This document shows, in pieces, positions 1 to 64,000 of a stretch of 64,000 bases of DNA. The position numbers and the translations under genes are program-made. Each line of letters begins with the position of its first letter. Positions within the stretch are counted from its first letter, which is position 1. Under the pieces are notes generated by a model. It had not been told where the DNA came from. It saw nothing but the letters and a program-made list of their open reading frames with translations, and did no database searches. This DNA comes from an uncultured Clostridia bacterium (lineage in GTDB: Bacteria > Bacillota > Clostridia > Christensenellales > CAG-138). The stretch lies in contig CAMKES010000001.1 in NCBI GenBank assembly GCA_946411635.1, positions 3,168 through 67,167 of the forward strand, in the 5' to 3' direction.

Positions 1-338
1 AGCTCGTCGGCGAGATCTGGGACGAGTCCGACGTCATCGAGGAGGAGTTCGTCGAGGTCGGCGAAAACCGCTACGAGGTCGACGGCGATATGCGTCTCAA
101 TGATTTTCTCGACGAGTTCGACAAGGAAGAGGAGGACCTCGACGACGACAACGCGACCGTCGGCGGCTGGGCGGTGGAACAGCTCGGCGGCTATCCGAAG
201 CTCTACGACAGCTTCGTATACGAGGATCTGACCGTGACCGTGCTGAAAAAGGAGCGCATGCGCATTCTGCGGCTGCTCGTCGAACAGGATCCCGACTGGG
301 TCGATGAAGACGAGGACGACGACGATGAGGAAGAGTAA
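1..338 (+). CDS. 3' fragment (start lies outside the window) of a CorC/HlyC-type transporter-associated domain protein (CBS-pair hemolysin-like / divalent-cation efflux family)
   Basis: The frame is open from base 3 (LVGEIWDESDVIEEEFVEVGENRYEVDGDMRLNDF..GGWAVEQLGGYPK..YEDLTVTVLKKERMRILRLLV) to the stop at 336-338. The pattern matches the CorC_HlyC C-terminal domain as I remember it. It ends in an acidic D/E tail. Confidence 0.6.
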   Translation, partial: LVGEIWDESDVIEEEFVEVGENRYEVDGDMRLNDFLDEFDKEEEDLDDDNATVGGWAVEQLGGYPKLYDSFVYEDLTVTVLKKERMRILRLLVEQDPDWVDEDEDDDDEEE

Positions 339-348
339 CGGCTGCGGC

Positions 349-834
349 ATGCGCCGCGTCGTGATCATCGGCTGTCCCGGCAGCGGAAAGAGCACCCTTG
401 CGCGCAAGCTTCGCGACAGGACGGGTCTGCCGCTCGTTTCGCTCGACAATCTCTGGTGGAAGCCGGACCGGACGCACGTTGCGCGCGAGGAATTTGACGC
501 GGCGCTTGCGGCGATCCTCGAAACGGACGCATGGATCATCGAGGGCAACTACAGCCGCACGTACGAGCCGCGCATCAAAGCGTGCGACACGGTGATCCTG
601 CTGGATTACGACACGGACCTCTGTCTGCAAAGCATTGAACAGCGCGTGGGGCAGGTCCGGCCGGACATCCCGTGGACGGAAACGGAGCTCGATCCGGAGC
701 TCGTCGATCTCGTCCTGCACCTTAAGGCGCGGAACGACCCGGTGCTTTCGGACCTGTTCCGCCGCTATGCGGACCGTACGATCCGGATCTTTCACGACCG
801 GGACGAGGCGGACGCCTGGCTGCAATCTGTCTAA
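349..834 (+). CDS. P-loop NTPase, adenylate-kinase-like / topology-modulation-type small kinase
   Basis: Walker A motif in MRRVVIIGCPGSGKSTLARKL. Size is about 160 aa. I chose the internal ATG at 349 because the upstream part of the ORF overlaps the previous gene. Confidence 0.7.
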   Translation: MRRVVIIGCPGSGKSTLARKLRDRTGLPLVSLDNLWWKPDRTHVAREEFDAALAAILETDAWIIEGNYSRTYEPRIKACDTVILLDYDTDLCLQSIEQRVGQVRPDIPWTETELDPELVDLVLHLKARNDPVLSDLFRRYADRTIRIFHDRDEADAWLQSV

Positions 835-837
835 ACC

Positions 838-868
838 AAAAAGCACTCCCGTCGGGAGCGCTTTTTCA
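838..868. terminator. Hairpin between convergent genes (bidirectional terminator candidate)
   Basis: gcactccc-gtc-gggagcgc stem (one mismatch) flanked by an A-run and a T-run. It lies between the stop at 834 (+) and the stop at 871 (-). Confidence 0.45.
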
Positions 869-870
869 TT

Positions 871-1224
871 TTACTTCGTTTTCGGACGAAACAGGACGGC
901 GGCAAGCCAGCCGAACAGGATCGCGGCGGAAACGCCCGCGGCGGTTGCGCTGATCCCGCCCGAGAACGCGCCGAGGATCCCGTGCGTCTTCGCGCCCTCG
1001 ATCGCGCCCTGCGCCAGCGCGCTGCCGAAGCCGAAAAGCGGCACGCTCGCGCCCGCGCCCGCAAAGTCGATCAGCGGCTGATAGAGCCCGAGTCCGCCGA
1101 GCACGGCGCCCGCGACGACGAACAAAACGAGGATGCGTGCGCTCGTGAGCCGCGTGAAGGAAAGCAGCAGCTGTCCGACCGTACAGATCGCGCCGCCGAT
1201 CAGAAACGCCCACAGATACTGCAT
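871..1224 (-). CDS. spoVAE: Stage V sporulation protein AE (SpoVAEB-type, 117 aa membrane protein)
   Basis: MQYLWAFLIGGAICTVGQLL..FAGAGASVPLFGFGSALAQG, typical SpoVAC/AE-family sequence and size. Its start overlaps the spoVAD stop (ATGA). Confidence 0.8.
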   Translation of the reverse strand: MQYLWAFLIGGAICTVGQLLLSFTRLTSARILVLFVVAGAVLGGLGLYQPLIDFAGAGASVPLFGFGSALAQGAIEGAKTHGILGAFSGGISATAAGVSAAILFGWLAAVLFRPKTK

Positions 1225-2252
1225 CAGTCCCTCCGTTCCAGCACGACCGCATGCGCGATGCCGGGAATGCTTTCGCCCTGCATGCCGCTCGTCGGGCTCA
1301 TCAGCGCGCCGGTCGCGAGAAACAGCATGCGGTTCACGCCGCCGCGTTCGATGCGGTCCAGAAGCTCCGCCGCCAGCACGACGGCCGAGCAGCCCGCGCC
1401 GCTGCCCCCGCACGAGAAGCCCTGCTCCTCGAGGTAGATGCTCGCGCCGCAGTCCAGATGCCGTCCCGAAAGCGCGAGCCCGTTCTTTTTCGCAAGGTCC
1501 AGAAGCATTTCGGTTCCGAACGTGCCGAGATCGCCGGACACGATCAGGTCGTAGTCGCGCACGTCGCTGCCGGTATCTCTGAGGTGCGCGAGGATCGTAT
1601 CGCAGCAGGCGGGCGCCATCGCCGCGCCCATGTTGTTCATGTCGGTGATGCCGAGATCGATCACGCGTCCGATCGTCGCGCCGGTCAGCGCAACGTGCGA
1701 GAACACCGGAAGCGGCACGTCCTGCGCGGACAAAAGCAGCGCGCCCGCGCCGGTCACGGTGCGCTGGGCCGTCGGCGGCGCGGTCGTTCCCATCTCCAGC
1801 GGAAACCGGTACTGCCGCTCGGCGGTCGAAAAATGACTGCTCGCGCAGCACAGAACGGGCGAGCAGAACCCGCCGTCCGAAAGCACGCCGCCCAAGAGAA
1901 GCGATTCCGCTATCGTCGAGCATGCGCCGTACAGGCCCAGAAACGGCACGCCGAGCTCGCGCGCGGCATAGTTCGCCGTGATCAGCTGGTTCAGAAGATC
2001 GCCCGCAAGCATCGCCTGCACGTCGCAGGGCGCAAGACCCGCTTTCTGACACGCCAGAAGCGCCGCCGTCTGAAACATCTTGCATTCCGCTTTTTCAAAG
2101 CTGTCCTCGCCGAATGTATCATCCTCGAGCACCGTATCGAACGTGCCGGAAAACGCGCCTTTGCCCTCGTTTCCGGCCACGATCGCCGCCGCGCTCCGGA
2201 TCCGCGGCTCACTCCGGAACAGCAGCGTCCGTTCCCCGATCCGTTTTCGCAT
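1224..2252 (-). CDS. spoVAD: Stage V sporulation protein AD (thiolase-fold)
   Basis: Translation MRKRIGERTLLF..GNEGKGAFSGTFD..LYGACST..GGSGAGCSAVV..LFLATGALMSPTS matches SpoVAD. I chose the ATG at 2250-2252, 7 nt after AAAGGAGG. The track's GTG at 2258 is too close to the RBS. Confidence 0.85.
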   Translation of the reverse strand: MRKRIGERTLLFRSEPRIRSAAAIVAGNEGKGAFSGTFDTVLEDDTFGEDSFEKAECKMFQTAALLACQKAGLAPCDVQAMLAGDLLNQLITANYAARELGVPFLGLYGACSTIAESLLLGGVLSDGGFCSPVLCCASSHFSTAERQYRFPLEMGTTAPPTAQRTVTGAGALLLSAQDVPLPVFSHVALTGATIGRVIDLGITDMNNMGAAMAPACCDTILAHLRDTGSDVRDYDLIVSGDLGTFGTEMLLDLAKKNGLALSGRHLDCGASIYLEEQGFSCGGSGAGCSAVVLAAELLDRIERGGVNRMLFLATGALMSPTSGMQGESIPGIAHAVVLERRD

Positions 2253-2275
2253 ACACACGCCTCCTTTTTCCGAAA

Positions 2276-2302
2276 GTATATCCGGATTCGCGGGGATGAT
2301 AC
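2276..2302 (-). promoter_or_regulatory. Candidate forespore-type (sigma F/G-like) promoter for spoVAD-spoVAE
   Basis: The minus strand reads GTATC-14 nt-GGATATACT, close to the remembered GTATA-N15-GGnnAnAnT pattern. It lies about 25 nt upstream of the spoVAD RBS. Confidence 0.25.
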
Positions 2303-2315
2303 GCGGGAGATTTTG

Positions 2316-2324
2316 TGATATAAT
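2316..2324 (+). promoter_or_regulatory. Extended -10 element (TGATATAAT) for the sigma-factor operon
   Basis: TG-n-TATAAT at 2316-2324, about 70 nt upstream of the ATG at 2396. The -35 is weak. Confidence 0.35.
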
Positions 2325-2395
2325 GCAAAAAAGTGAAACACTTCGGTCCGCTTATTCGTTATACAGGTGAACGGCAAGAGAAAGGAGGGCAAACG

Positions 2396-2857
2396 ATGAA
2401 CGAATTGTATGCGCAGCATTTCGAAGCGCTTGCCCGATTTTGCTCGACGCTGTACCGCGACCCGGAAAAAGGCGCGGATCTTGCCCAGGAGACCTTTCTG
2501 CGGGCGCTGGAGCACACGGATCAGCTTTCGGGACGAACCGAACAGGAACGGCGCGCATGGCTTTACCGCACCGCAAAGAACCTGTTTCTGGACGAGGCCA
2601 GACGAAACGCGCGGTTCCTCAAACGGCAGCAGCTGCTGTATGAGGGAGAAGGCGCGGAGGAGCCCGGTTACGCGCAGACGGAAGCCTGCCTGCTGCTGAA
2701 CCGGCTGCCGGCGGAACTGCAGACGCTGATGCGGCTTCGCTACGTCGAGGGATACAGCGCCGCGGAGCTCGGTGAGCTTTTTCATATGCCGCCGGCAACC
2801 GTGCGCACCAAGCTCATGCGGGCAAGACAATTGCTGAAAAAGGAGTTATTTCTATGA
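2396..2857 (+). CDS. Sigma-70 family RNA polymerase sigma factor (ECF-like, 153 aa)
   Basis: Region 2 (DLAQETFLRALEH..WLYRTAKNLFLDEARR) and region 4 (LPAELQTLMRLRYVEGYSAAELGELFHMPPATVRTKLMRARQLLKKEL). RBS AAAGGAGGG lies upstream of the ATG at 2396. Confidence 0.85.
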   Translation: MNELYAQHFEALARFCSTLYRDPEKGADLAQETFLRALEHTDQLSGRTEQERRAWLYRTAKNLFLDEARRNARFLKRQQLLYEGEGAEEPGYAQTEACLLLNRLPAELQTLMRLRYVEGYSAAELGELFHMPPATVRTKLMRARQLLKKELFL

Positions 2858-3015
2858 ATCTTCGAAAACAAATGCAGACCGCGCCCGGATACCGGGAGGA
2901 GCGGATCGGTCGGGAACGGATCGAAACGTATCGGAGAAGCTTCCCCGCATGGACTGCGGAGGGGATCCTGCTTCCGGCGGAGCGGTTCACAGAGGAAAAA
3001 ATCGGCAGACGATAA
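2854..3015 (+). CDS. Small ORF (53 aa) translationally coupled to the sigma factor; function unknown
   Basis: Its ATG overlaps the sigma stop (ATGA). Translation is MNLRKQMQTAPGYREERIGRERIETYRRSFPAWTAEGILLPAERFTEEKIGRR. It is below the ORF-track size cutoff. I see no TM segment and no zinc motif. Confidence 0.35.
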   Translation: MNLRKQMQTAPGYREERIGRERIETYRRSFPAWTAEGILLPAERFTEEKIGRR

Positions 3016-3031
3016 AACGGAGGGAAATACG

Positions 3032-4249
3032 ATGAAAAGAATGATGGTAAACTGTGCGGTATGCGACATGCGGAGCGTGTCGGAGGAAACGCTGAAACAC
3101 TATGAGCAGATCACGGTCAACGCCGCGACGGTGATCGTGACGCCGGAGAAGAAGGACCTGATCAACCGGTACAACGTGATGATGAACGCGGCGGACGTGA
3201 TCGAAGTGCCCGCGGGCGAAAACGTCCGGATCGTCAGTCAGAACGGCTCGTACGAGCTGACGGCGGAACGCGCGCCGCAGGACGGGGAAAAGGTGATCCT
3301 GTTCGTCAACGGCATGCTGAACGTGAACGCCGACGCCGCGGAGGCGGCCGCAAAATACGAGCAGATCCGGGTGAACGGCTCGGTCGTGATGCCGAAGAGC
3401 ATTTCCGGCAGACTGCACAATCTGAACGTGAACGGCTCGGTCAACACCTATCCGGACGGTGCGATCCGGCTGAATCGCAACGCGGAGATCGATAAACTCT
3501 TCCCGCTTCGCGCAAAGGAGAACGCGCTCTACTGGGCGTCCCGAAGGCTGCTCTTCACCGACCTTGCGCTCGACACGGAAAAGCTCCGCGATCGGAACGT
3601 GCGCTTTGCGGCCAGGACCGCGCTGATCGCGGAATCGCTCGCCGAGGCGGTCGTGCCGATGCTCTCGGAGGACACGGACATTCTGATCGTGCCGGACGGA
3701 ACGAAGTTCTTCGGCTTCGACGCAAGGATGAACAAGCGGTTTTTGAAGAAGTTCGGACCGAAGGTGTACATCAACGGAGATCTGACCGTCGAGGAGGACG
3801 CTGCGGAGATCCTCAAAGCGATCGAATACCTGTACGTGAACGGCGACGTGAAGCTGCCCGAAGCGCTTCTGGACGCGTTCGAGGAGATCGACGCGCACTA
3901 TGACGAGATCGTGATCCAAAAGAAGACCGGCAAGGTCATCGAGGACAACGTGCGCGTGACCGTGGATAAGGCGCTGCTCGAAAAGTACGCGGACGGGATC
4001 CTGGTGACGGACTGCGCCGTAGTGCACATTGCAAAGGACGTGCCGAGCGAACTGATCCTCGAGCGTCTCTCGATCGCAGACTGCGCGCAGGTGTTTTGCA
4101 CCGAGGAACAGGAGGCGGCGGTCGGCGCGGTTTCGAAGGACGTCGCTTCGATCGGCGGCGCGGACGAGAGCCTGAAGGACATGATCACCGGCGCGGGGCA
4201 CGCCTTCCCCGGCTTCAAGGTGATCAACGCGTCGGAGTACGTCATGTGA
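3032..4249 (+). CDS. Hypothetical 405-aa soluble protein with recurring I/V-x-VNG-x-V strand-like motifs
   Basis: GGAGGG RBS 8 nt upstream. The opposite-strand ORFs are Arg-rich artefacts. Repeated motifs: ITVNAATV, FVNGMLNV, IRVNGSVV, LNVNGSVN, YINGDLTV, YVNGDVKL. I do not recognise the family. Confidence 0.6.
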   Translation: MKRMMVNCAVCDMRSVSEETLKHYEQITVNAATVIVTPEKKDLINRYNVMMNAADVIEVPAGENVRIVSQNGSYELTAERAPQDGEKVILFVNGMLNVNADAAEAAAKYEQIRVNGSVVMPKSISGRLHNLNVNGSVNTYPDGAIRLNRNAEIDKLFPLRAKENALYWASRRLLFTDLALDTEKLRDRNVRFAARTALIAESLAEAVVPMLSEDTDILIVPDGTKFFGFDARMNKRFLKKFGPKVYINGDLTVEEDAAEILKAIEYLYVNGDVKLPEALLDAFEEIDAHYDEIVIQKKTGKVIEDNVRVTVDKALLEKYADGILVTDCAVVHIAKDVPSELILERLSIADCAQVFCTEEQEAAVGAVSKDVASIGGADESLKDMITGAGHAFPGFKVINASEYVM

Positions 4250-4281
4250 TGCGGACCGCCCGATAAAAGATGCCTTAAAAT

Positions 4282-4313
4282 CCGCCCGCGGGTGTTGAAC
4301 CTGCGGGCGGTTT
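4282..4313 (+). terminator. Rho-independent terminator after the sigma-operon
   Basis: ccgcccgcggg..cctgcgggcgg stem followed by TTTG. Confidence 0.55.
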
Positions 4314-4350
4314 GTGGTAAGATAAGAAAAAACCACAGGGGGGACATGAT

Positions 4351-6150
4351 ATGAACCTGAATCACGTGACCGACGACGTGCTGTACGTCGGCGTCAACGA
4401 CCATGCGGTCGATCTGTTCGAGGGACAGTACGTCGTTCCGAACGGCATGGCATACAATTCCTACGTCGTCATGGACAGGAAGATCGCGGTGTTCGACACC
4501 GTCGACGCGCGCTTCAAGCACGAATGGCTCGACAATCTCGAAACCGCGCTTGCGGGCAGAAAGCCGGATTATCTGATCGTGCAGCACATGGAGCCGGACC
4601 ACTCGGCGAACATCATGACGTTTGCGAACCAGTATCCGGACGCGAAGATCGTCGCGTCGAACAAGGCGTTTACGATGATGCAGAACTTCTTCGGCACCGA
4701 CTTTGCTTCTCGCCGCGTCGTGGTCGGCGAGGGCGACACGCTCGAGCTCGGCGCGCATACGCTCGCGTTCGTGACCGCGCCGATGGTGCACTGGCCCGAG
4801 GTGCTCATGACCTACGACACGAAGGACAAGATCCTGTTCTCGGCGGACGGCTTCGGCAAGTTCGGCGCGCTGGACGTGGAGGAAGACTGGGCGTGCGAAG
4901 CGCGGCGGTACTATTTCGGCATCGTCGGCAAGTACGGCGCGCAGGTGCAGGCGGTATTGAAGAAGGCGGCGAATCTCGACATTCAGACGATCTGCCCGCT
5001 GCACGGACCGGTCCTCAAGGAGAACCTCGGCTACTATCTGAACCTCTATCAGACCTGGTCGAGCTACGGCGTCGAATCCGAAGGCGTGTTCATCGCGTAC
5101 ACCTCCGTTTACGGCAACACGAAGAAGGCGGTCGAGCTCCTCGCGGACAAGCTGAAGGCGAAGGGCTGCCCGAAGGTATCCGTCGCGGACCTCGCGCGCG
5201 AGGACATGGCGGAAGCGGTGGAGGATGCGTTCCGCTACGGCAAGCTCGTCATCGCGTCCACGACGTACAACGCCGACGTGTTCCCGTTCATGCGCACGTT
5301 CCTCGAGCATCTCGTCGAGCGCGGCTATAAGAAGCGCACGATCGGCATCATCGAAAACGGCAGCTGGGCGCCGATGGCCGCAAAGACCATGAAGGCGATC
5401 CTCGAGCCGTGCAAGGAGCTGAAGTATACCGAAGCGAGCGTGAAGATCATGAGCGCGATGAACGACGAGAACAAACAGCAGATCGAAGCGATGGCGGAGG
5501 AGCTCTGCGCCGAATACGAAGCGCGCAACAACGAGACCGCGAACAAGAACGATCTCACCGCGCTGTTCAACATCGGCTACGGCCTGTACGTGGTCACGTC
5601 GAACGACGGCAAGAAGGACAACGGCTGCATCGTCAACACGGTCTCGCAGCTCACGAGCCAGCCGAACCGCGTCGCGGTCTGCATCAACAAGCAGAACTAC
5701 ACGCACCACGTCGTGAAGTTGTCCGGCATCATGAACGTGAACTGCCTCAGCATCGAAGCGCCGTTCAAGGTGTTCGAGAACTTCGGCTTCCAGAGCGGGC
5801 GCAACGTCGACAAGTTCGCGAACTGCTCGCCGCTGCGTTCGGACAACGGGCTCGTCTTCCTGCCGCACTACATCAACTCGTTCATGTCGCTGAAGGTCGA
5901 GGACTACCTCGATCTCGGCACGCACGGCATGTTCATCTGCTCCGTCACCGAAGCGCGCGTCATCAACCGCGTCGAGACGATGACCTACACCTACTACCAG
6001 AAGAACGTCAAGCCGAAGCCCGCGACCGAGGGCAAGAAGGGCTGGGTCTGCAAGATCTGCGGCTACGTCTACGAGGGCGACGAGCTGCCCGAGGACTTCA
6101 TCTGCCCGCTGTGCAAGCACGGCGCCGCGGACTTCGAGCCGATCAAATAA
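4351..6150 (+). CDS. Multidomain flavodiiron protein: metallo-beta-lactamase-like diiron domain + flavodoxin domain + flavin-reductase-like domain + C-terminal rubredoxin
   Basis: N-terminus YVVMDRKIAVFDTV..VQHMEPDHSAN (diiron H-x-E-x-D-H). Middle part FIAYTSVYGNTKKAVELLA (flavodoxin-like). Next part YGLYVVTSNDGKKDNGCIVNTVSQ (flavin reductase-like). C-terminus GWVCKICGYVYEGDELPEDFICPLCKHG (rubredoxin CxxC..CxxC). Confidence 0.8.
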   Translation: MNLNHVTDDVLYVGVNDHAVDLFEGQYVVPNGMAYNSYVVMDRKIAVFDTVDARFKHEWLDNLETALAGRKPDYLIVQHMEPDHSANIMTFANQYPDAKIVASNKAFTMMQNFFGTDFASRRVVVGEGDTLELGAHTLAFVTAPMVHWPEVLMTYDTKDKILFSADGFGKFGALDVEEDWACEARRYYFGIVGKYGAQVQAVLKKAANLDIQTICPLHGPVLKENLGYYLNLYQTWSSYGVESEGVFIAYTSVYGNTKKAVELLADKLKAKGCPKVSVADLAREDMAEAVEDAFRYGKLVIASTTYNADVFPFMRTFLEHLVERGYKKRTIGIIENGSWAPMAAKTMKAILEPCKELKYTEASVKIMSAMNDENKQQIEAMAEELCAEYEARNNETANKNDLTALFNIGYGLYVVTSNDGKKDNGCIVNTVSQLTSQPNRVAVCINKQNYTHHVVKLSGIMNVNCLSIEAPFKVFENFGFQSGRNVDKFANCSPLRSDNGLVFLPHYINSFMSLKVEDYLDLGTHGMFICSVTEARVINRVETMTYTYYQKNVKPKPATEGKKGWVCKICGYVYEGDELPEDFICPLCKHGAADFEPIK

Positions 6151-6185
6151 CGTTCGGTCGGTCAGAAGAAAACTTTTCCCGCAAT

Positions 6186-6225
6186 AAAAAACCGTCTGTG
6201 AGTTTCACAGACGGTTTTGTTTTTC
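6186..6225. terminator. Bidirectional terminator between convergent genes
   Basis: accgtctgtg-agttt-cacagacggt perfect 10-bp stem with an A-run before and a T-run after. Confidence 0.7.
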
Positions 6226-6901
6226 AGTCCGCGATCGGAAAGAGCCCGTTCGGCAGGGCGGCGTTGACAAGGTCGAGCGCGGTCGGCACGAGCAGGATCA
6301 GCGCCATCGCGGCGAGCGCGGCGATATGCCCGGGCGTTTTCACGTGATCCTCGAGCACCGGCGCGAACGCTTTGACCTTTTTGAACGCCCATGCGGCGGC
6401 GGTGTAGAGCGCGCGGCCGAACACGCCGCCGAGCGTATTGCAGATCAGATCGTCCGCGTCCGCCACGCGTCCGACGAAGTACTGGGCGACCTCGATGCCG
6501 AGCGACAGCGCAAAGCAGAACAGCACGGTTTTCCACGCGCCCCTGCGGAGCGGATCGAAGACGCACGGCAACAGCGCGCCGAGCGGCATGAACAGACACA
6601 CGTTCCACATGATCTGGCTCGACCACAGCCCGCCGTCGTACTGCAGGGCGAAACGGAACGAGTCGCCGGGCAGCGGGTGCAGACGGTCGGACAGGGGCAG
6701 GTCGCTTCGCGTGACCGCCCAGAAGAACGTCACGTACAGAAGCGCCGCGAAATATCCCGCGAGCAGGTAGTTGCACAGATGCCGAATCCACGGATACGGT
6801 TTTTTCTTCACCTGCAGCAGGATCGCCAACGGCAGATACGCCGCCGCGGCGAGCACGGACGTCATCGGCAGAAAATGCACGGCGTCGAACAGATAGGACA
6901 T
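6224..6901 (-). CDS. VanZ-family membrane protein
   Basis: Multi-TM translation with NVCLFMPLGALLP and GIEVAQYFVGRVADADDLICNTLGGVFG, the characteristic VanZ-like motif. Confidence 0.7.
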   Translation of the reverse strand: MSYLFDAVHFLPMTSVLAAAAYLPLAILLQVKKKPYPWIRHLCNYLLAGYFAALLYVTFFWAVTRSDLPLSDRLHPLPGDSFRFALQYDGGLWSSQIMWNVCLFMPLGALLPCVFDPLRRGAWKTVLFCFALSLGIEVAQYFVGRVADADDLICNTLGGVFGRALYTAAAWAFKKVKAFAPVLEDHVKTPGHIAALAAMALILLVPTALDLVNAALPNGLFPIAD

Positions 6902-7006
6902 GTTTCGGTCTCCCCGGATTTGATGCCTCTATGATAACGCGCAAATGCGTCCGAATTGTCACAGAAACGCGAATAAGTTGTAAGGAAACGGTAACGAATC
7001 GGCTGC

Positions 7007-7035
7007 TGGACATCCCGGGCGGTTTGTGCTACACT
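7007..7035 (+). promoter_or_regulatory. Sigma-A-type promoter with extended -10
   Basis: TGGACA-17 nt-(TGC)TACACT. It lies about 190 nt upstream of the ATG at 7226, which implies a long leader. Confidence 0.4.
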
Positions 7036-7225
7036 TTCCCAAAGAACGGGAAGATTCCGCCGCGGTACGATCAACGGGGCTTTGAAAACGCCCCGGGGCG
7101 GCGCCTTCGTGCCTGAAAAAGCATACCGGTCCAACAGACGGTTGGATCGACTGTCAAACGGCGCGCTGGGATCCGGAGCGCCGTTCTGCTATCCTCTGAT
7201 CAGAACAAAACGGGAGGACAAAACA

Positions 7226-8248
7226 ATGGAATTCGGAAAACAGTTCAGGGAGCTCCGCACGGCGCGCGGGCTCACGCAGGAGACCGTCGCGGAAAAGCTG
7301 GGCGTGACGGGGCAGGCGGTCAGCCGTTGGGAACGCGGCGAAACGCTGCCGGACGTGTCGCTTCTGCCGGAGATCTCCGCATACTTCGGGGTCACGATCG
7401 ACGCGCTGTTCGCGCTTTCTGACGATACGCGCATGGAACGCATCCAGAACATGATCTGGGACGTCAAGGTGTTCGATCCCGCGGTCGTCGAGACCGAGCG
7501 GCGGTTCCTGCTTGAAAAGGGCATGAAAGAGCCGGACAATCCGGAACCGTACGCGCTTTTAGCGGACATGGAGAATCATCTTGCCAGGCAGTGCAGAGAG
7601 CGGGCGGAGCTTGCCGCGAGGGAAGCCATCCGCCGCGATCCCTACAACCGGCATGCGTTCGGCGAGATCAGCGACGCCATGGGCGGACGCGCCTCCGACT
7701 GGTACTGCTGGTCCCATCATCGGGAGATCGAGTTCTGGAAAGCGCACGTTGCGGCGTATCCGGACGCGTCGAGAGCGTACCTGTGGCTTTTAGACGCTTT
7801 GATCGACGATCAGCGCTTCGACGAGGCGAGGGCGTATCTTTCCGAAATGGCAAAGCACGAGATGACGTTCCGCGTGCCGCTGTATGAGGGCAACATCGAA
7901 TGGTTTGCGGGCAGCCGGGAAAAAGCGATGGAGATCTGGAACGGCATGTGCGAAACGTATGCCGACGAATGGCTCGTGTGGCTTTCCATGGGCGACGTGT
8001 ACGCACGGCAGGGCGCGTTCGAGCGGGCGATCGAAATGTATGAGAAGGCGATGGAAATCCAGAAACCGCCGCGGATGGTGGACGCGCTCGAGGCGATCGC
8101 GCAGGTATGCGAGCGTATGGGCGATCCGAAACGCGGGATCGAGGCGTTGGAGCGCGAGATCGTGATCCTGAAGGAGGAGATCAACACGACAAGCGGCGAG
8201 ACGGTCGATTCCGTCCGCCGCGAGATCGAACGGCTGAAACAGCTTTGA
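7226..8248 (+). CDS. XRE-family HTH transcriptional regulator fused to a TPR-like helical repeat domain
   Basis: MEFGKQFRELRTARGLTQETVAEKLGVTGQAVSRWERGETLPDVSLLPEISAYFGVTIDALF is a classic HTH_3 domain. The C-terminal part shows TPR-like A/Y/W periodicity (GDVYARQGAFERAIEMYEKAMEI). RBS GGGAGGA lies upstream. Confidence 0.8.
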   Translation: MEFGKQFRELRTARGLTQETVAEKLGVTGQAVSRWERGETLPDVSLLPEISAYFGVTIDALFALSDDTRMERIQNMIWDVKVFDPAVVETERRFLLEKGMKEPDNPEPYALLADMENHLARQCRERAELAAREAIRRDPYNRHAFGEISDAMGGRASDWYCWSHHREIEFWKAHVAAYPDASRAYLWLLDALIDDQRFDEARAYLSEMAKHEMTFRVPLYEGNIEWFAGSREKAMEIWNGMCETYADEWLVWLSMGDVYARQGAFERAIEMYEKAMEIQKPPRMVDALEAIAQVCERMGDPKRGIEALEREIVILKEEINTTSGETVDSVRREIERLKQL

Positions 8249-8254
8249 CGCAAA

Positions 8255-8283
8255 GAGCGGGGGGAGAGCCTCCGCTTTTTTTC
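8255..8283 (+). terminator. Rho-independent terminator
   Basis: agcgggg..cctccgct stem followed by T7. Confidence 0.55.
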
Positions 8284-8295
8284 GTGATCCGGAGC

Positions 8296-8411
8296 CGTAC
8301 CCTTCCTCGTGAGACGGCGTACCCCCACCGTGAAACGGTGTATCCCTCCACCGTGTGACGACCCACTCCTCCACCGTGAGACGGTGTACCCCCCGCCGTG
8401 TGACGGTGGGG
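8296..8411. repeat. Tandem array of five ~22-bp units (consensus about CCGTGAGACGGTGTACCCCTCCA)
   Basis: CGTGnnACG(G/A) cores start at 8308, 8329, 8352, 8375 and 8397 (periods 21, 23, 23, 22). The units at 8326-8340 and 8372-8386 form caccgt-NNN-acggtg mini-palindromes. The array is intergenic between convergent genes. Confidence 0.8.
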
Positions 8412-8510
8412 AAATAAATAATAATAGTAAAGAGATAATGGGCGACGTCCCGTCAGTCGGTATAACCGCGCGCGAAGAGACCGACGCGACCGACCCGACG
8501 GGGGATCCGG

Positions 8511-8951
8511 TCAAAACAGCAGGGACAGCAGTCCGACGACGATCGAAGCGCCGATGCCGTAAACGAGAACGGGACCGGCGATCGTAAACATCTTTGCACC
8601 GATGCCGAGGACGAATCCTTCGGGCCGGTATTCCATCGCGGGCGCTGCGATCGAGTTCGCAAATCCCGTGATCGGCACGACGGTCCCGGCGCCCGCAAAC
8701 GACGCGATCCGGTCGAACACGCCGAGCCCGGTCAGCAGCGCGGTGAGGAAGATCAGCACGATCGAGGAGACGGTCGAAGCGTCTTTGTCGGAGAGCGGGA
8801 TGCGCAGGGCAAGGTCGCGGATTCCCTGTCCGAGCACGCAGATGAGCCCGCCCGTGAGAAACGCCCGGAGGCACTGGAGCGCGACGGGGCTTTTCGGCGC
8901 GCGCCGCGCGACATCCTTTTGATACGCCTTCGCGTCGAACGGCGGCTTCAT
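8511..8951 (-). CDS. spoVAC: Stage V sporulation protein AC
   Basis: 146 aa. FLTGGLICVLGQ..FAGAGTVVPITGFANSI..FTIAGPVLVYG is typical SpoVAC. Confidence 0.85.
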   Translation of the reverse strand: MKPPFDAKAYQKDVARRAPKSPVALQCLRAFLTGGLICVLGQGIRDLALRIPLSDKDASTVSSIVLIFLTALLTGLGVFDRIASFAGAGTVVPITGFANSIAAPAMEYRPEGFVLGIGAKMFTIAGPVLVYGIGASIVVGLLSLLF

Positions 8952-9064
8952 GCGCGCATCCCCTTTTCCGTGTGCTCCGGGGCGCGGGTCTCCCGGTCCG
9001 CGGGCAGCTTTTCGCCGCCGCAGCCGTGCGGATGGATGCGATAGATCTTGGTTCGATGGGGCAT
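8948..9064 (-). CDS. Small ORF (38 aa) coupled to spoVAC
   Basis: AAGGAG lies 6 nt upstream of its ATG, and its stop overlaps the spoVAC start (ATGA). Translation is MPHRTKIYRIHPHGCGGEKLPADRETRAPEHTEKGMRA. No family recognised. Confidence 0.3.
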   Translation of the reverse strand: MPHRTKIYRIHPHGCGGEKLPADRETRAPEHTEKGMRA

Positions 9065-9151
9065 GACGGTCTCCTTTTCGCGGTTTTTTGTCCGATACGG
9101 TTAATCTGCGGGCTTTCCGCGAAAATATACGATAAAATCTGAAAATTTTGC

Positions 9152-9180
9152 TTGACAGACTTGACGCGGTTTGTTATTAT
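9152..9180 (+). promoter_or_regulatory. Sigma-A promoter of rplM-rpsI
   Basis: TTGACA (9152-9157)-17 nt-TATTAT (9175-9180), followed by a ~95-nt leader before the rplM RBS. Confidence 0.7.
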
Positions 9181-9276
9181 AACCGATGTGCCATTGGGTC
9201 GAACTGCGTCACAGCCCCGACTGCGGAACGCCGCAATGCTGCAAAGAATTTGATAAAATTATATGGAGGAATCGCC

Positions 9277-9708
9277 ATGAAGTCCTATATGGCAAAGGGC
9301 GAAACCGTTGAGCGCAGCTGGTATGTCGTGGATGCGACGGATATGATTCTCGGCCGTCTGTCCAGCCAGGTTGCTGCGATCCTTCGCGGTAAGCATAAGC
9401 CCATTTTCACGCCTCACGTTGACTGCGGTGACCACGTCATCATCATCAATGCTGAGAAGGTCCGCCTGACCGGCAAGAAGCTGGATCAGAAGACCCACAT
9501 CCACCACACCGGTTTCCCGGGCGGAATCAAGGAAGTCAAGTATCGTACGCTCCTTGAGACCAAGCCGGAGTTCGCGGTCTACGAGTCCATTCGCCGCATG
9601 ATGCCGAAGGGACCGCTCGGAGCCAAGATGCTCAAGAAGCTGCGCGTATACGCAGGCCCGAACCACAACCACGAAGCCCAGCAGCCTGAGATGCTGGAGC
9701 TCAAATAA
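9277..9708 (+). CDS. rplM: 50S ribosomal protein L13
   Basis: [42 protein letters not shown].. RBS GGAGGA lies upstream of the ATG at 9277. Confidence 0.95.
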
Positions 9709-9726
9709 TCGGAAAGGAGAACGACT

Positions 9727-10119
9727 ATGGCAAAAATCGCTTACATGGGCACCGGCAGACGCAAAAAGTCCGTCGCGCGCGTTCGTCTTCTCCCCGGCAC
9801 CGGCAACATCACGATCAACAAGCGTGACATCGAAGAGTATTTCGGTCTCGAGACCCTCAAGATGATCGTCCGTGCGCCCCTGGTTCTCACGAACCTTTCC
9901 GACAAGTACGACGTGAACGTCAACGTGTACGGCGGCGGCACGACCGGTCAGGCCGGCGCGATCCGTCACGGCATCTCCCGCGCGCTGCTCACCGCCGATC
10001 CGGAGCTTCGCGGCACGCTGAAGAAAGCGGGCTTTTTGACCCGCGATCCGAGAATGAAAGAGCGCAAAAAGTACGGTCTGCATGCAGCCCGCCGCGCACC
10101 CCAGTTCTCCAAGAGATAA
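9727..10119 (+). CDS. rpsI: 30S ribosomal protein S9
   Basis: ..[44 protein letters not shown]. Confidence 0.95.
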
Positions 10120-10132
10120 TCGTCTCAAACAT

Positions 10133-10164
10133 AAAGTCCTGTGCGTTTTGCACAGGACTTTTCA
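10133..10164 (+). terminator. Rho-independent terminator of rplM-rpsI
   Basis: aaagtcctgtgc-gttt-gcacaggacttt followed by T's. Confidence 0.75.
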
Positions 10165-10224
10165 GACTGTCGAAAAAGGTGCCAGACCGTTTACGGCTAA
10201 CAAAGACAAAGGAATACTTGCATG

Positions 10225-10250
10225 AAGAAAGGGCGCATTAGCCCTTTCTT
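10225..10250. terminator. 10-bp hairpin downstream of the minus-strand gene
   Basis: aagaaagggc-gcatta-gccctttctt perfect stem, 22 nt from the stop at 10272. Confidence 0.4.
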
Positions 10251-10271
10251 TGATTGATATTTCGCCGCAAA

Positions 10272-10847
10272 CTATCCGTTAAGCTCCTTCAGGAACGGGT
10301 ATTTCATTTTGAGAAAGAACCGGTAGTCCGGCGCGTCGACGGCGTTCCGGTATTCGTCGAACGTCGTTTTCCGGATCCATTCGAGCCGGCGCTCGGAAAG
10401 CTCCGCGTAGCGCGTGATCACGATCTTTCCCTCGCGCTCGGCCTTCAGAAGCGCTTCGAGCGCGTCCGGCACGAATTCGCGGGAAACGACCTTCTGCGGC
10501 GTTTCGGCAAAGAAGCAGTTTCTGATCTTCTCAAACCGCGTGACCGCGTCGGACGGCGCGACCGAATAGATCCACCCGGGCACGCCCGCGTAAGTGTCCT
10601 CGAGCGCATTCTCATAGTATTCCGAAAAATGCAGCAGCCCGTCCGCCGTAAAGCCGTAGGTCGCCCATTTCTGCCATTTGCCCGCGTGCGCGAAGCCGTG
10701 CTCGCGGCAGGTCTTTTCCACGGCGTTCGAAAGATACACCAGCACGTTTTCGCGCTTGTCCGAAAAATAGATCCGCGGGACGCCCTCGTTGGACGTGCGC
10801 GGTTCAAGGACTTCGATCCCCGGCGTCTGCGATGCGTGATACAGCAT
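10272..10847 (-). CDS. Hypothetical protein (191 aa)
   Basis: AAAGGAGAC RBS lies before the ATG at 10845-10847 (MLYHASQTPGIEVLEPRTSNEG..). The composition looks coding. No family recognised. Confidence 0.6.
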   Translation of the reverse strand: MLYHASQTPGIEVLEPRTSNEGVPRIYFSDKRENVLVYLSNAVEKTCREHGFAHAGKWQKWATYGFTADGLLHFSEYYENALEDTYAGVPGWIYSVAPSDAVTRFEKIRNCFFAETPQKVVSREFVPDALEALLKAEREGKIVITRYAELSERRLEWIRKTTFDEYRNAVDAPDYRFFLKMKYPFLKELNG

Positions 10848-11050
10848 GGTTCCGTCTCCTTTCGTTTCCGCCTTTATCATAGCGGCTTTTCGCGGCAATG
10901 AAAAGACTTGAAATGCGCGCTCGTTTGTGCTATACTGAAACTGCAAAAAACGAGGGGTCCTTTGTGAAAACGGGGGATCCTTTTTCTGTTGCGTTCCGGC
11001 GGCGGATGTGATAATATACTATTCGTAAAAATCTGCGCGGAGGCATGCGT

Positions 11051-12421
11051 ATGCGGATCCTGATCAAAAACGGAACGGTCGTCCGGTCGACCGGCATGAA
11101 AAAAGCGGACGTGCTCGTACAAAACGGCAAGATCGCGAGGATCGCGGAGCGGATCGACGAAAGCGCCGACCGCGTGATCGACGCGTCGGGCTGCTGGCTC
11201 TTTGCCGGCTTCATCGACACGCACACGCACTTCGATCTCGACCTCGGCGTGACGGTCACGGCGGACGATTTCGAAACCGGCACGAAGGCGGCGATCGTCG
11301 GCGGCACGACGACCGTGCTCGATTTTGCGACGCAGGATCACGGCATGACGATGCACGACGCGCTCACGCTCTGGCACAAAAAAGCCGAAAAGAGTTCGTG
11401 CAATTACGGCTTCCACATGGCGGTCTCCGAATGGAACGACGCGCGAAAGGCCGAGGTCGACGACATGTTCCGCGCGGGCGTGAGCTCGTTCAAGATGTAC
11501 ATGGTCTACGACGCGATGAAGGTCACCGACGGGCAGATCTACGACGCGCAGAAGTTCATCGGCAGCCGCGGCGGCGTCATCGGCGTGCACTGCGAAAACT
11601 ACGACGTTCTGCAGGCGCGCATCGCGGAGGAGAAGGCGAAGGGGCATCTGGATCCCACGGCGCATCCGGTCACGCGGCCGCAGGCGGTCGAGGCCGAGGG
11701 CGTGGCGCGGCTCATGCGGATCGCGGAGCTTTCCGGCTCTCCCGCGTGGGTGGTGCATCTGTCCACCGCGGACGGGCTTGAGGAGGTGCGGCGCGCGCGG
11801 AAACGCGGCGTGGAGGTCTATGCCGAAACGTGCCCGCAGTACATCACGCTCGACGTTTCGCAGTACGCGGAGCCGGACGGCGCGAAATACGTCATGTCGC
11901 CGCCGCTTCGCGAAGCGGGGGACCGCGCGGCGATCCTCGACGGCATGAAAAAGAAAGAGATCGACTTCATCGGCACGGACCACTGCTCGTTCACAATGGC
12001 GCAGAAGGCGCTGGGAAAGGACGATTTTTCAAAGATCCCGAACGGCGGCGCGGGCGTGCAGAACCGCGCGGAGCTCGTTTACACGTACGCGGTCGAAACC
12101 GGCGCGATCACGCCCGAACAGATGGCGCTGCTGATGAGCGAACGCGCGGCGCGGCTGTTCGGCATGTTCCCGAAAAAGGGCGTGCTGCGGACGGGGTCCG
12201 ACGCGGATCTCGTGATCTTCGATCCGGACGATCCGCATACGATCTCGTGGAAAACGAATCTCCACGCGTGCGACAACTCGCCGTATGAGGGCGTGCGGGT
12301 CAAAGGCCGCGTGCGCGACGTCATTCTGAACGGCGAGCTCGCCGTGGAACACGGAACACTCGTGAAGCCGTACCTCGGACGGTACGTCTTCCGCAACCCC
12401 TGCGAAAGGTATCGGAAATGA
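11051..12421 (+). CDS. Dihydropyrimidinase / D-hydantoinase-type cyclic amidohydrolase
   Basis: GFIDTHTHFDL metal motif, SSFKMYMVY (carboxylated-Lys region), VHCEN, VVHLST, GTDHCSF. I chose the second ATG (11051), 7 nt after GGAGG. Confidence 0.8.
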   Translation: MRILIKNGTVVRSTGMKKADVLVQNGKIARIAERIDESADRVIDASGCWLFAGFIDTHTHFDLDLGVTVTADDFETGTKAAIVGGTTTVLDFATQDHGMTMHDALTLWHKKAEKSSCNYGFHMAVSEWNDARKAEVDDMFRAGVSSFKMYMVYDAMKVTDGQIYDAQKFIGSRGGVIGVHCENYDVLQARIAEEKAKGHLDPTAHPVTRPQAVEAEGVARLMRIAELSGSPAWVVHLSTADGLEEVRRARKRGVEVYAETCPQYITLDVSQYAEPDGAKYVMSPPLREAGDRAAILDGMKKKEIDFIGTDHCSFTMAQKALGKDDFSKIPNGGAGVQNRAELVYTYAVETGAITPEQMALLMSERAARLFGMFPKKGVLRTGSDADLVIFDPDDPHTISWKTNLHACDNSPYEGVRVKGRVRDVILNGELAVEHGTLVKPYLGRYVFRNPCERYRK

Positions 12422-14253
12422 AGATCGCATTGGTGTTGACGGCTGCCGGCATGAGCAAACGCTTCGGCAGCGATAAACTGGCTTATCCGATCGACGGAAA
12501 GCCGATGCTCCTGCATGCGCTCGAGCTCTACGACCGGCTCAAAGACCGGTTCGTTTCGCGCACCGTCGTGCTGCGCGAGGGCGCGGAGGAGCGCCGCATG
12601 GTCGCGGAGCGCATGGAATACCGCGTCGCGGAGAACCCCGATCCGGAGCGCGGCATCGCGTCGAGCGTCGTGATCGGCACGCAGGACGCCTTAAAGAGCG
12701 ATCCGGACGCGATCCTGTATGCGGTAGGGGATCAGCCCCGCGTGACCGAAAAGACCGTAAATGCGCTTCTCAGCACGTTTGAAGCGGATCCGACGCGCAT
12801 CGTCGCGCCGGTGGCGGACGGCAAACGGGGAAATCCCGTCCTGTTTCCGAAGGATCTTTTTCCGGAGCTGCTTGCGCTCACGGGCGACGTCGGCGGCAGT
12901 CAGGTCATCCGGACGCATCCGGACCGCGTCGTGACCGTCGAGGTTCCCGCGGCGGAGCTGTACGACGTGGACGTTCGCGCGACGGACGCGTCGCGCCATA
13001 CCGTGCTGCACGGCAATATCCTGACGGTCCCCGCGCTCGGCGAGCTGGACGCGGTGAAGAGCGGCTTCATCGTGCTGAACGGCGCGGGCGTGATCGAAGG
13101 CGTCTTTGAAACGCTCCCCGAGCGCTTCCGGAACGCGCAGCTTGCGGATTACGGCGACGCGCTCATTATGCAGTCGTTCTGCGACATGCACCTGCACGCG
13201 CCGCAGTACCCGATGCTCGGCATGGGCATGGACCTGCCGCTTCTGGACTGGCTCAATACCTACACGTTCCGCACGGAGGCGGCGTTCCGGGATCCCGAGT
13301 ACGCGCGGATGCACTACCGCGCGCTTGCGGAACGGCTGATCGGCAACGGCACGACGCGCGTGTGCATGTTCTCGTCGCTGCATACGGACGCGACGCTGAT
13401 CCTGATGGAGGAGCTGGAGCGCGCGGGCGTTTCCGGCTTCGTCGGCAAGGTCAATATGGACCGCAACAGCCCCGATTACTACTGCGAGACGGCGGAGGAG
13501 AGCAAGCGCGAAACACTGCGCTGGCTCGACGCGTGCGACCGGTTCAGCCGCGTGCGGCCGATCCTCACGCCGCGGTTCACGCCGTCCTGCTCCGACGCGC
13601 TCATGGAATGGCTCGGGAAGATCGCAAACGAACGAAATCTTCCGGTGCAGTCGCATCTGTCCGAAAACACGAGCGAGATCGAGCTGGTGCGCTCGCTGCA
13701 TCCGGACTGCGCGCAGTACTGGGAAACGTACCGCAAATACGGGCTCTGGAAGAGCGATACGCTGATGGCGCACTGCGTGCACAGCGACGCGCGCGAGCGC
13801 GAAGCGATCAGAACGCACGGCGTGACCGTCGTGCACTGCGCCGACTCGAACGCGAATCTCTGCAGCGGCGTCGCGCCGGTCCGCACGATGCTTGACGAGG
13901 GGATCAAGGTGGTCCTGGGCAGCGACATCGCGGGCGGCGCGCATCTCTCGATGCTGAACGTCATCCAGATGTCGATCCGCGCGTCGAAGATCAAGCGCAT
14001 CGAAAGCGGATGGACGACGCCGTTCCTGTCCGTTGCGGAAGGGTATTATCTCGGCACGACCGCCGGCGCCGCGTACTTCGGGGCGAAGCCCGGTTTTCAG
14101 AAGGGCGACCGGCTCCACGCCGTGGTCATCGACGACCGCGAGTATCCGGACACCGAGCGGCTCACGCTCAGGGAGCGGTTCGACCGCGCGGTCTACATCG
14201 CCGAGCCGAAGGACATCGTGGCGGTCTACGCCGACGGCAAGCGCCGCAAGTAA
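12418..14253 (+). CDS. Fusion protein: MocA/MobA-like nucleotidyltransferase (N-terminal ~190 aa) + guanine-deaminase-type amidohydrolase (C-terminal ~420 aa)
   Basis: N-terminus: LTAAGMSKRFGSDKL..GDQPRV..GKRGNPVLFP. C-terminus: DMHLHAPQYPMLG..HLSENTSEIE..AHCVH..GSDIAGG. The start overlaps the hydantoinase stop (ATGA). Confidence 0.75.
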   Translation: MKIALVLTAAGMSKRFGSDKLAYPIDGKPMLLHALELYDRLKDRFVSRTVVLREGAEERRMVAERMEYRVAENPDPERGIASSVVIGTQDALKSDPDAILYAVGDQPRVTEKTVNALLSTFEADPTRIVAPVADGKRGNPVLFPKDLFPELLALTGDVGGSQVIRTHPDRVVTVEVPAAELYDVDVRATDASRHTVLHGNILTVPALGELDAVKSGFIVLNGAGVIEGVFETLPERFRNAQLADYGDALIMQSFCDMHLHAPQYPMLGMGMDLPLLDWLNTYTFRTEAAFRDPEYARMHYRALAERLIGNGTTRVCMFSSLHTDATLILMEELERAGVSGFVGKVNMDRNSPDYYCETAEESKRETLRWLDACDRFSRVRPILTPRFTPSCSDALMEWLGKIANERNLPVQSHLSENTSEIELVRSLHPDCAQYWETYRKYGLWKSDTLMAHCVHSDAREREAIRTHGVTVVHCADSNANLCSGVAPVRTMLDEGIKVVLGSDIAGGAHLSMLNVIQMSIRASKIKRIESGWTTPFLSVAEGYYLGTTAGAAYFGAKPGFQKGDRLHAVVIDDREYPDTERLTLRERFDRAVYIAEPKDIVAVYADGKRRK

Positions 14254-14272
14254 CGCATGAAATGAAAAAAAG

Positions 14273-14311
14273 ATCACATCCTACCCGAAAAAAGGCAGGA
14301 TGTGATTTTTA
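14273..14311 (+). terminator. Rho-independent terminator
   Basis: atcacatcctacc-loop-ggcaggatgtgat (13-bp stem, one mismatch) followed by TTTTT. Confidence 0.75.
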
Positions 14312-14883
14312 TGTGGACCGGAAGGATCGCGCTGCTCGCGCTCGGACTGCTGACCGGCGGCGGGTGGTTCGACCGCGTGCTGAAGAAAGGAACGAAACGG
14401 GCGTTGCTTCTGCTCGTTCCGGCCGTGATCGGGCTGACGTACGCACCGACCCTGCGCGGAGCCTCGGCGCGGCTGTGCTTCGCGCCGTGCGCGTTCCTGC
14501 TTGCGGCGGCGCTTCTGTGCCCGCTCGACGAGCCGGTTTCCGCGCTGTGCGCCGCCGTGCTTTCGGGGCTTGCCGGCGCAAAGCTCTCCGACGCGTTCCC
14601 GCTGTTTCCCGAACAGGGGCTTCTGACGGCGCTGCCCGCGCTTTTTCTTGCGCAGGGCTTTGTGAAACGCACGGGCGCACGCGCGCTTGCGATCGCCGCC
14701 GCGCCGTTTTTCATGCTGCTGTTCCGCGCGGCGGGGGACGCGATGCTGTTTTCGTTCGCGGTGCTCGAGCTCGGCGACGGCGACGCGCTCGCGGCGCAGA
14801 CCGTCGGGATCCTGCTGCTTCTGATCCTCGAAGCCGTTTTCGCGCGGCTGCCCGCGCGCGGACGCGTTACGGCGCGAACGTGA
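14311..14883 (+). CDS. Possible polytopic membrane protein (190 aa)
   Basis: Hydrophobic A/L/G-rich translation, whereas the antisense ORFs are Arg-rich. The ATG at 14311 sits inside the T-tail of the upstream terminator, and I see no clear RBS. Confidence 0.4.
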   Translation: MWTGRIALLALGLLTGGGWFDRVLKKGTKRALLLLVPAVIGLTYAPTLRGASARLCFAPCAFLLAAALLCPLDEPVSALCAAVLSGLAGAKLSDAFPLFPEQGLLTALPALFLAQGFVKRTGARALAIAAAPFFMLLFRAAGDAMLFSFAVLELGDGDALAAQTVGILLLLILEAVFARLPARGRVTART

Positions 14884-15907
14884 TCCGCTGTTCCGTCGCG
14901 TTCACGACCGCGGGGACGCCGAACGGCACGATGCAGCGCGGCTGCGCGTGTCCGACGTTGACGTTGTAGACGATCGGAAGCGACGGATCGCCGACGACCT
15001 CCTTGAGGATCGCGGGATAGTCGTCGTAATACGTTTCGTCCATCGGCTTTCCGACCAGCACGCCGCTCACCGCGTCGAATACGCCGCGCCGTTTCAGCGC
15101 GAGCAGCGCGCGGCGGTACGTTTCGGGCGGCATCTGTACCTCGCTGGATTCGAGCAGAAGGATGCGGCCTTTCCAGTCTTCGCGGGAGGGAAAGAGCCCG
15201 TACTGCTCGGTGACGGCGGTCATTTCGCGCACATCCGTATGATCGAGCGATTCGTCAAGCATTTCCCCGATCGTATCGATGCAGCCGCCGAGGACCGGTC
15301 CGGAAAAGACCGGCGCGCCCTGCAGAAGAACGAACCCGTGATCGGGATGCTGCGGAAGGTCCGTTCCGACCTGATCCGGCGCGAACGACGTGCGGCTCCG
15401 ATACCATACGTTTGCGGGACGGATCTCGCGGATCGTGCCGGTTTCGATCAGCTCTTTGAAATACTGACCGGAATACGGAAGCATGGTTTTGCCGATCTCG
15501 CATACGTCGGGCAGGAACGCCTGTCCGTAAAAGGTCGGGAGTCCGAGTTTATGCAGCATGAAATGGTTGACCGTCGTATCCGAAAAGCCGAGAAAGATCT
15601 TTTCGGACAGCGCGTTTTCGAGCTCGCCGCCGTCGAACAGGTACGGCGCAAGCCGGTACGTGTCGTTCCCGCCGATCGCGCAGAGGATCAGATCGACTTC
15701 AGGATCGGAAAACGCATCGAGAAGATCCTGCGCGCGCTCCTCGGGATGCGCGTCGAGCCGGTCGAGCCCGGCAAGCGCGTGCGCGCCGAACCGGACGTTC
15801 ACACCGTACGCTTCCAGACGCCGGACACCGATATCGAGCTCGTGCTTTACGCGCGGTTCGCCGAGAATGCCTCTCGACAGACTCACGATACAGACGGTTT
15901 TGACCAT
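14867..15907 (-). CDS. S66-family LD-carboxypeptidase (MccF-like)
   Basis: VCIVSLSRGILGE..LCAIGGNDTYRL..GFSDTTVNH (Ser nucleophile region)..NVGHAQPRCIVPFG. Confidence 0.75.
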   Translation of the reverse strand: MVKTVCIVSLSRGILGEPRVKHELDIGVRRLEAYGVNVRFGAHALAGLDRLDAHPEERAQDLLDAFSDPEVDLILCAIGGNDTYRLAPYLFDGGELENALSEKIFLGFSDTTVNHFMLHKLGLPTFYGQAFLPDVCEIGKTMLPYSGQYFKELIETGTIREIRPANVWYRSRTSFAPDQVGTDLPQHPDHGFVLLQGAPVFSGPVLGGCIDTIGEMLDESLDHTDVREMTAVTEQYGLFPSREDWKGRILLLESSEVQMPPETYRRALLALKRRGVFDAVSGVLVGKPMDETYYDDYPAILKEVVGDPSLPIVYNVNVGHAQPRCIVPFGVPAVVNATEQRITFAP

Positions 15908-15962
15908 GGGAAACCTCCTTTTTCCGGAAAAAAAGCGGTCCGTTCGGGACCGCTTTGCGTGT

Positions 15963-17312
15963 TTACCGATGCAGCTTTACGGGACGGAGCAGGACTTCGT
16001 CGATCCGTGTTTCGCACAGCGCGGACGCGATGAGCGCAGTCAGCGGCACGGCAAGGATCAGCCCGATGCTGCCGGACACGCCGGTGATGATCTCGTGCGT
16101 GATGTAGTCGCCGGACAGGATCGCCTTGAAGTCCCAGTGAAAGATCTTCATCAGCAGCAGCTCGGTGAGCGCGCCGCCGGTGAACGCGAGGATCAGCGTG
16201 TTCGTCATCGTGCCGATCGCGTCGCGGCCGATGCGCATGCCGCTCTTCAGAAGCGGGAAGAAGCGCATGCCGGGATTGACGGTCTTGAGCTCGTTGATCG
16301 AGGACGAGATGCTCATCGCAACGTCCATGACCGCGCCGAGCGCCGAGATGATGATGCCGGACACGAACAGCCCGCGGATTTGGATCGTGACGCCCTGATA
16401 CTGCGCGTCGATGAGGTTCGACGTTTCCGAGGAATAATACGTCAGCCCGTCGAGCTTCGTCAGCGCGCTTGCGAACGCCGCGAACAGCGCCGCGAGACAG
16501 AAGCCCGCGATCGTGCCGAGCATCGCGGAAAGCGTTTTGCGGTTCAGCCCGTCGAGCAGGATGAAGCAGACGACCGTCACGAGCGCGCAGACGCCGAGCG
16601 TCAGCGGAACGGGCGCGTGCCCTCTGAGCAGGGCGGGGATCAGCACCAGCACGACCGCCGCGAGCGTGAACGCGAGACCGAGGATCGAGCGCAGACCGAC
16701 CTTGCCGCCGATCAGCCCTGTGACGAGCAGGAACAGCGCGACGATCAGCAGGATCGGCCGCGTGCGGTCGTAGTTCATCAGCGTGACGGAGATCTTCGGA
16801 AGCCCGTCCTCACCGAGCGTCCTGGGATCGGTCATGACGGAAACGAGCAGCGACGTGCCTTCTTCCGCGTGCTTGTCGAACATCTTGCCCATAAAGAACT
16901 GCGTCGTGATCCGGCGTCCCTTGTGCTCGCCGGTCGTGATCTCCAGGAGCAGCGTCTGATCGCCGACGCGCGCGTTCTCGGTGCTTTCGTCGATATACGT
17001 GTTGTCCTCGAGCACCTCAACGACCTTCGCGTGCGCATAGGCGGTGTACTTCGACAGGGAATCGTCCTCGATCATGCCGTCGGGAAGCGCGCCGTTTTCA
17101 AACAGCACGCGGCTCGCGTCCGCGGCGAGCGCAAGATGCGTGAAATACACCTGCGCCGCGTCGTCGCGGTCCTTGTTGTACATGGCGACCGGACGGCGCA
17201 GATTCACCGCGCTCACGGCGAACCCGACGGCGATCAGCACGACGAGCGCCGCCGCGATCCACGTCGCGGGGCGTTTCAGCCATCCGATGCAGTTTGCAAA
17301 CCGGTTTTTCAT
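15963..17312 (-). CDS. YibE/F-family membrane protein
   Basis: N-terminal TM segment, a ~150-aa extracytoplasmic segment, then many TM segments with ..GAVMDVAMSISSSINEL..GRDAIGTMTNTLILAFTG.. An alternative start lies 8 codons upstream (17336). The 789-aa track ORF is an over-extension. Confidence 0.75.
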   Translation of the reverse strand: MKNRFANCIGWLKRPATWIAAALVVLIAVGFAVSAVNLRRPVAMYNKDRDDAAQVYFTHLALAADASRVLFENGALPDGMIEDDSLSKYTAYAHAKVVEVLEDNTYIDESTENARVGDQTLLLEITTGEHKGRRITTQFFMGKMFDKHAEEGTSLLVSVMTDPRTLGEDGLPKISVTLMNYDRTRPILLIVALFLLVTGLIGGKVGLRSILGLAFTLAAVVLVLIPALLRGHAPVPLTLGVCALVTVVCFILLDGLNRKTLSAMLGTIAGFCLAALFAAFASALTKLDGLTYYSSETSNLIDAQYQGVTIQIRGLFVSGIIISALGAVMDVAMSISSSINELKTVNPGMRFFPLLKSGMRIGRDAIGTMTNTLILAFTGGALTELLLMKIFHWDFKAILSGDYITHEIITGVSGSIGLILAVPLTALIASALCETRIDEVLLRPVKLHR

Positions 17313-17383
17313 ACCGTCATTATACCGTTTTCCCATCGGTCCCGTCAAGAAAAAACGCCGCTCCGGAGAGCGGCGCGAACCGT

Positions 17384-18499
17384 TTATTTTTCGTACACGC
17401 GGGGAACGCGGTCGCTGATCGAAAGCAGGATCTCGTAGGAGATCGTATGCGCCTTTTCGGCGATCTCGTCCGCGGTGATCTCCTCGTTGCCCTGACGCCC
17501 GATCAGAACGACCTCGTCGCCGACCGCAACGCCCGGCACCTCGGATACGTCGACCATCATCTGGTCCATGCAGATCGTGCCGACCTGCGGGCAGCGGATG
17601 CCGCCGACCAGCACATCCGCGCGCCCGGTCAGGATGCGCTTGTATCCGTCGCCGTAGCCGATGGGGAGCGTCGCGATGCGCGTGGGATGCGAGGTGACGT
17701 ATTTCAGACCGTAGCTGATGCCTTCGCCCTCCGGAACGGTCTTGAGATTGCTGATGTACGTCTTCAGCTCCATCACGGGCGTAAGCCCGCTTCCGGGCGT
17801 GCGCGCGGCGTCGGGATGACAGCCGTAGAGCGCGATGCCGAACCGCACCATATCGTACTGCAGCTCGGGGAAATCGAGCGTCGCCGCGGAGTTTGCGGCG
17901 TGAACGATCGGCGTGTATCCGCGCGAACGGATCCTTGCGACGAACGCGTCGAAGCGCGATGCCTGCAGATGCGTGAATTCGGGATCGGACTCGGACTTCG
18001 CAAAATGCGTAAACACGCCGTCCATCCGCACGTGCGGACAGTCGTCGAACGCGTCGAGAAGCGCGTCGAGCGCGGTCTCGTCCATGACGCCGATGCGGTG
18101 CATGCCGGTGTCGATCTTGACGTGGACGTGCGCGTCCTTGCCCGCGGCGCGGGCGCAGCGCTCCAGCGCGCGCACCTGCTCCGGCGTGAAGACGGCGGGG
18201 GTCAGGTCGTAACCGACGACGGCGCGGACGTGATCGATGTCGGTCACGCCGAGGATCAGGATCGGAAGCGTGACGCCGCTGTTCCGGAGACGGACGCCCT
18301 CCTCGGGAATGGCGACCGCAAACATATCGCACAGACCGGACTGTTCCAGATACTGCCCGACCTCGATGAGACCGTGGCCGTATGCGTTCGCTTTGATGAC
18401 CGCAAGGAACTTCGTTCCGGGTTTCAGCCGGCGTTTGACGAGCCGGATATTCTTCAGAAGCGCGGGAAGACGGATCACCGCGTGGGTTCCTCTCAGCAT
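17384..18499 (-). CDS. alr: Alanine racemase
   Basis: AVIKANAYGHG (PLP lysine motif)..SYGLKY..LPIGYGDGY..CMDQMMVDV. RBS AAAGGGGTGA lies upstream. Confidence 0.9.
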   Translation of the reverse strand: MLRGTHAVIRLPALLKNIRLVKRRLKPGTKFLAVIKANAYGHGLIEVGQYLEQSGLCDMFAVAIPEEGVRLRNSGVTLPILILGVTDIDHVRAVVGYDLTPAVFTPEQVRALERCARAAGKDAHVHVKIDTGMHRIGVMDETALDALLDAFDDCPHVRMDGVFTHFAKSESDPEFTHLQASRFDAFVARIRSRGYTPIVHAANSAATLDFPELQYDMVRFGIALYGCHPDAARTPGSGLTPVMELKTYISNLKTVPEGEGISYGLKYVTSHPTRIATLPIGYGDGYKRILTGRADVLVGGIRCPQVGTICMDQMMVDVSEVPGVAVGDEVVLIGRQGNEEITADEIAEKAHTISYEILLSISDRVPRVYEK

Positions 18500-18633
18500 G
18501 AAATCACCCCTTTTCAACAAAAAATGATTGTACAGGAACGGGCGGGAAAAGTCAATTCCCTTTCGCCGAAACACCGAAAAAACGTGCCGGTCATAATTTA
18601 TCGAAAAAATGTTAACAATTTATTCAAAAACAC

Positions 18634-18662
18634 TTGCAATTTCTATACCTTGGTGCTAAAAT
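18634..18662 (+). promoter_or_regulatory. Sigma-A promoter (extended -10) for rsmD-coaD
   Basis: TTGCAA-17 nt-(TGC)TAAAAT. Confidence 0.55.
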
Positions 18663-18693
18663 GGGATACACAATACAAGATATAGGGGTTTCT

Positions 18694-19254
18694 ATGGTCA
18701 GAATCATTGCAGGACAGGCGCGCGGGCGCAAGCTCGAGACGCTCGAAGGCCTTGAGACCCGACCGACGCTGGACCGCGTCAAGGAGGCGGTTTTCGGCTC
18801 GCTGCAGTTCGATATCCCGTATGCCGACGTGCTGGATCTGTTTTCCGGAAGCGGCAATCTGGGGCTCGAGGCGGCGTCCCGCGGGGCGAAGCGCGTGGTG
18901 CTGAACGACCGCAGTCCCGCCTGTGCGGAGATCATCCGCAGGAACGCGGATTCGCTCGGGCTGTCCGGCGTGTGCGAGATCCTGAATCTCGATTACGCCG
19001 CGGCAATCGACCGGCTGAAGAGCCGGGGCGAACGGTTCGATCTGGTGTTTCTGGATCCGCCGTACCGCGAGGGGCTGTCGGCGGACGCCGTCGGGCGGCT
19101 CGTCGAAAACGGGCTTCTGAAGCCCGGCGGACGGATCGTCCTGGAGCATGCGTCGGATCTTGCGCCGCAGAGCGACGCCGGCGCGTACCGCGTCGTGAAA
19201 ACGAAGCGGTTCGGCAAATGCGGCTACTCTTTGATCGAGGAGGACGGGGAATGA
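18694..19254 (+). CDS. rsmD: 16S rRNA (guanine966-N2)-methyltransferase
   Basis: MVRIIAGQARGRKLETLEGLETRPTLDRVKEAVF..DLFSGSGNLGLEA..FLDPPY. Confidence 0.85.
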   Translation: MVRIIAGQARGRKLETLEGLETRPTLDRVKEAVFGSLQFDIPYADVLDLFSGSGNLGLEAASRGAKRVVLNDRSPACAEIIRRNADSLGLSGVCEILNLDYAAAIDRLKSRGERFDLVFLDPPYREGLSADAVGRLVENGLLKPGGRIVLEHASDLAPQSDAGAYRVVKTKRFGKCGYSLIEEDGE

Positions 19255-19742
19255 AGATCGGCGTGTATCCGGGCAGTTTCGACCCGTTTACGATCGGGCA
19301 TCTCGACGTTCTGAAGAACGCGGCGGGCCTGTTCGACACGGTCTTCGTCGCGGTGCTGAACAACAACGCGAAGTCGCCGGTGTTTTCGGTCGACGACCGC
19401 GTGGAGATGATCGACCGCATGATCGAAACGGAAGGGCTCACAAACGTCCGGTCCGGTTCGTTTTCGGGGCTGCTGGTCGATTACGCGAAGCAGATCGGCG
19501 CGCAGTACCTCATCAGAGGACTTCGCGCGATCACGGACTTCGACTACGAGTTTCAGATCGACGCGGTGAACCGGCATCTGAATCCGGACATCCGGACGGT
19601 GTACTTTATGGCGAACCCGGCGCATTCGTTCCTGTCGAGTTCGAGCGTGCGTGAGATCGGTGAAATGGGCGGATCCATCGAGGGATTGGTTCCGGCCTGT
19701 AATTATGAATATATTCTGGAAAGGTTGGCAAGGCAGAAATGA
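19251..19742 (+). CDS. coaD: Phosphopantetheine adenylyltransferase
   Basis: MKIGVYPGSFDPFTIGHLDV..LIRGLRAITDFDYE..SSSSVREI. Overlaps the rsmD stop. Confidence 0.92.
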   Translation: MKIGVYPGSFDPFTIGHLDVLKNAAGLFDTVFVAVLNNNAKSPVFSVDDRVEMIDRMIETEGLTNVRSGSFSGLLVDYAKQIGAQYLIRGLRAITDFDYEFQIDAVNRHLNPDIRTVYFMANPAHSFLSSSSVREIGEMGGSIEGLVPACNYEYILERLARQK

Positions 19743-20617
19743 ACGGCGTACAGACAATGAAGATCTTCAGTATCCTTTCGAAGATCGAACAGCTTGTTTC
19801 GGAGAGTCCGAAACCCAGATTCAATAACGCGGGCAGCCGCCGCATCATCGACGAGGAGGAGCTCATCGCGCTTCTCGACGATCTCAAGGCGACGATCCCG
19901 GAAGACATCCGCAGAGCGAGCGGCATCATCGCGGAGAAGGACAACACCCTTCGCGACGCGAACGAGCAGGCGGATCAGATCGTTGCGGAGGCGCAGAAGG
20001 AAGCGAACGAACTGCACGAGCAGGCGCAGGAGGCGGCGGAGAACGTCTACCGTCAGGCGGTTGCCGAGTATGAAGCGCTCGTTTCCCAGGAGAGCGTCTA
20101 TCAGGAGGCGCTGAAGCGTGCGGACGATCTGCACCGCGCGGCGGAGGAGAACGCGGATTCCATCTGCAACGGCGCGCGCGCCTATGCGGACGACATCCTG
20201 TCCGACGTGCAGCGGTACCTGAACGACTACATGAAGATGATCAACGGCAACCGCGAGGAGCTGGACGTCCGTCAGAAGCCCGCCGCGCAGGAGCTTGAGA
20301 TCCCCGCGCCCGATCCGAATCCGATCGCGGCGAAGATCTCCGAGCCGCGCCGCGAGCCGGCCCGCCGTCAGGAGCCCGCGCGCGTACAGCAGCGTCCCGC
20401 GCAGCCCGTGCGTCCCGCACCCGCCGAGGAAGAGGAAGAAGAAGAAGCGCCGCAGCCGAAGCCGCGCAAGAAGGGCTTCTTCGCCCGCATGCTCGGCATC
20501 GAGGAGGTCGAGGAGGACGACGACGAGAACTACGAAGAAGAGGAAGCGCCCGCGCCCAAGAAAAAGCGCCGCAGCATCTTCTCGTTCTCGGACGACGAAG
20601 AGGACGACGAAGAATAA
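19739..20617 (+). CDS. Coiled-coil protein with charged low-complexity tail (ATP-synthase-B-like helical region)
   Basis: Long heptad-like E/A/Q-rich N-terminal half, then a P/R/E-rich region and an acidic tail. The ATG overlaps the coaD stop (ATGA). Confidence 0.6.
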   Translation: MNGVQTMKIFSILSKIEQLVSESPKPRFNNAGSRRIIDEEELIALLDDLKATIPEDIRRASGIIAEKDNTLRDANEQADQIVAEAQKEANELHEQAQEAAENVYRQAVAEYEALVSQESVYQEALKRADDLHRAAEENADSICNGARAYADDILSDVQRYLNDYMKMINGNREELDVRQKPAAQELEIPAPDPNPIAAKISEPRREPARRQEPARVQQRPAQPVRPAPAEEEEEEEAPQPKPRKKGFFARMLGIEEVEEDDDENYEEEEAPAPKKKRRSIFSFSDDEEDDEE

Positions 20618-20632
20618 CGGATCCGAAATCAG

Positions 20633-20660
20633 GCCGGAGGGTTCGCCTTCCGGCTTTTTT
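20633..20660 (+). terminator. Rho-independent terminator
   Basis: gccggaggg-ttcg-ccttccggc followed by T6. Confidence 0.75.
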
Positions 20661-20683
20661 CATGTCTTCGCGCAAAAAAGCGG

Positions 20684-20712
20684 TTGTACATTTCGGACCA
20701 TGGTGCTATAAT
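20684..20712 (+). promoter_or_regulatory. Sigma-A promoter (extended -10) of mscL
   Basis: TTGTAC-17 nt-(TGC)TATAAT. Confidence 0.6.
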
Positions 20713-20743
20713 ATATTCTGTAATCCAAAAAGGGGGTTTTTGC

Positions 20744-21247
20744 ATGAAGAAATTCTTTTCCGATTTTAAGGCGTTCGCTCTGAAGGGCAACGTCGTCGAC
20801 ATGGCCGTCGGCGTCATCATCGGCGGCGCGTTCGGCGCGATCGTATCGTCGCTGATCAACGACATGATCATGCCGCTGCTGGGCCTTCTCATCAAGGCCG
20901 ACTTCTCGACCTGGTTCGTTCCGCTCAAGGAGGTTCCCGCAGAGCTGCTGGTAAACGGCGCGATGCCGTCCGCCGACGTGCTCGCGGAAGCAGGCATCTC
21001 GGTCTTCCATTACGGCAAGTTCATCTCCGCCGTCATCTACTTCGTGCTGATCGCGCTCGCGGTGTTCATCGTCGTCCGCGCGCTCCGCAAGGCGGAAGAG
21101 AAGGCGAAGGAACTGAAGAAGAAGGAAGAAGAAGCGCCCGCGGAAGAAAAGAAGCCGCGTCTGTGCCCGTACTGCAAGCAGGAAGTCGCCGACGACGCGA
21201 CCCGCTGCCCGCACTGCACCAGCGAGCTTCCGCCCGAAGAAGAATAA
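20744..21247 (+). CDS. mscL: Large-conductance mechanosensitive channel with C-terminal zinc-ribbon-like extension
   Basis: FKAFALKGNVVDMAVGVIIGGAFGAIVSSLINDMIMP is the MscL signature. The tail is CPYCKQEVADDATRCPHC. Confidence 0.9.
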   Translation: MKKFFSDFKAFALKGNVVDMAVGVIIGGAFGAIVSSLINDMIMPLLGLLIKADFSTWFVPLKEVPAELLVNGAMPSADVLAEAGISVFHYGKFISAVIYFVLIALAVFIVVRALRKAEEKAKELKKKEEEAPAEEKKPRLCPYCKQEVADDATRCPHCTSELPPEEE

Positions 21248-21263
21248 AGCGTTACCGACCCGA

Positions 21264-21290
21264 AAAGACCGCGTCCGCGCGGTCTTTTTT
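21264..21290 (+). terminator. Rho-independent terminator
   Basis: gaccgcg-tccg-cgcggtc followed by T6. Confidence 0.7.
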
Positions 21291-21373
21291 CGTGCCGCAG
21301 CGGCAAAATACTCCTTGCGGCGCGCACCCGGATTTGATATACTGAATAATAAGAAAAACGAAAGGGAACCCGT

Positions 21374-22033
21374 ATGAAGATCATCGAACTGAAAGAAACG
21401 ATCACCGCATCGAACGACCGCGACGCGGAGGTGCTGCGCGGAGAACTGAAACAGAAAGGGACGCTGCTCATTAACCTGATGGCATCGCCCGGCGCGGGCA
21501 AAACGACGCTTTTGGAGCGCACGATCCGCGATCTTGGAGACGAACTGAAGATCGCGGTCATGGAGGCGGACGTCGATTCCGACGTGGACGCGGTCCGCAT
21601 CGAGCGGACCGGCGCGAAGGCCGTGCAGGCGCATACCGACGGCATGTGCCATATGGACGCGGGCATGACGCGCCGCGCACTGGAGGGGCTGGGCGACGAA
21701 GCGTTCGATCTCGTCGTGCTGGAAAACGTCGGCAATCTCATCTGCCCCGCCGAGTTCGACACCGGTGCGGGCAGGCGCGTGATGCTGCTTTCCGTGCCCG
21801 AGGGCGACGACAAGCCGCTGAAGTATCCGCTGATGTTCCGCGTCAGCGACGTTCTGATCATCACCAAGACCGACGTCGCGCCGTACTTCGATTTTGATTT
21901 CGAGGCGTGCAAGGCGCGCGCAAGAAAACTGAACCCGAATATCACGATCTTTGAGGTCTCGGCAAAGACCGGCGACGGCTTTGCCGCATGGGAAGACTGG
22001 CTGAGAGCAGCCGTTGCGGACTGGAAACACTGA
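21374..22033 (+). CDS. hypB: Nickel-insertion GTPase HypB
   Basis: LMASPGAGKTTLLE (P-loop), CHMDA, ENVGNLICP, ITKTD. Confidence 0.88.
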   Translation: MKIIELKETITASNDRDAEVLRGELKQKGTLLINLMASPGAGKTTLLERTIRDLGDELKIAVMEADVDSDVDAVRIERTGAKAVQAHTDGMCHMDAGMTRRALEGLGDEAFDLVVLENVGNLICPAEFDTGAGRRVMLLSVPEGDDKPLKYPLMFRVSDVLIITKTDVAPYFDFDFEACKARARKLNPNITIFEVSAKTGDGFAAWEDWLRAAVADWKH

Positions 22034-22063
22034 AAACAATACAAAATAACGGGGAGAATCATT

Positions 22064-24985
22064 ATGCCGGAAACCTACGATCGGAACCCACGAACCAAAT
22101 CCAGATATGACGGCGAGCCGGAGCGCAGGAAAAAATACGCGAAGCTCGGCGCCAAGATCACGGACAACGTGCCGCACAAGCTCTTCGGACTCAAGACGAC
22201 GGACGAGGAGTACTGGGGGCTTCGCGAAGTCCTGAACGAGAACGAGGTGGACATTGCGCTTTCGATGAAGCAGCGCAAGTGGTACACCTACGACGAACTG
22301 TTCGAGAAGAACAAAGCGATGGGCGAGCAGCTCTTCAAAGAGACGCTCGATCTTCTTTGCGTCCACGGCTTCGTCGAGTACGACTACGGCGATCATTACG
22401 ACGACAACGGCCCGATTCCGGGCGCGCCGAAGGAAATCCGCTACCGCACGAGCTATTTCGTGCCGGGCAGCGCGGAGCTGTTCAACTCTTCGGTCTCCCG
22501 CATCGAGGCGAATCCGCCGGTGGCGAAGATGTTCGAGCGCATGACGTTCCTGCCGCTTGAGCATATCACGCCGATGGTCCGCCCCGGCGGCAACGGTATC
22601 GGCATGCACGTCATTCCGGTTGAGAAGGAGGTCGCCGCGAACCGCGAAGCGGTCAAGATCGAAAAGATTTCCCACTGGCTCACGAAGTACGACGGACATC
22701 TTTCGGCGGGCATCTGCTCCTGTCGCGCGTCCCGCGCGATGCTCGGCGAGGGCTGCACGGATGACGAGAATGACTGGTGTATCCAGGTCGGCGACATGGC
22801 GGACTATACGGTCGAGACCGGCCGCGCGCACTACATCACCAAGGAAGAAGCGCTCGAGATCCTGAAGCGCGCCGAGGAAAACGGCTACGTGCATCAGGTC
22901 ACGAACATCGACGGCGAGGATCACATCTTCGACATCTGCAACTGCAACGTCAAGATCTGCAACGCGCTGAGGACCTCGCTGCTTTACAACACGCCGAATA
23001 TGTCGAAGTCGGCGTATACGGCGCACGTCAAAAAAGAAAACTGCGTCGCGTGCGGACGCTGCGTCGAGATCTGTCCGGCAGGCGCGCTGAAGCTCGGCCA
23101 GAAGCTCTGCAGGAAGGACGGTTCCGAGGTCGAGTATCCGACGTCGCCGATCCCCGATCGCCTGCGCTGGGGCAAATACGCGTGGGATGAGAACTACCGC
23201 GACACCGCGCGCGTCAACACGCATAAGACCGGCACCGCGCCGTGCAAAACGGCGTGCCCCGCCCACGTGCCGATCCAGGGCTATCTCAAAATGGCGAAGG
23301 AAGGCCGCTATGACGAGGCGCTCGCGCTGATCAAGCGCGAGAACCCGTTCCCCGCGATCTGCGGCAGAGTCTGCAACAAGCGCTGCGAGGACGCGTGCAC
23401 GCGCGGTACGATCGACCAGCCGGTCGCCATCGACGACGTCAAGCGCTTCCTTGCGGACCGCGACCTGCACGCGGAAACGCGCTACGTGCCGAAGAAGATC
23501 ATCAACAACCTGACCGGGGAATGGCAGCAGAAGATCGCCATCATCGGCGCAGGTCCCGCGGGACTTTCCGCCGCGTACTATCTCGGCGAGATGGGGTATC
23601 ATCCCACCGTGTTCGAAAAGAACGCGAAGCCCGGCGGCATGATGACCTACGGCATTCCGTCGTTTAAACTCGAAAAGGACGTCATCGACGCGGAGATCGA
23701 CGTGATCCGTGCGCTCGGCGTCGACATTCGCTGCGGCGTCGAGGTCGGCAAGGATGTTACCATCGAAGAACTCAAACAGCAGGGCTACGAGGCGTTCTAC
23801 ATTGCGATCGGCTGTCAGGGCGGCAAGCTTCCGGGCATTCCCAACGAGCGCGCCGAAGGCACGGAGATCGCGGTGAGCTTCCTCAGCAAAGCGCTTTCGG
23901 ACAACACCCGCAAACTTGAGGGAGACGTCGTGATCGTCGGCGGCGGCAACGTCGCGATCGACTGCGCGCGCACCGCGCACCGCTTCGGCGCAAAGAGCGT
24001 GTCCATGTTCTGCCTCGAATCGCGCGAGACGATGCCCGCTTCGCCGGAGGAGATCAAAGAGGCGGAGGAAGAGGACGTGAAGATCATGCCGTCGTGGGGA
24101 CCGAAGGAAGTCCTCGTCGATGAAGACGGCAAGGTCAAAGGCCTCGTTCTGAAGCGCTGCGTTTCCACGATCGACCCGGAAACCGGCAGGTTCTCCCCGA
24201 AATACGACGAGAACGAAACGATCACCGTCGAAGCGAAGACGATCGTGTTCGCGATCGGCCAGGCGATCGAATGGGGGAAGCTTTTAGAGGGCACGAACGT
24301 CAAGTTCCACCACGGCAATTACCCCGTCGCGGACGCGTTCACCTATCAGACGGACGATCCCGCGATCTTCGTCGGCGGCGACGTGTTCACGGGTCCGAAA
24401 TTCGTCATCGATGCGATCGGTCAGGGTCATATGGCCGCCGAATCACTCGCCCGCGCCGTTTCGAAGAACAGCGTGAACCAGACGCTCGGCCGCGATCGCC
24501 GCTTCTTCCGCGAGCTCGACAAGAACGACGTCGCGATCGATTCCTACGACCGCGCGCAGCGGCAGGTCCCGCCCGTGGATCCTTCGATCGACGCGAAAAA
24601 CGGCTTCCGCGATCCGACGCTCCCGCTCACCGAAGAGCAGGTGAAGATCGAAACGTCCCGCTGCCTCGGCTGCGGCGCGACGATCGTCGACGTCGGCAAG
24701 TGCATCGGCTGCGGTCTCTGCACCACGCGCTGCGAGTTCGACGCGATCCATCTGCTGCGCGATCATCCGCAGAATTCCGATATGCGCCGCGCGGAGGACA
24801 AGGTCACGGGACTGCTGTCGTACGCGGCGAAGCGCGGTCTCAGGATCCTGCTGCACAGCGGTTCGAAGGAAGCGCGCGCCATGCGCAAAAAACGCAGAGC
24901 GTACAACAAGGCGACCAAAGAGTTCCACAAGACGCATCCGCATACCGGAAACGCCGTCAGCATCGAGGAACTCACGAAGGACTGA
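22064..24985 (+). CDS. 973-aa Fe-S flavoprotein: Cys-rich N-terminal domain + GltD-like NAD(P)H/FAD oxidoreductase module + C-terminal 2x[4Fe-4S] ferredoxin-like domain
   Basis: CVACGRCVEICP. CKTACPAHVPIQGYL..ICGRVCNKRCEDACTRG (GltD-type cluster). IAIIGAGPAGLSAAYYL and VVIVGGGNVAIDCA (two Rossmann GxGxxG motifs). CLGCG..CIGCGLCTTRC. Confidence 0.75.
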   Translation: MPETYDRNPRTKSRYDGEPERRKKYAKLGAKITDNVPHKLFGLKTTDEEYWGLREVLNENEVDIALSMKQRKWYTYDELFEKNKAMGEQLFKETLDLLCVHGFVEYDYGDHYDDNGPIPGAPKEIRYRTSYFVPGSAELFNSSVSRIEANPPVAKMFERMTFLPLEHITPMVRPGGNGIGMHVIPVEKEVAANREAVKIEKISHWLTKYDGHLSAGICSCRASRAMLGEGCTDDENDWCIQVGDMADYTVETGRAHYITKEEALEILKRAEENGYVHQVTNIDGEDHIFDICNCNVKICNALRTSLLYNTPNMSKSAYTAHVKKENCVACGRCVEICPAGALKLGQKLCRKDGSEVEYPTSPIPDRLRWGKYAWDENYRDTARVNTHKTGTAPCKTACPAHVPIQGYLKMAKEGRYDEALALIKRENPFPAICGRVCNKRCEDACTRGTIDQPVAIDDVKRFLADRDLHAETRYVPKKIINNLTGEWQQKIAIIGAGPAGLSAAYYLGEMGYHPTVFEKNAKPGGMMTYGIPSFKLEKDVIDAEIDVIRALGVDIRCGVEVGKDVTIEELKQQGYEAFYIAIGCQGGKLPGIPNERAEGTEIAVSFLSKALSDNTRKLEGDVVIVGGGNVAIDCARTAHRFGAKSVSMFCLESRETMPASPEEIKEAEEEDVKIMPSWGPKEVLVDEDGKVKGLVLKRCVSTIDPETGRFSPKYDENETITVEAKTIVFAIGQAIEWGKLLEGTNVKFHHGNYPVADAFTYQTDDPAIFVGGDVFTGPKFVIDAIGQGHMAAESLARAVSKNSVNQTLGRDRRFFRELDKNDVAIDSYDRAQRQVPPVDPSIDAKNGFRDPTLPLTEEQVKIETSRCLGCGATIVDVGKCIGCGLCTTRCEFDAIHLLRDHPQNSDMRRAEDKVTGLLSYAAKRGLRILLHSGSKEARAMRKKRRAYNKATKEFHKTHPHTGNAVSIEELTKD

Positions 24986-24986
24986 T

Positions 24987-25334
24987 ATGCACGAAATGGG
25001 CATTATCCTGCATCTGGCAAAAACCCTCGAGGAGACTGCCGAGCAGGAAAAGATCAAAGCCATCACGCGCGTAACGCTTGAGGTGGGCGAGGTGTCCGGC
25101 ATCGTGACGGACTACTTTGCCGACTGCTGGAATTATTTCCGCAAAAGACATCCCGTGCTGGAAACCGCGGAACTGGAGATCATTCCGATCCCCGCGGTGA
25201 CCTGGTGCGACGCGTGCAAACGGACGTATCCGACGGTGCAGTACGGACGCACCTGCCCGCATTGCGGCAGCGGCGAAACGTGGCTCCTGCGGGGAAACGA
25301 GTGCATCATCAAAGAGATCGAAGTCAAAGAATAG
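24987..25334 (+). CDS. hypA: Nickel-insertion metallochaperone HypA
   Basis: MHEMGIILHL N-terminal Ni site. CDACKR..CPHCGS zinc site. Starts 1 nt after the upstream stop. Confidence 0.85.
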   Translation: MHEMGIILHLAKTLEETAEQEKIKAITRVTLEVGEVSGIVTDYFADCWNYFRKRHPVLETAELEIIPIPAVTWCDACKRTYPTVQYGRTCPHCGSGETWLLRGNECIIKEIEVKE

Positions 25335-25462
25335 CGCAAAAACCCGAAAGAACCGTCCGAAACCGGGTGGTTCTTTGCGTTTTCCGGAAAAACGGTGTTG
25401 CATCATGCGTACTTTTTTGCTATTCTTATTGCAGAGGATCATATATGATTTGAGAAGGGGAG

Positions 25463-26896
25463 ATGAACATGTTTTGTCCGAACTGCGGTGAACGCCTGAA
25501 AGACGGGGACAAATTCTGCGCAAACTGCGGATGCCGGCTGCCGGAGCCGATCGCGGAGGAACCGGTGTGCGTAAAGGCGCCGGAACCCGCGCCGGAGGCG
25601 CCCGTACCGGCGGAAGCGAAGCCGAAAAAGAAAAAGCTCGGCCTGATCATCGGGCTTTCCGCCGCGGCGCTCGCCGCTGCGGCCGCGCTCGTGCTGGTGC
25701 TGTTCGTTCTGCCGGAGCAGCGGCGGGTCAAACGCTACAACGAGGGCGTGACGCTGCTGGAGGAAAAGGCGTACGACGAGGCCGAGGCGGTCTTTGCGGA
25801 GCTCGGTTCGTATGCGGACGCCGAGGATCTGATGGCCTACGCGCAGCGCGGCGTCGCGTACGAGAAGGCGAAGCGCGCGATGGAAAAGGGGAACTACGCC
25901 GAAGCGATCCGCACCTTTGAAGCCGATCCGGACTTTGAGGAAGCGGGGCGGTTCCGGAACCGCTGCCGCGCCGCGCTCAACGTTGAGGAAGCGAAAGCGC
26001 TGTACGATGCGGAACAGTACGGCGAGGCCCTGGCGATCCTGAACGAACTGTACAAGGTCGACACCGAGGGCCGGTTCACCGACGAGGCGGAGCGGCTTTC
26101 CGGCGCGTGCAGCGATATGCTGCATTTCAACGAGGCCAAGGCGCTGTTCGAGCAGGGCGAGTACGAACAGACGCTCGAGCTGATCGACCGGTACGGTCTG
26201 CAGGGCATGGAGGGCGCGGAAGACGTCGTCGCGGAATGCACGCGCCGGATCACGTTCGGCAAAATCGATACGCTGATGGCAAACGGCGCGTACGCGGACG
26301 CGCTTGCGCTGCTCGACACGGAGGCCGGCAGGCAGATCCCGGACCGCGCGGCGCGTGTGACCGAGTGCAAAAACCGGATCGCTTACGGCGAGGCGGAGGC
26401 GGCGCTGAAGGACGGACGCAACTATGACGCGTATCTCGCCTTCCGCGCGCTGGGCAGCTTTTCCGATGCGGAGGGCCGCGCGAAGAAATGCATCGTCAGC
26501 AAGCCGAAGACGGGCGAGACCTACCACAACGGTTCGTTCAACAGCTCCGCGGTTTCGCTCACGATCATTCCGCCGAAGGACGACACCTGCACCTATTTCA
26601 AGATCTATGCGGTCAAGGACGGCAAGGAAACGCTCGTATCCTGCGCGTTCATCCGCTCCGGAGAAAAGGTCACCGTCAAGATGCCGACGGGAACGTACCT
26701 GTTCAAATCGGCGTACAGCTCCGGCGACTGGTTCGGCGAGACCGATATGTTCGGCGACAACGGCGTGTATCAGCGGCTCAAGGTCAACGGCGCGGATTCG
26801 TGCAGCCTGACGAAGGGCAAGTGGGAACTGAAGCTTCGCCAGAACGTCAGCGACGGAAACGTCGAGACAGCCTCCGAAAACCGCAACAATTTCTGA
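25463..26896 (+). CDS. Zinc-ribbon / single-TM protein with TPR-like extracytoplasmic repeats and a C-terminal beta-rich domain
   Basis: MNMFCPNCGERLKDGDKFCANCG. TM segment LGLIIGLSAAALAAAAALVLVLFVL. Repeated (Y/F)xEAxxxFxxLG-type helical pairs. Confidence 0.7.
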   Translation: MNMFCPNCGERLKDGDKFCANCGCRLPEPIAEEPVCVKAPEPAPEAPVPAEAKPKKKKLGLIIGLSAAALAAAAALVLVLFVLPEQRRVKRYNEGVTLLEEKAYDEAEAVFAELGSYADAEDLMAYAQRGVAYEKAKRAMEKGNYAEAIRTFEADPDFEEAGRFRNRCRAALNVEEAKALYDAEQYGEALAILNELYKVDTEGRFTDEAERLSGACSDMLHFNEAKALFEQGEYEQTLELIDRYGLQGMEGAEDVVAECTRRITFGKIDTLMANGAYADALALLDTEAGRQIPDRAARVTECKNRIAYGEAEAALKDGRNYDAYLAFRALGSFSDAEGRAKKCIVSKPKTGETYHNGSFNSSAVSLTIIPPKDDTCTYFKIYAVKDGKETLVSCAFIRSGEKVTVKMPTGTYLFKSAYSSGDWFGETDMFGDNGVYQRLKVNGADSCSLTKGKWELKLRQNVSDGNVETASENRNNF

Positions 26897-26912
26897 TGAA
26901 AGGACGATCCCG

Positions 26913-27509
26913 ATGAAAAAGATTCTGATCCTGCTGCTTTCCCTGCTGCTGATCGCGGCGCTCGGCTGTTCCGAGCGCAAGTCGTTCGAAGCCGCCGCGC
27001 CCGCGCCCGCGGAGACCGCGACCCCGAAGCCGACCGAAGCGCCCACCGAGGCGCCGACCGAAGCGCCCACCGAAGCGCCAACAGAGGAGCCGACCGAAGC
27101 GCCTACGGAGGAACCGACCGAAGCGCCGGCCGAAGGCTTCTGCACGGCGAACGAGATCGAGCTCACCCGCCCGACCGAGGGCAAGATCTGGACGCCGGTC
27201 TTTGAGAACATCACGTTTCTGATCAACGGCGAGCTGATGGACAGCAGCCAGGAGCTTGCGCCGGACGACTGCATCCTCACCGCACACTGCATCGTCGTCG
27301 CCTCCGAGGACTGCGAAACGGAGTGGACGCTCGTTCTGCGGTACAACGACGCGGATTATCTGGTCCGTACGGCGGCGGTCACGCTGTCCGCAGGGGAAAA
27401 CGACGTGCTGATCGTGATCCGCGCGGACGAGCCGCTCGCATCCGGCGACTACGTGGTCAAACTGTACGAGGGAGACGTCTTCCTCTGCGGAACGTCCCTG
27501 GAATTCTGA
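26913..27509 (+). CDS. Lipoprotein with PTEA-repeat linker
   Basis: Signal peptide plus lipobox LIAALGC|S, then (PTEA)n/(PTEEPTEA) repeats and a ~130-aa domain. Confidence 0.7.
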   Translation: MKKILILLLSLLLIAALGCSERKSFEAAAPAPAETATPKPTEAPTEAPTEAPTEAPTEEPTEAPTEEPTEAPAEGFCTANEIELTRPTEGKIWTPVFENITFLINGELMDSSQELAPDDCILTAHCIVVASEDCETEWTLVLRYNDADYLVRTAAVTLSAGENDVLIVIRADEPLASGDYVVKLYEGDVFLCGTSLEF

Positions 27510-27520
27510 CGCAGCGATCG

Positions 27521-27553
27521 AACGACCGCCCCCGACCGGGGCGGTCGTTTTTG
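27521..27553 (+). terminator. Rho-independent terminator
   Basis: aacgaccgcccc-gacc-ggggcggtcgtt 12-bp stem followed by TTTTT. Confidence 0.8.
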
Positions 27554-27677
27554 CGATCGGGACCGGAACGCCCGCCCGGACGGGCGGAACCGCGCAAAGG
27601 TTGCAAAGTGCGGAACAATTTGATATACTGTATAGAAATATAAACTGCGCTTCCGTGCGAAGCGCGGAAAGGCAAAC

Positions 27678-28343
27678 GTGACAGGACAGGATCCCGCGGC
27701 GCCGAAACCGTACCGCACGGTCGAACGGACCGCCGAAACCGAATACGTGATCTCGCGCTCGCGGTTCATCGGGCGCTGCTTTCCGGTGACGGAGGAGTCC
27801 GAAGCGCTCGCGATCCTCGAACAGATCCGAAAACAGCACTGGGACGCGACGCACAACTGCTTCGCATACCGGCTGCGCTCCGGCGCGGCGCGGTATTCCG
27901 ACGACGGCGAGCCGCAGGGCACGGCGGGTCTTCCGATGATGGAGGTCCTGAAAAAACGCGATCTTTACGACGTGCTGGTGATCAGCACGCGCTATTTCGG
28001 CGGCATCCTGCTCGGCGCGGGCGGGCTCGTACGCGCGTATTCGCGCTCGGCGTGCGACGCGGCCGACGCGGCGGGGCTCCTTTCGATGGAGCCGTGCACG
28101 ACGTTTTCGCTGCGCGTGCCGTACCCGTACCGCAACGCGGTGTGGGGCGTGTTCGACCGCTTCGGCGTACTGGAGCACGCGGACTACGCGGAAAGCATCG
28201 ACTGCACGTTCCGCTGCCGCACGTCCCTTGCGGACGCGTTTCTGAAGGCTTTGACGGAACGCACGGAGGCGCGCGTGAGCGCTGCGCCGTGCGGAGAAGG
28301 ATATTACGGATTTCCGGTCGCGGAAGGAGAGGAAAACGGCTGA
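27678..28343 (+). CDS. YigZ / IMPACT-family protein
   Basis: YVISRSRFIGRCFPV..HWDATHNCFAY..DDGEPQGTAG.P..VISTRYFGGILLGAGGLVRAY. GTG start. Confidence 0.8.
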   Translation: MTGQDPAAPKPYRTVERTAETEYVISRSRFIGRCFPVTEESEALAILEQIRKQHWDATHNCFAYRLRSGAARYSDDGEPQGTAGLPMMEVLKKRDLYDVLVISTRYFGGILLGAGGLVRAYSRSACDAADAAGLLSMEPCTTFSLRVPYPYRNAVWGVFDRFGVLEHADYAESIDCTFRCRTSLADAFLKALTERTEARVSAAPCGEGYYGFPVAEGEENG

Positions 28344-28358
28344 CGCCGTGACAAGAAC

Positions 28359-31187
28359 GTGAACAGACGCATTGTGAGTTTCATCTGCATCGCCGCATTG
28401 CTGCTTGCGGGCCTCGTGCTGCCCGCAGGCGTGCTTGCCGACGCCGATCATCCGATCACGATGACGATCGTCTGCGATCCGATGCCCGAGCTCGAGGGCG
28501 AGGGAACGATCCCCGATCTGCTGTTCACGATCCGCAACGAGAGCGCGGAGGACTACACGATGTCCCACGCGAAGCTGACCGGCGGATTCGAGGACAGGGA
28601 ACTGCTGCTCGACGAGTCCTTCACCGTGCTTGCCGGCGCGACGAAGGAGTTTCATCTGACCGACGTGCCGATCGCGGACGATCAGTTCGACTGCGACGTG
28701 TCGTACACGCTCAGCTGGGAGGAAACGCGGATCGAGGTGAACGAAGAGACCGGCGAGCCTTCCTTTGTCACCGTCCCGCATGAAACGACCGCAAGCATCC
28801 GCATCGAGCGGTTCGTGATCCCGGAACTGAAGGTTTCCGCCGAAGCGGAGAGCGCGCGCGTGCGCGTCGGCGACAAGTTCGGCGTCGTCTACACGATCCT
28901 GAACGATACCAAATTCGATATGAGCGGGATCCGGCTTTACGATCCCGAACAGAGCATGCTGACGATCCCCATGGAATCGTCCGACCTGAACGCCGGCGAA
29001 ACGCGCACCGTCAGGGTCGAATACACCATGGGCGAATCCGACATGACCTTTGCGCCGCAGGTGGAATACGTCGCGCGCCAGCGCGAGCTGACGGCGCAGG
29101 CCGCGGAACGCGTGACGGTCGGATCCGTCACCGTCGATCTTCAGATCTCGGCGCAGATGTATCCGGCGGACGAGGAGGGGACCCGCTTTGCGATCACGGT
29201 CAAAAACGCCGGCAATCAGACGCTCACGAACGTCCGGCTGTTCGACGAGATCAACACCGCGATCGATCAGCCGTTCGACCTTGCGCCGGATCAGAGCAAG
29301 GTCGTCATGTACACGGTGCAGCCGGCGCTTTCCGCCGACCGCATCCGTTCCGTCTCGTTCCATGCGGAGGCGACCGACTGCTTCGGCGAAGCGGTCCGCG
29401 CCAAGGATCCGGATTCCTACGACGTCGTGCCGTACATCGACAGCGGCGACGTGCACCTTGCGCTGTACGTCGTTCTGCAGAAGCCGTATTACGACGAAAA
29501 CGGCAAGCTCTGCGCCACGATCCAGTTTGAGATCCGCAACTACAGCAGGGTGCGGATCCACAACGCGGTCCTGAAAGAACTCAATCTGTTCGGCGAGATC
29601 ACGCGCTATCCCGATCTTTTGCAGGGCGAAACGTACTATTCGCAGGTCTATCAGCTCGACGGCGTGAACGAACTCCGCTTCAGCCTCGAGGCGCGCGACC
29701 CGGCGGATCAGACGTGCAGCGCGGAGATCGTTCGTCTCGACCTTTCCAAACTCAGGGAGCTCGTCGACCAGAAGAGCGACCCCGTTTACGTGTATCCCGT
29801 CAATCCCTATACGCAGGATTTGGACGCGAAATTCCGCAGCGTGCTCCGGATCGTGCTGATCGTCGCGCTGTCCGTCACGGTCCTGTGCGGGCTGATCTGC
29901 ATCATTCTGTACGCATCCGAACGCCGGCTCAAAAAGAAACTGCCGCCCGCGTTCGAAGAGGATCTGGAAAACGCGATGCGCTCCACCAAACGGCGCATGC
30001 AGGACCAGCTGTTCTCCGACGCGCCGACCGAGCGGTTCGGCTACGTCGCGCCGATCAAGCTCCGCAACTACGGCGAACTGACCGAACAGGAAGAAACGGA
30101 ACGCCAGGAGGCGTACCGCAGAGGTCTGCGCGAGGATATCCGCCGCGAGAACGCGCAGCTTGCCGCACAGAAGAACGCGGCCGCGCCGCATGCGCCCGCA
30201 AAGCCGACGCCGGCGAACGATCCCGCAGCCGGTGAAACGCGCGTCATGCAGACGGTCCGGCCGGTCTCCGGCGAAACGGTCCGCACGGACCTTCCGAAGC
30301 GTCCCGCGCCTGCGCCGATCATCGAGCAGTTCCGCGAGAGCGTGCCGGAGGAAACGACGGCGTTCGCGCCCCCGCGCGAGCCGGTCCCGGAACCCGTGCC
30401 CGACGAAACGGTCCGCACGGATCTTCCGAAGCGCCCCGCGCCCGCGCCGATCATCGAGCAGTTCCGCGAGAGCGTGCCGGAGGAAACGACGGCGTTCGCG
30501 CCCCCGCGCGAGCCGATCCCCGAACCAGAACCGGTCATCATTCCGGAGCCGGTGATCATTCCGGAGCCCGAGCCTATGCCTGAACCGGTGATCATTCCGG
30601 AAACGGTGATCATTCCGGAACCCGAGCCTATGCCCGAACCGGTGATCATTCCGGAAACGGTGATCATTCCGGAACCCGAGCCTATGCCCGAACCGGTGAT
30701 CATTCCGGAGCCCGAGCCCGAACCCGAGCCGGAAATCCTTTCCGAACCGGAATTTGAACCCGAACCGGAACCCTTCGTAGGGGACGCCGACCCCGGCGTC
30801 CCGGAACCCGAGCCCGAACCCGAACCGGAGCCGGAACCCGAACCGGAGCCGGAACCCGAACTCGAGCCCGAACCCGAGCCGGAGCCGGAACCTGAACCTG
30901 AGCCCGAACTCGAGCCCGAACCCGAGCCGGAGCCCGAATCGGAACCCGAACCGGAACCCGAACTCGAACTCGAGCCGGAACCCGAGCCGGAGCCGGAACC
31001 TGAACCTGAGCCCGAACTCGAGCCGGAACTTGAGCCCGAGCCGGAAATCCTGCCCGAACCCGAACCGCTTTCGATCGCGGAGGCGGCGCGGAACTACACG
31101 GGCGTCGGACCGTTCCGCTTTGCGGAGAAGAAGACGCCTGCGCGGCGGGCAAAGACACGTTTGACGGTTCGCAAAATGAACGACTGA
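28359..31187 (+). CDS. 942-aa type-I membrane protein: signal peptide, several Ig/CARDB-like extracytoplasmic repeats, one TM segment, long cytoplasmic repeat-rich P/E tail
   Basis: Signal peptide [20 protein letters not shown]. Repeated modules such as [23 protein letters not shown] segment [24 protein letters not shown]. The tail carries 44-aa, 18-aa and PE-dipeptide repeats. GTG start. Confidence 0.7.
30273..30536 (+). repeat. Two tandem 132-bp (44-codon) coding repeats
   Basis: Copies start at 30273 and 30405 and encode [37 protein letters not shown]. Only a few nucleotide differences are visible. Confidence 0.85.
30537..30712 (+). repeat. About three tandem 54-bp coding repeats
   Basis: Encodes [18 protein letters not shown], repeated. 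Confidence 0.8.
30713..31065 (+). repeat. Degenerate hexanucleotide (Pro-Glu) coding microsatellite-like tract
   Basis: Long (PE)n runs with interspersed L, S and F, encoded by gaaccc/gagccg-type units. Confidence 0.85.
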
Positions 31188-31189
31188 TC

Positions 31190-31221
31190 TGAAAAAACTC
31201 CCCGGAAACGGGGAGTTTTTT
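31190..31221. terminator. Bidirectional terminator
   Basis: aactcccc-ggaaac-ggggagtt with an A6 run before and a T6 run after, between convergent genes. Confidence 0.75.
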
Positions 31222-32095
31222 ATCGGTTCAGAAGGATCTGCATATCGTCCGGCAGCGGGGCGGTCAGCTCGATGCGCTCGTGCGTGACCGGATGCGGGAA
31301 CGAGAGCGTTTCCGCGTGAAGGGCGGGGCGGTCGATCGCCTCGCACCGCTCGCCGTAGAGCCAGTCGCCGAGCAGCGGGAAGCCTGCGTACGCCATGTGC
31401 ACCCGCAGCTGATGCGTGCGGCCCGTATGCGGAACAAGCCGGACGAGCGCGCGGCCGCCGCAGGCTTCAAGCACCGTGCATTCGGTTTCCGACGGCGCGC
31501 CGTCGGCCCGCACCGTGCGCAGGTAGGTCGAGCCGGGCTGCACGCCGATCGGCTCTTTGATCGTGAAATGCGCCGTTTCCGGAACGCCCTGCGTGATCGC
31601 AAGATACGTTTTCGAGAAGCGCCCTTCCGCCTGCACGGTCTTCATCAGTGAATGAACGTATCCGCTCTTCGCAACGGTCAGAAGCCCGGTCGTGTCCTTG
31701 TCGAGCCGGCTGACCGGATGCGGATTGTCGACGCCGGTGAAGTACGCGGACAGCGCGTTTTCAAGCGTCGGTTCCGCGGGATCGCGGGCGGGATGCACGG
31801 AGAACCGCTTCGGCTTGTTGACGACGATCAGCCACTCGTCCTCGTACGCAACGTCGAGCGGGAACGGGATCGGCCGGATCGCCAGCTTTTTTCCGTCGGC
31901 GGGATCGAACGAAAGCACGTCGCCCGGCGCGAGACAGCGCGTCGTATAGACCGGCGCTCCGTTCAGAAGCAGCGCGCACGGCCGGCGCTTGAGCCGGCTC
32001 AGGTACGATCCGGAGACCGAAAAAACGCGCTGCAGAACGGCTTCGACGGTCATTCCCGCATATTCTTCCGGAATCGAAACGGTTCGCATCTGCAT
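31220..32095 (-). CDS. RluA/RluD-family pseudouridine synthase with N-terminal S4-like domain
   Basis: HPVSRLDKDTTGLL (catalytic Asp motif), HTGRTHQLRVHM. Confidence 0.85.
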   Translation of the reverse strand: MQMRTVSIPEEYAGMTVEAVLQRVFSVSGSYLSRLKRRPCALLLNGAPVYTTRCLAPGDVLSFDPADGKKLAIRPIPFPLDVAYEDEWLIVVNKPKRFSVHPARDPAEPTLENALSAYFTGVDNPHPVSRLDKDTTGLLTVAKSGYVHSLMKTVQAEGRFSKTYLAITQGVPETAHFTIKEPIGVQPGSTYLRTVRADGAPSETECTVLEACGGRALVRLVPHTGRTHQLRVHMAYAGFPLLGDWLYGERCEAIDRPALHAETLSFPHPVTHERIELTAPLPDDMQILLNR

Positions 32096-32231
32096 ACGTT
32101 CAGTATAGCATCCGCCGCGGGTCGGCGCAAGGGCGGCGCAGGAAAAAACGCGTCGGATCCCGGCGGACCGGTTGACACGGGGATCGCCGTGCGGTATCAT
32201 TTTTTATCATGGAGCAAAGGAGGACGCGGCT

Positions 32232-33320
32232 GTGTATCTGGTCGATTACGTCGGGGAAATGCGCGACGTTCCGGCGGTGAAGGCGCCGTTCGGCGAAGCG
32301 GACATGCTGCTGTTTGCCGTGCTCCCGTATCTGCACACGGAGGGGCTCGTGCCGGAATCGTTCGGAACCGGGATCGCGTTTCCCGAGCTTGCCGCGCGCT
32401 ACGCCGAACGCAGCGCAAACGGCAAAACGCCCTCCGGGCTCATCATCCCGGACGCATACGGAAAGGCGTTTTCCCTTGCGGCGCACACGCGGCGCTACGC
32501 GGACCTGACGGTGTGCGGATACGTGAGCGAGATCGTTCCGGAGGAGGAAAAACAGTTCACCGCGCTCACGATCGTGTCGAAGGACGGGGAGCTGTTCGTT
32601 TCGTTTGCCGGAACGGACGACACCGTGCTCGGCTGGAAGGAGGACTGCAGACTCGTCGCGGACGGCACGATGCCGGCGCAGGAACACGCGGTGCGCTATC
32701 TGAACGGGGCGCTGTCCGCGTTCGACGGGCGGTTTTCGACGATGGGCACGAGCAAGGGCGGTCATCTGGCGGTCTGGGCGGCGGCCGGGTGCCGCGCGCC
32801 GGAACGGCTGAACGGCGCGTTCGATTTCGACGGGCCGGGGTTTTCCCGCGCGTTTCTGGACGGAGAGGCGTTCCGCGCCGTTTCGGACCGCTGTCTGCTG
32901 ATCGCCGCGCGGTATGCCGCGATCTCGCGCATCCTCGACAACGTGCCGAACGTCGCCGTCACGCGCGCGACGAAGCGCGGGGCGTATCAGCACGACTGCA
33001 GCTGCTGGGTGATCGAGAACGGCGCGTTCGTGCGCGAGCCGGGCTTTATGCCGGGATCCGACGCGTTCCACGGCGCGTTTGAGGAGATGATGGAGCGAAC
33101 GACGCCCGAACAGCGGCGTGAAGCGACGCAGACGCTGTTCGGCCTGCTGGAGCAGACCGGCGCGGAAACGCTGACCGAGCTGCACCGCGGCCGCAAGCGG
33201 TATCTGCCGGAGATCATGAAGGGGATCCGGGCGCTTCCGCAGGAGGAACGCAGAAACCTGTTTTCGATCGTGATCCGGCTTTCGACCATGTTCGGCAGGA
33301 CCGTCGGCTTCAAACGCTGA
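32232..33320 (+). CDS. DUF2974 / Mbeg1-like alpha/beta-hydrolase-fold protein
   Basis: VSFAGTDDTVLGWKEDC and GTSKGGHLAVWAA (nucleophile-elbow-like; canonical members have GHSKGG). GTG start 7 nt after AAAGGAGGA. Confidence 0.6.
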   Translation: MYLVDYVGEMRDVPAVKAPFGEADMLLFAVLPYLHTEGLVPESFGTGIAFPELAARYAERSANGKTPSGLIIPDAYGKAFSLAAHTRRYADLTVCGYVSEIVPEEEKQFTALTIVSKDGELFVSFAGTDDTVLGWKEDCRLVADGTMPAQEHAVRYLNGALSAFDGRFSTMGTSKGGHLAVWAAAGCRAPERLNGAFDFDGPGFSRAFLDGEAFRAVSDRCLLIAARYAAISRILDNVPNVAVTRATKRGAYQHDCSCWVIENGAFVREPGFMPGSDAFHGAFEEMMERTTPEQRREATQTLFGLLEQTGAETLTELHRGRKRYLPEIMKGIRALPQEERRNLFSIVIRLSTMFGRTVGFKR

Positions 33321-33445
33321 AGCGGAACGGAAACGGAGAGGGAAGGCCCCCTCTCTTTTTTTGTGTCGGAAATGTGAACCCACTTCAACAGTTTTTGGTC
33401 TTTCTCCCGGTGTATCATGAAGACGTCGGGAGGAAAGGAGTTGAC

Positions 33446-34168
33446 ATGGAACAACAATCGTCAACGAAAAACATGCGGGATCTGTTTCTGCGGCTTCTGC
33501 GGGAACAGGTCGGAAAGGGGATCTACGTGTGGGGCGGCAACGGGGAGCGGCTCGACACGATGAACGCCCCGGAGGACTGGATCGACCGGCATGAGAGCGG
33601 TGAACGGGACGCGCGGCGCGCAAAGGCGCTGTATGCGAAGCGCAGGGCGTCGGGAAGCGTTCCCATCCGCGCGTTCGACTGTTCGGGACTCGTGTACTGG
33701 GCGCTCCGGACGCTCGGACTGCTCCGGACGGATCTTTCGAGCAGAGGCCTGTACGCGATCGGAAAGCCGATCGGCGAGGCGGAGCTGCGCGCGGGGGATC
33801 TCGTGTTTCACCACGACGGAAAACGGATCGTGCACGTCGGCGTCGCAAACGGTGAAACGCAGATCGAATGCCGCGGACGCGACGTCGGCGTCGTCGAGAA
33901 CCGCCGCAGGTCCGGCTACTGGAACCGGTTTGCGCGGCTGCCGTTCTTTCCGGACGAACCGGAAAAACGGCGCGTATACGTGCGCGGCGGCTCGGTGCGC
34001 GTGCGCGCGGGCGGGGGAACGGACCATCCCTGCGTGGGGATCGCGCATCGCGGGGATTCGTTTCCGCTCCTCGGAACGGCGGATTCCGGGTGGTACCGCA
34101 TCGAACGGAACGGCGCGGAGGCGTATCTCACGAACCATCCGCGCTATACGGAGGTGCGCGATGGCTGA
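33446..34168 (+). CDS. NlpC/P60 cysteine peptidase + C-terminal SH3-like domain (endolysin-type cell-wall hydrolase)
   Basis: YVWGGNG..AFDCSGLVYWAL (catalytic Cys)..HVGVA (His). C-terminal part VYVRGGSVRVRAG..GWYRI. Confidence 0.75.
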   Translation: MEQQSSTKNMRDLFLRLLREQVGKGIYVWGGNGERLDTMNAPEDWIDRHESGERDARRAKALYAKRRASGSVPIRAFDCSGLVYWALRTLGLLRTDLSSRGLYAIGKPIGEAELRAGDLVFHHDGKRIVHVGVANGETQIECRGRDVGVVENRRRSGYWNRFARLPFFPDEPEKRRVYVRGGSVRVRAGGGTDHPCVGIAHRGDSFPLLGTADSGWYRIERNGAEAYLTNHPRYTEVRDG

Positions 34169-34370
34169 ACGGACGGTCACGGAGATCCTCGAAGCGCTGG
34201 CGCGGATCGAAACGAACGTGAAGACGATCGCCGAGAACGGCGCGGATCACGAGGCGCGGCTGCGCTTGCTGGAACAAAAGAGCGGCAAACGGTGGGAATC
34301 GCTGTCGCTCGCCGCGATCACGGCGGCGCTCGTCGGGCTCGTCGGATTCGCGATGGGGAAACTGTTTTGA
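34161..34370 (+). CDS. XhlA-like small membrane protein (phage lysis accessory)
   Basis: 69 aa. N-terminal coiled coil with HEARLRLLEQ (PBSX XhlA has HEGRIRRLEQ, from memory) and a C-terminal TM segment SLAAITAALVGLVGFAMG. Overlaps the endolysin stop. Confidence 0.6.
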   Translation: MAERTVTEILEALARIETNVKTIAENGADHEARLRLLEQKSGKRWESLSLAAITAALVGLVGFAMGKLF

Positions 34371-34387
34371 AGCGAAAGGAGCATACG

Positions 34388-34579
34388 ATGGAACGGCAGA
34401 GCAGAAACAAAAGCGCGCTCTTCTGGATCGGGCTGGTCTCCGCGGCGTACGAGGCGGTCGTGAACAGCCTCGTGGGCGCGGGCGTACCGATGCCGCCGGT
34501 CGTCGGCGCGATCGGCGTTGCGCTGGCGACGGTGCTGATCTACTGCAACGGCAACAATCCGAGCCTCAAGGAGTACTGA
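34388..34579 (+). CDS. Small two-TM holin-like protein
   Basis: 63 aa. Two TM segments (LFWIGLVSAAYEAVVNSLV and VVGAIGVALATVLIY) and a polar NGNNPSLKEY tail. RBS AAAGGAG. Confidence 0.6.
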   Translation: MERQSRNKSALFWIGLVSAAYEAVVNSLVGAGVPMPPVVGAIGVALATVLIYCNGNNPSLKEY

Positions 34580-34583
34580 GCGC

Positions 34584-34620
34584 AAAAAGGACCCTCCCCG
34601 AAACGGGAGGGTCCCTGTCT
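34584..34620. terminator. Bidirectional terminator
   Basis: ggaccctccc-cgaaac-gggagggtcc perfect 10-bp stem between convergent genes. Confidence 0.7.
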
Positions 34621-34630
34621 GTCGTTCGGA

Positions 34631-34966
34631 TCAGACGTCTTCGCTTTTGCGGTGCTGCGAGCGGTTCGCGTCGAAGCCGTCCGGATAGCGCGCTTTGAGC
34701 TTGTCGATGTTCTCCTGCAGGATCGATTCGAGATCGCAGCCGATCGCAGTCGCGGTCTCGGCAAGATACCACGCGATGTCGCCGAGCTCCTTTCGGAGAT
34801 GCGCCTTGTCGAGCGGATGCCCCTGCATCATCCATTTTTTCACGAGGTCGATCGCCTCGCCCGATTCGCCGCAAAGCCCCATGACGCCGTTCAGCAGCAC
34901 TTCGGTTTCCGAAAGCGCCGGGTTCAGCGTGGTCATGGCGAGCTTCTGATACTCGTTGATCGTCAT
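34631..34966 (-). CDS. MazG-like nucleoside triphosphate pyrophosphohydrolase (single-domain)
   Basis: [38 protein letters not shown], the E-x-x-E..E-x-x-D pattern. Confidence 0.8.
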   Translation of the reverse strand: MTINEYQKLAMTTLNPALSETEVLLNGVMGLCGESGEAIDLVKKWMMQGHPLDKAHLRKELGDIAWYLAETATAIGCDLESILQENIDKLKARYPDGFDANRSQHRKSEDV

Positions 34967-35574
34967 AGACCCATGTCCTCGTCGATCAGGATGATGCGGA
35001 ACGCCTGATGCCGGCGCGAGGGGTACTCGGTGATCGCGGTCACGTTGCACATGCGTACCGGCGGACGGCAGTCGCGGCAGACGTTGTCGATCGAGCAGGG
35101 CGTCTGAAAGCCCTGCCGCCGCGCGTTCGGACCGCACGCGTCGCGCTTGATGCGCGCGATCGCCTCGTCGTAATCCCTGACGATCTTGTTCCGTCCGACG
35201 GCGAGGATGACGGTCTTCGGTCCGTAAATGATGCCGGCAAGGCGGTTGCCCGTGCCGTCGATATTGACGAGCCGCCCGTCCAGGGTGATCGCGTTCGACG
35301 AGCAGAGATACACGTCCGCCGCGATCGCGCTGATCCGCGTTTCCTCGACCTTCGGTTTTTCGACCTTCCAGTGCCAGTAGACCTCGTTGCCGCGCTCGGT
35401 CAGCGCCTCGTAAAGCCCGAGATCGCGCACGGTCGCCGAGCCCGCAATGCCCACGGAACGGTCACCGATATAGTTCAGGATCAATTCTTTCGCCTCTTCG
35501 GGCGTTTTGCATACGTCGGCGAGAAAACCGCGCTCGTTGAGCCGCTTTGCGACGGCGTTCAGTTGATCGAACAT
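34963..35574 (-). CDS. LUD-domain (LutB/LutC-like, DUF162) protein
   Basis: [41 protein letters not shown], plus a C-terminal Cys cluster. The stop overlaps the mazG-like start. Confidence 0.65.
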
Positions 35575-35667
35575 ATTTCACCTCCGGTTCTGATTGGTTT
35601 GATTGTATCACACTTCTTGCATTTTTGGCAACGGTCATGTACAATAAAAACACCTATGGAGGCAGTT

Positions 35668-37473
35668 ATGAATTTTGATCCGAACCTCATTCGAAACTTT
35701 TCGATCATCGCGCACATCGATCACGGCAAATCGACGCTTGCGGACCGCATGATGGAGCTGACCGACACCGTCGCAAAGCGCGACATGGAGGAGCAGCTTC
35801 TGGACTCGATGGACATCGAGCGCGAACGCGGCATCACGATCAAGGCGTCGGCGGTGCGCATGTTCTATCATCACACCGACGGAAAGACGTACATGTTCAA
35901 CCTGATCGACACGCCGGGCCACGTGGACTTCAACTACGAGGTCTCTCGCGCGCTTGCGGCGTGCGAGGGCGCGGTGCTGGTCGTCGACGCGACGCAGGGC
36001 ATCGAGGCGCAGACGCTTGCGAACGTCTACCTTGCGGTCGACAACGGGCTCGAGGTGCTGCCGGTCGTCAACAAGGTCGATCTGCCGAGCGCCGAGCCCG
36101 AGCGCGTGATCCATGAGATCGAGGACGTCATCGGCATCCCCGCCGAGGACGCGCCGTGCATTTCGGCCAAGACGGGCCAAAACGTCGGCGACGTGCTTGC
36201 TCGCATCGTCGATACGATCCCCGCGCCGACGGGCGATCCCGACGCGCCGCTGAAGGCGCTGATCTTCGACTGCTTCTACGACAACTACAAGGGCGCGCTC
36301 TCGTACGTGCGCGTGTTCGACGGCACGGTGAAGACCGGCACCCGCATCCGCTCGATGGCGACGGGCAACGAGTTCGACGTCACCGAGGTCGGCGTGTTCG
36401 CGCCGTCGTGGAAGCCGGTGGACAGTCTGACGGCGGGCGAGGTCGGCTACATCGCCGCCTCGATCAAGAGCGTTGCGGAAACGAAGGTCGGTGACACGAT
36501 CACCGAAGCGGGCAGACCCACGAAGGAAGCCCTGCCCGGCTACAAGCAGGCGAACTCGATGGTCTTCTGCGGCGTGTATCCCGCGGACGGCGCGCATTAC
36601 GACGACCTTAAGGAAGCGCTCGACAAGCTCAAGCTCAACGACGCGTCGCTAAGCTACGAGCACGAGACCTCGGCGGCGCTCGGCTACGGCTTCCGCTGCG
36701 GGTTCTTGGGTCTTTTGCACATGGAGATCATCACCGAGCGGCTTGAGCGCGAGTTCGATCTCGACCTCGTGACCACCGCGCCGTCGGTCGTCTATCACGT
36801 ATACACGCTCGACGGACGGAAGCTCGTCATCGACAACCCCACGAACCTGCCGAACGCGGCGGAGATCGACTACATGGAGGAGCCGATCGTCAACGCCACG
36901 ATCATGACCCCGTCCGAGTACGTCGGCACGATCATGGAGCTGTGCCAGAACAACCGCGGCACGTTCGTCGACATGCAGTACATCGAAGCCGACCGCGTGA
37001 ATCTGCACTACGTGCTGCCGCTCAACGAGATCATCTACGACTTCTTCGACAGTCTGAAGTCCCGGAGCCGCGGCTACGCCTCGTTCGACTACGAGCTCTC
37101 CGGCTACGCAAGAAGCGAGCTCGTGCGGCTCGACTTCCTGCTGAACGGCGAAATGTGCGACGCGCTCAGCACGATCGTGCATAAGGACCGCGCGTATGCA
37201 AAGGGCCGCGCCGTCGCCGAAAAGCTCAAGGACGTCATCCCGCGTCAGCAGTTCGAGATCCCGGTGCAGGCGGCGATCGGCAGCAAGATCATCGCGCGCG
37301 AAACCGTCAAGGCGGTCCGCAAGGACGTTCTCGCGAAGTGCTACGGCGGCGACATCACGCGCAAGAAGAAGCTTCTGGAAAAACAGAAGGAAGGCAAGAA
37401 GCGCATGCGCCAGGTCGGCTCCGTATCCGTGCCGAGCGACGCGTTCATGAGCGTGCTGCGCATCAACGGATGA
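35668..37473 (+). CDS. lepA: Elongation factor 4
   Basis: [34 protein letters not shown] chose the ATG at 35668 (5 nt after GGAGG). The long upstream extension in the track is antisense to the LUD gene. Confidence 0.95.
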
Positions 37474-38639
37474 TCGGCGTCTACGTACATATCCCATACT
37501 GTATCCGGAAATGCCGCTACTGCGATTTCTGCTCGATCCCGATCGACGAGACCGCGGGGCGGTATCGTTCCGCCGTTCTGAAGGAGATCGCGCTTTCCGC
37601 GGACAAATACCCGGGCGAGCGCGTGAAAAGCGTGTTTTTCGGCGGCGGCACGCCCACGATCCTGCCCGCGGAGGACCTTTGCGCGATCCTCGACGCGATC
37701 AGAACCGCGTTTCCCGTCGAGCCGGACGCGGAGATCTCGATTGAATGCAACCCGAAAACGATCGGCTTCGACGGCCTGAAAAGACTGCGCAGCGCGGGGT
37801 TCAACCGCCTTTCGATCGGCCTGCAGGCGACGCAGGACCGCCTTCTCAGGCGTATCGGACGCGTGCATACCTATGAGGAGTTTCTTGCGACCTATCAAGC
37901 CGCAAGGGACGCCGGGTTTACGAATATCAACGTCGATCTGATGCACGGTCTGCCGGGGCAGGGACAGGACGATTATCTTGACGCCATCCGCGCGGTCGCC
38001 TCGCTCGAACCCACGCACATTTCCGCATATTCACTGATTCTTGAGGAAGGCACGCCGCTTTACGACGACGTGACGCACGGGCACGAAACGCTGCCGGACG
38101 AGGATGCCGTCGCGGACATGGAGGACGCGGGCATGGACCTTCTGGAAGCGCTCGGCTATCATCGCTATGAGGTCTCGAACTTCGCAAAGTCGGGGTACGA
38201 ATGCCGCCACAACCTCGTTTACTGGCACAACGAGCCGTATCTGGGGCTCGGCGCCGCCGCGCATTCGTCCATGATCGAGGACGGCTTCTGGGTGCGGTTC
38301 AGCAATGAAAGCAGCATTCCCGCGTATTTCAAAAAGCTCGAAAAGGACAGACTGCCGCGCGCGGAGCGGATCCTGATCAACACCTTCGAGCAGATGTTCG
38401 AGTCCGTTATGCTCGGCCTGCGCCTGACAAAAGGCGTCGACCGCAAGGCGTTTTTCGACCGCTACGGCTGCGACGTGATCGAGACCTACAAGGAGGCGTA
38501 CGACAAGAACGAACGGTACGGCTTCTGGGATCACTCCGACCCGGCCTGTCTGCGCCTCACGCGCGCCGGCATGGACCGTCTCGACGCGGTCCTGCGCGAT
38601 TTCCGCGAGCGGCGGTGGATCGACTTCCTTCGAAGATAG
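37470..38639 (+). CDS. hemW: Radical-SAM heme chaperone HemW (HemN-like)
   Basis: [16 protein letters not shown] (CxxxCxxC), FFGGGTPT. Overlaps the lepA stop. Confidence 0.88.
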
Positions 38640-38659
38640 GCAAAAAGCCGAACGGCGAG

Positions 38660-38684
38660 GCTCCCCCGATCGGGAGCTTTTTTG
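38660..38684 (+). terminator. Rho-independent terminator
   Basis: gctccc-ccgatc-gggagc followed by T6. Confidence 0.6.
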
Positions 38685-38729
38685 TTTCCAGATTTCACCG
38701 TAGTTTCACATTGTTGCCCCGATGTTCAC

Positions 38730-38758
38730 TTGACTATTGTGCGGCATAGTGGTATCTT
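38730..38758 (+). promoter_or_regulatory. Sigma-A promoter of the hrcA operon
   Basis: TTGACT-17 nt-TATCTT, immediately upstream of CIRCE. Confidence 0.55.
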
Positions 38759-38769
38759 ATGCATAGCGG

Positions 38770-38796
38770 TTAGCACTCGGACAAAAAGAGTGCTAA
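38770..38796 (+). promoter_or_regulatory. CIRCE operator (HrcA binding site)
   Basis: TTAGCACTC-GGACAAAAA-GAGTGCTAA, a perfect match to the consensus TTAGCACTC-N9-GAGTGCTAA. Confidence 0.95.
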
Positions 38797-38814
38797 AAGA
38801 AAGGAGGCGATCGC

Positions 38815-39846
38815 ATGGAACTGGACAGCCGCAAGCTGCAGATTTTGCGTGCGATCGTTGACGAATACATTCTTTCGGCGACGCCGGTCGGCTCGAAATC
38901 GCTGAGTCAGGGCGGCATGAAGTGGTCGTCCGCGACGATCCGCAACGAGATGGCGGACCTCGAAACGCTCGGGTATCTCGCGCAGCCGCACACCAGCGCG
39001 GGGCGCATCCCGTCGGAAAAGGCGTATCGCCTGTACGTCGATCAGATGATGCAGCGCGCGCATCTGTCGGACGAGGAATCGCGGCTCCTGTACGGATACT
39101 TCCGCGACCACGTGCACGGCATCGACGCGGTGCTGCGCTCCACGGCGAAGGCGCTTTCGGAGATCACGCACTACACGGCGCTCGTGCTGATGCCGGACAT
39201 CGGCGTGAACCGGCTCCGGCATCTGCAGCTCGTTCCGCTCACGGTCGGCAAGGCGCTTGCGATCGTCGTGACGGACGCGGGCGTGTCGCAGAACACGGTC
39301 ATCGACGTGCCGGAGGATGTCGGTCCCGAGGAGTTGGACCGCATCAGCAAGGCGATCACGGCAAGGTTCAGCGATCGCCGGATGTCGACGGTCTCGTCGG
39401 CGCTCGTGCGCGAGCTCGGCGGCGAGCTTTCCGCCCGCGCGGATTTCGTGGAATCGCTTCTGTCGACGCTCTGCGAAAACCAGGCGCGCGACCGCCGCAT
39501 GGTCGAACTCTCCGGCGCGACGAATATGCTGGAGTATCCGGAATACAGCGACGTCAGTAAGGCAAGGACGTTCCTTGCGACCGTCGAGCAGAAGGACGAT
39601 ATGTACCGGATGCTGAAGAAGGCGTCGAACATGGAATTTACGGTCACGATCGGCAGCGAAAACGAGCAGGAAGGCCTCCGCGACTGCAGCGTGGTAACGG
39701 CAAGCTACCGCGTCAACGGAACGCCGCTCGGCAGCTTCGGCGTCATCGGACCGACCCGAATGGATTATGCGCGCGTGCTGACGATCCTGAAGAACGTTCA
39801 GACGAATCTCGGCACGGTGCTGCAATCGTTTTTGAAGGAGGAGTAG
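38815..39846 (+). CDS. hrcA: Heat-inducible transcription repressor HrcA
   Basis: MELDSRKLQILRAIVDEYILSATPVGSKSLS. Conserved position upstream of grpE. Confidence 0.92.
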   Translation: MELDSRKLQILRAIVDEYILSATPVGSKSLSQGGMKWSSATIRNEMADLETLGYLAQPHTSAGRIPSEKAYRLYVDQMMQRAHLSDEESRLLYGYFRDHVHGIDAVLRSTAKALSEITHYTALVLMPDIGVNRLRHLQLVPLTVGKALAIVVTDAGVSQNTVIDVPEDVGPEELDRISKAITARFSDRRMSTVSSALVRELGGELSARADFVESLLSTLCENQARDRRMVELSGATNMLEYPEYSDVSKARTFLATVEQKDDMYRMLKKASNMEFTVTIGSENEQEGLRDCSVVTASYRVNGTPLGSFGVIGPTRMDYARVLTILKNVQTNLGTVLQSFLKEE

Positions 39847-39850
39847 GAAC

Positions 39851-40414
39851 TTGGCTTCCAAAAAGAACAAGCCGCAGGACGCGGCAAAGGAACCCGAACA
39901 GGTCGAACAGACCGAAGAACAGACCGAAACGAAGCCCGAAACCGTCACGATGACGCAGGAAGAGCTCGAAACGGTCAAGAAGCACATCGACGAGCTGCAA
40001 AAGAAACTCGACGATACGGTGGCGCTTCTGCAGCGCAACCAGGCGGACTTCGACAACTTCCGCAAGCGGAACGCCTCGGTCCGCGCGGACAGCTACGACG
40101 AGGGCAAGCGCGACTGCATCCGGTCGCTTCTGCCGGTGCTGGACGATTTCGACCGCGTTGCGGAAAGCGACGCGAACGCCGAGGGCTGGGCGGACGGCGT
40201 AAAGCTCGTGCATAAGAAGTTCGCCGAGATCCTCAAAAAAGAGGGACTCGAGGAGATCCCGTCCGACGGCGCGTTCGATCCGGAGCTGCACAACGCCGTG
40301 ATGACCGAAGCGGTCGAGGGCATGGAGAGCGGCAACGTCGTGCAGACCTTCCAGAAGGGCTACAAAGTCAAAGAAAAGATCATTCGCCACAGCATGGTGA
40401 AGGTCAGCGAATAA
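39851..40414 (+). CDS. grpE: Nucleotide exchange factor GrpE
   Basis: ADFDNFRKR..LLPVLDDFDR..H.A. Apparent TTG start after GGAGGAG. Confidence 0.88.
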   Translation: MASKKNKPQDAAKEPEQVEQTEEQTETKPETVTMTQEELETVKKHIDELQKKLDDTVALLQRNQADFDNFRKRNASVRADSYDEGKRDCIRSLLPVLDDFDRVAESDANAEGWADGVKLVHKKFAEILKKEGLEEIPSDGAFDPELHNAVMTEAVEGMESGNVVQTFQKGYKVKEKIIRHSMVKVSE

Positions 40415-40490
40415 GGCAAAAACAAGTAAAAACCGCTTGTTTCGCATAAAATAAGAATCAAAATCTTCAAAGAATCGGAGGTATGAACAT

Positions 40491-42314
40491 ATGAGTAAGA
40501 TTATCGGTATCGACCTTGGCACCACGAACTCCTGCGTTGCGATCCTGGAGGGCGGCGATCCCGTCGTCATCCCGAACGCGGAAGGCGCAAGAACCACCCC
40601 GTCCGTCGTTGCGTTCAAGGGCAGCGAACGGCTGGTCGGCTCCATCGCAAAGCGTCAGGCGATCACGAACCCGGACCGGACCGTCTCCTCGATCAAGCGT
40701 GAGATGGGCTCGTCCTACAAAGTGCACATCGACGACAAGGACTACACCCCGCAGGAGATCTCCGCGATGATCCTGCAGAAGCTGAAGCAGGACGCGGAAG
40801 CGTACCTCGGCGAGACCGTCACGCAGGCGGTCATCACCGTGCCGGCGTACTTCACCGACAGCCAGCGTCAGGCTACGAAGGACGCGGGCCGCATCGCGGG
40901 TCTCGACGTGCTTCGTATCATCAACGAGCCGACGGCGGCGTCGCTCGCGTACGGCCTCGATAAGGAAACGAACCAGAAGATCCTGGTCTACGACCTCGGC
41001 GGCGGCACGTTCGACGTCTCGATCCTCGAGATCGGCGACGGCGTCTTCGAAGTGCTTGCGACCGCGGGCAACAACCGCCTCGGCGGCGACGACTTCGACC
41101 AGCGTCTGATCGACTACATCGCGTCCGACTTCCTCCGCAACAACGGCATCGACCTCCGCAAGGACAAGATGGCGCTGCAGCGCCTCAAGGAAGCGGCGGA
41201 GAAGGCGAAGATCGAGCTTTCCGGCATGACGCAGAGCAACGTGAACATTCCGTTCATCACGCAGGGTCCGGCCGGTCCGCTGCACCTCGACTGCACGATC
41301 ACCCGCGCAAAGTTCAACGAGCTGACCGCGGACCTCGTCGACAAGACGCGCGTCTGCGTCCAGAAGGCGATGCAGGACGCGGGCCTTTCGAACAGCGACA
41401 TCAACAAGGTCATCCTCGTCGGCGGTTCGTCCCGTATCCCGGCGGTGCAGGAAATGGTCAAGAACATCACCGGCAAAGAGCCGTTCAAGGGCATCAACCC
41501 CGATGAATGCGTCGCGATCGGCGCGGCGATCCAGGGCGGCGTGCTCGGCGGCGAGGTCAAGGACATCCTGCTCCTCGACGTCACGCCTCTTTCGCTCGGC
41601 ATCGAGACCGTCGGCGGCGTGTTCACCCGCCTGATCGAGCGCAACACCACCATCCCGACCAAGAAGAGCCAGATCTTCTCGACCGCGGCGGACGGACAGA
41701 CGAGCGTCGAAGTCCACGTGCTGCAGGGCGAGCGCGAGATGGCGCAGTACAACAAGAGCCTCGGCAGATTCCAGCTTGCGGGCATCGCGCCGGCGCCCAG
41801 AGGCGTACCGCAGATCGAAGTCACGTTCGACATCGACGCGAACGGCATCGTGCACGTCTCCGCAAAGGACCTCGGCACGGGCAACCAGCAGCAGGTAACG
41901 ATCACCGCCTCCACGAACCTCAACGAGGACGAGATCAAGAAGGCGGTCGCGGAAGCGGAGCGCTACGCGGCGGAGGATAAGCAGCGCAAGGAAGCGGCGG
42001 AGAACCGCAACCATGCGGACCAGCTCGTCTACACGACCGAAAAGACGCTCAGAGAGCTCGGCGACAAGATCGACGCGGGCGACAAGTCCAGAGTCGAATC
42101 GGCGGTCGCGGACCTCAAGAAGGCGCTCGAAGGCACCGACGACGCAAAGATCAAGGAAGAGACCGAGAAGTGCACGAACGTGAGCTACGAGGTCTTCGGC
42201 AAGATCTATCAGCAGCAGGCGCAGCAGCAGCCGGGCGCGGAGCCGAATCCGAACGCCGGTCAGCAGCCGCCGAAGGACGACGTGGTCGACGCGGACTACA
42301 CGGTCGTCGACTGA
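40491..42314 (+). CDS. dnaK: Chaperone DnaK (Hsp70)
   Basis: [27 protein letters not shown].. Confidence 0.98.
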
Positions 42315-42379
42315 TCGAAAACGTCAGTTATAAAGAACGGGTCGGGCAGGCGGAGGTCTGCCCGATTGTGAGGTACTGA

Positions 42380-43504
42380 ATGGAGAGTAAGAGAGATTAT
42401 TACGAGGTGCTCGGGGTCGACAAGAACGCCTCGGACGCGGACATCAAAAGCGCGTTCCGCAAAAAAGCAAAGACCTGTCATCCGGACCTGCATCCGGGCG
42501 ACGCCGCAAAGGAGGCCGAGTTCAAAGAGCTGAACGAGGCCTACGAGATCCTTTCCGATCCCGAAAAACGGTCGAAGTACGACCAGTTCGGGCACGCGGC
42601 GTTCGATCCGGCGATGGGCGGCGGCAATCCGTTCACCGGCGCGACCGGCTTCGACGGCTTCGGCGACATCTTCAGCACGATCTTCGGCGGCTTCGGCGGT
42701 CAGACGCAGAGCCGCAACGCGCCGATGACCGGCGACGACATCCGTTACAACCTGACGCTGTCGTTCGAAGAGGCGGCGTTCGGCACGGAGAAGGAGATCA
42801 GCGTCACGCGCGAGGAGGTCTGCGACGTGTGCGGCGGCACCGGCGCAAAGCCCGGCACGCAGCCGCAGCGCTGCCAGACGTGCAAGGGCACTGGCCAGGT
42901 GCGCATGCAGCAGAATACGCTGTTCGGCGCGACGACGATCACGCGCCCGTGTTCCGCGTGCCGCGGGACCGGCAAGATCATCTCCGAGCCGTGCGCGGAA
43001 TGCCGCGGCAAGGGCCGTGTGAGACGGCTCAAGCGCCTCTCGCTGAAGATCCCTGCGGGCATCGACGACGGACAGACGATCAATATGCGCAACGAGGGCG
43101 ACGCCGGCTACAAGGGCGGCCCGCGCGGCAACCTGTACGTCACGATCTCCGTGCGGCCGCACGCGCAGTTCGTGCGCCGCGGCAGCGATCTTCTGCTCAC
43201 CATGAACATCCCGTATACCACGGCGGCGCTCGGCGGCGAGATCGTCGTGCCGACGCTGACGGGGCAGATCAAGTACAACGTGCCGCAGGGCACGCAGATC
43301 GGCACCACGTTCCGTCTGCGCGATCAGGGCATCCAGCGCCTGCAGCAGCAGGGCAAGGGCGATCTGTTCGTAACGGTCAACGTCGAGGTCCCGAAGAAGG
43401 TCACGCAGCAGCAGCGCGAGATCCTCGAACAGCTCGCCGCGCTCGAAGGCCGGCCGGTGGTGCAGAAAAACAAAAAGCGTCCGCTGAAGGACATGTTCCG
43501 GTAA
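42380..43504 (+). CDS. dnaJ: Chaperone DnaJ
   Basis: DYYEVLGV..HPD J-domain, G/F region and four CxxCxGxG zinc motifs. Confidence 0.97.
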   Translation: MESKRDYYEVLGVDKNASDADIKSAFRKKAKTCHPDLHPGDAAKEAEFKELNEAYEILSDPEKRSKYDQFGHAAFDPAMGGGNPFTGATGFDGFGDIFSTIFGGFGGQTQSRNAPMTGDDIRYNLTLSFEEAAFGTEKEISVTREEVCDVCGGTGAKPGTQPQRCQTCKGTGQVRMQQNTLFGATTITRPCSACRGTGKIISEPCAECRGKGRVRRLKRLSLKIPAGIDDGQTINMRNEGDAGYKGGPRGNLYVTISVRPHAQFVRRGSDLLLTMNIPYTTAALGGEIVVPTLTGQIKYNVPQGTQIGTTFRLRDQGIQRLQQQGKGDLFVTVNVEVPKKVTQQQREILEQLAALEGRPVVQKNKKRPLKDMFR

Positions 43505-43548
43505 ACAAAAAAAGGAGTCTTCGCAGGCATTCTGTAAAGGGGGATTTC

Positions 43549-43585
43549 AAAAGCACAGTCGATCGAAAACCGACTGTGCTTTTTG
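43549..43585 (+). terminator. Rho-independent terminator of the dnaK operon
   Basis: aagcacagtcg-loop-cgactgtgctt followed by TTTT. Confidence 0.8.
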
Positions 43586-43654
43586 CATTGTCTTTCATGC
43601 GGTTCTATGATAAAATGAATGGCACAAATCGGGATTTAGGGAAAAGGAGAACAG

Positions 43655-44431
43655 ATGACAACGCAGGATTTGTTCCGAATCGCAATGCACCAATCTGCCG
43701 AAGATATCGGATGCAGCACGGAAGATTTTCTTTCGGATCGCAATACGGTCGTTCCGTTTCAACTCGGATCAAAAGCAAAGAAGTATTACCGTCTTCCCAT
43801 CGGATGCAATTTCATCTCCTATGGCAACAATGTCGTGGCATCTTCCACAGAGGAACTATTCGATCTTGTGAAAGAGTATGTGGAACGATTTGATTTCTAC
43901 CATTGCTTTGAGACGCCGAATATGCGTTGGCTGAACCGGCGGCTGGAACCCTTGGGACAAACGGTTTGCTTTATGGCGGAGTATTATTTGCCGGATTTGC
44001 AAAAGCTCACGAAACTGCCATGTCCATACGAAACGCGGCTGTTGGAGAAAGCTGATTTTGAAGAGCTGTATGTACCGGAGTGGTCGAATGCCCTTTGTCG
44101 CGACAGAAAGCATTTGGACGTTTTGGGCGTCGGCGCGTATGACGGCGCCAAACTGATCGGATTGTCGGGCTGCTCTGCTGATGCCGAAGAGATGTGGCAG
44201 ATCGGCGTAGATGTTTTACCGGAATTTCGAAAAAAGGGTATCGCATCCGCAATCACCTCGCGGCTGGCAATGGAAATTGTCGAGCGGAACAAGGTTCCAT
44301 TTTATTGCTCTGCATGGTCAAATATCCGATCCGTCAGAAACGCTATCAAGAGCGGCTTTTTGCCGGCATGGGTAGAAATGACCGTAAAACCGTCCGCAAA
44401 GGCGGACGAAATGAATGCGGATCACGAATAA
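43655..44431 (+). CDS. GNAT-family N-acetyltransferase
   Basis: The C-terminal half (WQIGVDVLPEFRKKGIASAITSRLAMEI) is a motif-A-like Q/RxxGxA segment. The DNA is visibly more AT-rich than its surroundings. Confidence 0.65.
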   Translation: MTTQDLFRIAMHQSAEDIGCSTEDFLSDRNTVVPFQLGSKAKKYYRLPIGCNFISYGNNVVASSTEELFDLVKEYVERFDFYHCFETPNMRWLNRRLEPLGQTVCFMAEYYLPDLQKLTKLPCPYETRLLEKADFEELYVPEWSNALCRDRKHLDVLGVGAYDGAKLIGLSGCSADAEEMWQIGVDVLPEFRKKGIASAITSRLAMEIVERNKVPFYCSAWSNIRSVRNAIKSGFLPAWVEMTVKPSAKADEMNADHE

Positions 44432-44499
44432 CGATTTCGGTTTGCAGGAAACAAACAGATAAAGACCTTCCGAGAAACGGTTCCTTCTCGGGAGGTTTT

Positions 44500-44700
44500 T
44501 GTTTGTAAGCGCACGTTCCGCCGACGCATGGTGGTGAGTAAGTGCGCTCTTACGACGCAATCGATCTTGCCTCCCCTGTGTAAGGGGAGGTGGCAGCCGA
44601 AGGCTGACGGAAGGGTTGTTGTGTTCAATCCCTAGTTTAACAACCCCTCAGTCTCGGCAAAGCCTCGACAGCTCCCCTTGCACAGGGGGAGCCAAGCGAT
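44500..44700. repeat. Multi-hairpin intergenic element (REP/MITE-like)
   Basis: Consecutive inverted repeats: gtaagcgcac..gtgcgctcttac, cctcccct-gtgt-aaggggagg, cagcc-gaa-ggctg, gggttgtt..aacaaccc, gctcccc-ttgcaca-gggggagc. Confidence 0.6.
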
Positions 44701-44701
44701 A

Positions 44702-44736
44702 GAAAAAAGACGGAGGATTGATGCGTTTCCTCCGTC
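44702..44736 (-). terminator. Rho-independent terminator of the methyltransferase gene
   Basis: The minus strand reads gacggagga-loop-tcctccgtc followed by T7. Confidence 0.7.
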
Positions 44737-44820
44737 AACTCATTATTGTTTGAAAACCACCCTTTAGAGAATAGCGCTTCGGACTCCTTTTTGTTTGCGG
44801 CAGACCGGCTTTCGGCCGGA

Positions 44821-46020
44821 TCATTCCAGGGTGAAGAACGCCTGCTCGCCGTGTACGCCCACCACGTGCAGCACCGGCGTCTGCTCCGAGGGAAGCGGGA
44901 GCTTGATCGGCAGCTTCGGCGCGCAGTTCGTGTGCATCGCGCAGAAGACCGCGCCGTTCACGACGCCGGTCGCAGCGTACATCGGCGCGGATTCCTTATC
45001 GGAAAACATGGTTTTTTTGAGCTGAACGAAGCGCTTGTCGCCTTTCCGGATGATCTCGGCGTCGATCCTGCACGGCGTGCGGTCGACCGGATAGCGGATC
45101 GTCAGCGATTCGGGCGCGCTTTCGGTCAGCGTCGGTTCGCTCGTGATGCCGAGCTGGCGTCTGCGCAGCAGCGCGCACGCGACGGGGCTCTGATCGACGG
45201 AGATGAACTGCCGGCCGAGCTTCGTCGCGGCGGAGGCGGTCGTGCCGCTGCCGGAGAACAGGTCGAGCACCAGATCGCCGGGGGCGGAGGACGCCGCGAT
45301 GATGCGCTTCAGAAGCGCCTCGGGCTTCTGCGTCAGAAAGCCCGTGCGTTCGCGGTCCTTCTGCTGCAGATGCTCGATATCCGACCAGACGTCGGAGGGA
45401 TAGATCAGCGAATCCTCATAATAGGTGTAGGTCTTTCCGTTCGAGCGGATCGAGAAGCCGATGCGCCCGTCCTCGTCGATGAACCGCTTCATGTGGTTGC
45501 GGCGTTCGGGACCGCGCGGCGTGCCGACGGCCTTGATGTTGAAATAGACCTTTTTCGATTTGCGGTAAAAGAGGATCGTGTCGTGCTTTCTCGGATAGCA
45601 GCGCGTGGCGCGTCCGCCGGAACGGTACGCCCAGATGATCTCGTTCATGAAATTCGACTCGCCGAAGATCTCGTCGAGCAGGACGCGCGCCTTGTGCGAC
45701 ATGCGGTAGTCGAGGTGCAGATAGATCGAGCCCTGCGGATCCAGAAGCCGGTGACAGCCCCTTAAAATGCGCTCGAGCCATTTCAGATAGCTTTCCTCGT
45801 CGAGCTTGTCCTCGTACAAAACGACGGTCTGCGCCTGCTTGCCCTTGCCGATCCGCATCTTGAACGATTCGCCCGTGCGGAACGGGGGATCGAGGTAGAT
45901 CAGCCGGACGCCGTTCTCGTACCGTTCAAGCAGCCGGGTCAGCGCATCCTCCGCTTTCATCAGATAAAACGAGCCGTTGCCGCCCGCCGCATGGTGTTCC
46001 TCGGTGCAATATAAGCGCAT
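44821..46020 (-). CDS. Beta-class (N6-adenine or N4-cytosine) DNA methyltransferase with ~105-aa C-terminal extension
   Basis: Motif IV (LIYLDPPFRTG) precedes motif I (LVLDLFSGSGTTASAA). RBS GGAGG lies before the ATG at 46018-46020. Confidence 0.85.
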   Translation of the reverse strand: MRLYCTEEHHAAGGNGSFYLMKAEDALTRLLERYENGVRLIYLDPPFRTGESFKMRIGKGKQAQTVVLYEDKLDEESYLKWLERILRGCHRLLDPQGSIYLHLDYRMSHKARVLLDEIFGESNFMNEIIWAYRSGGRATRCYPRKHDTILFYRKSKKVYFNIKAVGTPRGPERRNHMKRFIDEDGRIGFSIRSNGKTYTYYEDSLIYPSDVWSDIEHLQQKDRERTGFLTQKPEALLKRIIAASSAPGDLVLDLFSGSGTTASAATKLGRQFISVDQSPVACALLRRRQLGITSEPTLTESAPESLTIRYPVDRTPCRIDAEIIRKGDKRFVQLKKTMFSDKESAPMYAATGVVNGAVFCAMHTNCAPKLPIKLPLPSEQTPVLHVVGVHGEQAFFTLE

Positions 46021-46044
46021 AGCCGCCTCCGAACCTTTTTTTTT

Positions 46045-46073
46045 ATTGTACAATATATTGTGTCGAAATACAA
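46045..46073 (-). promoter_or_regulatory. Methyltransferase promoter overlapped by two palindromes
   Basis: The minus strand reads TTGTAT-17 nt-TACAAT. The palindromes ATTGTACAAT (46045-46054) and ACAATATATTGT (46050-46061) overlap the -10 and the spacer. Confidence 0.5.
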
Positions 46074-46109
46074 GCGGAAAAGCCATATCTTGTTAAGAAA
46101 ATTGTGCGC

Positions 46110-46138
46110 TTGCGATGCGCCGCGCCGCGTGGTACAAT
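46110..46138 (+). promoter_or_regulatory. Promoter (extended -10) of the divergent wHTH-nuclease-like gene
   Basis: TTGCGA-17 nt-(TGG)TACAAT. Confidence 0.5.
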
Positions 46139-46163
46139 ACGGAAAAACGAAGGGGGAGCGAAG

Positions 46164-46931
46164 ATGGCGAGGATCGATCCGATCGAGCGGCGCATCTATC
46201 AGTGCATCTGCAAAAGCGAAGACGGCATCAAGGCACGTGAGATCGCAAAGAGCATCCGTACGGACCCGTCCGCGGTCAATCATTTTCTGTACGCGTCCCC
46301 GTTCATGAAGGAGCTGTGCTGGCAGGACGACGAGTACCGCTGGCACGGGCAGATCCCGCAGACGCGCCCGCATTACGGGCTTGCGGAGTTTTCCGGCTTC
46401 TATTCCTCGGTCAAAGAGTTTCTGGACATGGACGAGGCGCGCTTTCTGGCGCTTCTGAAGCTCGGCTGCGAGAACGTCGGGCGGAACCTGAACGACACGC
46501 GCGGCCTGTTCCATTCGTTTGCCGACGCGCGCGAAACGATGCGCACTCTCTTCCGCGACCTCAGGGAGTTCGGCTATCCCGCGGCGCTTTCGGACAACTG
46601 GGAGATCGTCTTCGAGCTGCGCATCAAAAAGTCGAAGCACATCCGCATCTACGCGGACGTGCTGCTGGTCACGAAGCGGCACGCGTTCTCGCTCGAGTTC
46701 AAGATGAAGGATACCATCGAGCAGGAGGAGGTCGACCAGTGCGCCAAGTACTGCGAATACCTCGACGTGATCTTCGGCGACGAGTACGAGATCGTGCCGG
46801 TGCTGGTGCTCACGAAGGCGCGGGACCTCTTTCGGGACGCAACGATCTCCGGCACGGACGCCGCGGTGCACGCCTGCTCCGGCGACATGCTCTACAACGT
46901 GCTGGACTACTACCTCGGCTTTATCCGGTGA
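46164..46931 (+). CDS. wHTH + PD-(D/E)xK-like nuclease-fold protein (candidate restriction endonuclease or controller-nuclease)
   Basis: N-terminus IERRIYQCICKSEDGIKAREIAKSIRTDPSAVNHFLY is winged-helix-like. The core FELRI..IRIYADVLLVTKRHAFSLEFKMK fits E..D-x13-E-x-K. RBS GGGGGAG. Confidence 0.55.
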   Translation: MARIDPIERRIYQCICKSEDGIKAREIAKSIRTDPSAVNHFLYASPFMKELCWQDDEYRWHGQIPQTRPHYGLAEFSGFYSSVKEFLDMDEARFLALLKLGCENVGRNLNDTRGLFHSFADARETMRTLFRDLREFGYPAALSDNWEIVFELRIKKSKHIRIYADVLLVTKRHAFSLEFKMKDTIEQEEVDQCAKYCEYLDVIFGDEYEIVPVLVLTKARDLFRDATISGTDAAVHACSGDMLYNVLDYYLGFIR

Positions 46932-46967
46932 ACACCGAAAAAGTCCGAAAAAATCTGAAAAAAACGC

Positions 46968-46996
46968 TTGACAAACGAACCTCGAGCGTGTATTAT
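46968..46996 (+). promoter_or_regulatory. Sigma-A promoter of rplJ-rplL
   Basis: TTGACA-17 nt-TATTAT. Confidence 0.75.
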
Positions 46997-47139
46997 ATCC
47001 AAGGTTAAGTTCCGTCGCCAAAGACAGCCGGTGTCGCATTTGCGTGTAAATCCTGCCGAGGTAGACAAGAAAGCGCCTTTTGTTTTCGAGTCCTCCGTTC
47101 TGCGACGGAGGGCTTTTCACGTTACAAGGAGGTGCAACC
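46997..47139 (+). ncRNA. Ribosomal protein L10 (rplJ) leader with attenuator hairpin
   Basis: ~140-nt structured 5' UTR ending in cctccgt-tctgcg-acggagg plus CTTTT (47092-47116), just before the rplJ RBS. Position and layout match the Firmicute L10 leader. Confidence 0.6.
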
Positions 47140-47658
47140 ATGGCAAATGCAAAGATTCTCGAAATGAAGGCTGCAAAAGTCGCGGAAGTTGCGGACAAAG
47201 TCAAGCAGGCAAAGTCCGTGATCCTGTTCGACTACCGCGGTCTGACCGTCGCCGAGGATACCGCGCTGCGTGCCGAATTGCGCAAGGAAAACGTTGAGTA
47301 CGTCGTTCTGAAGAACCACTGTGTCCGCCGTGCTTTTGATCAGCTCGGACTCGAAGGCGCAGACGACATGCTCCACGGCACCAATGCGTTCGCATTCGGT
47401 TACGAGGATGCGGTAGCCCCTGCAAGAGTGCTGAAGAACTTCATCAAGAAGGCGAAGAAGTGCGAATTCAAGGGCGGTATCGTAGAAGGCAAGGTCACGT
47501 CGCCGGCGGAAGTCGAAGCGATCGCAGATCTGCCGAGCCGCGAAGTGCTCATCGCACGTATGCTGGGCAGCATGATGTCGCCGATCTCCGGTCTCGCAAT
47601 CGTGCTCGACCAGATCGCAAAGAAGCTCGATCCCAACGCTGCTTCCGCGGAAGCATAA
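47140..47658 (+). CDS. rplJ: 50S ribosomal protein L10
   Basis: MANAKILEMKAAKVAEVADKVKQAKSVILFDYRGLTVAEDTALR.. Confidence 0.95.
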   Translation: MANAKILEMKAAKVAEVADKVKQAKSVILFDYRGLTVAEDTALRAELRKENVEYVVLKNHCVRRAFDQLGLEGADDMLHGTNAFAFGYEDAVAPARVLKNFIKKAKKCEFKGGIVEGKVTSPAEVEAIADLPSREVLIARMLGSMMSPISGLAIVLDQIAKKLDPNAASAEA

Positions 47659-47724
47659 CAACCGAAACGGCAATGCCGTACAAACCACAAAATTCAAAAA
47701 TCAAATTTTTAAAGGAGAACTATC

Positions 47725-48093
47725 ATGAATAAGGAACAACTGATCGCCGATATTAAGGCAATGTCCGTTTTGGAACTTCACGAACTCGTCAAGGCTCTCG
47801 AAGAGGAGTTCGGCGTGTCCGCAGCAGCAACCGCAGTCGCAGTCGCAGGCCCCGTCGCCGCAGCTGAAGAAGTCGAAGAGAAGACCGAGTTCGACGTCAT
47901 CCTCAAGGAGATCGGACCGGAGAAGATCAAGGTCATCAAGGTCGTCCGTGAGCAGACCGGCCTCGGCCTGAAGGAAGCCAAGGAAGTTGTCGACAACGCG
48001 CCCAAGGCCGTCAAGGAAGGCATCTCCAAGGAAGACGCAGAGAAGCTCGTTGCCGCGTTCAAGGAAGTCGGCGCAACCTGCGAAATCAAATAA
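47725..48093 (+). CDS. rplL: 50S ribosomal protein L7/L12
   Basis: ..[41 protein letters not shown].. Confidence 0.97.
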
Positions 48094-48108
48094 TTGCACC
48101 TCAAAATC

Positions 48109-48138
48109 AAAAAGCGGGTTTTACCCGCTTTTTCTTTT
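48109..48138 (+). terminator. Rho-independent terminator of rplJL
   Basis: aaagcgggt-ttt-acccgcttt followed by T's. Confidence 0.8.
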
Positions 48139-48147
48139 ATCCGCACG

Positions 48148-48178
48148 AAAAAAGCCTCCCTGTCCGGGAGGCTTTTTG
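48148..48178. terminator. Second hairpin, serving the convergent minus-strand gene
   Basis: agcctccc-tgtcc-gggaggct flanked by an A5 run and a T5 run. Confidence 0.7.
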
Positions 48179-48179
48179 C

Positions 48180-48812
48180 TTACGCAAAGAATTTGGCGAA
48201 CGCTTCCGTCAGGATCGGGAACTTGCCGGAGAAGCAGATCAGCACGAACACCGCCGCCGCGAGCAGGATGACGTAGCAGATCAGCCGCATAATGAGGAAG
48301 GCGAGAGAGAAGCGCTTGCGCGAGATATTCTTCGTCTTGCCGCAGCCCCAGACGATCATGAACACGAGACCGACGACCGGGATCGCGAACAGCAGCGTCG
48401 TAAAGATATATCCCGCGGTCGTCATCAGCGAGCGCGTGTCCGTCGCAAGCACCGGCGTTTCCGTGCGGACCGGTTCGGGCGCGGGAACGACGGCCGGTTC
48501 GGGCGCGGGAACGACGGCCGGTTCGGGCGCGGGCGCAACGATCGGTTCGGGCTCGGGCACGGGTTCCGGCTCGGGCTCCGCTTCCGGTTCGGGCTCCGGC
48601 TCGACAGCGGGTTCAAAGACGGCTTCCGGCTCCGGAACGGGTTCCGGCTCCGGCTCGGCTGCCGCTTCCGGCTCGGGAACGATTTCCACGACCGGCTCGG
48701 CCTGCTCGGCCGGTTCGACGACGGCTTCGACGTCCAGCAGGGACGCGCCGCAGTAATAGCAGAACTTTGCCTGATCGGTCAGGCCTTTTTGACAAACGGG
48801 ACAGGTTTTCAT
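48180..48812 (-). CDS. Zinc-ribbon protein with P/E-rich linker and C-terminal multi-TM domain
   Basis: [36 protein letters not shown] repeats. Then three or four TM segments. Confidence 0.7.
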
Positions 48813-49774
48813 GGGGTCTCCTTTCGTGATACGCCGACGGCAACGTTTTGGCCGTCAAGTCGGAATGTGATGGAACCGTCCAGATCGGTGCGGTAAAACG
48901 CCGTATGGGTCTCATACAGCAGCGAAAGCGTTTCCGGGTGCGGATGCCCGTAATCGTTGTCCGCGCCGCACGAAGCGACCGCAAAGTCGGGATCGACGGC
49001 AAGGAAGAACGACGGACCCGTCGAGCTCGACGAGCCGTGATGTCCGAGCTTCAGCACATTTGCGTGAAGCATGCTCTTCGGAAACGCGTTCAGCATGCGC
49101 GTCTCCGACGTTTCCTCGGCGTCGCCCGCAAGGAGCACGGCGGTATCGCCGTAACGCACGTGCAGCACGATCGACCGGTCGTTCATCCCGACCGGTTCGT
49201 TCTCATACGCGATCGGCGCGAGGACCGTGACCGTGCAGCCGTCGTCCCAGGGGATCGTCATGCCGGCCTTCACGATACAGACCGCACAGCCGTTGCGATC
49301 GAGCGCGGCTGTCATCGCGGCGTACCAGCTCGTCGGCTGTTCGTCCGCGATCGTATAGAATGTTCCGACCGGGTACGCGCCGAGCACCGCCGCCATCGAA
49401 CCGATGTGGTCCTCGTGCGGGTGTGTGGCAACGACCGCATCCAGCCGTTCCGCGCCGCTTTCGCGGATCGCCGCGTCGATGCGGCCGAACGAACCGGACG
49501 GCCCCGCGTCGACCAGCATCGTCTTTCCCGAAGGAGAGACGAGAAGAATGCAGTCGCCCTGCCCGACGTCCAGGACCGTGACGGTCAGCGCAGGCTCCGA
49601 AACGGCGGGGAACGCCGTCGGCCGCTGCGCGATCAGCTTTTCGGACAGCGCATCGCGCTCCGCCTGCCGCGCGTCCGGATCGTTCGCGTGCAGACAAGCA
49701 TGCAGTCCGGAGCACGCGGACAGCAGCAGGAGCAGCGAAAGAAACAGGGCGAGCCTGCAAAGCGACGGTTTCAT
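48809..49774 (-). CDS. Lipoprotein, ComEC C-terminal-like metallo-beta-lactamase-fold hydrolase
   Basis: Lipobox LLLLSAC|[30 protein letters not shown].. Confidence 0.8.
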
Positions 49775-49781
49775 ACCGATA

Positions 49782-49937
49782 TTATACAATACTTCCGCAC
49801 GCATTGCAAGCGTGCGGGACGGCGGTTTGCGGCATTTCCTTTTTCCGCGGGTCCCTTGCGGCGCTGCCGCAGACCGTCCGCGCGATCTCGCCGCGCAGGC
49901 GGCGCATCAGAAACCGATACCGGATGCGTTCGATCAT
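49782..49937 (-). CDS. Small basic ORF (51 aa) upstream of the MBL lipoprotein gene
   Basis: GGGAGGA lies 7 nt before the ATG. Translation is MIERIRYRFLMRRLRGEIARTVCGSAARDPRKKEMPQTAVPHACNACGSIV. The stop is 8 nt before the next start. Confidence 0.3.
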   Translation of the reverse strand: MIERIRYRFLMRRLRGEIARTVCGSAARDPRKKEMPQTAVPHACNACGSIV

Positions 49938-50014
49938 TTGTTTGTCCTCCCGTTTATTTTCGGGATCAGTATACGAAAGCACCTGTCCGTTAAACGGGAA
50001 AACGGAAGATCCGA

Positions 50015-50043
50015 TTGCAAACCGCGTTTTCGAGTGGTATACT
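50015..50043 (+). promoter_or_regulatory. Sigma-A promoter (extended -10)
   Basis: TTGCAA-17 nt-(TGG)TATACT. Confidence 0.6.
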
Positions 50044-50074
50044 GAATACAAAGGATACCGAATCACAGGAGGGC

Positions 50075-51082
50075 ATGATGAGAAAGATCGTTGTATGGCT
50101 GCTTTGCGCCGTAATGCTGCTGTGCGTCGCCTGCGCCGAAAAGCCGGACGCCGGAAACGAACCGGAAAAGTCGGAGGCGCCCGTCGTCGAACAGCCGACC
50201 GAAGCGCCCACGCCGGAACCGGCCGGGGAAGATCCGACCGCCGAACCGGAACCGACCGAAACGCCGGATCAGCCCGCTACAGAGGAGCCGGAGCCGACCG
50301 AAGCGCCCACGCCGGAACCGGCCGCCGACCTTCCGAAGATCTTCGATCTGTATGAAGACGTCGGTCTGGACGTCAGCGAAGCCGAGATGTTCCGTTACGA
50401 CATCGACTTCGACGGCAAGGAAGAGGTCATCTCGTTCCGCCTTGACACGGAGGAGGACACCACGACGATCCTCATCGACGATCAGGAGGTCTTGTTCGAT
50501 ACCAGCTCCATGCTGAGCCAGGTCGTTCTGATCGATCTGGATCCGAATACGCCGTACGTGAACCTGCTCGTTGAGATCGACTGGGGTTCGGACGATTATA
50601 TCACCACCGAGGTGCACATGAAGGACGGAAAGCCGGTCAAGGGCGTTGAAACGAACGGCATCCGGATCGACGAAGACGGTCGCGTGATCGTGTATGAGCG
50701 CTGCGAGTTCCTCGGAACGAGATTCTTTGGCTGCGTTGCGCAAGGGGAATCGCTGACGGCGGAGTTCGAGGACTGGTACGATTGCGTGATCCCGACGGAA
50801 GAGGAGATCCGGGACGAATTTGACATACTCGTCGAATTCGGCGACCTGCTGCACACCACGCGGGAGGTCCCCTGCACGATCAACGGCAAGAACGCAAAGC
50901 TCGCGAAGAATACGTACATCTACGTTCTTCGCATCAATCCGGGCGAGCAGATCGCCGAGGTCTCCACGCTCGACGGAAAGGTCGCGGTCCTTGCGTACAC
51001 GATCGACGAGGACTACTGGCCGTACCGGATCAACGGCGTTCCGCAGGACGATTGCTTCGACAATATCCTGCACGCCGACTGA
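50075..51082 (+). CDS. Lipoprotein with P/T/E-rich linker, unknown C-terminal domain
   Basis: Lipobox LLCVAC|A. The linker is PTEAPTPEPAGEDPTAEPEPTETP.., followed by a ~250-aa acidic domain. Confidence 0.7.
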   Translation: MMRKIVVWLLCAVMLLCVACAEKPDAGNEPEKSEAPVVEQPTEAPTPEPAGEDPTAEPEPTETPDQPATEEPEPTEAPTPEPAADLPKIFDLYEDVGLDVSEAEMFRYDIDFDGKEEVISFRLDTEEDTTTILIDDQEVLFDTSSMLSQVVLIDLDPNTPYVNLLVEIDWGSDDYITTEVHMKDGKPVKGVETNGIRIDEDGRVIVYERCEFLGTRFFGCVAQGESLTAEFEDWYDCVIPTEEEIRDEFDILVEFGDLLHTTREVPCTINGKNAKLAKNTYIYVLRINPGEQIAEVSTLDGKVAVLAYTIDEDYWPYRINGVPQDDCFDNILHAD

Positions 51083-51092
51083 CGCGATAAGC

Positions 51093-51130
51093 AAAAGCCG
51101 CAGGAGCGCTCCTGCGGCTTTTTTCTTTTG
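51093..51130. terminator. Bidirectional terminator
   Basis: aagccgcagga-gcg-ctcctgcggctt flanked by A and T runs. Confidence 0.8.
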
Positions 51131-51136
51131 CGCGGT

Positions 51137-51412
51137 TTACGAGCGATGCTCGACGAAATGACAGGCGTAGGGGAGATTGCCGACGTCGGTAAAGACGCGG
51201 CGAAGCGTTTTCGCGTAGTCGCCGAGCGCTTCGTCCATAAAGTCGCCGTTGATCAGCACGACCCAGACGTTCCGCGAAAGATCGGTCAGGCAGTCGTGCA
51301 GCGCGTCGAGATTGTTCCCGTAATAATCGGGAAACCGCAGCGTCGCGGCAAGATACCGGTGCGTTTCCTCGATCGAGGTCATGCGTCGTCCGTCGATGAT
51401 GATGAATTCCAT
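51137..51412 (-). CDS. Barstar-family ribonuclease inhibitor
   Basis: 91 aa. MEFIIIDGRRMTSIEETHRYLAATLRFPDYYGNNLDALHDCLTD, the barstar YYG.NLDAL.DCLT signature. Confidence 0.85.
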   Translation of the reverse strand: MEFIIIDGRRMTSIEETHRYLAATLRFPDYYGNNLDALHDCLTDLSRNVWVVLINGDFMDEALGDYAKTLRRVFTDVGNLPYACHFVEHRS

Positions 51413-51413
51413 G

Positions 51414-51917
51414 TTATTCCTCCCCGTACAGCAGCGTAAACGATTCGTAATGATCGTCGGTGTAGTAGATCAGTCCGTCGTTGCTGAACACGATCCGCTT
51501 TTCGCCGCGGCGCTTCCTGCCGCGCGTGTCGATGTCGCATTCGGTGTATTTGCGATCCTTTTTCTTCGGCAGAAGTCCTTCGTAGTTCCCGAAGTATCCG
51601 CCGCCGATCGAGCAGCCCGGCGCGTACGGCTCCAGCGAACCGCCCGGCCAGCCGAGAGCTTCCGCCTGTTCCTTCGTGATGTAGTTTTTCGGCAGATGCC
51701 CGTAAAGATGGATGTACAGCGCGACCTCGTCCTTCGTCCAGTATTCGCCGTCCTCGGATACGGGACACGGCGTGTCGGTCGGTTCTTCGGTCGGCGCCTC
51801 GGTCGGCTCTTCGGTCGGCTCCGCGGGTTCGGGCGCGGTCTTTTTGACGCAGCCGAACAGCGACGCGAGCAGCAGAACGAGGAGCAGCAAACTCAGGATT
51901 CTTGCGTGTTTTTTCAT
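51414..51917 (-). CDS. Secreted or lipid-anchored barnase-type (microbial N1/T1 superfamily) ribonuclease
   Basis: Lipobox LASLFGC|V and a PTEEPTEA linker. The barnase-like core is ITKEQAEALGW..GCSIGGGYFGNYEGLLP..YTECDID..RGEKRIVFSNDGLIYYTDDHYESF. Confidence 0.8.
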   Translation of the reverse strand: MKKHARILSLLLLVLLLASLFGCVKKTAPEPAEPTEEPTEAPTEEPTDTPCPVSEDGEYWTKDEVALYIHLYGHLPKNYITKEQAEALGWPGGSLEPYAPGCSIGGGYFGNYEGLLPKKKDRKYTECDIDTRGRKRRGEKRIVFSNDGLIYYTDDHYESFTLLYGEE

Positions 51918-52061
51918 ATCGTTCCTCCGATACGGCTATTATACCACGCGCTCCGCCGGATAGGAAGACTTTTTTGCAGTCCGGTATATCGGCGGCTTTC
52001 GTATCGAAAAAAGCCCCGGAGGGATTCCGGAGACTTTAGCGTTTCAAGGGAAGACGGGGGA

Positions 52062-52460
52062 TCAGGCGTTTTGTCGATTTCGCTTTTCGTCGACCTTCTT
52101 CATGAACTTCTCGTACTGGATGACAAAACGCTCGTGTGTGCCTTCGCCGACCAAACCGAAGGGATCGAACACCCTGACGTCGAAGACCAGGCGCCTGCAA
52201 TCCACAAGCGTCAGTTCGGTTTCGCAGGTGACTGTGAGCCCCACGGGCGTCGCCGCGACGTGGCGGACGTTCAGCGCCGTGCCGACGGTTCCTTCGCCGG
52301 GTTCGAGATACGGCGCGACGCTTTTCCAGCACGTTTCCTCGATCAGCGCGATCATGGCGGGCGTGGCGAACACGTCAAGCTCGCCGCTGCCGACGGCGCC
52401 GGCGCACTTGTCTGTCGTTACCGTCAGTTCGATCTTTCCTTTGATTCCGGTTTCCAGCAT
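52062..52460 (-). CDS. Hotdog-fold thioesterase
   Basis: 132 aa. GSGELDVFATPAMIALIEETC..HVAATPVG..DCRRLVFDVRVFD pattern. RBS AAAGGAGA. Confidence 0.7.
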   Translation of the reverse strand: MLETGIKGKIELTVTTDKCAGAVGSGELDVFATPAMIALIEETCWKSVAPYLEPGEGTVGTALNVRHVAATPVGLTVTCETELTLVDCRRLVFDVRVFDPFGLVGEGTHERFVIQYEKFMKKVDEKRNRQNA

Positions 52461-52540
52461 AATGATCTCCTTTTCAAATGGATTGATGGCTGCATTATAC
52501 CATACGCCTGCCCGGAGAGCAACACAAACCGCCGAATGCA

Positions 52541-52581
52541 CCGGATCCGGTGTTGACAAATCCGGATCCGCATGCTATCAT
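52541..52581 (+). promoter_or_regulatory. Sigma-A promoter flanked by two copies of a CCGGATCCG(G) palindrome
   Basis: TTGACA (52553-52558)-17 nt-TATCAT (52576-52581). CCGGATCCGG lies at 52541-52550 and CCGGATCCG at 52562-52570 (21 bp apart), bracketing the -35. Confidence 0.6.
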
Positions 52582-52716
52582 CACCTTGCCTATAAAGAGT
52601 GCGCGAGAGACAAGCTCGTTGACCGCACGACAACCTGCCTTCGGGTAAGGTGCCAAAGCTTGACCGATGGGTTTGATCAAATCATGCTGCACCCGTCGGG
52701 AACGATGGGTGCTTTT
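52582..52716 (+). ncRNA. Structured leader with mutually exclusive antiterminator and terminator (riboswitch or attenuator of unassigned class)
   Basis: Long-range helix caccttgcc (52582-90) / ggtaaggtg (52644-52). Inner helix gtgcg/cgcac with cgag/ctcg. Terminator gcacccgtcg-GGAA-cgatgggtgc plus TTTT (52689-52716). An upstream copy of cgatgggt (52665-72) can pair with acccgtcg (52691-98) instead. Confidence 0.5.
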
Positions 52717-52757
52717 GTGTGCTTCGAATAGGCGAAAAACCAAAGGAGGACACAAAC

Positions 52758-53132
52758 ATGCGAACCATCAAAGACCTGCTCCGATACGAGGGCAAACTCA
52801 TCGTTTACTTCTCATCCAAAAACGTCTGTAAACTGTTTCAGCAAAGGGCCGAGGAGGAAGGCTTCACATACGGCGACGGCGTCAAGCCGACCGAACGGGA
52901 TACGACGGATCTGATTTGCATCACACACAACTTCACGATCTGCTGTCTCGGATGCAGCGGGCATCTTGCGTTCCGCACCGCGGGGTGGCGTTCACCGGTG
53001 AACGTGACGTACGTCGATTACGGAAAATACGCCGTCGGCGAGAAGAATTTCATCATCAAACGGGTCAAGGCGTCCGGGAAATTCCGGCGCGGGAATCCGA
53101 TCCGGCGATTGATGCAAAAAACCGCCGAATAA
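52758..53132 (+). CDS. Hypothetical protein (124 aa)
   Basis: AAAGGAGGA RBS. Translation begins MRTIKDLLRYEGKLIVYFSSKNVCKLFQQRAEEEGFTYGDG.. No family recognised. Confidence 0.6.
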   Translation: MRTIKDLLRYEGKLIVYFSSKNVCKLFQQRAEEEGFTYGDGVKPTERDTTDLICITHNFTICCLGCSGHLAFRTAGWRSPVNVTYVDYGKYAVGEKNFIIKRVKASGKFRRGNPIRRLMQKTAE

Positions 53133-53144
53133 GGGGGTGCGTGC

Positions 53145-53645
53145 ATGAAACTGTTTTATCAATTTGAAAAGCCGGATCCGCAGAAGATCATCGAAGGGGT
53201 AAAGCGTGCGTACGGCACGGCGCATCCGGAGCGGATCCATGGCTTCATGGGTACGTTCCTTGCGGCGCATCTTGACGTATTCGTTACGGATGAGGTCGCG
53301 GATCTGGCGGAACATCGCAATGAGTTCCGGGCGTTTCTGGACGACTGCATTACACGCTTCTATCACGACGACTACGGGTACGTTACATGGAGCGAATCCA
53401 TGAACAACGGAGAGAATCGTTACCTTAGCGGCTCGACGAGTTGGATGATTGCAAGATACGGCTTCCAATCGGAAAGAGCCATTGTGTTCGCAAACCTGTA
53501 TGATATGACGCTGATATCGTTCATAGAGGAAGACGTTTCGGAAATCTACGAGGAACAGTTCCGGAAAAGTCCGTATTGCACGAAAGGGACGCTTGACGAT
53601 CGGTTCCTGAACGAACTGAAGTACGTGAGACCGAAAACGAAATAA
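53145..53645 (+). CDS. Hypothetical protein (166 aa)
   Basis: AAGGGGG RBS, 12 nt after the previous stop. Translation begins MKLFYQFEKPDPQKIIEGVKRAYG and includes ITRFYHDDYGYVTWSES. No family recognised. Confidence 0.6.
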   Translation: MKLFYQFEKPDPQKIIEGVKRAYGTAHPERIHGFMGTFLAAHLDVFVTDEVADLAEHRNEFRAFLDDCITRFYHDDYGYVTWSESMNNGENRYLSGSTSWMIARYGFQSERAIVFANLYDMTLISFIEEDVSEIYEEQFRKSPYCTKGTLDDRFLNELKYVRPKTK

Positions 53646-53688
53646 AGGTTGTCAAGGGGACGGTTCTTTTGACACAAGGCCGTTTTGC

Positions 53689-53716
53689 GGCAAGGGTTTT
53701 GACCCTTGCCGTTTTT
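53689..53716 (+). terminator. Rho-independent terminator
   Basis: ggcaagggt-tttg-acccttgcc followed by GTTTTT. Confidence 0.75.
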
Positions 53717-54037
53717 CATTCCGAGCAAGCCGCGACGTTCGGGACGGATGCAGTTCCCGCTGTACTTCGGGCATGAAAAAAAGCCCCAAATCTGGGGCTT
53801 CTTTGGTACCCGGTACGGGTAAAAAATAGACCCAAAAGCACCTTTTTGCCCCCAAAACAGACCGTTTTTAAGGCAAAGCCACCATAAAAACCCGGCATCC
53901 CCCACGCGAAACTGCGGCTACTCCACTCCGCACTCCATTTTTGTAAATAGGGGATGTCCATTTCAGTTCCATTCTGTATTTGCATAAAAGAGTTTAGCAA
54001 GGATCCGCTTTTCTTTGAATGAATTGCCTCCACATGT

Positions 54038-54102
54038 TATCGGCAAAATATGAAAAACAATTGCAATATAATGTTGTAATTTTGCCGATACTGTGCTATA
54101 CT
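54038..54102 (+). promoter_or_regulatory. Fic-gene promoter embedded in a 12-bp inverted repeat
   Basis: TTGTAA (54074-79)-17 nt-(TGC)TATACT (54097-54102). TATCGGCAAAAT (54038-49) and ATTTTGCCGATA (54079-90) are perfect inverted copies, and the right arm overlaps the -35 and spacer. Confidence 0.5.
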
Positions 54103-54138
54103 ATACTTGACTTACGGGAAAGGCAGGAGAGAAAACGG

Positions 54139-55035
54139 ATGAAGTATCTGTCTGTAGCCGATGCGGCAAAGCGGTGGGGACTGTCCGAGCGCAGTGTGCG
54201 AAACTACTGTGCGCAGGGACGGGTCGACGGCGCGTTTCTGATGGGGAAGACATGGAACATTCCGGAAACGGCACAGAAGCCGGATCGCCTGAACAAGCAT
54301 TCAGAGCAGCCGTCGGATCTTTTGTCGCGCCTAAAAGTTGAGAAGAAGGCGAAACTGCACGGCGGGATCTATCATAAGATCCAGATTGATCTCACGTACA
54401 ACTCGAACCACATCGAAGGAAGTACGCTGACGCACGATCAGACGCGTTACATCTTCGAGACGAATACGATCGGCGCGGAAGGAACTGTCAAGGTGGATGA
54501 CGTCGTTGAGACGGCGAATCACTTTACGTGCATCGACATGATCATCGACAGTGCTGCTTATGCGCTGAGCGAGAGCTTCATCAAGCAGCTTCATGCGACT
54601 TTGAAAAACGGAACGTCTGATTCCCGTCAGGACTGGTTTGCTGTCGGCGAATATAAGCGCCTTCCGAACGAGGTGGGGGGCAAAGAGACAACGCCTCCGG
54701 AGCGCGTTGCCGCCGAGATGAAGAATCTTTTGAAGGAATACAACGCGATTGAGGAGAAGAGCTTTGACGATCTCCTTGCGTTTCATTACCGCTTTGAGTC
54801 GATCCATCCGTTTCAGGATGGCAACGGCCGTGTCGGACGTTTGATCCTGTTCAAAGAATGTTTGCGGAACGGCATCGTTCCGTTCATCATTACCGACGAT
54901 CTGAAGATGTACTATTATCGCGGCTTGAAGGAATGGAAGACCGAGCGCGGATATCTTCGTGACACCTGTCTTACCGCGCAGGATCGGTTCAAAAAAGTGC
55001 TGGAATACTTCCGGATCGACTGCGAACAGAAATAG
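54139..55035 (+). CDS. Fic-domain protein (AMPylase family) with N-terminal MerR/excisionase-type HTH
   Basis: HPFQDGNGRVGR matches the Fic motif HPFxxGNGRxxR. The N-terminus is LSVADAAKRWGLSERSVRNYCAQGRV. Confidence 0.85.
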   Translation: MKYLSVADAAKRWGLSERSVRNYCAQGRVDGAFLMGKTWNIPETAQKPDRLNKHSEQPSDLLSRLKVEKKAKLHGGIYHKIQIDLTYNSNHIEGSTLTHDQTRYIFETNTIGAEGTVKVDDVVETANHFTCIDMIIDSAAYALSESFIKQLHATLKNGTSDSRQDWFAVGEYKRLPNEVGGKETTPPERVAAEMKNLLKEYNAIEEKSFDDLLAFHYRFESIHPFQDGNGRVGRLILFKECLRNGIVPFIITDDLKMYYYRGLKEWKTERGYLRDTCLTAQDRFKKVLEYFRIDCEQK

Positions 55036-55379
55036 CATTTCTGCCGGTTTGTTTTACCGGGCCGTTTGTCATAATGATTTATAGAGGGAGAAATAGCCGT
55101 GCAAACGGCTGCCGAACTGCGCCCGTTAGTTTCTCTCTCGCTCCATACATCATGCACGATATCTCCGGACGCAGTTCATTTTTCCGAATCGGGAACACCA
55201 ACTGCAAAAACGACTGTCTCGCTTGCTGAGGCAGGCGTTTTTGTCTTTGGCGATCCCGGGTTGATTTTTGTTATCGTTTATGAAAAGACAGCATTATCAG
55301 TTTAGTATTGGGTATCTATTTCGCATGTTTTACCTCTTTTTGTTCATTATACACTTATTTGTGTTTTGTTTCCACAGAA

Positions 55380-55396
55380 ATTACAGTTTCATTACA
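55380..55396 (+). promoter_or_regulatory. Direct-repeat box ATTACA-N5-ATTACA upstream of the response-regulator gene
   Basis: ATTACAgtttcATTACA, then 32 nt, then TACACT (55429-34). ATG at 55463. Confidence 0.55.
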
Positions 55397-55462
55397 ACTG
55401 AGTCGCAGAATTGACGCGCGAAATATGGTACACTGAAGAGGAAAGACTCGAAGGAGCATACT

Positions 55463-56125
55463 ATGAAAAACAGGATTCTTGTGGTAGAGGACGACGCGGC
55501 GATCCGCGACGCGGTGCTTTTAAATCTGCAGTTTGCGGATTACGACGCCGTTGCGTTCGACGACGGCAGAAAAGCGGCGGATGCGCTCGAAGACGATCAC
55601 GCGTTCGACCTTGCGCTTTTGGACATCATGCTGCCGGGCATGGACGGATTTGAGTTGTTCGGGATCATGGAGCGCTTCGGCATTCCGGTGATCTACATGA
55701 CCGCAAAGACCGACTCCGCGTCCGAGATCAAAGGGCTTCGGGACGGCGCGGAGGACTATATCGTAAAGCCGTTCGATCCCTTAACGCTGATGGTGCGCAT
55801 CGAAAAAGTGCTGAAGCGCGTCGGCAAGTGGAACGCAGTCTATCGCGTCAAGGATATTGTCGTCAACACCGAAACGCATACGGTCACGAAGGGCGGCGAG
55901 TCGATCGAGCTGCAGCCGCTCGAATTCGACGTGCTTGTCGCGCTGCTGCGGCACAAGAACATGACCGTCTCGCGCGAGCGGCTGTTGAACGAAGTATGGG
56001 GCTTCGATTATCTCGGCGAAACGCGCATGGTGGACGTCAAAATCTCCGCGCTGCGCAAAAAGCTCGATCTGGAGGACGCGATCCGCTCCATTCATAAGCT
56101 CGGCTATCGGCTGGAGGATCGGTAA
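55463..56125 (+). CDS. OmpR/PhoB-family response regulator
   Basis: Receiver domain (ILVVEDD..DLALLDIMLPGMDG..KP) plus a winged-helix effector domain (LQPLEFDVLVALL..VDVKISALRKKL..GYRL). Confidence 0.92.
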   Translation: MKNRILVVEDDAAIRDAVLLNLQFADYDAVAFDDGRKAADALEDDHAFDLALLDIMLPGMDGFELFGIMERFGIPVIYMTAKTDSASEIKGLRDGAEDYIVKPFDPLTLMVRIEKVLKRVGKWNAVYRVKDIVVNTETHTVTKGGESIELQPLEFDVLVALLRHKNMTVSRERLLNEVWGFDYLGETRMVDVKISALRKKLDLEDAIRSIHKLGYRLEDR

Positions 56126-57505
56126 ATGAAGCTGTATCAACGCATTACGCTGCTTGTCTCTATCGTCTTGACCGTCGTCATCCTTGCCGTGTCGCTGTCA
56201 CTGCTGCTGTTTGCAAAGAATACGATCCTGTCGCTGTCGGTTGAGCAGGTGCAGCGGAAGCAGCAGACGCTGCGCACGTCGTTTTCCGAGATGGCGAACT
56301 ACTACGCGGCAAACAGTGATTCCGACGCCGTACATGACTCGCTGGTCCGCTACTGCTTCACGCGCTTTGCCGATCAGACCTCCGTGCTGATGCGGAACGG
56401 CGAGGCAGTGGTATCCGGCGTGACGGTCGACCCGTCGGTATACGTGCAGCAAAGCGATGACTACGGCGAAGCAGAGCCGGTTGCTGTTACGGTGCAGGGG
56501 CGACGGCTTCTGATCGCGGGAAGCAGCACGTCAGTCGGCGGCAAATCCTATGATGTGTATGTGGTCGAGGATGTCTCGGACGTTTACGATCGCATTTCGC
56601 GCATGGCGTGGATCTTTGCGGGCGTCAGTCTCGGGTCAATCGTGCTCGGAGCGGTTATCGTCACCCTGCTCGTCCGACGCAGTACAAGACCGATCACGAA
56701 GCTTTCCGACGCAGCAAAGGAGATTGCAGACGGCGCGTACGAAAAACGCGTTATGATCCGCACCAAGGACGAGATCGGAACGCTCGGCAAGGATTTCAAC
56801 CGCATGGCGGACGCGGTGGAAACGAAGATTTCGGAGCTTTCCGAGCGCAACGAACGGCAGCGCCTGTTTATCGGCGGCGTCACGCATGAATTCAAAACGC
56901 CCATGACCGGGCTGATCCTCCACGCCGGTCTTTTACGCCGCGCGAACCTTTCCGAGGACGAGCGCGACGCTTCTCTTGCCCATATTGAGACGCAAACGCA
57001 ATGGCTCGAACGGCTGACGCAGAACCTTTTGAAGCTTACGACCTCCGACGAGGAGATCGAATTACAAAGCGTCAATATTCCGGAATTACTGGACGCCGTC
57101 AAAGAAGGCGTCGAACCGAAGCTCAACGAGCGCGGTGCAGCGCTTTCCGTGCAATGCGAAACGGATACGCTTGTCCTGAACCCCGATCTGATGCGCTCGC
57201 TTCTCAACAATCTGATCGTCAATGCGGCAAACGCTTACGACGCAGATGCGCCCGAAAAGCCGATCCTGCTGACCGTAACGGGCAAGACCTTCTCGGTGTC
57301 CGATCGCGGCAGAGGGATTCCAAAGGAAGCGATCGACCGTATCTTCGAGCCGTTCTTCCGTGTCGACAAAAGCCGCAGCAAAAAACAGGGCGGCAGCGGC
57401 TTGGGACTTGCGCTTGTCAAAACGATCGCCGATGCCCACGGCGCAACGATTACCGTCGACAGCGAACCCGGCAAAGGCACGACGGTTTCGGTGACGCTGC
57501 CGTAA
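56126..57505 (+). CDS. Sensor histidine kinase (2 TM, HAMP, HisKA, HATPase_c)
   Basis: FIGGVTHEFKTPMTGL (H-box), N-box NLIVNAANAY, DRGRGIP, GGSGLGLALV. Starts directly after the regulator stop. Confidence 0.9.
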   Translation: MKLYQRITLLVSIVLTVVILAVSLSLLLFAKNTILSLSVEQVQRKQQTLRTSFSEMANYYAANSDSDAVHDSLVRYCFTRFADQTSVLMRNGEAVVSGVTVDPSVYVQQSDDYGEAEPVAVTVQGRRLLIAGSSTSVGGKSYDVYVVEDVSDVYDRISRMAWIFAGVSLGSIVLGAVIVTLLVRRSTRPITKLSDAAKEIADGAYEKRVMIRTKDEIGTLGKDFNRMADAVETKISELSERNERQRLFIGGVTHEFKTPMTGLILHAGLLRRANLSEDERDASLAHIETQTQWLERLTQNLLKLTTSDEEIELQSVNIPELLDAVKEGVEPKLNERGAALSVQCETDTLVLNPDLMRSLLNNLIVNAANAYDADAPEKPILLTVTGKTFSVSDRGRGIPKEAIDRIFEPFFRVDKSRSKKQGGSGLGLALVKTIADAHGATITVDSEPGKGTTVSVTLP

Positions 57506-57726
57506 TAGATTCTCCGGAGGAGAATTCACGTACAGGGATTCCGCAAAAGGTTGGTAGCGACCGTTTTTCGTTGTGAGGGCGCTTGCAACCGAGCAGAAAA
57601 ACCGAGCGTGACCTTTTGCGGAGAGGAGGAGCGGCGAGGCGGATGAGCGACGGTGTTTCATAATAAACGGAGTTTTTTTGTTCGCATAAACTCCGCCGCG
57701 AGCAAAGCTGAGCTCGCGACGACGAG
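57505..57726. repeat. Hairpin-dense intergenic element
   Basis: attctcc-gga-ggagaat, ccgcaaaaggt (57540s)..accttttgcgg (57610s) long-range inverted repeat, cggagttt..aaactccg, cgcgagc-aaagctga-gctcgcg. Confidence 0.4.
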
Positions 57727-57743
57727 ATTACATTTTCATTACA
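57727..57743 (+). promoter_or_regulatory. Direct-repeat box ATTACA-N5-ATTACA
   Basis: ATTACAttttcATTACA, then 31 nt, then TATGCT (57775-80). ATG at 57811. Confidence 0.55.
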
Positions 57744-57810
57744 CTTTGGTGCGGTTTTTTCCGCCGCCGTTCGGTATGCTTGATGCAGAAACCCGAAAAG
57801 GAGTGATTTC

Positions 57811-59247
57811 ATGAAAAAGCATATTTGTATCATTCTTCTTGCAGCACTGCTGCTTCTCTGCGCCTGTCAGCCGACGCCGGAAAATCCGATCGTGGTCGGG
57901 AAGGATCAGGATATCATGATCGGAAAAGCGGAGGAGGAAGCGGTTTACGTTTCTCTCACGCCCGATCCGGGTGAGCAGCGCGTGGATTGGGCGGATCGGC
58001 TCGGCGCACCGGAGCATTATACGGCGACGCTGACCAGCGCGAACGGACATCTGCATGTGGAAGTGGACGCGAACGTATATTTGCCGGATACGGAGCTTCC
58101 GATTGTCCGTGTTGAGCAGCAGCGGTTTACGGACGAGGACGCGCGCCGCTTTGCGACAGCGCTGCTGGGTGAGAATCCGCAGTGCATCGATCCGTATCAA
58201 TACAATAACCGAACGAAAGCCATGTATGAAGAGGATATCCGGCGGCGCATGGACGCGCTGGACAACTGGGAGGACTACGGCAGCATTGTTTATGACCAAT
58301 ATGAGACCAAAGCAGAGTTTCAGGCGGCGCTGAAAAAGCTGATGGAGGAAGCCGAGCATGCGCCGGACACGCTCGATACCTTTGCCCCGACCTATGAATG
58401 GCGGACGATGTATGAGGGCAAGGAGGACGGACTTTCGGAGACGCAGGATCAGATAATGGAACTGCTGACCCTGAATGCGGACGGAACGCGGACTGGACTG
58501 AATATAATACGGAGCACATCGGGAAGCTCGCTGCGCTATACGCGCAACTGCGAAGAGCCCGTTTCCTATCCGTTTGATTGCAGCCAATACCCGAACGAGC
58601 TGAAAACGACGGAGGTGCAGGCTATAGCTATCGCAGAGGAAACGCTTACAAAGATGGGGCTTACGCATCTTCGGTTCGCCTTGATCAAAAGCATCCGCAA
58701 CTATACCGGCGACGTCGCGCGGAAAAACAACCCCTACCGCCCATACTGGGCGATTGTGTTTACGCCCGAAGTGAACGGCGCGCAGATGACATACGCCTTT
58801 CAGAGAATGACGGAGGTCAGCGAATACAATCGCATGTGGCAAAACGAGTGCTGCTTTGTCATGGTGGACGACGACGGAATCGCCGCGCTTTCTTACAATA
58901 GCCCCTGCAGCGTATCGGAGACATCGGTTTCCGCCGCATCGTTGATGCCGTTTGAAAAAATCCGGGAGATTTTTGAAAAGATGGTGCTGATCGTCGACAA
59001 CGACGCGGACCTCGAGGGCATCGACGTGCGCTACCGTATCACAAACGTGCGGTTGGGGCTTGTCAGCATTCCGGAACAGAACGGTGATGGCGGGCTTTTG
59101 GTGCCTGCATGGGATTTCATCGGCATTTGGGAGTACGACGATCATGTGCCGGATGAGCAGAGAGAGCTTGGCAGAACGACAGACGAGACCTGGTCATATC
59201 TCACGATCAACGCCGTCGACGGCAGCATCATCAAACGTCAGCCGTGA
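57811..59247 (+). CDS. Paralogous lipoprotein 1 (478 aa), uncharacterised family
   Basis: Signal peptide and lipobox ..LLLLCAC|QPTPE. Conserved C-terminal block LMPFEKIREIFEKM..RLGLVSIPEQNGDGGLLVPAWDFIG..YLTINAVDGSIIKR. Confidence 0.85.
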   Translation: MKKHICIILLAALLLLCACQPTPENPIVVGKDQDIMIGKAEEEAVYVSLTPDPGEQRVDWADRLGAPEHYTATLTSANGHLHVEVDANVYLPDTELPIVRVEQQRFTDEDARRFATALLGENPQCIDPYQYNNRTKAMYEEDIRRRMDALDNWEDYGSIVYDQYETKAEFQAALKKLMEEAEHAPDTLDTFAPTYEWRTMYEGKEDGLSETQDQIMELLTLNADGTRTGLNIIRSTSGSSLRYTRNCEEPVSYPFDCSQYPNELKTTEVQAIAIAEETLTKMGLTHLRFALIKSIRNYTGDVARKNNPYRPYWAIVFTPEVNGAQMTYAFQRMTEVSEYNRMWQNECCFVMVDDDGIAALSYNSPCSVSETSVSAASLMPFEKIREIFEKMVLIVDNDADLEGIDVRYRITNVRLGLVSIPEQNGDGGLLVPAWDFIGIWEYDDHVPDEQRELGRTTDETWSYLTINAVDGSIIKRQP

Positions 59248-59276
59248 GGATTGCACGAACAGCCGGAGGGAAATCC

Positions 59277-60710
59277 ATGAAGAAACAAGTATTTATCATT
59301 CTGATAGCATCTCTTTTACTTCTTACCGCCTGTCAGCCCACGCCGGAGAGCCCGATCGTGGTCGGGAAGGATCAGGATATCATGATCGGAAAAGCAGAGG
59401 AGGATGCCGTATATGCCTCCGGAACATCCGAACCGGACGGCAAGACGGTCGACTGGTATGCGCGGCTCGGTGCGCCGGAGCATTACACAGCTTCTCTTGT
59501 CAGCGGCGGAGGACACCTGAAGGTTACGGTGGACGCGCCGATCGTTCTGCCGGATACGGAGCTTCCGATCGTCCGGATCACGCCGGTAAAGTTTTCCGAT
59601 GAGGACGCGCACCGTTTCGTGGCAGCATTTTTAGGCGATAATCCGCAGTGCGTCGATCCGTGGGGCGAAAACAACCGCACGCGGGCGTCTTACGAAAAAG
59701 AAATCCTCATGCGCAGAGATGCCTTGGAGCACTGGAACGAATACGGAAATCTGATTTACGGAGAGAACTTCGAAACGAGAGAGAACTTTGAACGATACCT
59801 TCAGAAATTGATGGCACAGGCGGTGAACGCGCCGGAACGGCCGGAGACGTTTGCACCGACCTATGAATGGGAGGAACCGCACGTTTGGACACCGGAAGGT
59901 GAGAAGAGAACCAACGACCGCTATCTGACGTTCTTGACGGTCAACGCGGACGGTTCGCAGTCAAGACTGGACATCTTCAGCAGCAGCGAATACGGAAACA
60001 GCAGCGTTCGCTACCAACGCGACATCGTCGACGACGTGCACTATCCCATTGACGGAGCGAAATGGCAGAATGAGCTGAATCTTTCCGAAGCGGACGCGCG
60101 CGCCGAAGCGGAACGCGTACTTGCAAAAATGGGAATCTCCCACCTCGGCTGTGCATTTGCAAAGAGCGTACGCATCTATCCGGCCGACGTACGGCTTGAC
60201 GGCGTTCCGTATCGCGCCTATTGGGCACTGATTTATACCCCTGCAGTCAACGGCGCAGAGACCACGTTTACACAGCAGTCCACGACGGAACCGAACGACT
60301 ATGCGCGCGAATGGGAATATGAGCGCTGCTACGTACTGGTGGACGACGGCGGCGTTGCGGGACTGTTTTACAACGACCCTTGCGTCGTGCAGGAGGTCAC
60401 CGTACCCGCCGCGACCCTGCTGCCGTATGAAAAGATTCTGGATATCTTTGAAAAGATGGTGCTGATCGTGGAAAACAACGCGGACCCGATGGACCGCGAC
60501 GAGCAATATTGCATCACGTCGGTACGGCTGGGCTTGGTCAGCATACCGGAGCAGAACGGCGAGGGCGGGCTTTTGGTGCCTGCGTGGGACTTTCTGGGCG
60601 ATCGGGTCGACGAAAACCGCGCTGCGTTCGTGTCAGACGAGCGGTACTCCTTCCTGACGATCAACGCGATCGACGGCAGCATCATCAAGCGCGGTTCGTG
60701 GGTCGGCTGA
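59277..60710 (+). CDS. Paralogous lipoprotein 2 (477 aa)
   Basis: ..LLLLTAC|QPTPESPIVVGKDQDIMIGKAEE, near-identical to the paralog 1 N-terminus. The gap to paralog 1 is 29 nt with no separate box. Confidence 0.85.
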   Translation: MKKQVFIILIASLLLLTACQPTPESPIVVGKDQDIMIGKAEEDAVYASGTSEPDGKTVDWYARLGAPEHYTASLVSGGGHLKVTVDAPIVLPDTELPIVRITPVKFSDEDAHRFVAAFLGDNPQCVDPWGENNRTRASYEKEILMRRDALEHWNEYGNLIYGENFETRENFERYLQKLMAQAVNAPERPETFAPTYEWEEPHVWTPEGEKRTNDRYLTFLTVNADGSQSRLDIFSSSEYGNSSVRYQRDIVDDVHYPIDGAKWQNELNLSEADARAEAERVLAKMGISHLGCAFAKSVRIYPADVRLDGVPYRAYWALIYTPAVNGAETTFTQQSTTEPNDYAREWEYERCYVLVDDGGVAGLFYNDPCVVQEVTVPAATLLPYEKILDIFEKMVLIVENNADPMDRDEQYCITSVRLGLVSIPEQNGEGGLLVPAWDFLGDRVDENRAAFVSDERYSFLTINAIDGSIIKRGSWVG

Positions 60711-60762
60711 TCGGACAGCGATCTTCTACTGCAATCGCATTTTGCATTTCCGACGCATTTTC

Positions 60763-60779
60763 ATTACAGTTTCATTACG
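60763..60779 (+). promoter_or_regulatory. Direct-repeat box ATTACA-N5-ATTACG
   Basis: ATTACAgtttcATTACG, then 31 nt, then TATGAT (60811-16). ATG at 60849. Confidence 0.55.
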
Positions 60780-60848
60780 CTTTCGTGAGGTTTTTTTCTC
60801 CGGATTCCGGTATGATGGATCAAAGATCCGAAAAAAAGGAGTGATCTC

Positions 60849-62231
60849 ATGAAGAAACGTGCTATCAGCATCCTTATTACAGCGCTCTTGCTGCTTTGCG
60901 CCTGTCAGCCGACGCCGGAGGAGGAAGCCGTTGTAAACAAGGCCGATCAGCAGCAGATGCTTTCCAATGCGGAGAAGCAGGACGAGCGCATGGAGATCGT
61001 GGATCTCTATGAACGTCTCGGCGCGCCGAAGGAATACAAGACGAGCCTCTCCGGCACGGAAGGACGTCTGCAGGTGGAAGTTGACGCAAAGGTGATCCTG
61101 CCGGAGGGCGAACTGCCGATCATTCGTGTTGAGCCGATCGGCTTCACCAAGAGCGACGTGCTCGGCTTTGCGGATGAGCTTTTACCGCCGGGTTCGGAGT
61201 TTGTGGAACCGATCTGGGTCGACGATCCGCGCGATTACGGAGATGACGAGGAGCACCGCCTGTACCTATATTCCAAGGGCTTCTATGCGCACGAGATCGA
61301 AAAGATGCGTTGGGCGATCGAACACTGGAACGACGGCGGAAGCAACCTCTATGACATGGACGATTCCACGCCCGCCGATGTGGAAAAGCGCATCAACGAA
61401 GCGCTGTATGAGCAGAGTCTCGCGCCGGACAAGCTTCCGCGCCTCGACCGGCAGAGTGTGGATATGGGATTGATCACCGCGACGGTCGATGATCTGACCT
61501 TTTCAAACGTCCACTGCATCAGCAACCCTTGGAACGGATTGACAGAAGAGCTTACATACTGCCGCAATTTCTTCCACAATCCGAACGTCACGAGTATGTG
61601 TAACATCCCGAACGAAATCCCGTATCGGGACGCGGAAGCGCAGGCGCAGGCGCTGATCAAAAAACTTCCCGTCGAAGGTTTTGTACTGAGCGCTTCATGG
61701 TCGGATATCTATGACGACGACTACTTCCGCGACATTCCGTGCCGGATGTTTGTTTTCACGCGCGCATTCGGCGGCGTTACGGAGACCGTGACCAATCAGG
61801 ATCAGACGTTTGAGGAATACAACCACTTCCGCGGGTACGAAAAAATCACGGTCACGGTGGATGCGGACGGGATCGCAGGCTTCAGCTATCAATATCCGTA
61901 CAGGATCGGGGAGACCGTCGTCGGACAGACGAATCTGCTGCCGTTCTCCGAGATCGAGAAGATCTTCAACCGCATGATCCTTGTTTACAATAACCACCTG
62001 ATGGACGAGTCGTTTGAGCATATCAGCACAAAATATGTCATTACCACGATCCGGTTGGGACTCGCCAATATCCCGGAAAAAGACTCGGAAACAGGTCTGC
62101 TCGTTCCGGCATGGGACTTTATGGGGTACCATCATTCTATCAATGAGGGCACAGACAACTTCACCAACGAGCTCGAATCGTTCCTGACGATCAACGCGAT
62201 CGACGGCAGCATCATCAACCGCGCGGGATAA
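60849..62231 (+). CDS. Paralogous lipoprotein 3 (460 aa)
   Basis: ..LLLLCAC|QPTPEEE. C-terminal block LLPFSEIEKIFNRM..RLGLANIPEKDSETGLLVPAWDFMG..FLTINAIDGSIINR. Confidence 0.85.
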   Translation: MKKRAISILITALLLLCACQPTPEEEAVVNKADQQQMLSNAEKQDERMEIVDLYERLGAPKEYKTSLSGTEGRLQVEVDAKVILPEGELPIIRVEPIGFTKSDVLGFADELLPPGSEFVEPIWVDDPRDYGDDEEHRLYLYSKGFYAHEIEKMRWAIEHWNDGGSNLYDMDDSTPADVEKRINEALYEQSLAPDKLPRLDRQSVDMGLITATVDDLTFSNVHCISNPWNGLTEELTYCRNFFHNPNVTSMCNIPNEIPYRDAEAQAQALIKKLPVEGFVLSASWSDIYDDDYFRDIPCRMFVFTRAFGGVTETVTNQDQTFEEYNHFRGYEKITVTVDADGIAGFSYQYPYRIGETVVGQTNLLPFSEIEKIFNRMILVYNNHLMDESFEHISTKYVITTIRLGLANIPEKDSETGLLVPAWDFMGYHHSINEGTDNFTNELESFLTINAIDGSIINRAG

Positions 62232-62439
62232 TTCCCGTATCCGAAAGACCTCCCGTACCGCATCGGCGGCGCGGGAGGTCTTTGTGCAGTATGGAACGTT
62301 TGCGCTTCCGTATGCGTCATTCTGAATAGAGGGATTGTCGGTTCGGCAGGGAGAAAAAAGCGGATCGGCGGCGCGGGAGGCCTTGCGTTTCGACCTCCGG
62401 CAAAGGGTCATAAATCGTCTGACAGGATTTTACATCTTT

Positions 62440-62494
62440 GTGACAATTCCGTGACATCTCTGTGACAACTCTGCAACAACTCTGCGACATCACT
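62440..62494 (+). repeat. Five helically phased 11-bp repeats (GYGACAnCTCT-like)
   Basis: GTGACA at 62440, 62451 and 62462, GCAACA at 62473, GCGACA at 62484. The period is exactly 11 bp. Confidence 0.8.
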
Positions 62495-62533
62495 CGTTTA
62501 TAGTAGAAGTCGATGAGGGGGGTCCGCGCATTC

Positions 62534-62550
62534 ATTACAAATCGATTACA
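62534..62550 (+). promoter_or_regulatory. Direct-repeat box ATTACA-N5-ATTACA
   Basis: ATTACAaatcgATTACA, then 31 nt, then TACGAT (62582-87). ATG at 62606. Confidence 0.55.
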
Positions 62551-62605
62551 ACGCGGAAACAACTTTTCTCACAAAATCGGCTACGATACAAAAGGAGAGA
62601 ACGAG

Positions 62606-63997
62606 ATGAAACGAATTGCGGTCCTGCTGACGTTCGTGCTGTTTCTGTGCGCCTGTCAGCCCACGCCGGAAGAGGAAGTCGTGATCCATAAGAACGAAGG
62701 CACGCTCGAACAGCAGCTTGCGGCGACGCCGGTTCCGGACTATTTGGAAGAAACCGGCGCGAACACCCTGCGTCTTTCGCTGAACGTCCCGGAACGGGTG
62801 CAGGAGAACTTCGACGGGAACGCCGTCGGCGGACATCTGTATATCGAGATGGACGCCGAGGTGGAGATCCCGAACGTGGAAAAGGTCTCGGTCCTGCGCG
62901 GACAGGTGGGTTACGAGCCGGAGAAGGCGGCGGAGCGCATCGCGAAGCTTCTTTTGGGCGACGGGCCCTATACCCGTCCCGGACACAGCGAACGGGCCTA
63001 TGCCGAAGTCCATCTGGCGTTCTATCAGAAATGGCTCGAAGCGCTGGATCAGAAGCCGTACGGCCCGGCTGCGGACTACGACGCCATCCGGAACGAAGTA
63101 CAGCAGCATCTGGACGCCTATGCCGAGAGCTATCGAATGGCGACCGGAGAAAACGACCATCCGAGTCAGCCGTGGACCGGATCCTTTGACGACGCCAAGG
63201 AAGCGATCAGCATCAGCAGCGGCGAAAAGGGAATCGGCATGCACAACGGCGACGCCAGTAACTTTACTTACGGCGCGGGCAGTCATCCGTCCTTCGGCGG
63301 CTGGATGGATCATCCCAGAGGCCCCCGGAACGAAGAAGAACGGCAATGGCTTCATAACGCTGCGGACTTTGCGAACGGCTTGGGCTTCGCGCGTGTGATC
63401 CCACAATATATCAATGACGCGGATGAAATGACCCGGATGCGATACAGCGTCGAGACCGGGTTTGAAAGCGGGTATAAGGTTTTCTCCCTGCTGCCCGTTT
63501 ACGAGGGCATTCCGGTTTACCCGTACGTGACCATGTACGGCTCCGACACCGGACGGCAGGCGGCGGGTGTTCCCTTTGCCCGCAATCTGGATCAGGAGGA
63601 GATCTTCGGCACGCTGTACAACGGCGAAGTGGTTCAGCTGCAGTGGAGAAGTCCCTTTACGGTCACACAGGTGGAAAACGAGAACGTGCCGCTGCTGCCG
63701 TTCGAGCGGATCATGGAGATCTTCAAGCGGCAGGTGTTCATGAGCGTTTATCTCGATGCGGGATACGATATGACGTACAAGGTCACGGGCATCCAGTTCT
63801 CCTATATGCGGGTGCAGGTTCCGAATTCCGACGAATACCGGCTGGTTCCCGTATGGGATTTCATCGGCTACGTGGTTTACGACTGGGAGGCGACGCCCGG
63901 CGAGAAAGCGATCAGTCAGGCCTTTTTCGAGCGTATGTCCATCTTGACGATCAACGCCGTGGACGGCAGCGTCATCGACCGGTATCTCGGCTATTGA
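62606..63997 (+). CDS. Paralogous lipoprotein 4 (463 aa, most divergent)
   Basis: ..VLFLCAC|QPTPEEE. C-terminal block LLPFERIMEIFKRQ..RLVPVWDFIG..ILTINAVDGSVIDR. The stop is 3 nt before the window end. Confidence 0.85.
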   Translation: MKRIAVLLTFVLFLCACQPTPEEEVVIHKNEGTLEQQLAATPVPDYLEETGANTLRLSLNVPERVQENFDGNAVGGHLYIEMDAEVEIPNVEKVSVLRGQVGYEPEKAAERIAKLLLGDGPYTRPGHSERAYAEVHLAFYQKWLEALDQKPYGPAADYDAIRNEVQQHLDAYAESYRMATGENDHPSQPWTGSFDDAKEAISISSGEKGIGMHNGDASNFTYGAGSHPSFGGWMDHPRGPRNEEERQWLHNAADFANGLGFARVIPQYINDADEMTRMRYSVETGFESGYKVFSLLPVYEGIPVYPYVTMYGSDTGRQAAGVPFARNLDQEEIFGTLYNGEVVQLQWRSPFTVTQVENENVPLLPFERIMEIFKRQVFMSVYLDAGYDMTYKVTGIQFSYMRVQVPNSDEYRLVPVWDFIGYVVYDWEATPGEKAISQAFFERMSILTINAVDGSVIDRYLGY

Positions 63998-64000
63998 GGA

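Follow-up and report, generated by a model that had tools for sequence, protein, structure and literature searches.

We suggest that the repeated ATTACA-N5-ATTACR boxes in the 64-kb stretch of DNA analysed here (the window) are the high-affinity core of an operator for the adjacent OmpR/PhoB-type response regulator (55463-56125), a reading to which we give a probability of about three in four. The kind of operator is an ordinary one, autoregulated and of the OmpR/PhoB family, and the regulon is without literature. The initial annotation had proposed a two-component system with the lipoprotein array as its regulon, and conservation, sense placement, spacing to the -10 and co-variation all support that proposal. 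Array and proposed regulon both pass beyond the window, and in relatives the proposed regulon takes in a permease too.

Boxes and promoters in the window

Four matches to ATTACA-N5-ATTACR occur in the window (Table 1), against a mean of 0.02 expected from dinucleotide-preserving shuffles, and none of 100 shuffled windows reached four. All are intergenic and on the gene strand; one precedes the operon of the OmpR-type regulator and its kinase, the others three DUF6034 lipoprotein units. When two mismatches were allowed, the sole extra site was 55369-55385, the adjoining upstream half-site of site 1. A TAnnnT hexamer follows 32 nt after site 1 and 31 nt after sites 2, 3 and 4, while the distance from the -10 to the ATG ranges from 18 to 32 nt among these promoters. 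The box is therefore placed by reference to the -10, not to the gene. By the start sites that TAnnnT implies, the consensus half-sites fall at -60 to -55 and -49 to -44, and the element can be refined to an array of three to four half-sites phased at 11 bp. The standard OmpR/PhoB-family operator is likewise a direct repeat of hexamers at 11-bp intervals.

Re-read from the sequence, the four boxes, the TAnnnT hexamers and the start codons all lie exactly where the initial annotation had put them, and its assignment of the regulator to the OmpR/PhoB family agrees with the Response_reg and Trans_reg_C domains found. The 57.7-kb and 60.7-kb promoters, described there as whole duplicates, are alike along their full length (alignment A1). 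The 55.4-kb and 62.5-kb promoters, said to share essentially only the box and its spacing, do have little in common beyond the box, but a T-rich patch and the -10 must be added (A1). There are three lipoprotein transcription units, as proposed; however, they hold four DUF6034 genes, and the last unit passes the window end. The flanking weaker half-sites, the tandem promoter before D4 and the extension of array and regulon past the window were missing from that account.

Table 1. Features of the two-component and lipoprotein units, all on the + strand (window coordinates; operators and promoters are predicted)
Feature	Position	Particulars
Box sites 1-4	55380-55396, 57727-57743, 60763-60779, 62534-62550	
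Operator of two-component operon	55369-55396	Half-sites TTTCCA 55369-74, ATTACA 55380-85, ATTACA 55391-96, 11-bp register
Putative extended -10, regulator promoter	55426-55434	TGgTACACT; TACACT 55429-34, 32 nt past box
Response regulator, OmpR/PhoB family, 220 aa	55463-56125	Pfam Response_reg 1e-22, Trans_reg_C 7e-21
Sensor histidine kinase, 459 aa	56126-57505	Pfam HAMP, HisKA, HATPase_c
Promoter, lipoprotein unit 1 (D1-D2)	57727-57780	Box ATTACA-TTTTC-ATTACA 57727-43; -10 TATGCT 57775-80
DUF6034 lipoprotein D1, 478 aa	57811-59247	PF19499 1.2e-65
DUF6034 lipoprotein D2, 477 aa	59277-60710	PF19499 5.2e-60
Promoter, lipoprotein unit 2 (D3)	60752-60816	Box ATTACA-GTTTC-ATTACG 60763-79; -10 TATGAT 60811-16; alignment A5
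DUF6034 lipoprotein D3, 460 aa	60849-62231	PF19499 6.1e-57
Terminator-like hairpin past D3	62244-62283	Fold energy -34.5 kcal/mol, z-score -5.2, then UUUGUG
Second, upstream promoter-like module of D4 unit	62429-62504	Six half-sites 62429-62489, 9 nt, TATAGT 62499-62504
Proximal promoter, lipoprotein unit 3 (D4)	62534-62587	Box ATTACA-AATCG-ATTACA 62534-50; -10 TACGAT 62582-87
DUF6034 lipoprotein D4, 463 aa, first gene of longer operon	62606-63997	PF19499 1.9e-43

The regulator, whose recognition helix is ETRMVDVKISALRKKL, falls under the cut-off for every named NCBIfam equivalog, and its closest solved relative is MtrA (2gwr, 4.6e-44). The kinase gene abuts the regulator stop codon, and the N-terminal region of the kinase is without a Pfam domain match. 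A -35-like hexamer was sought 16-18 nt upstream of the regulator -10 and none was present; the target promoters also have no -35 hexamer, and their -10s (TATGCT, TATGAT, TACGAT) are weak. Weaker half-sites flank the boxes: in unit 1 a third, GTGCGG (57749-54), comes just before a T-run, while unit 2 has GACGCA upstream (60752-57) and a weak GTGAGG (60785-90). The upstream module of D4 consists of TTTACA, GTGACA (three times), GCAACA and GCGACA at exact 11-bp spacing, and with the 9-nt gap after it the last half-site falls at -27 to -22, sharing its helical register with the half-sites of the box promoters. The proximal D4 -10 counts against the operator model, as its 18 nt to the ATG would leave a leader of about 11 nt beginning within the ribosome-binding site.

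All DUF6034 (PF19499) proteins of the window carry an L-x-A-C lipobox, which in D1 is LCAC with an invariant Cys19. D2 starts 29 nt past D1 without a box of its own and is 57 % identical to it. At the sequence level, DUF6034 matched neither Pfam PepSY nor any protein of solved structure. An AlphaFold2 model of D1 (mean pLDDT 91.6) has as its best fold matches 5coz, an uncharacterised E. rectale protein (Foldseek E 2.6e-10), and the C-terminal PepSY repeats of YpeB (three tandem PepSY domains, 5boi, Foldseek E 3.5e-4, probability 1.00). DUF6034 thus models as PepSY/YpeB-like repeats. Like both of these matches it is extracytoplasmic, but it differs from PepSY proteins in being lipid-anchored, about 470 aa long and arrayed beside a two-component system.

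Conservation and placement in related loci

Among 75 related loci from gut and rumen Clostridia, 49 of the 60 that could be evaluated have the regulator-kinase pair immediately before a DUF6034 array, although many of these loci have common ancestry, so that there are fewer independent observations than the raw counts suggest. When the regulators were grouped into 25 clusters (single linkage at 80 % identity), a box with at most one mismatch was found at the regulator promoter in 16, at a DUF6034 promoter in 21 and at both in 13; some clusters, mostly Lachnospiraceae, have none at the regulator promoter. The box is thus conserved at orthologous loci, and it is kept in lineages whose regulators are just 45-60 % identical and whose surrounding DNA is unalignable.

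Across 12 regulator and 14 DUF6034 promoters of relatives, just two islands are conserved, one formed by the box and the half-sites that flank it, the other by the -10 block; the DNA upstream of them and the 10-20 nt between box and -10 are variable. The orthologous regulator promoters hold (near-)invariant TTGTTTYCACAnnAATTACAnTTTnrTTACA, with flanks that vary, and a second island, CGAAATATGrTAmACT (alignment A4). The DUF6034 promoters keep ATTACAnnTTCATTACAsTTTsrTGAkGTtTTT and, past a stretch that varies, CGGTAyGCT (A5). For the D4-type promoter, loci L004, L005, L059 and L009 keep the box and, at the same 31-nt spacing, TAsGAT, and in L004, L005 and L009 homologous arrays of four half-sites, 9 nt and TATAAT stand before D4-type or permease-type boxes (A6). 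DUF6034 arrays run to as many as nine diverged paralogues, and the linked ABC-type permease is box-preceded in relatives. Homology to locus L076, which is 98.8 % identical over 57726-64000, begins a single base ahead of box 2, at 57726. Four further DUF6034 genes come after D4 in L076, with gaps of about 10 nt, giving at least eight paralogues.

Placement is highly specific. In 1.24 Mb of these loci plus the window, there were 71 exact matches to DTWACA-N5-DTWACA, 70 of them on the gene strand; 67 precede, in sense orientation, a gene for a regulator, a DUF6034 protein or the linked permease. The promoter zones of regulator and DUF6034 genes, 1.4 % of the DNA, hold 61; the remaining placed matches stand before the permease gene (four) or before DUF6034 genes with mis-called starts (two). 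By comparison, the box occurs in 1.4 % of random 140-nt windows and in 4 of 196 opposite-strand promoter zones. In these loci it hardly occurs outside sense-strand promoters of regulator, DUF6034 and permease genes. The fixed spacing that had been claimed is likewise borne out, with TAnnnT 31 or 32 nt downstream of 36 of the 61 promoter-zone boxes. However, a scan of metagenomes with the bare pattern gave almost only chance matches in AT-rich DNA, and therefore the box is informative just in its genomic context.

Moreover, the box changes with the regulator. Where a genome has a variant box (ATAAGA/ATAACA, GGTAAC), its regulator and lipoprotein promoters change in step, and the variants follow changes in the recognition helix of the regulator beside them. 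In an Oscillospiraceae clade from rabbit gut, both promoters carry ATAAGA-N5-ATAAsA and the helix is ETRVLDIKI[F/H]SLRKKL. A GGTAAC clade, with the helix D[I/M/T]RTVDVR[V/I]AN[L/I]RKKL or DPHTVEVRIANIRKKL, has its repeats at the DUF6034 promoter in 5/5 loci and at the regulator promoter in 3/5. Of the five genomes in which two modules stand in tandem, three (L013, L014, L021) use clearly different variants in the two. In one clade the spacing from box to -10 is 43 nt, one turn more than 31-32 nt.

Which protein reads the boxes, and how

Specificities of related regulators often overlap, and it is conceivable, if quite improbable, that the boxes are read by another OmpR-family regulator encoded elsewhere, most obviously one of WalR type, with the local system as a target. 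On the opposite strand the box, TGTAAT-N5-TGTAAT, fits the WalR operator TGTWAH-N5-TGTWAH perfectly, the S. mutans gbpB site being TGTAAT-N5-CGTAAT, and WalR sites work on either strand (PMC4168254, its Table 1). Given that perfect fit, the box might also be read by a second regulator besides the local one. However, the local pair is not WalR/WalK (YycF 143 bits against a cut-off of 340; WalK 200 against 725), the box stands at the regulator's own promoter in 16/25 clusters, and the variants follow the adjacent regulator's helix; one global regulator cannot explain the differing variants of the tandem modules in L013, L014 and L021. That the boxes are non-regulatory seems to us highly improbable. 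They might be leftovers of promoter duplication, as the genes are tandem paralogues and the 57.7-kb and 60.7-kb promoters whole duplicates, but the regulator and D4 promoters have just box and spacing in common, and the box outlasts the alignability of its flanks. Nor would a generic AT-rich, UP-like element conserve the C at position 5 and the ACA triplet, which go beyond AT-richness, or leave the opposite strand of the zones at 4/196.

The adjacent regulator might instead act as a repressor or anti-activator, with negative autoregulation and lipoproteins silent until release. The sign of regulation is not readable from sequence alone, and repression from upstream sites is possible in the family, as in the PhoP repression complex (PMC11825685). 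We nevertheless think this unlikely: the polymerase footprint begins downstream of the consensus half-sites, which leave the -10 and start site free; promoters with no -35 and weak -10s would be poor unaided, which is typical of activator dependence; and strict helical phasing to the -10 (31-32, 43 and 9 nt) is what activation from one face of the helix would need. The positive sign that we infer for the operator comes solely from geometry (box at -60 to -44, no -35, weak -10).

Known systems and a proposed mechanism

The repeats of B. subtilis PhoP are TT(A/T/C)ACA. Streptomyces and Mycobacterium PhoP use 11-nt units in arrays of 2, 4 or 6, bound by cooperative head-to-tail dimers, with an autoregulated regulator operon, and tandem dimers on such direct-repeat arrays replace the -35 contact (PMC2275107; PMC11825685). 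This PHO-box layout is matched exactly by the six-unit array at 62429-62489, ending 9 nt before its -10, whereas in the box promoters the consensus units lie one dimer position further upstream and the -35-region units are degenerate. A PhoB/PhoP orthologue was considered and rejected (172 bits against a cut-off of 296), and no phosphate-related genes are nearby. WalR (YycF/VicR) operators are likewise paired hexamers in direct repeat, separated by 5 bp, with an OmpR-type winged-helix reader. In contrast to that system, the kinase here is 459 aa with no PAS match, there are no yycHIJ partner genes, the targets are a local lipoprotein array and not cell-wall hydrolases, and the boxes have a fixed orientation and distance to the -10.

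In relatives the parts are those of lantibiotic immunity (LanRK, LanI, LanFEG): an OmpR-type regulator/kinase, lipoprotein(s) that would be induced, a multi-pass permease and an ABC ATPase, whose best named match is the lantibiotic-protection family TIGR03740. As in those modules, repeated regulator boxes would drive the whole set. However, the ATPase falls far short of the family cut-off (182 bits, where 310 are required), no model, MutE/MutG or other, matches the permease, the predicted DUF6034 fold is PepSY/YpeB-like, unlike LanI, the lipoproteins are in arrays, and an unsystematic look noticed no lantibiotic genes.

We propose that the kinase would phosphorylate the regulator on some signal, presumably extracellular. 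Regulator dimers would bind the two consensus half-sites head-to-tail, at about -60 to -44, and more protomers could join at about -71, -38 and -27, where weaker half-sites continue the 11-bp register, aiding RNA polymerase at promoters with no -35 hexamer and a weak -10. Polymerase contact is conjectural, because the half-sites that would overlap the -35 region are poor (GTGCGG, GTGAGG), the consensus pair being placed one dimer position further upstream. The outcome would be positive feedback on the regulator-kinase operon, for which the extended -10 TGgTACACT could provide basal expression, and co-induction of the three DUF6034 units and, in relatives, of the linked ABC-type permease/ATPase. 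The box is very probably the switch by which the sensor turns on an uncharacterised lipoprotein family.

Box promoters in the window

The 64-kb window has exactly four copies of the ATTACA-N5-ATTACR box, whose two hexamers we call half-sites, always on the + strand, and a pattern scan returned the very positions that the initial annotation had listed. The mean expectation from dinucleotide-preserving shuffles was 0.02 matches, and none of 100 shuffles reached four. Allowing two mismatches added only 55369-55385, which is the adjoining upstream half-site of the first box, and the window has 14 ATTACA hexamers, seven of them inside boxes. In all four boxes the half-sites are direct repeats spaced at exactly 11 bp, and flanking half-sites keep the same register. 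The boxes, a two-component system and four genes encoding DUF6034 proteins (D1 to D4, all with full-length matches above the Pfam gathering score) are listed in the table; D1-D2 form unit 1, D3 unit 2, and D4 onward unit 3.

Coordinates of boxes, genes and promoter-like elements in the window, and of permease regions in four related loci
Feature	Position	Strand	Details
Box 1	from 55380	+
OmpR/PhoB-type response regulator	55463-56125	+	Pfam PF00072 1e-22 (receiver), PF00486 7e-21 (Trans_reg_C winged helix)
Histidine kinase, 459 aa	56126-57505	+	domains HAMP, HisKA, HATPase_c only
Box 2	from 57727	+
D1, DUF6034 (PF19499), L-x-A-C lipobox	57811-59247	+	222.7 bits vs Pfam gathering cut-off 27
D2, DUF6034 (PF19499), L-x-A-C lipobox	59277-60710	+	204.1 bits vs cut-off 27
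Box 3	from 60763	+
D3, DUF6034 (PF19499), L-x-A-C lipobox	60849-62231	+	194 bits vs cut-off 27
Six half-sites: TTTACA, GTGACA (three times), GCAACA, GCGACA	62429-62489		exact 11-bp spacing; in tandem with box 4
TATAGT	62499-62504		9 nt after the six-half-site array
Box 4	from 62534	+
D4, DUF6034 (PF19499), L-x-A-C lipobox	62606-63997	+	149.5 bits vs cut-off 27
Lipobox and CQPTPE linker segments	57851-57881, 59317-59347, 60889-60919, 62640-62670
Permease region, box with third half-site AAAACA, L001	13108-17471
Permease region, box with third half-site AAAACA, L009	7394-9237
Permease region, box with third half-site AAAACA, L049	11636-13478
Permease region, box with third half-site AAAACA, L045	4563-5181

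The TAnnnT hexamers and start codons assigned to the boxes were also found in place, with the hexamers 32, 31, 31 and 31 nt after the respective boxes; this distance is constant at 31-32 nt, and that from -10 to ATG varies between 18 and 32 nt. Alignment of the four upstream regions bore out the claim that the 57.7-kb and 60.7-kb promoters are duplicates as a whole; those at 55.4 kb and 62.5 kb have little more in common than the box, the -10 and a T-rich patch. If the TAnnnT hexamers are -10 elements, the consensus half-sites would take up about -60 to -55 and -49 to -44. A search for a -35-like hexamer at 16-18 nt before each of the four -10s gave none, and a consensus promoter scanner detected none of the four box promoters. 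The putative -10 of the regulator promoter is of the extended type (TGgTACACT), and those of the lipoprotein promoters are bare TATGCT, TATGAT and TACGAT. With the proximal -10 of unit 3 the leader would be just some 11 nt long, and no RNA element in the leaders matched Rfam at E <= 1.

Fold tests after the kinase, D2 and D3 found a single strong terminator-like structure, the hairpin after D3. As neither the fold after the kinase nor that after D2 was significant as an intrinsic terminator, there may be read-through into the next unit at both places. Two stable hairpins at 57668-57718, directly upstream of box 2 (together -23.1 kcal/mol, z-score -3.1), could act on the kinase transcript as terminators or insulators; their spacer is not conserved in relatives, and neither is followed by a T-run. 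The D3-D4 spacer also holds a 24-nt direct repeat that is 92 % identical (62259-62282 and 62361-62384), the first copy supplying the 3' arm of the strong terminator-like structure after D3 (62244-62283) and the second having no matching 5' arm.

A Fic/DOC-domain gene with an N-terminal helix-turn-helix (54019-55035) lies directly upstream of the two-component operon, and its product was considered as the box-binding protein and rejected. No such gene adjoins the module in L001, the one relative locus checked upstream, so that it is probably unrelated to the module.

Conservation of the module and its promoters

Using an alignment of the four DUF6034 paralogues as query, a one-genome-per-species scan yielded 75 loci from rumen and gut Clostridia (Christensenellales, Oscillospiraceae and Lachnospiraceae), in which genes were called by BLAST against the window proteins. 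Gene order is conserved as regulator, kinase and DUF6034 array: the regulator-kinase pair stands directly upstream of the array in 49 of the 60 evaluable loci, the regulators are from 99 % down to 45 % identical to the window protein, and an array may hold up to nine DUF6034 genes. Exact ATTACR-N5-ATTACR has 34 matches in the 1.17 Mb of these loci, every one of them on the gene strand. The broader DTWACA-N5-DTWACA has 71 exact matches in the loci and the window together, 70 on the gene strand; 61 fall in zones 45-130 nt upstream of regulator or DUF6034 genes, zones that together cover 1.4 % of the DNA, four more precede the permease gene described below, and two precede DUF6034 genes whose starts were initially called too late. 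With up to one mismatch, the background is 1.4 % of random 140-nt windows and four of 196 promoter zones on the opposite strand. Because many loci share ancestry, these site counts are not independent, and the fairer measure is given by the 25 regulator clusters at 80 % identity, of which 16 have a box (up to one mismatch) at the regulator promoter, 21 at a DUF6034 promoter and 13 at both. Several Lachnospiraceae clusters have no recognisable box at the regulator promoter.

In an alignment of 12 regulator promoters of close relatives, only TTGTTTYCACAnnAATTACAnTTTnrTTACA and CGAAATATGrTAmACT are conserved, and both the 19-20 nt between these blocks and all DNA upstream of them are freely variable. 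Fourteen aligned DUF6034 promoters share the blocks rACrCATTTTC-ATTACA-nnTTC-ATTACA-sTTTsrTGAkGTtTTT and CGGTAyGCT. The conserved blocks extend past the pair of half-sites in the initial annotation, so the element itself is larger: a single 11-bp register takes in three to four half-sites, separated by T-rich spacers, and the two middle ones are consensus. Phasing to the promoter is likewise kept. Among the 61 boxes in promoter zones, TAnnnT follows at exactly 31 nt in 29 and at 32 nt in seven, and a secondary peak at 26 nt is due to a TATGGT that overlaps the TGgTACACT of regulator promoters. In rabbit-gut Oscillospiraceae the distance is 32 nt at the lipoprotein promoter and 43 nt, one helical turn more, at the regulator promoter. 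A metagenome scan for ATTACA-N5-ATTACA-N31-32-TAnnnT (at least 120 stretches) is uninformative on the specificity of the box within a 60 % G+C genome: among the 122 matches listed, one precedes a homologue of the linked permease and the remainder are chance matches in AT-rich DNA.

Unit 3 has a second promoter-like module, the six-half-site array in tandem with box 4. An origin as an orphaned promoter, left behind when its gene was deleted, was rejected, since relatives in which no gene is missing also have this array in front of their D4-type or permease-type box. The homologous array of L004, L005 and L009 has four units, then 9 nt and TATAAT, directly upstream of such a box, so that the array in the window is a conserved part of the regulatory region and not debris. 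Its 9-nt gap would place the last unit at -27 to -22, in a register equal to that of the box promoters, and the arrangement is that of multi-dimer PHO-box promoters in PhoP activation complexes (PMC11825685).

The regulated set appears to extend past the end of the window, which falls three bases after D4. In L076 (5563-12203), a relative 98.8 % identical to window 57726-64000, another four DUF6034 genes come after D4 with gaps of about 10 nt, which implies that the third unit is an operon of at least five genes and that the array holds at least eight paralogues. The 3' end of the L076 kinase gene is only 93.6 % identical to that of the window and the kinase-D1 spacer is unrelated, with homology resuming at 57726, one base before box 2; this suggests recombination at the unit 1 promoter. 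Four loci (L001, L009, L045 and L049) have a box and a third half-site, AAAACA, ahead of a gene whose product of about 590 aa is a multi-pass membrane protein (the permease), and in L060 a looser box, with two mismatches to the consensus, precedes a split form of it. In about 40 of the 75 loci a permease homologue, either as a single fusion or as two separate parts, stands after the DUF6034 array. Next to it in L001 come genes for an ABC ATPase and a CARDB-domain protein and another DUF6034 gene, all of them outside the window.

Half-site variants and the reader of the box

In the sequences compared, the half-site co-varies with the recognition helix of the adjacent regulator, three helix types going with three variants, which is a correlation and not proof of contact.

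Recognition helices and half-sites by clade
Clade	Recognition helix	Helix segment	Half-site
Window clade	ETRMVDVKISALRKKL	ETRMVDVKISAL	ATTACA
Rabbit-gut Oscillospiraceae	ETRVLDIKI[F/H]SLRKKL	ETRVLDIKIFSL	ATAAGA-N5-ATAAsA, at regulator and lipoprotein promoters
Third clade	D[I/M/T]RTVDVR[V/I]AN[L/I]RKKL or DPHTVEVRIANIRKKL	DxRTVDVRVAN	GGTAAC repeats, at the lipoprotein promoter in 5/5 loci and the regulator promoter in 3/5
Most others	xTRTVD[V/I/M/T]H[I/V]xxLRKKL (PhoB-like)		(A/T)T(T/A)ACA

Two tandem regulator-kinase-DUF6034 modules occur in one genome in L013, L014, L018, L021 and L049. The modules differ clearly in both half-site variant and recognition helix in three of these five genomes (L013, L014 and L021), and in L018 and L049 they differ only in part. 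The clear differences in L013, L014 and L021 could not be the work of one global regulator. We infer that the neighbouring regulator is the reader of the box, for which the tandem modules are the strongest argument; they also look like a case of paralogous signalling modules that are insulated from each other.

In kind the box is a putative operator of the standard OmpR/PhoB-family type, and the regulatory principle is textbook: the regulator has a receiver and a winged helix, the sites are direct repeats, and they stand at its own operon and at the target promoters, conserved in orthologous loci. The regulator and kinase seem to work like named systems while belonging to none of them. In NCBIfam the regulator scored 178 bits against MtrA (cut-off 300), 172 against PhoB (296), 156 against CseB (350), 151 against VanR (350) and 143.1 against YycF/WalR (NF040534; 340). 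[quoted passage not shown] WalK has about 600 aa with PAS domains and the kinase here has 459 aa without them, reaching 199.8 bits against WalK (NF033092; cut-off 725) in the catalytic core only. PhoP arrays of 11-nt direct repeats (PMC2275107) are similar to the box as well. In relatives, the parts list is similar to that of a lantibiotic immunity module (LanRK-LanI-LanFEG), but each feature tested, namely ATPase, permease and lipoprotein, spoke against membership. The best named match of the L001 ATPase, TIGR03740 (lantibiotic-protection), gave 181.6 bits against a cut-off of 309.75, in contrast to LanF; the permease of the relatives, unlike MutE/MutG, has no match in Pfam or NCBIfam; and the lipoproteins, unlike LanI, are DUF6034 proteins with a predicted PepSY/YpeB-like fold.

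DUF6034 lipoproteins and a putative envelope module

DUF6034 comprises lipoproteins of about 470 residues from Christensenellales, Oscillospiraceae and Lachnospiraceae in animal guts, and the literature searched makes no mention of it. An AlphaFold2 model of D1, built with 63 homologues, had a mean pLDDT of 91.6 and a pTM of 0.88. Only two of its fold matches were confident: 5coz (an uncharacterised Eubacterium rectale protein; E 2.6e-10) and the C-terminal tandem PepSY domains of YpeB (5boi, E 3.5e-4; TM-score 0.46 by target and 0.24 by query). The PepSY model has no sequence match in D1-D4, and among solved structures DUF6034 has no sequence-level relative, only spurious coiled-coil matches. 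None of DUF6034, the permease, the CARDB protein and the kinase matched a defence system in PADLOC. The DNA of the lipobox and CQPTPE linker is far more alike among the four paralogues than the remaining gene sequence, as are the C-terminal LTINA(V/I)DGS(I/V)I segments; strong constraint or gene conversion between paralogues could account for this.

The initial annotation had proposed a positively autoregulated two-component system with the lipoprotein array as its local regulon, and conservation, phasing and co-variation across related loci support that proposal. We infer binding, start sites, sign of regulation and signal as follows. The kinase would sense a signal, presumably extracytoplasmic, and phosphorylate the regulator, dimers of which would bind the consensus pair head-to-tail and nucleate binding on the weaker flanking units. 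The bound regulators would then help RNA polymerase onto promoters that have no -35, so that the two-component operon would be under positive feedback and the lipoprotein operons, joined by the ABC transporter in relatives, would be induced together with it.

A wider reading is that this is an undescribed, signal-inducible envelope module, widespread in gut and rumen Clostridia, in which a dedicated two-component system induces up to nine rapidly diverged PepSY-like lipoproteins and an ABC exporter, the paralogues serving as a surface-anchored repertoire of inhibitors, decoys or immunity proteins and paralogous modules of one genome being insulated from each other by co-evolved variants of box and helix. 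We consider this speculative, with perhaps one chance in five of being correct. Were it true, the lipoproteins would have different secreted hydrolases, proteases, bacteriocins or phage proteins as targets, and the module would be a functional analogue of LanI/LanFEG/LanRK immunity made of unrelated parts.

The value of the finding is that a defined operator and a dedicated sensor are now attached to an uncharacterised and widespread lipoprotein family. Since the operator is defined, the architecture of the promoters can be predicted and nature provides a series of variants in both operator and recognition helix, the inducing signal, the regulon and the specificity code of the winged helix become directly testable, and tandem modules with different box variants may offer a tidy natural case of insulated paralogous signalling pathways. 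For DUF6034 itself, its place as the conserved output of a dedicated two-component system would be a first functional handle.

Follow-up and report, generated by a model that had tools for sequence, protein, structure and literature searches.

The window analyzed here, a 64,000-nt (64 kb) stretch of DNA from an uncultured Clostridia bacterium, ends 3 nt past the stop codon of the last of four lipoprotein genes (P1-P4), which lie downstream of a two-component system (TCS) of a response regulator (RR) and a histidine kinase (HK). The features of the locus are as follows:

55380..55395, + strand: putative RR box 1, ATTACAGTTTCATTAC, 68 bp upstream of the RR start codon
55463..56125, + strand: OmpR-family RR, 220 aa, with Pfam Response_reg and Trans_reg_C
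56126..57505, + strand: sensor HK, 459 aa, with TM1, a ~137-aa extracellular loop, TM2, HAMP, HisKA and HATPase (Pfam)
57727..57742, + strand: putative RR box 2, ATTACATTTTCATTAC, 69 bp upstream of P1
57811..59247, + strand: P1, DUF6034 lipoprotein, 478 aa, subfamily B (Pfam E 1.2e-65)
59277..60710, + strand: P2, DUF6034 lipoprotein, 477 aa, subfamily B (Pfam E 5.2e-60)
60763..60778, + strand: putative RR box 3, ATTACAGTTTCATTAC, 71 bp upstream of P3
60849..62231, + strand: P3, DUF6034 lipoprotein, 460 aa, subfamily K (Pfam E 6.1e-57)
62247..62286, + strand: terminator-like hairpin after P3, GACCTCCCG ... CGGGAGGTC then TTTGTG, read off the sequence
62419..62489, + strand: seven (G/T)T(G/T)ACA-like hexamers in a phased array, spaced 10-11 bp apart, then -10-like TTTATAGT
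62534..62549, + strand: putative RR box 4, ATTACAAATCGATTAC, 57 bp upstream of P4
62606..63997, + strand: P4, DUF6034 lipoprotein, 463 aa, subfamily U (Pfam E 1.9e-43)

The four same-strand ORFs had been proposed in a sequence-only reading of the window and were recovered at the same positions. P2 most likely starts at the MKKQ codon at 59277 (the mechanical ORF begins upstream, at GTG 59244) and P4 at MKRIAV at 62606 (mechanical ORF from 62513). Since P2 starts 30 bp after P1, these two genes are probably co-transcribed. All four proteins matched Pfam PF19499 (DUF6034) over their full length (E 1.2e-65 to 1.9e-43), so that the family name suspected in the sequence-only reading was correct. 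A literature search found no paper naming DUF6034, and profile HMM and structure searches assigned P1-P4 to no well-characterised enzymatic family, in agreement with that reading. In an alignment of the four, identity to P1 was 57% for P2, 40% for P3 and 30% for P4. The lipobox context ..AC|QPTPE was invariant in all four paralogues, as described earlier. Among the C-terminal blocks reported with it, LLPF..I..IF, LVP.WDF.G and LTINA.DGS.I.R were found throughout, whereas the RLGL block deviates in P4 only. The near identity of P1 and P2 over their first ~45 residues had been slightly overstated (8 differences in 46 positions), although residues 18-42 do contain a single difference.

The lipobox cysteine, Cys19, was invariant among 57 homologues, and a lipobox was present in nearly all of 202 full-length DUF6034 members from 75 loci. 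Together with the lipobox, a CQxTP[ED] tether was found family-wide, and the proteins are held outside the membrane by lipid via this conserved tether, C-Q/V-x-T-P-E ... VV.K. Each protein begins with a small N-terminal domain, which is combined with a helical hairpin and with alpha+beta modules that look PepSY/YycI-like in the AlphaFold models. The middle region is highly variable, with a mean pairwise identity of 0.18 vs about 0.4 at both ends. The credible PDB matches in Foldseek searches were 5COZ (E 4.6e-10) and the YpeB C-terminal domain (5BOI, E 1.6e-3) for the P1 model (pLDDT 90.5), and YycI (2O3O, E 2.4e-5), the sole significant match of the P4 model. The YycI match depends on this lower-confidence model (pLDDT 75) and was not among the 50 matches listed for P1. 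The PepSY-like C-terminus suspected from the sequence thus has support at the level of fold, through YpeB, while HMM matches were weak and sub-threshold both for PepSY (2 of 57 members) and for YycI (one family member).

The resemblance to the YpeB C-terminal domain raises the question of whether the lipoproteins hold or inhibit extracytoplasmic cell-wall hydrolases or proteases in an envelope homeostasis circuit like those of WalRK or MtrAB. PepSY propeptide domains inhibit M4 peptidases, YpeB has been reported to inhibit SleB (PMC4282423), and the best family matches of the HK and RR include WalK, MtrB and MtrA. However, those matches are far under their cutoffs and generic to OmpR-type systems, the array neighbourhoods show no recurrent hydrolase or peptidase gene, and eleven paralogues with variable middles fit poorly with the control of a few housekeeping hydrolases. 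We consider such a role unlikely.

The count of eleven comes from a near-identical strain (metagenome contig, L080), in which a copy of the locus with 98.8% identity carries 11 DUF6034 genes. There, P4 opens a closely spaced series of genes extending beyond the window end. With P1-P4 at its head, the array in this locus comprises eleven DUF6034 lipoproteins and does continue, as had been suspected. The array is no recent tandem amplification; its paralogue lineages are old and reappear across species with partly conserved order. Strain-level changes were mostly synonymous (synonymous/non-synonymous counts of 5/0, 11/1, 13/9 and 17/6 for P1, P2, P3 and P4) and therefore gave no sign of ongoing diversifying selection, which had been raised for the middle region. 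These observations also bear on the idea that the array serves surface variation or acts as a set of decoys, its exposed proteins diversifying so that phages or host factors are evaded or soaked up. Tandem paralogues with divergent middles and anchoring at the cell surface would suit it, but the age and shared order of the lineages and the mostly synonymous changes speak against it. Furthermore, inversion or repeat machinery was not seen in the region, and the phage-decoy role considered at the outset found neither a viral structural match nor a PADLOC model match. This explanation appears very unlikely.

The association with a TCS is kept in other genomes. RR and HK genes lie directly upstream of 55 of the 77 assessable arrays, in the order RR-HK-DUF6034(n), and a few arrays have no adjacent TCS. 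The best NCBIfam matches of the RR were MtrA, PhoB and CseB, all under cutoffs. A hydropathy scan placed the transmembrane segments of the HK from near residues 9 and 165, and the loop of the cassette kinases is uniform in length (128-146 aa, median 137 aa, n=63). As DUF6034 proteins have a lipid anchor only, any contact with the kinase must use this extracellular loop. The tether (residues 19-45) alone co-varied with the HK loop when the kinase core was controlled for (partial rho 0.25, Mantel p 0.001), a modest effect that may reflect lineage structure.

The direct repeat ATTACA-N5-ATTAC occurs exactly four times in the 64 kb, against 0.00 expected. All four copies run along the + strand and precede the RR gene, P1, P3 and P4 by 57-71 bp, and we infer that they are bound by the RR. 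The repeat of box 1 is also found upstream of the RR genes in three other loci (L008, L009 and L010), and autoregulation of the TCS would be possible. Boxes 2 and 3 are each followed 32 bp downstream by a -10-like element (TATGCT and TATGAT, respectively), and the variant in box 4 also precedes P4-type genes in L006, L007 and L061. Box positions are the same in other species: of 44 boxes counted across loci, 34 fall no more than 120 bp upstream of the start of an RR or DUF6034 gene, and in 4 loci a box precedes the permease gene described below. Other lineages have related 11-bp-phased repeats. The phased hexamers upstream of P4, detected by TRF with a period of 11, 4.4 copies and a score of 54, keep their layout in L006 and L007 and may provide additional RR sites or a further promoter. 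The hairpin after P3 is tentative, because a simple scan did not report it.

In the near-identical strain, the array encloses genes for an ABC ATPase, an unclassified permease with ~12 TM segments and a membrane-anchored CARDB-domain protein; all of these lie downstream of the portion of the locus covered by the window. In 37 of 50 assessable loci, permease or ATPase genes were found within the array or immediately behind it (inside it in L080 and L078); the other 13 have no ABC genes. ABC components, the CARDB protein and FtsX are the recurrent neighbour families, and Lachnospiraceae-type loci have an FtsX/LolD-like second transporter. The best NCBIfam match of the ATPase was the lantibiotic-protection subunit TIGR03740 (181 bits vs 142 for the next family), under its cutoff, and the permease matched no LanE/G or ABC-2 model. 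The link to antimicrobial peptides is therefore one of architecture alone. Gram-positive substrate-binding proteins are lipoproteins and often form paralogue sets beside ABC genes, and with ABC genes inside the array the lipoproteins might be thought to feed nutrients to an importer. We give this almost no credence: the ATPase falls among families of the exporter type (lantibiotic protection, DrrA and GldA), profile searches of the permease detected no importer family, and the models do not have a periplasmic-binding-protein fold.

A more serious, though still doubtful, possibility is that the lipoproteins act as effectors only. Like LanI, they would bind bacteriocins or antimicrobial peptides and shield the membrane from them, induced by the TCS and assisted by the exporter, without any signalling, and the array would widen the spectrum of protection. 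The boxes mark the lipoprotein genes as regulated targets, and the mature proteins are acidic (pI 4.4-4.7). The set of TCS, lipoprotein, permease with two transmembrane domains and LanF-like ATPase recalls LanRK-LanI-LanFEG and Cpr-type operons, in which LanI binds the lantibiotic and some operons have an extra lipoprotein (PMC5786555). High copy number also fits effectors; a regulated effector would be the simpler explanation of 11 copies, which counts against an accessory-sensor role. On the other hand, similarity to any LanI family was looked for and not found, the permease is not LanE/G-like in sequence, genes for bacteriocin biosynthesis are not recurrent neighbours of the loci, and the fold match to the kinase regulator YycI favours signalling.

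Signalling is likewise favoured by fusions in other genomes. In at least 4 clusters, an M56 domain carries a complete DUF6034 domain at its C-terminal end, the usual place of the sensor domain, each time beside a BlaI-type repressor, and these M56-DUF6034/BlaI units are themselves arrayed. In M56 proteins, the C-terminal domain serves extracellular sensing (PMC13492132); the fusion is missing from the architectures of at least 100 entries that the legend of Fig. 7 of that paper names. The evidence speaks for a role as sensor or HK accessory no less than for passive protection. We propose that DUF6034 lipoproteins bind ligands as accessory sensors, or as capture proteins, in a module for envelope stress or antimicrobial resistance, a proposal whose chances we regard as even. 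P1-P4 are most likely sensing or capture partners, outside the cell, of the adjoining TCS and the ABC exporter. A recognition or protection module, as first suggested, is still the best reading of the locus, strengthened by the RR boxes, the embedded ABC genes and the BlaR1-type fusions. The proteins would take up an extracellular ligand, mainly via the variable middle module, and relay this information to a nearby membrane transducer: here the kinase, in a way akin to YycH/YycI and WalK, and in other genomes the fused BlaR1-type M56 protease. Phosphorylated RR at the boxes would then increase transcription of its own operon, the lipoprotein genes and the ABC exporter. The paralogues would cover a range of specificities and may, in addition, sequester ligand in a LanI-like way, with the exporter removing it. 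Envelope-targeting compounds, e.g., bacteriocins or antimicrobial peptides, are the most likely ligands and presumed exporter substrates. We know of no precedent for eleven accessory proteins per kinase.

Several known systems share parts of this arrangement. YpeB and other PepSY-repeat proteins, as well as 5COZ, resemble DUF6034 in having repeated alpha+beta modules that end in a (V/I)(D/N)A.DG..I strand motif. However, DUF6034 does not reach the PepSY HMM threshold and has no spore-germination context, SleB partner or M4 peptidase. 5COZ is the uncharacterised protein EUBREC_2869, for which neither a sequence-level relation to DUF6034 nor any literature was found. MtrAB-LpqB of the Actinobacteria is a unit of RR, HK and a lipoprotein, LpqB, which acts outside the membrane to modulate the kinase. 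The three-gene layout is the same and the best NCBIfam matches include MtrA and MtrB, far under cutoffs, but no LpqB-type domains were detected in the locus proteins (Pfam), LpqB is single-copy, and the phylum differs from that of the array.

YycH and YycI, which are transcribed together with walRK, regulate WalK (PMC7355866). The gene order, RR and HK followed by extracytoplasmic accessory protein(s), is as here, and both have large extracellular bodies (427 and 250 aa) with a shared alpha+beta fold (PMC7355866), the likeness to which is seen in the P4 model and in the weak HMM match. In contrast to the lipid-anchored DUF6034, they are anchored by a transmembrane helix and, as reported, most probably contact WalK via transmembrane domains (PMC7355866). 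DUF6034 does not belong to the YycH or YycI sequence families, the cassette kinase has neither the WalK architecture nor its essential-gene context, and YycH and YycI are single-copy vs up to 11 DUF6034 paralogues with RR boxes and embedded ABC genes.

The LanRK-LanI-LanFEG (e.g., nisin) and Clostridioides difficile CprABC-CprRK systems share a TCS kinase with an extracellular loop, a lipoprotein, regulation by the TCS, and a transporter with one NBD and two 6-TM domains, fused or separate (PMC5786555). They differ in their LanE/G permeases, whose models the permease of the array does not match, in having one lipoprotein instead of 11 plus a CARDB-anchored protein (and, in Lachnospiraceae-type loci, the second transporter), and in NisI and SpaI being unrelated to DUF6034 by sequence; no biosynthetic genes lie nearby here. 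Compared with BlaR1/MecR1, DUF6034 in the window is a free lipoprotein beside a kinase, with no M56 or BlaI gene, and the domain is not a penicillin-binding transpeptidase. In the M56 fusions, DUF6034 nevertheless occupies the position of the extracellular sensing domain of BlaR1 (PMC13492132), next to a BlaI-type repressor.

Four open reading frames lie on one strand at the end of the window, where the sequence-only reading had placed a tandem set of paralogous lipoproteins, and a two-component system is encoded directly upstream of them.

Two-component system and lipoprotein array in the window
55463-56125, OmpR-type response regulator (RR), directly upstream of the array
56126-57505, HAMP-HisKA-HATPase kinase (HK), directly upstream of the array
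57811-59247, ORF of lipoprotein P1, same strand as P2-P4
59277 (likely start) to 60710, ORF of lipoprotein P2, same strand as the other three
60849-62231, ORF of lipoprotein P3, same strand as the other three
62606 (likely start) to 63997, ORF of lipoprotein P4, same strand, 3 bases short of the window end

The family name suspected in that reading, DUF6034, proved right when each paralogue was searched with HMMs. All four proteins gave end-to-end matches to Pfam PF19499 (E 1.2e-65 to 1.9e-43; 222.7, 204.1, 194.0 and 149.5 bits for P1 to P4), thus exceeding at full length the gathering score of 27 bits by which membership was defined, and 57 of 57 aligned homologues matched the same model. No NCBIfam model matched P1-P4. 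Identity to P1 was 57% for P2, 40% for P3 and 30% for P4, and the ..ACQPTPE lipobox context and the C-terminal blocks picked out from the sequence were found in all four. Searching 1.84 billion cluster representatives with a profile recovered 5,812 clusters at E <= 1e-3, counted at 50% identity, and 2,614 at E <= 1e-30. The named sources were almost all metagenome-assembled genomes (MAGs) labelled Clostridia, Christensenellales/Christensenellaceae, Oscillospiraceae or Lachnospiraceae, many of them from rumen or gut samples. Related loci were obtained by a genome scan with the four-paralogue alignment as query, and those closest to the window came from MAGs, mostly of rumen origin, that carry the label Clostridia or Christensenellales. 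A literature search found no paper mentioning DUF6034.

The array continues beyond the window, as had been suspected. Gene content past the window end was read from a metagenome contig of a sister strain (L080), which carries a copy of the locus at 98.8% nucleotide identity with eleven DUF6034 paralogues (pairwise identity 22-56%).

Order of genes in the sister-strain locus
D1-D8, eight DUF6034 genes, first in order
L080 11529-12329, 266-aa lipoprotein, after D8
L080 12438-14198, 586-aa membrane protein, before D9
D9, DUF6034 gene, between the 586-aa membrane protein and the ATPase
ABC ATPase, 212 aa, after D9
CARDB-domain protein, 455 aa, with signal peptide and C-terminal membrane anchor, after the ATPase
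D10 and D11, DUF6034 genes, last in order

Clustering of 202 full-length members from 75 loci demonstrated that paralogue lineages recur between species in partly conserved order, the order C-B-L-G being found in both L004 and L006. The array was thus assembled from old lineages and not recently amplified. A single DUF6034 copy was present in Lachnospiraceae-labelled loci and mostly two to eight in those labelled Christensenellales or Oscillospiraceae, and several loci contained two cassettes in series. As the paralogues are 24-57% identical at the amino acid level and their synonymous sites are saturated, the dN/dS question was addressed with substitution counts between the two strains. Synonymous and non-synonymous differences numbered 5/0 in P1, 11/1 in P2, 13/9 in P3, where they lay mostly in the signal peptide, and 17/6 in P4. 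The substitutions were thus mostly synonymous, which indicates purifying selection. The proteins could also serve surface variation or act as phage decoys; PADLOC returned no relevant match, a viral fold library gave no credible match, and we rate this explanation low.

The DUF6034 proteins have the signal peptide and lipobox Cys that we adopted as our own working criterion for the lipoprotein form. The proposed lipid anchoring is borne out in the orthologues: Cys19 is invariant across the 57 aligned homologues, the residues after it (C-Q/V-x-T-P-[E/D]) are kept family-wide, and nearly all of the 202 full-length members have the lipobox, L070 and L077 having the only copies that clearly lack the Cys. 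Conservation is high in residues 1-40 (signal peptide, lipobox and tether), 81-100, 371-390, 411-440 and 461-478, and low in residues 41-60, 191-270, 291-310 and 441-460. The 266-aa lipoprotein of the sister strain has a DUF6034-type signal peptide and an AC-VPTPEE tether on an unrelated body, which suggests that the tether is a transferable module; this protein had no Pfam match and no homologue among the other 75 loci.

Structure prediction and Foldseek searches were run on P1 and P4. The AlphaFold model of P1 was confident (pLDDT 90.5, pTM 0.87) and comprised, in order, a signal helix, a disordered tether (20-30), a beta-beta-beta-alpha N-domain, a three-helix insert (136-182) and three helix-plus-sheet modules, the last two ending in VDDDG- and INAVDGS-type strands. 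We group the three modules as PepSY-like, a reading of our own based on the secondary structure of the model. Two credible PDB matches were obtained for P1, namely 5COZ, an uncharacterised Eubacterium rectale protein (EUBREC_2869; E 4.6e-10), for which the literature search returned only an unrelated methods preprint, and the C-terminal domain of YpeB (5BOI; E 1.6e-3, prob 1.00, TM-score 0.40 normalised to the target); nothing enzymatic was among the PDB matches shown for P1. That the C-terminus is PepSY-like is plausible at the level of fold, given the YpeB match; in sequence, the PepSY HMM (PF03413) did not match P1-P4 at E <= 0.01 and a permissive scan gave weak matches in two of 57 members (best E 0.007). 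The YpeB match brings in the explanation that the lipoproteins are YpeB-like regulators of hydrolases, which we consider less likely. A role in spore germination (YpeB/SleB) was rejected, such gene context being absent from the loci.

In the model of the divergent paralogue P4 (pLDDT 75), the N-domain, helical hairpin and C-terminal modules were kept, and confidence dropped exactly in the variable middle. Its sole significant PDB match was YycI, a 'sensor histidine kinase regulator' (2O3O; E 2.4e-5, prob 1.00), which was not among the 50 matches shown for the higher-confidence P1 model. The YycI and YycH HMMs (PF09648/PF07435) did not match P1-P4, and YycI gave a weak match in one of 57 members in a permissive scan (E 2.8e-4). 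Given only such weak HMM matches, membership of DUF6034 in PepSY or YycI is not established; a fold-level relationship to both is plausible from the models. PDB sequence searches with two profiles (A2 and A3) returned only coiled-coil noise.

ORFs were called in all loci and searched with the DUF6034 HMM and with the RR and HK of the window. Of 77 assessable arrays, 55 were directly preceded by an RR-HK pair on their own strand, demonstrating that the linkage to a two-component system seen in the window is present elsewhere; arrays lacking an adjacent upstream pair were mostly secondary sub-arrays or lay next to another cassette. The extracellular loop of the cassette kinases hardly varies in length (median 137 aa, 10th-90th percentile 128-146), and a homologue search with the sensor region returned three fragments only. 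Co-variation between this loop and the HK-adjacent DUF6034 protein was analyzed in 50 cassettes, controlling for the kinase core. Tether residues 19-45 were the only segment that co-varied with the loop (partial rho 0.25, Mantel p 0.001), a modest hint of contact between tether and kinase that is possibly confounded by lineage structure; none of the five other DUF6034 segments co-varied with it in these cassettes.

The 3' end of the kinase gene (window 57045-57725 aligned with L001 26-681) was only 93.3% identical between the two strains, compared with 98.8% for the lipoprotein array, and the spacer between HK and P1 (57507-57725) did not align at all. This suggests a recombination boundary between the two-component system and the array. 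The G+C content is ~0.59-0.66 over most of the window and 0.51-0.56 from ~52 kb on (52000-64000), the two-component system and the array included, and this region may be a compositionally distinct segment; GC3 of the DUF6034 genes stays high (0.68-0.73). Several other features were observed upstream of the system.

Other features in the window
44821-46086 (-), N6/N4 DNA methylase (PF01555, E 8.5e-49)
46104-46931, ORF adjoining the methylase, no Pfam match
51414-51917 (-), barnase-type ribonuclease (PF00545, E 3e-20) with a lipoprotein-like signal peptide (..LFGC)
52587-52711 (+), SAM riboswitch (Rfam RF00162, 54.9 bits)
52719-53132 and 53145-53645, two small ORFs directly 3' of the riboswitch, no Pfam match, an unusual cargo for an S-box leader
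54139-55035 (+), Fic/DOC-domain protein with N-terminal HTH, immediately upstream of the promoter region of the two-component system

A candidate operator of the RR, the direct repeat ATTACA-N5-ATTAC with 11-bp phasing (the 'box'), is present in exactly four copies in the 64-kb window, where 0.00 are expected; a search tolerating one mismatch revealed no extra sites there. Direct repeats phased at 11 bp are the classic layout of OmpR/PhoB-type regulators.

Boxes in the window
+ strand, 68 bp before the RR start codon
+ strand, 69 bp before P1
+ strand, 71 bp before P3
+ strand, 57 bp before P4

Of 44 boxes in other loci, 34 preceded an RR or DUF6034 start by no more than 120 bp, typically by 56-72 bp, and in four loci a box preceded the permease gene described below. 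More distant lineages had related phased repeats (among them GATTACG/GTTTACA, TTTACAA twice, and AATAAGA/ATTAACA). From box placement we infer that the RR binds the box, that the two-component system is autoregulated and that it drives at least three transcription units here, predicted as P1-P2, P3 with a terminator-like hairpin behind it, and P4 onward. As no further box was found past P4 in the sister strain, the last unit may extend as far as D11 and take in the ABC genes. Seven (G/T)T(G/T)ACA-like hexamers, phased at 10-11 bp, and after them a -10-like TTTATAGT occupy window 62419-62505, a short way ahead of the P4 box. This layout was kept upstream of the equivalent gene in L006 and L007 and was absent in L061; the hexamers may serve the regulator as additional sites or form a second promoter.

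All other ORFs in the loci were clustered for recurrent neighbours. The only widely recurrent ones were a membrane-protein (permease) family, present as two proteins of ~250-300 aa or one fused protein of ~586 aa, one or two ABC ATPases, a CARDB/DUF11 protein bearing a C-terminal anchor and, in Lachnospiraceae-type loci, an FtsX permease paired with a LolD/FtsE-like ATPase. Permease/ATPase genes were located inside the array or at most 1.5 kb after it in 37 of 50 assessable loci. The best NCBIfam match of the first ATPase was the lantibiotic-protection subunit TIGR03740 (181.4 bits in L080, 178.9 in L043), scores under the 309.75-bit cutoff of that family, with drrA next at about 141-142 bits. 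The permease family (28 members, alignment A4) had no Pfam, NCBIfam or PDB sequence match even at E <= 10, LanE/LanG (ABC-2) permeases included. By crude hydropathy, the fused 586-aa protein has 11 hydrophobic segments and the separate L043 proteins have 4 and 6, so that a 6+6 TM layout is only partly supported. Lipoproteins beside an ABC transporter might also serve nutrient binding and import, an explanation that we rate low. The main rival explanation is that the lipoproteins are, like LanI, regulated effectors only. It would fit the boxes ahead of the array and the lantibiotic-protection match; P1-P4 showed no homology to LanI (NisI, SpaI), Pfam/NCBIfam giving only DUF6034.

A different kind of context was found among the best 150 representatives. 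In four clusters (837-873 aa), a complete DUF6034 stands behind a BlaR1-type Peptidase_M56 domain (E 1e-45 to 6e-54), and in a fifth, P0307 (638 aa), the M56 domain is partial (E 5.9e-25).

Fusions and tandem arrays
P0316, P0348, P0353 and P0365, M56-DUF6034 fusions, loci L083-L086
L083 7613-14215, tandem array of BlaI and M56-DUF6034
L084 1014-8700, tandem array of BlaI and M56-DUF6034
L086 150-11043, tandem array of BlaI and M56-DUF6034

In the fusions, the two domains are linked by a membrane helix that was formerly the signal peptide, and the junction still reads TACQPTPE. A BlaI-type repressor gene precedes every fusion gene, and such pairs stand in tandem, two to four units in series. 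This arrangement belongs to DUF6034 relatives elsewhere; the window contains no M56 peptidase with adjacent BlaI repressor. In BlaR-like proteins the C-terminal domain is an extracellular sensing domain, and such domains are diverse (PMC13492132). Placed in this position, DUF6034 is, by analogy, the sensor domain of a signalling architecture that is well understood, that of BlaR1.

The best-supported interpretation is that the DUF6034 locus is a three-part, self-inducing envelope module. The lipid-anchored proteins would use their variable middle module to bind a ligand outside the cell and would modulate the adjacent kinase, as YycH/YycI do with WalK and as the fused form would with M56 proteases. 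The regulator would then activate the box promoters of the two-component system, the lipoproteins and the ABC exporter. Different specificities would be supplied by the paralogues, which might also sequester the ligand. Based on the LanF-like ATPase and the Cpr-like layout, antimicrobial peptides or bacteriocins are the leading ligand candidates. Going further, we entertain, as a doubtful idea, a combinatorial receptor repertoire in which interchangeable lipid-anchored co-sensors dock via the conserved tether on one HK, many to one, the sensor module being hard-wired elsewhere to BlaR1-type proteases. To our knowledge, no such many-to-one co-sensor/kinase architecture has been described; if true, the repertoire would be widespread in gut and rumen Clostridia, given ~5,800 DUF6034 clusters at 50% identity.

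Already known are the cataloguing of DUF6034 as a domain of unknown function and accessory proteins of two-component systems as a kind. In the literature searched we found no account of the consistent RR-HK-DUF6034(n)-ABC placement or its candidate operator, of the expansion to eleven copies, of the fusions of BlaR1 type or of the unclassified permease. DUF6034 is thereby given a testable role, as a proposed extracellular sensing or accessory part for histidine kinases and BlaR1-type proteases, together with a candidate operator and a linked ABC exporter with an unclassified permease family. If correct, it would be the third example of a kinase-accessory envelope protein after YycHI and LpqB, and the first massively expanded one. 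It could explain how uncultured gut anaerobes sense and resist antimicrobial peptides of competitors or other envelope stress, and box, RR and HK could, given the ligand, serve as a portable inducible system.

Among known systems, YycH and YycI, which modulate the kinase WalK (PMC7355866), are like DUF6034 encoded directly downstream of an RR-HK pair. They are reported to contact the TM helices of the kinase most probably through their own N-terminal TM anchor, whereas DUF6034 proteins instead have a cleavable lipobox signal peptide. LanRK-LanI-LanFEG and Cpr operons combine a two-component system that has a loop kinase with one NBD and two 6-TM domains, and some also have a lipoprotein (PMC5786555). 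The DUF6034 locus resembles these operons in layout, not in family membership, and shares with LanFEG/CprABC loci the adjacent two-component system whose kinase has an extracellular loop (PMC5786555).
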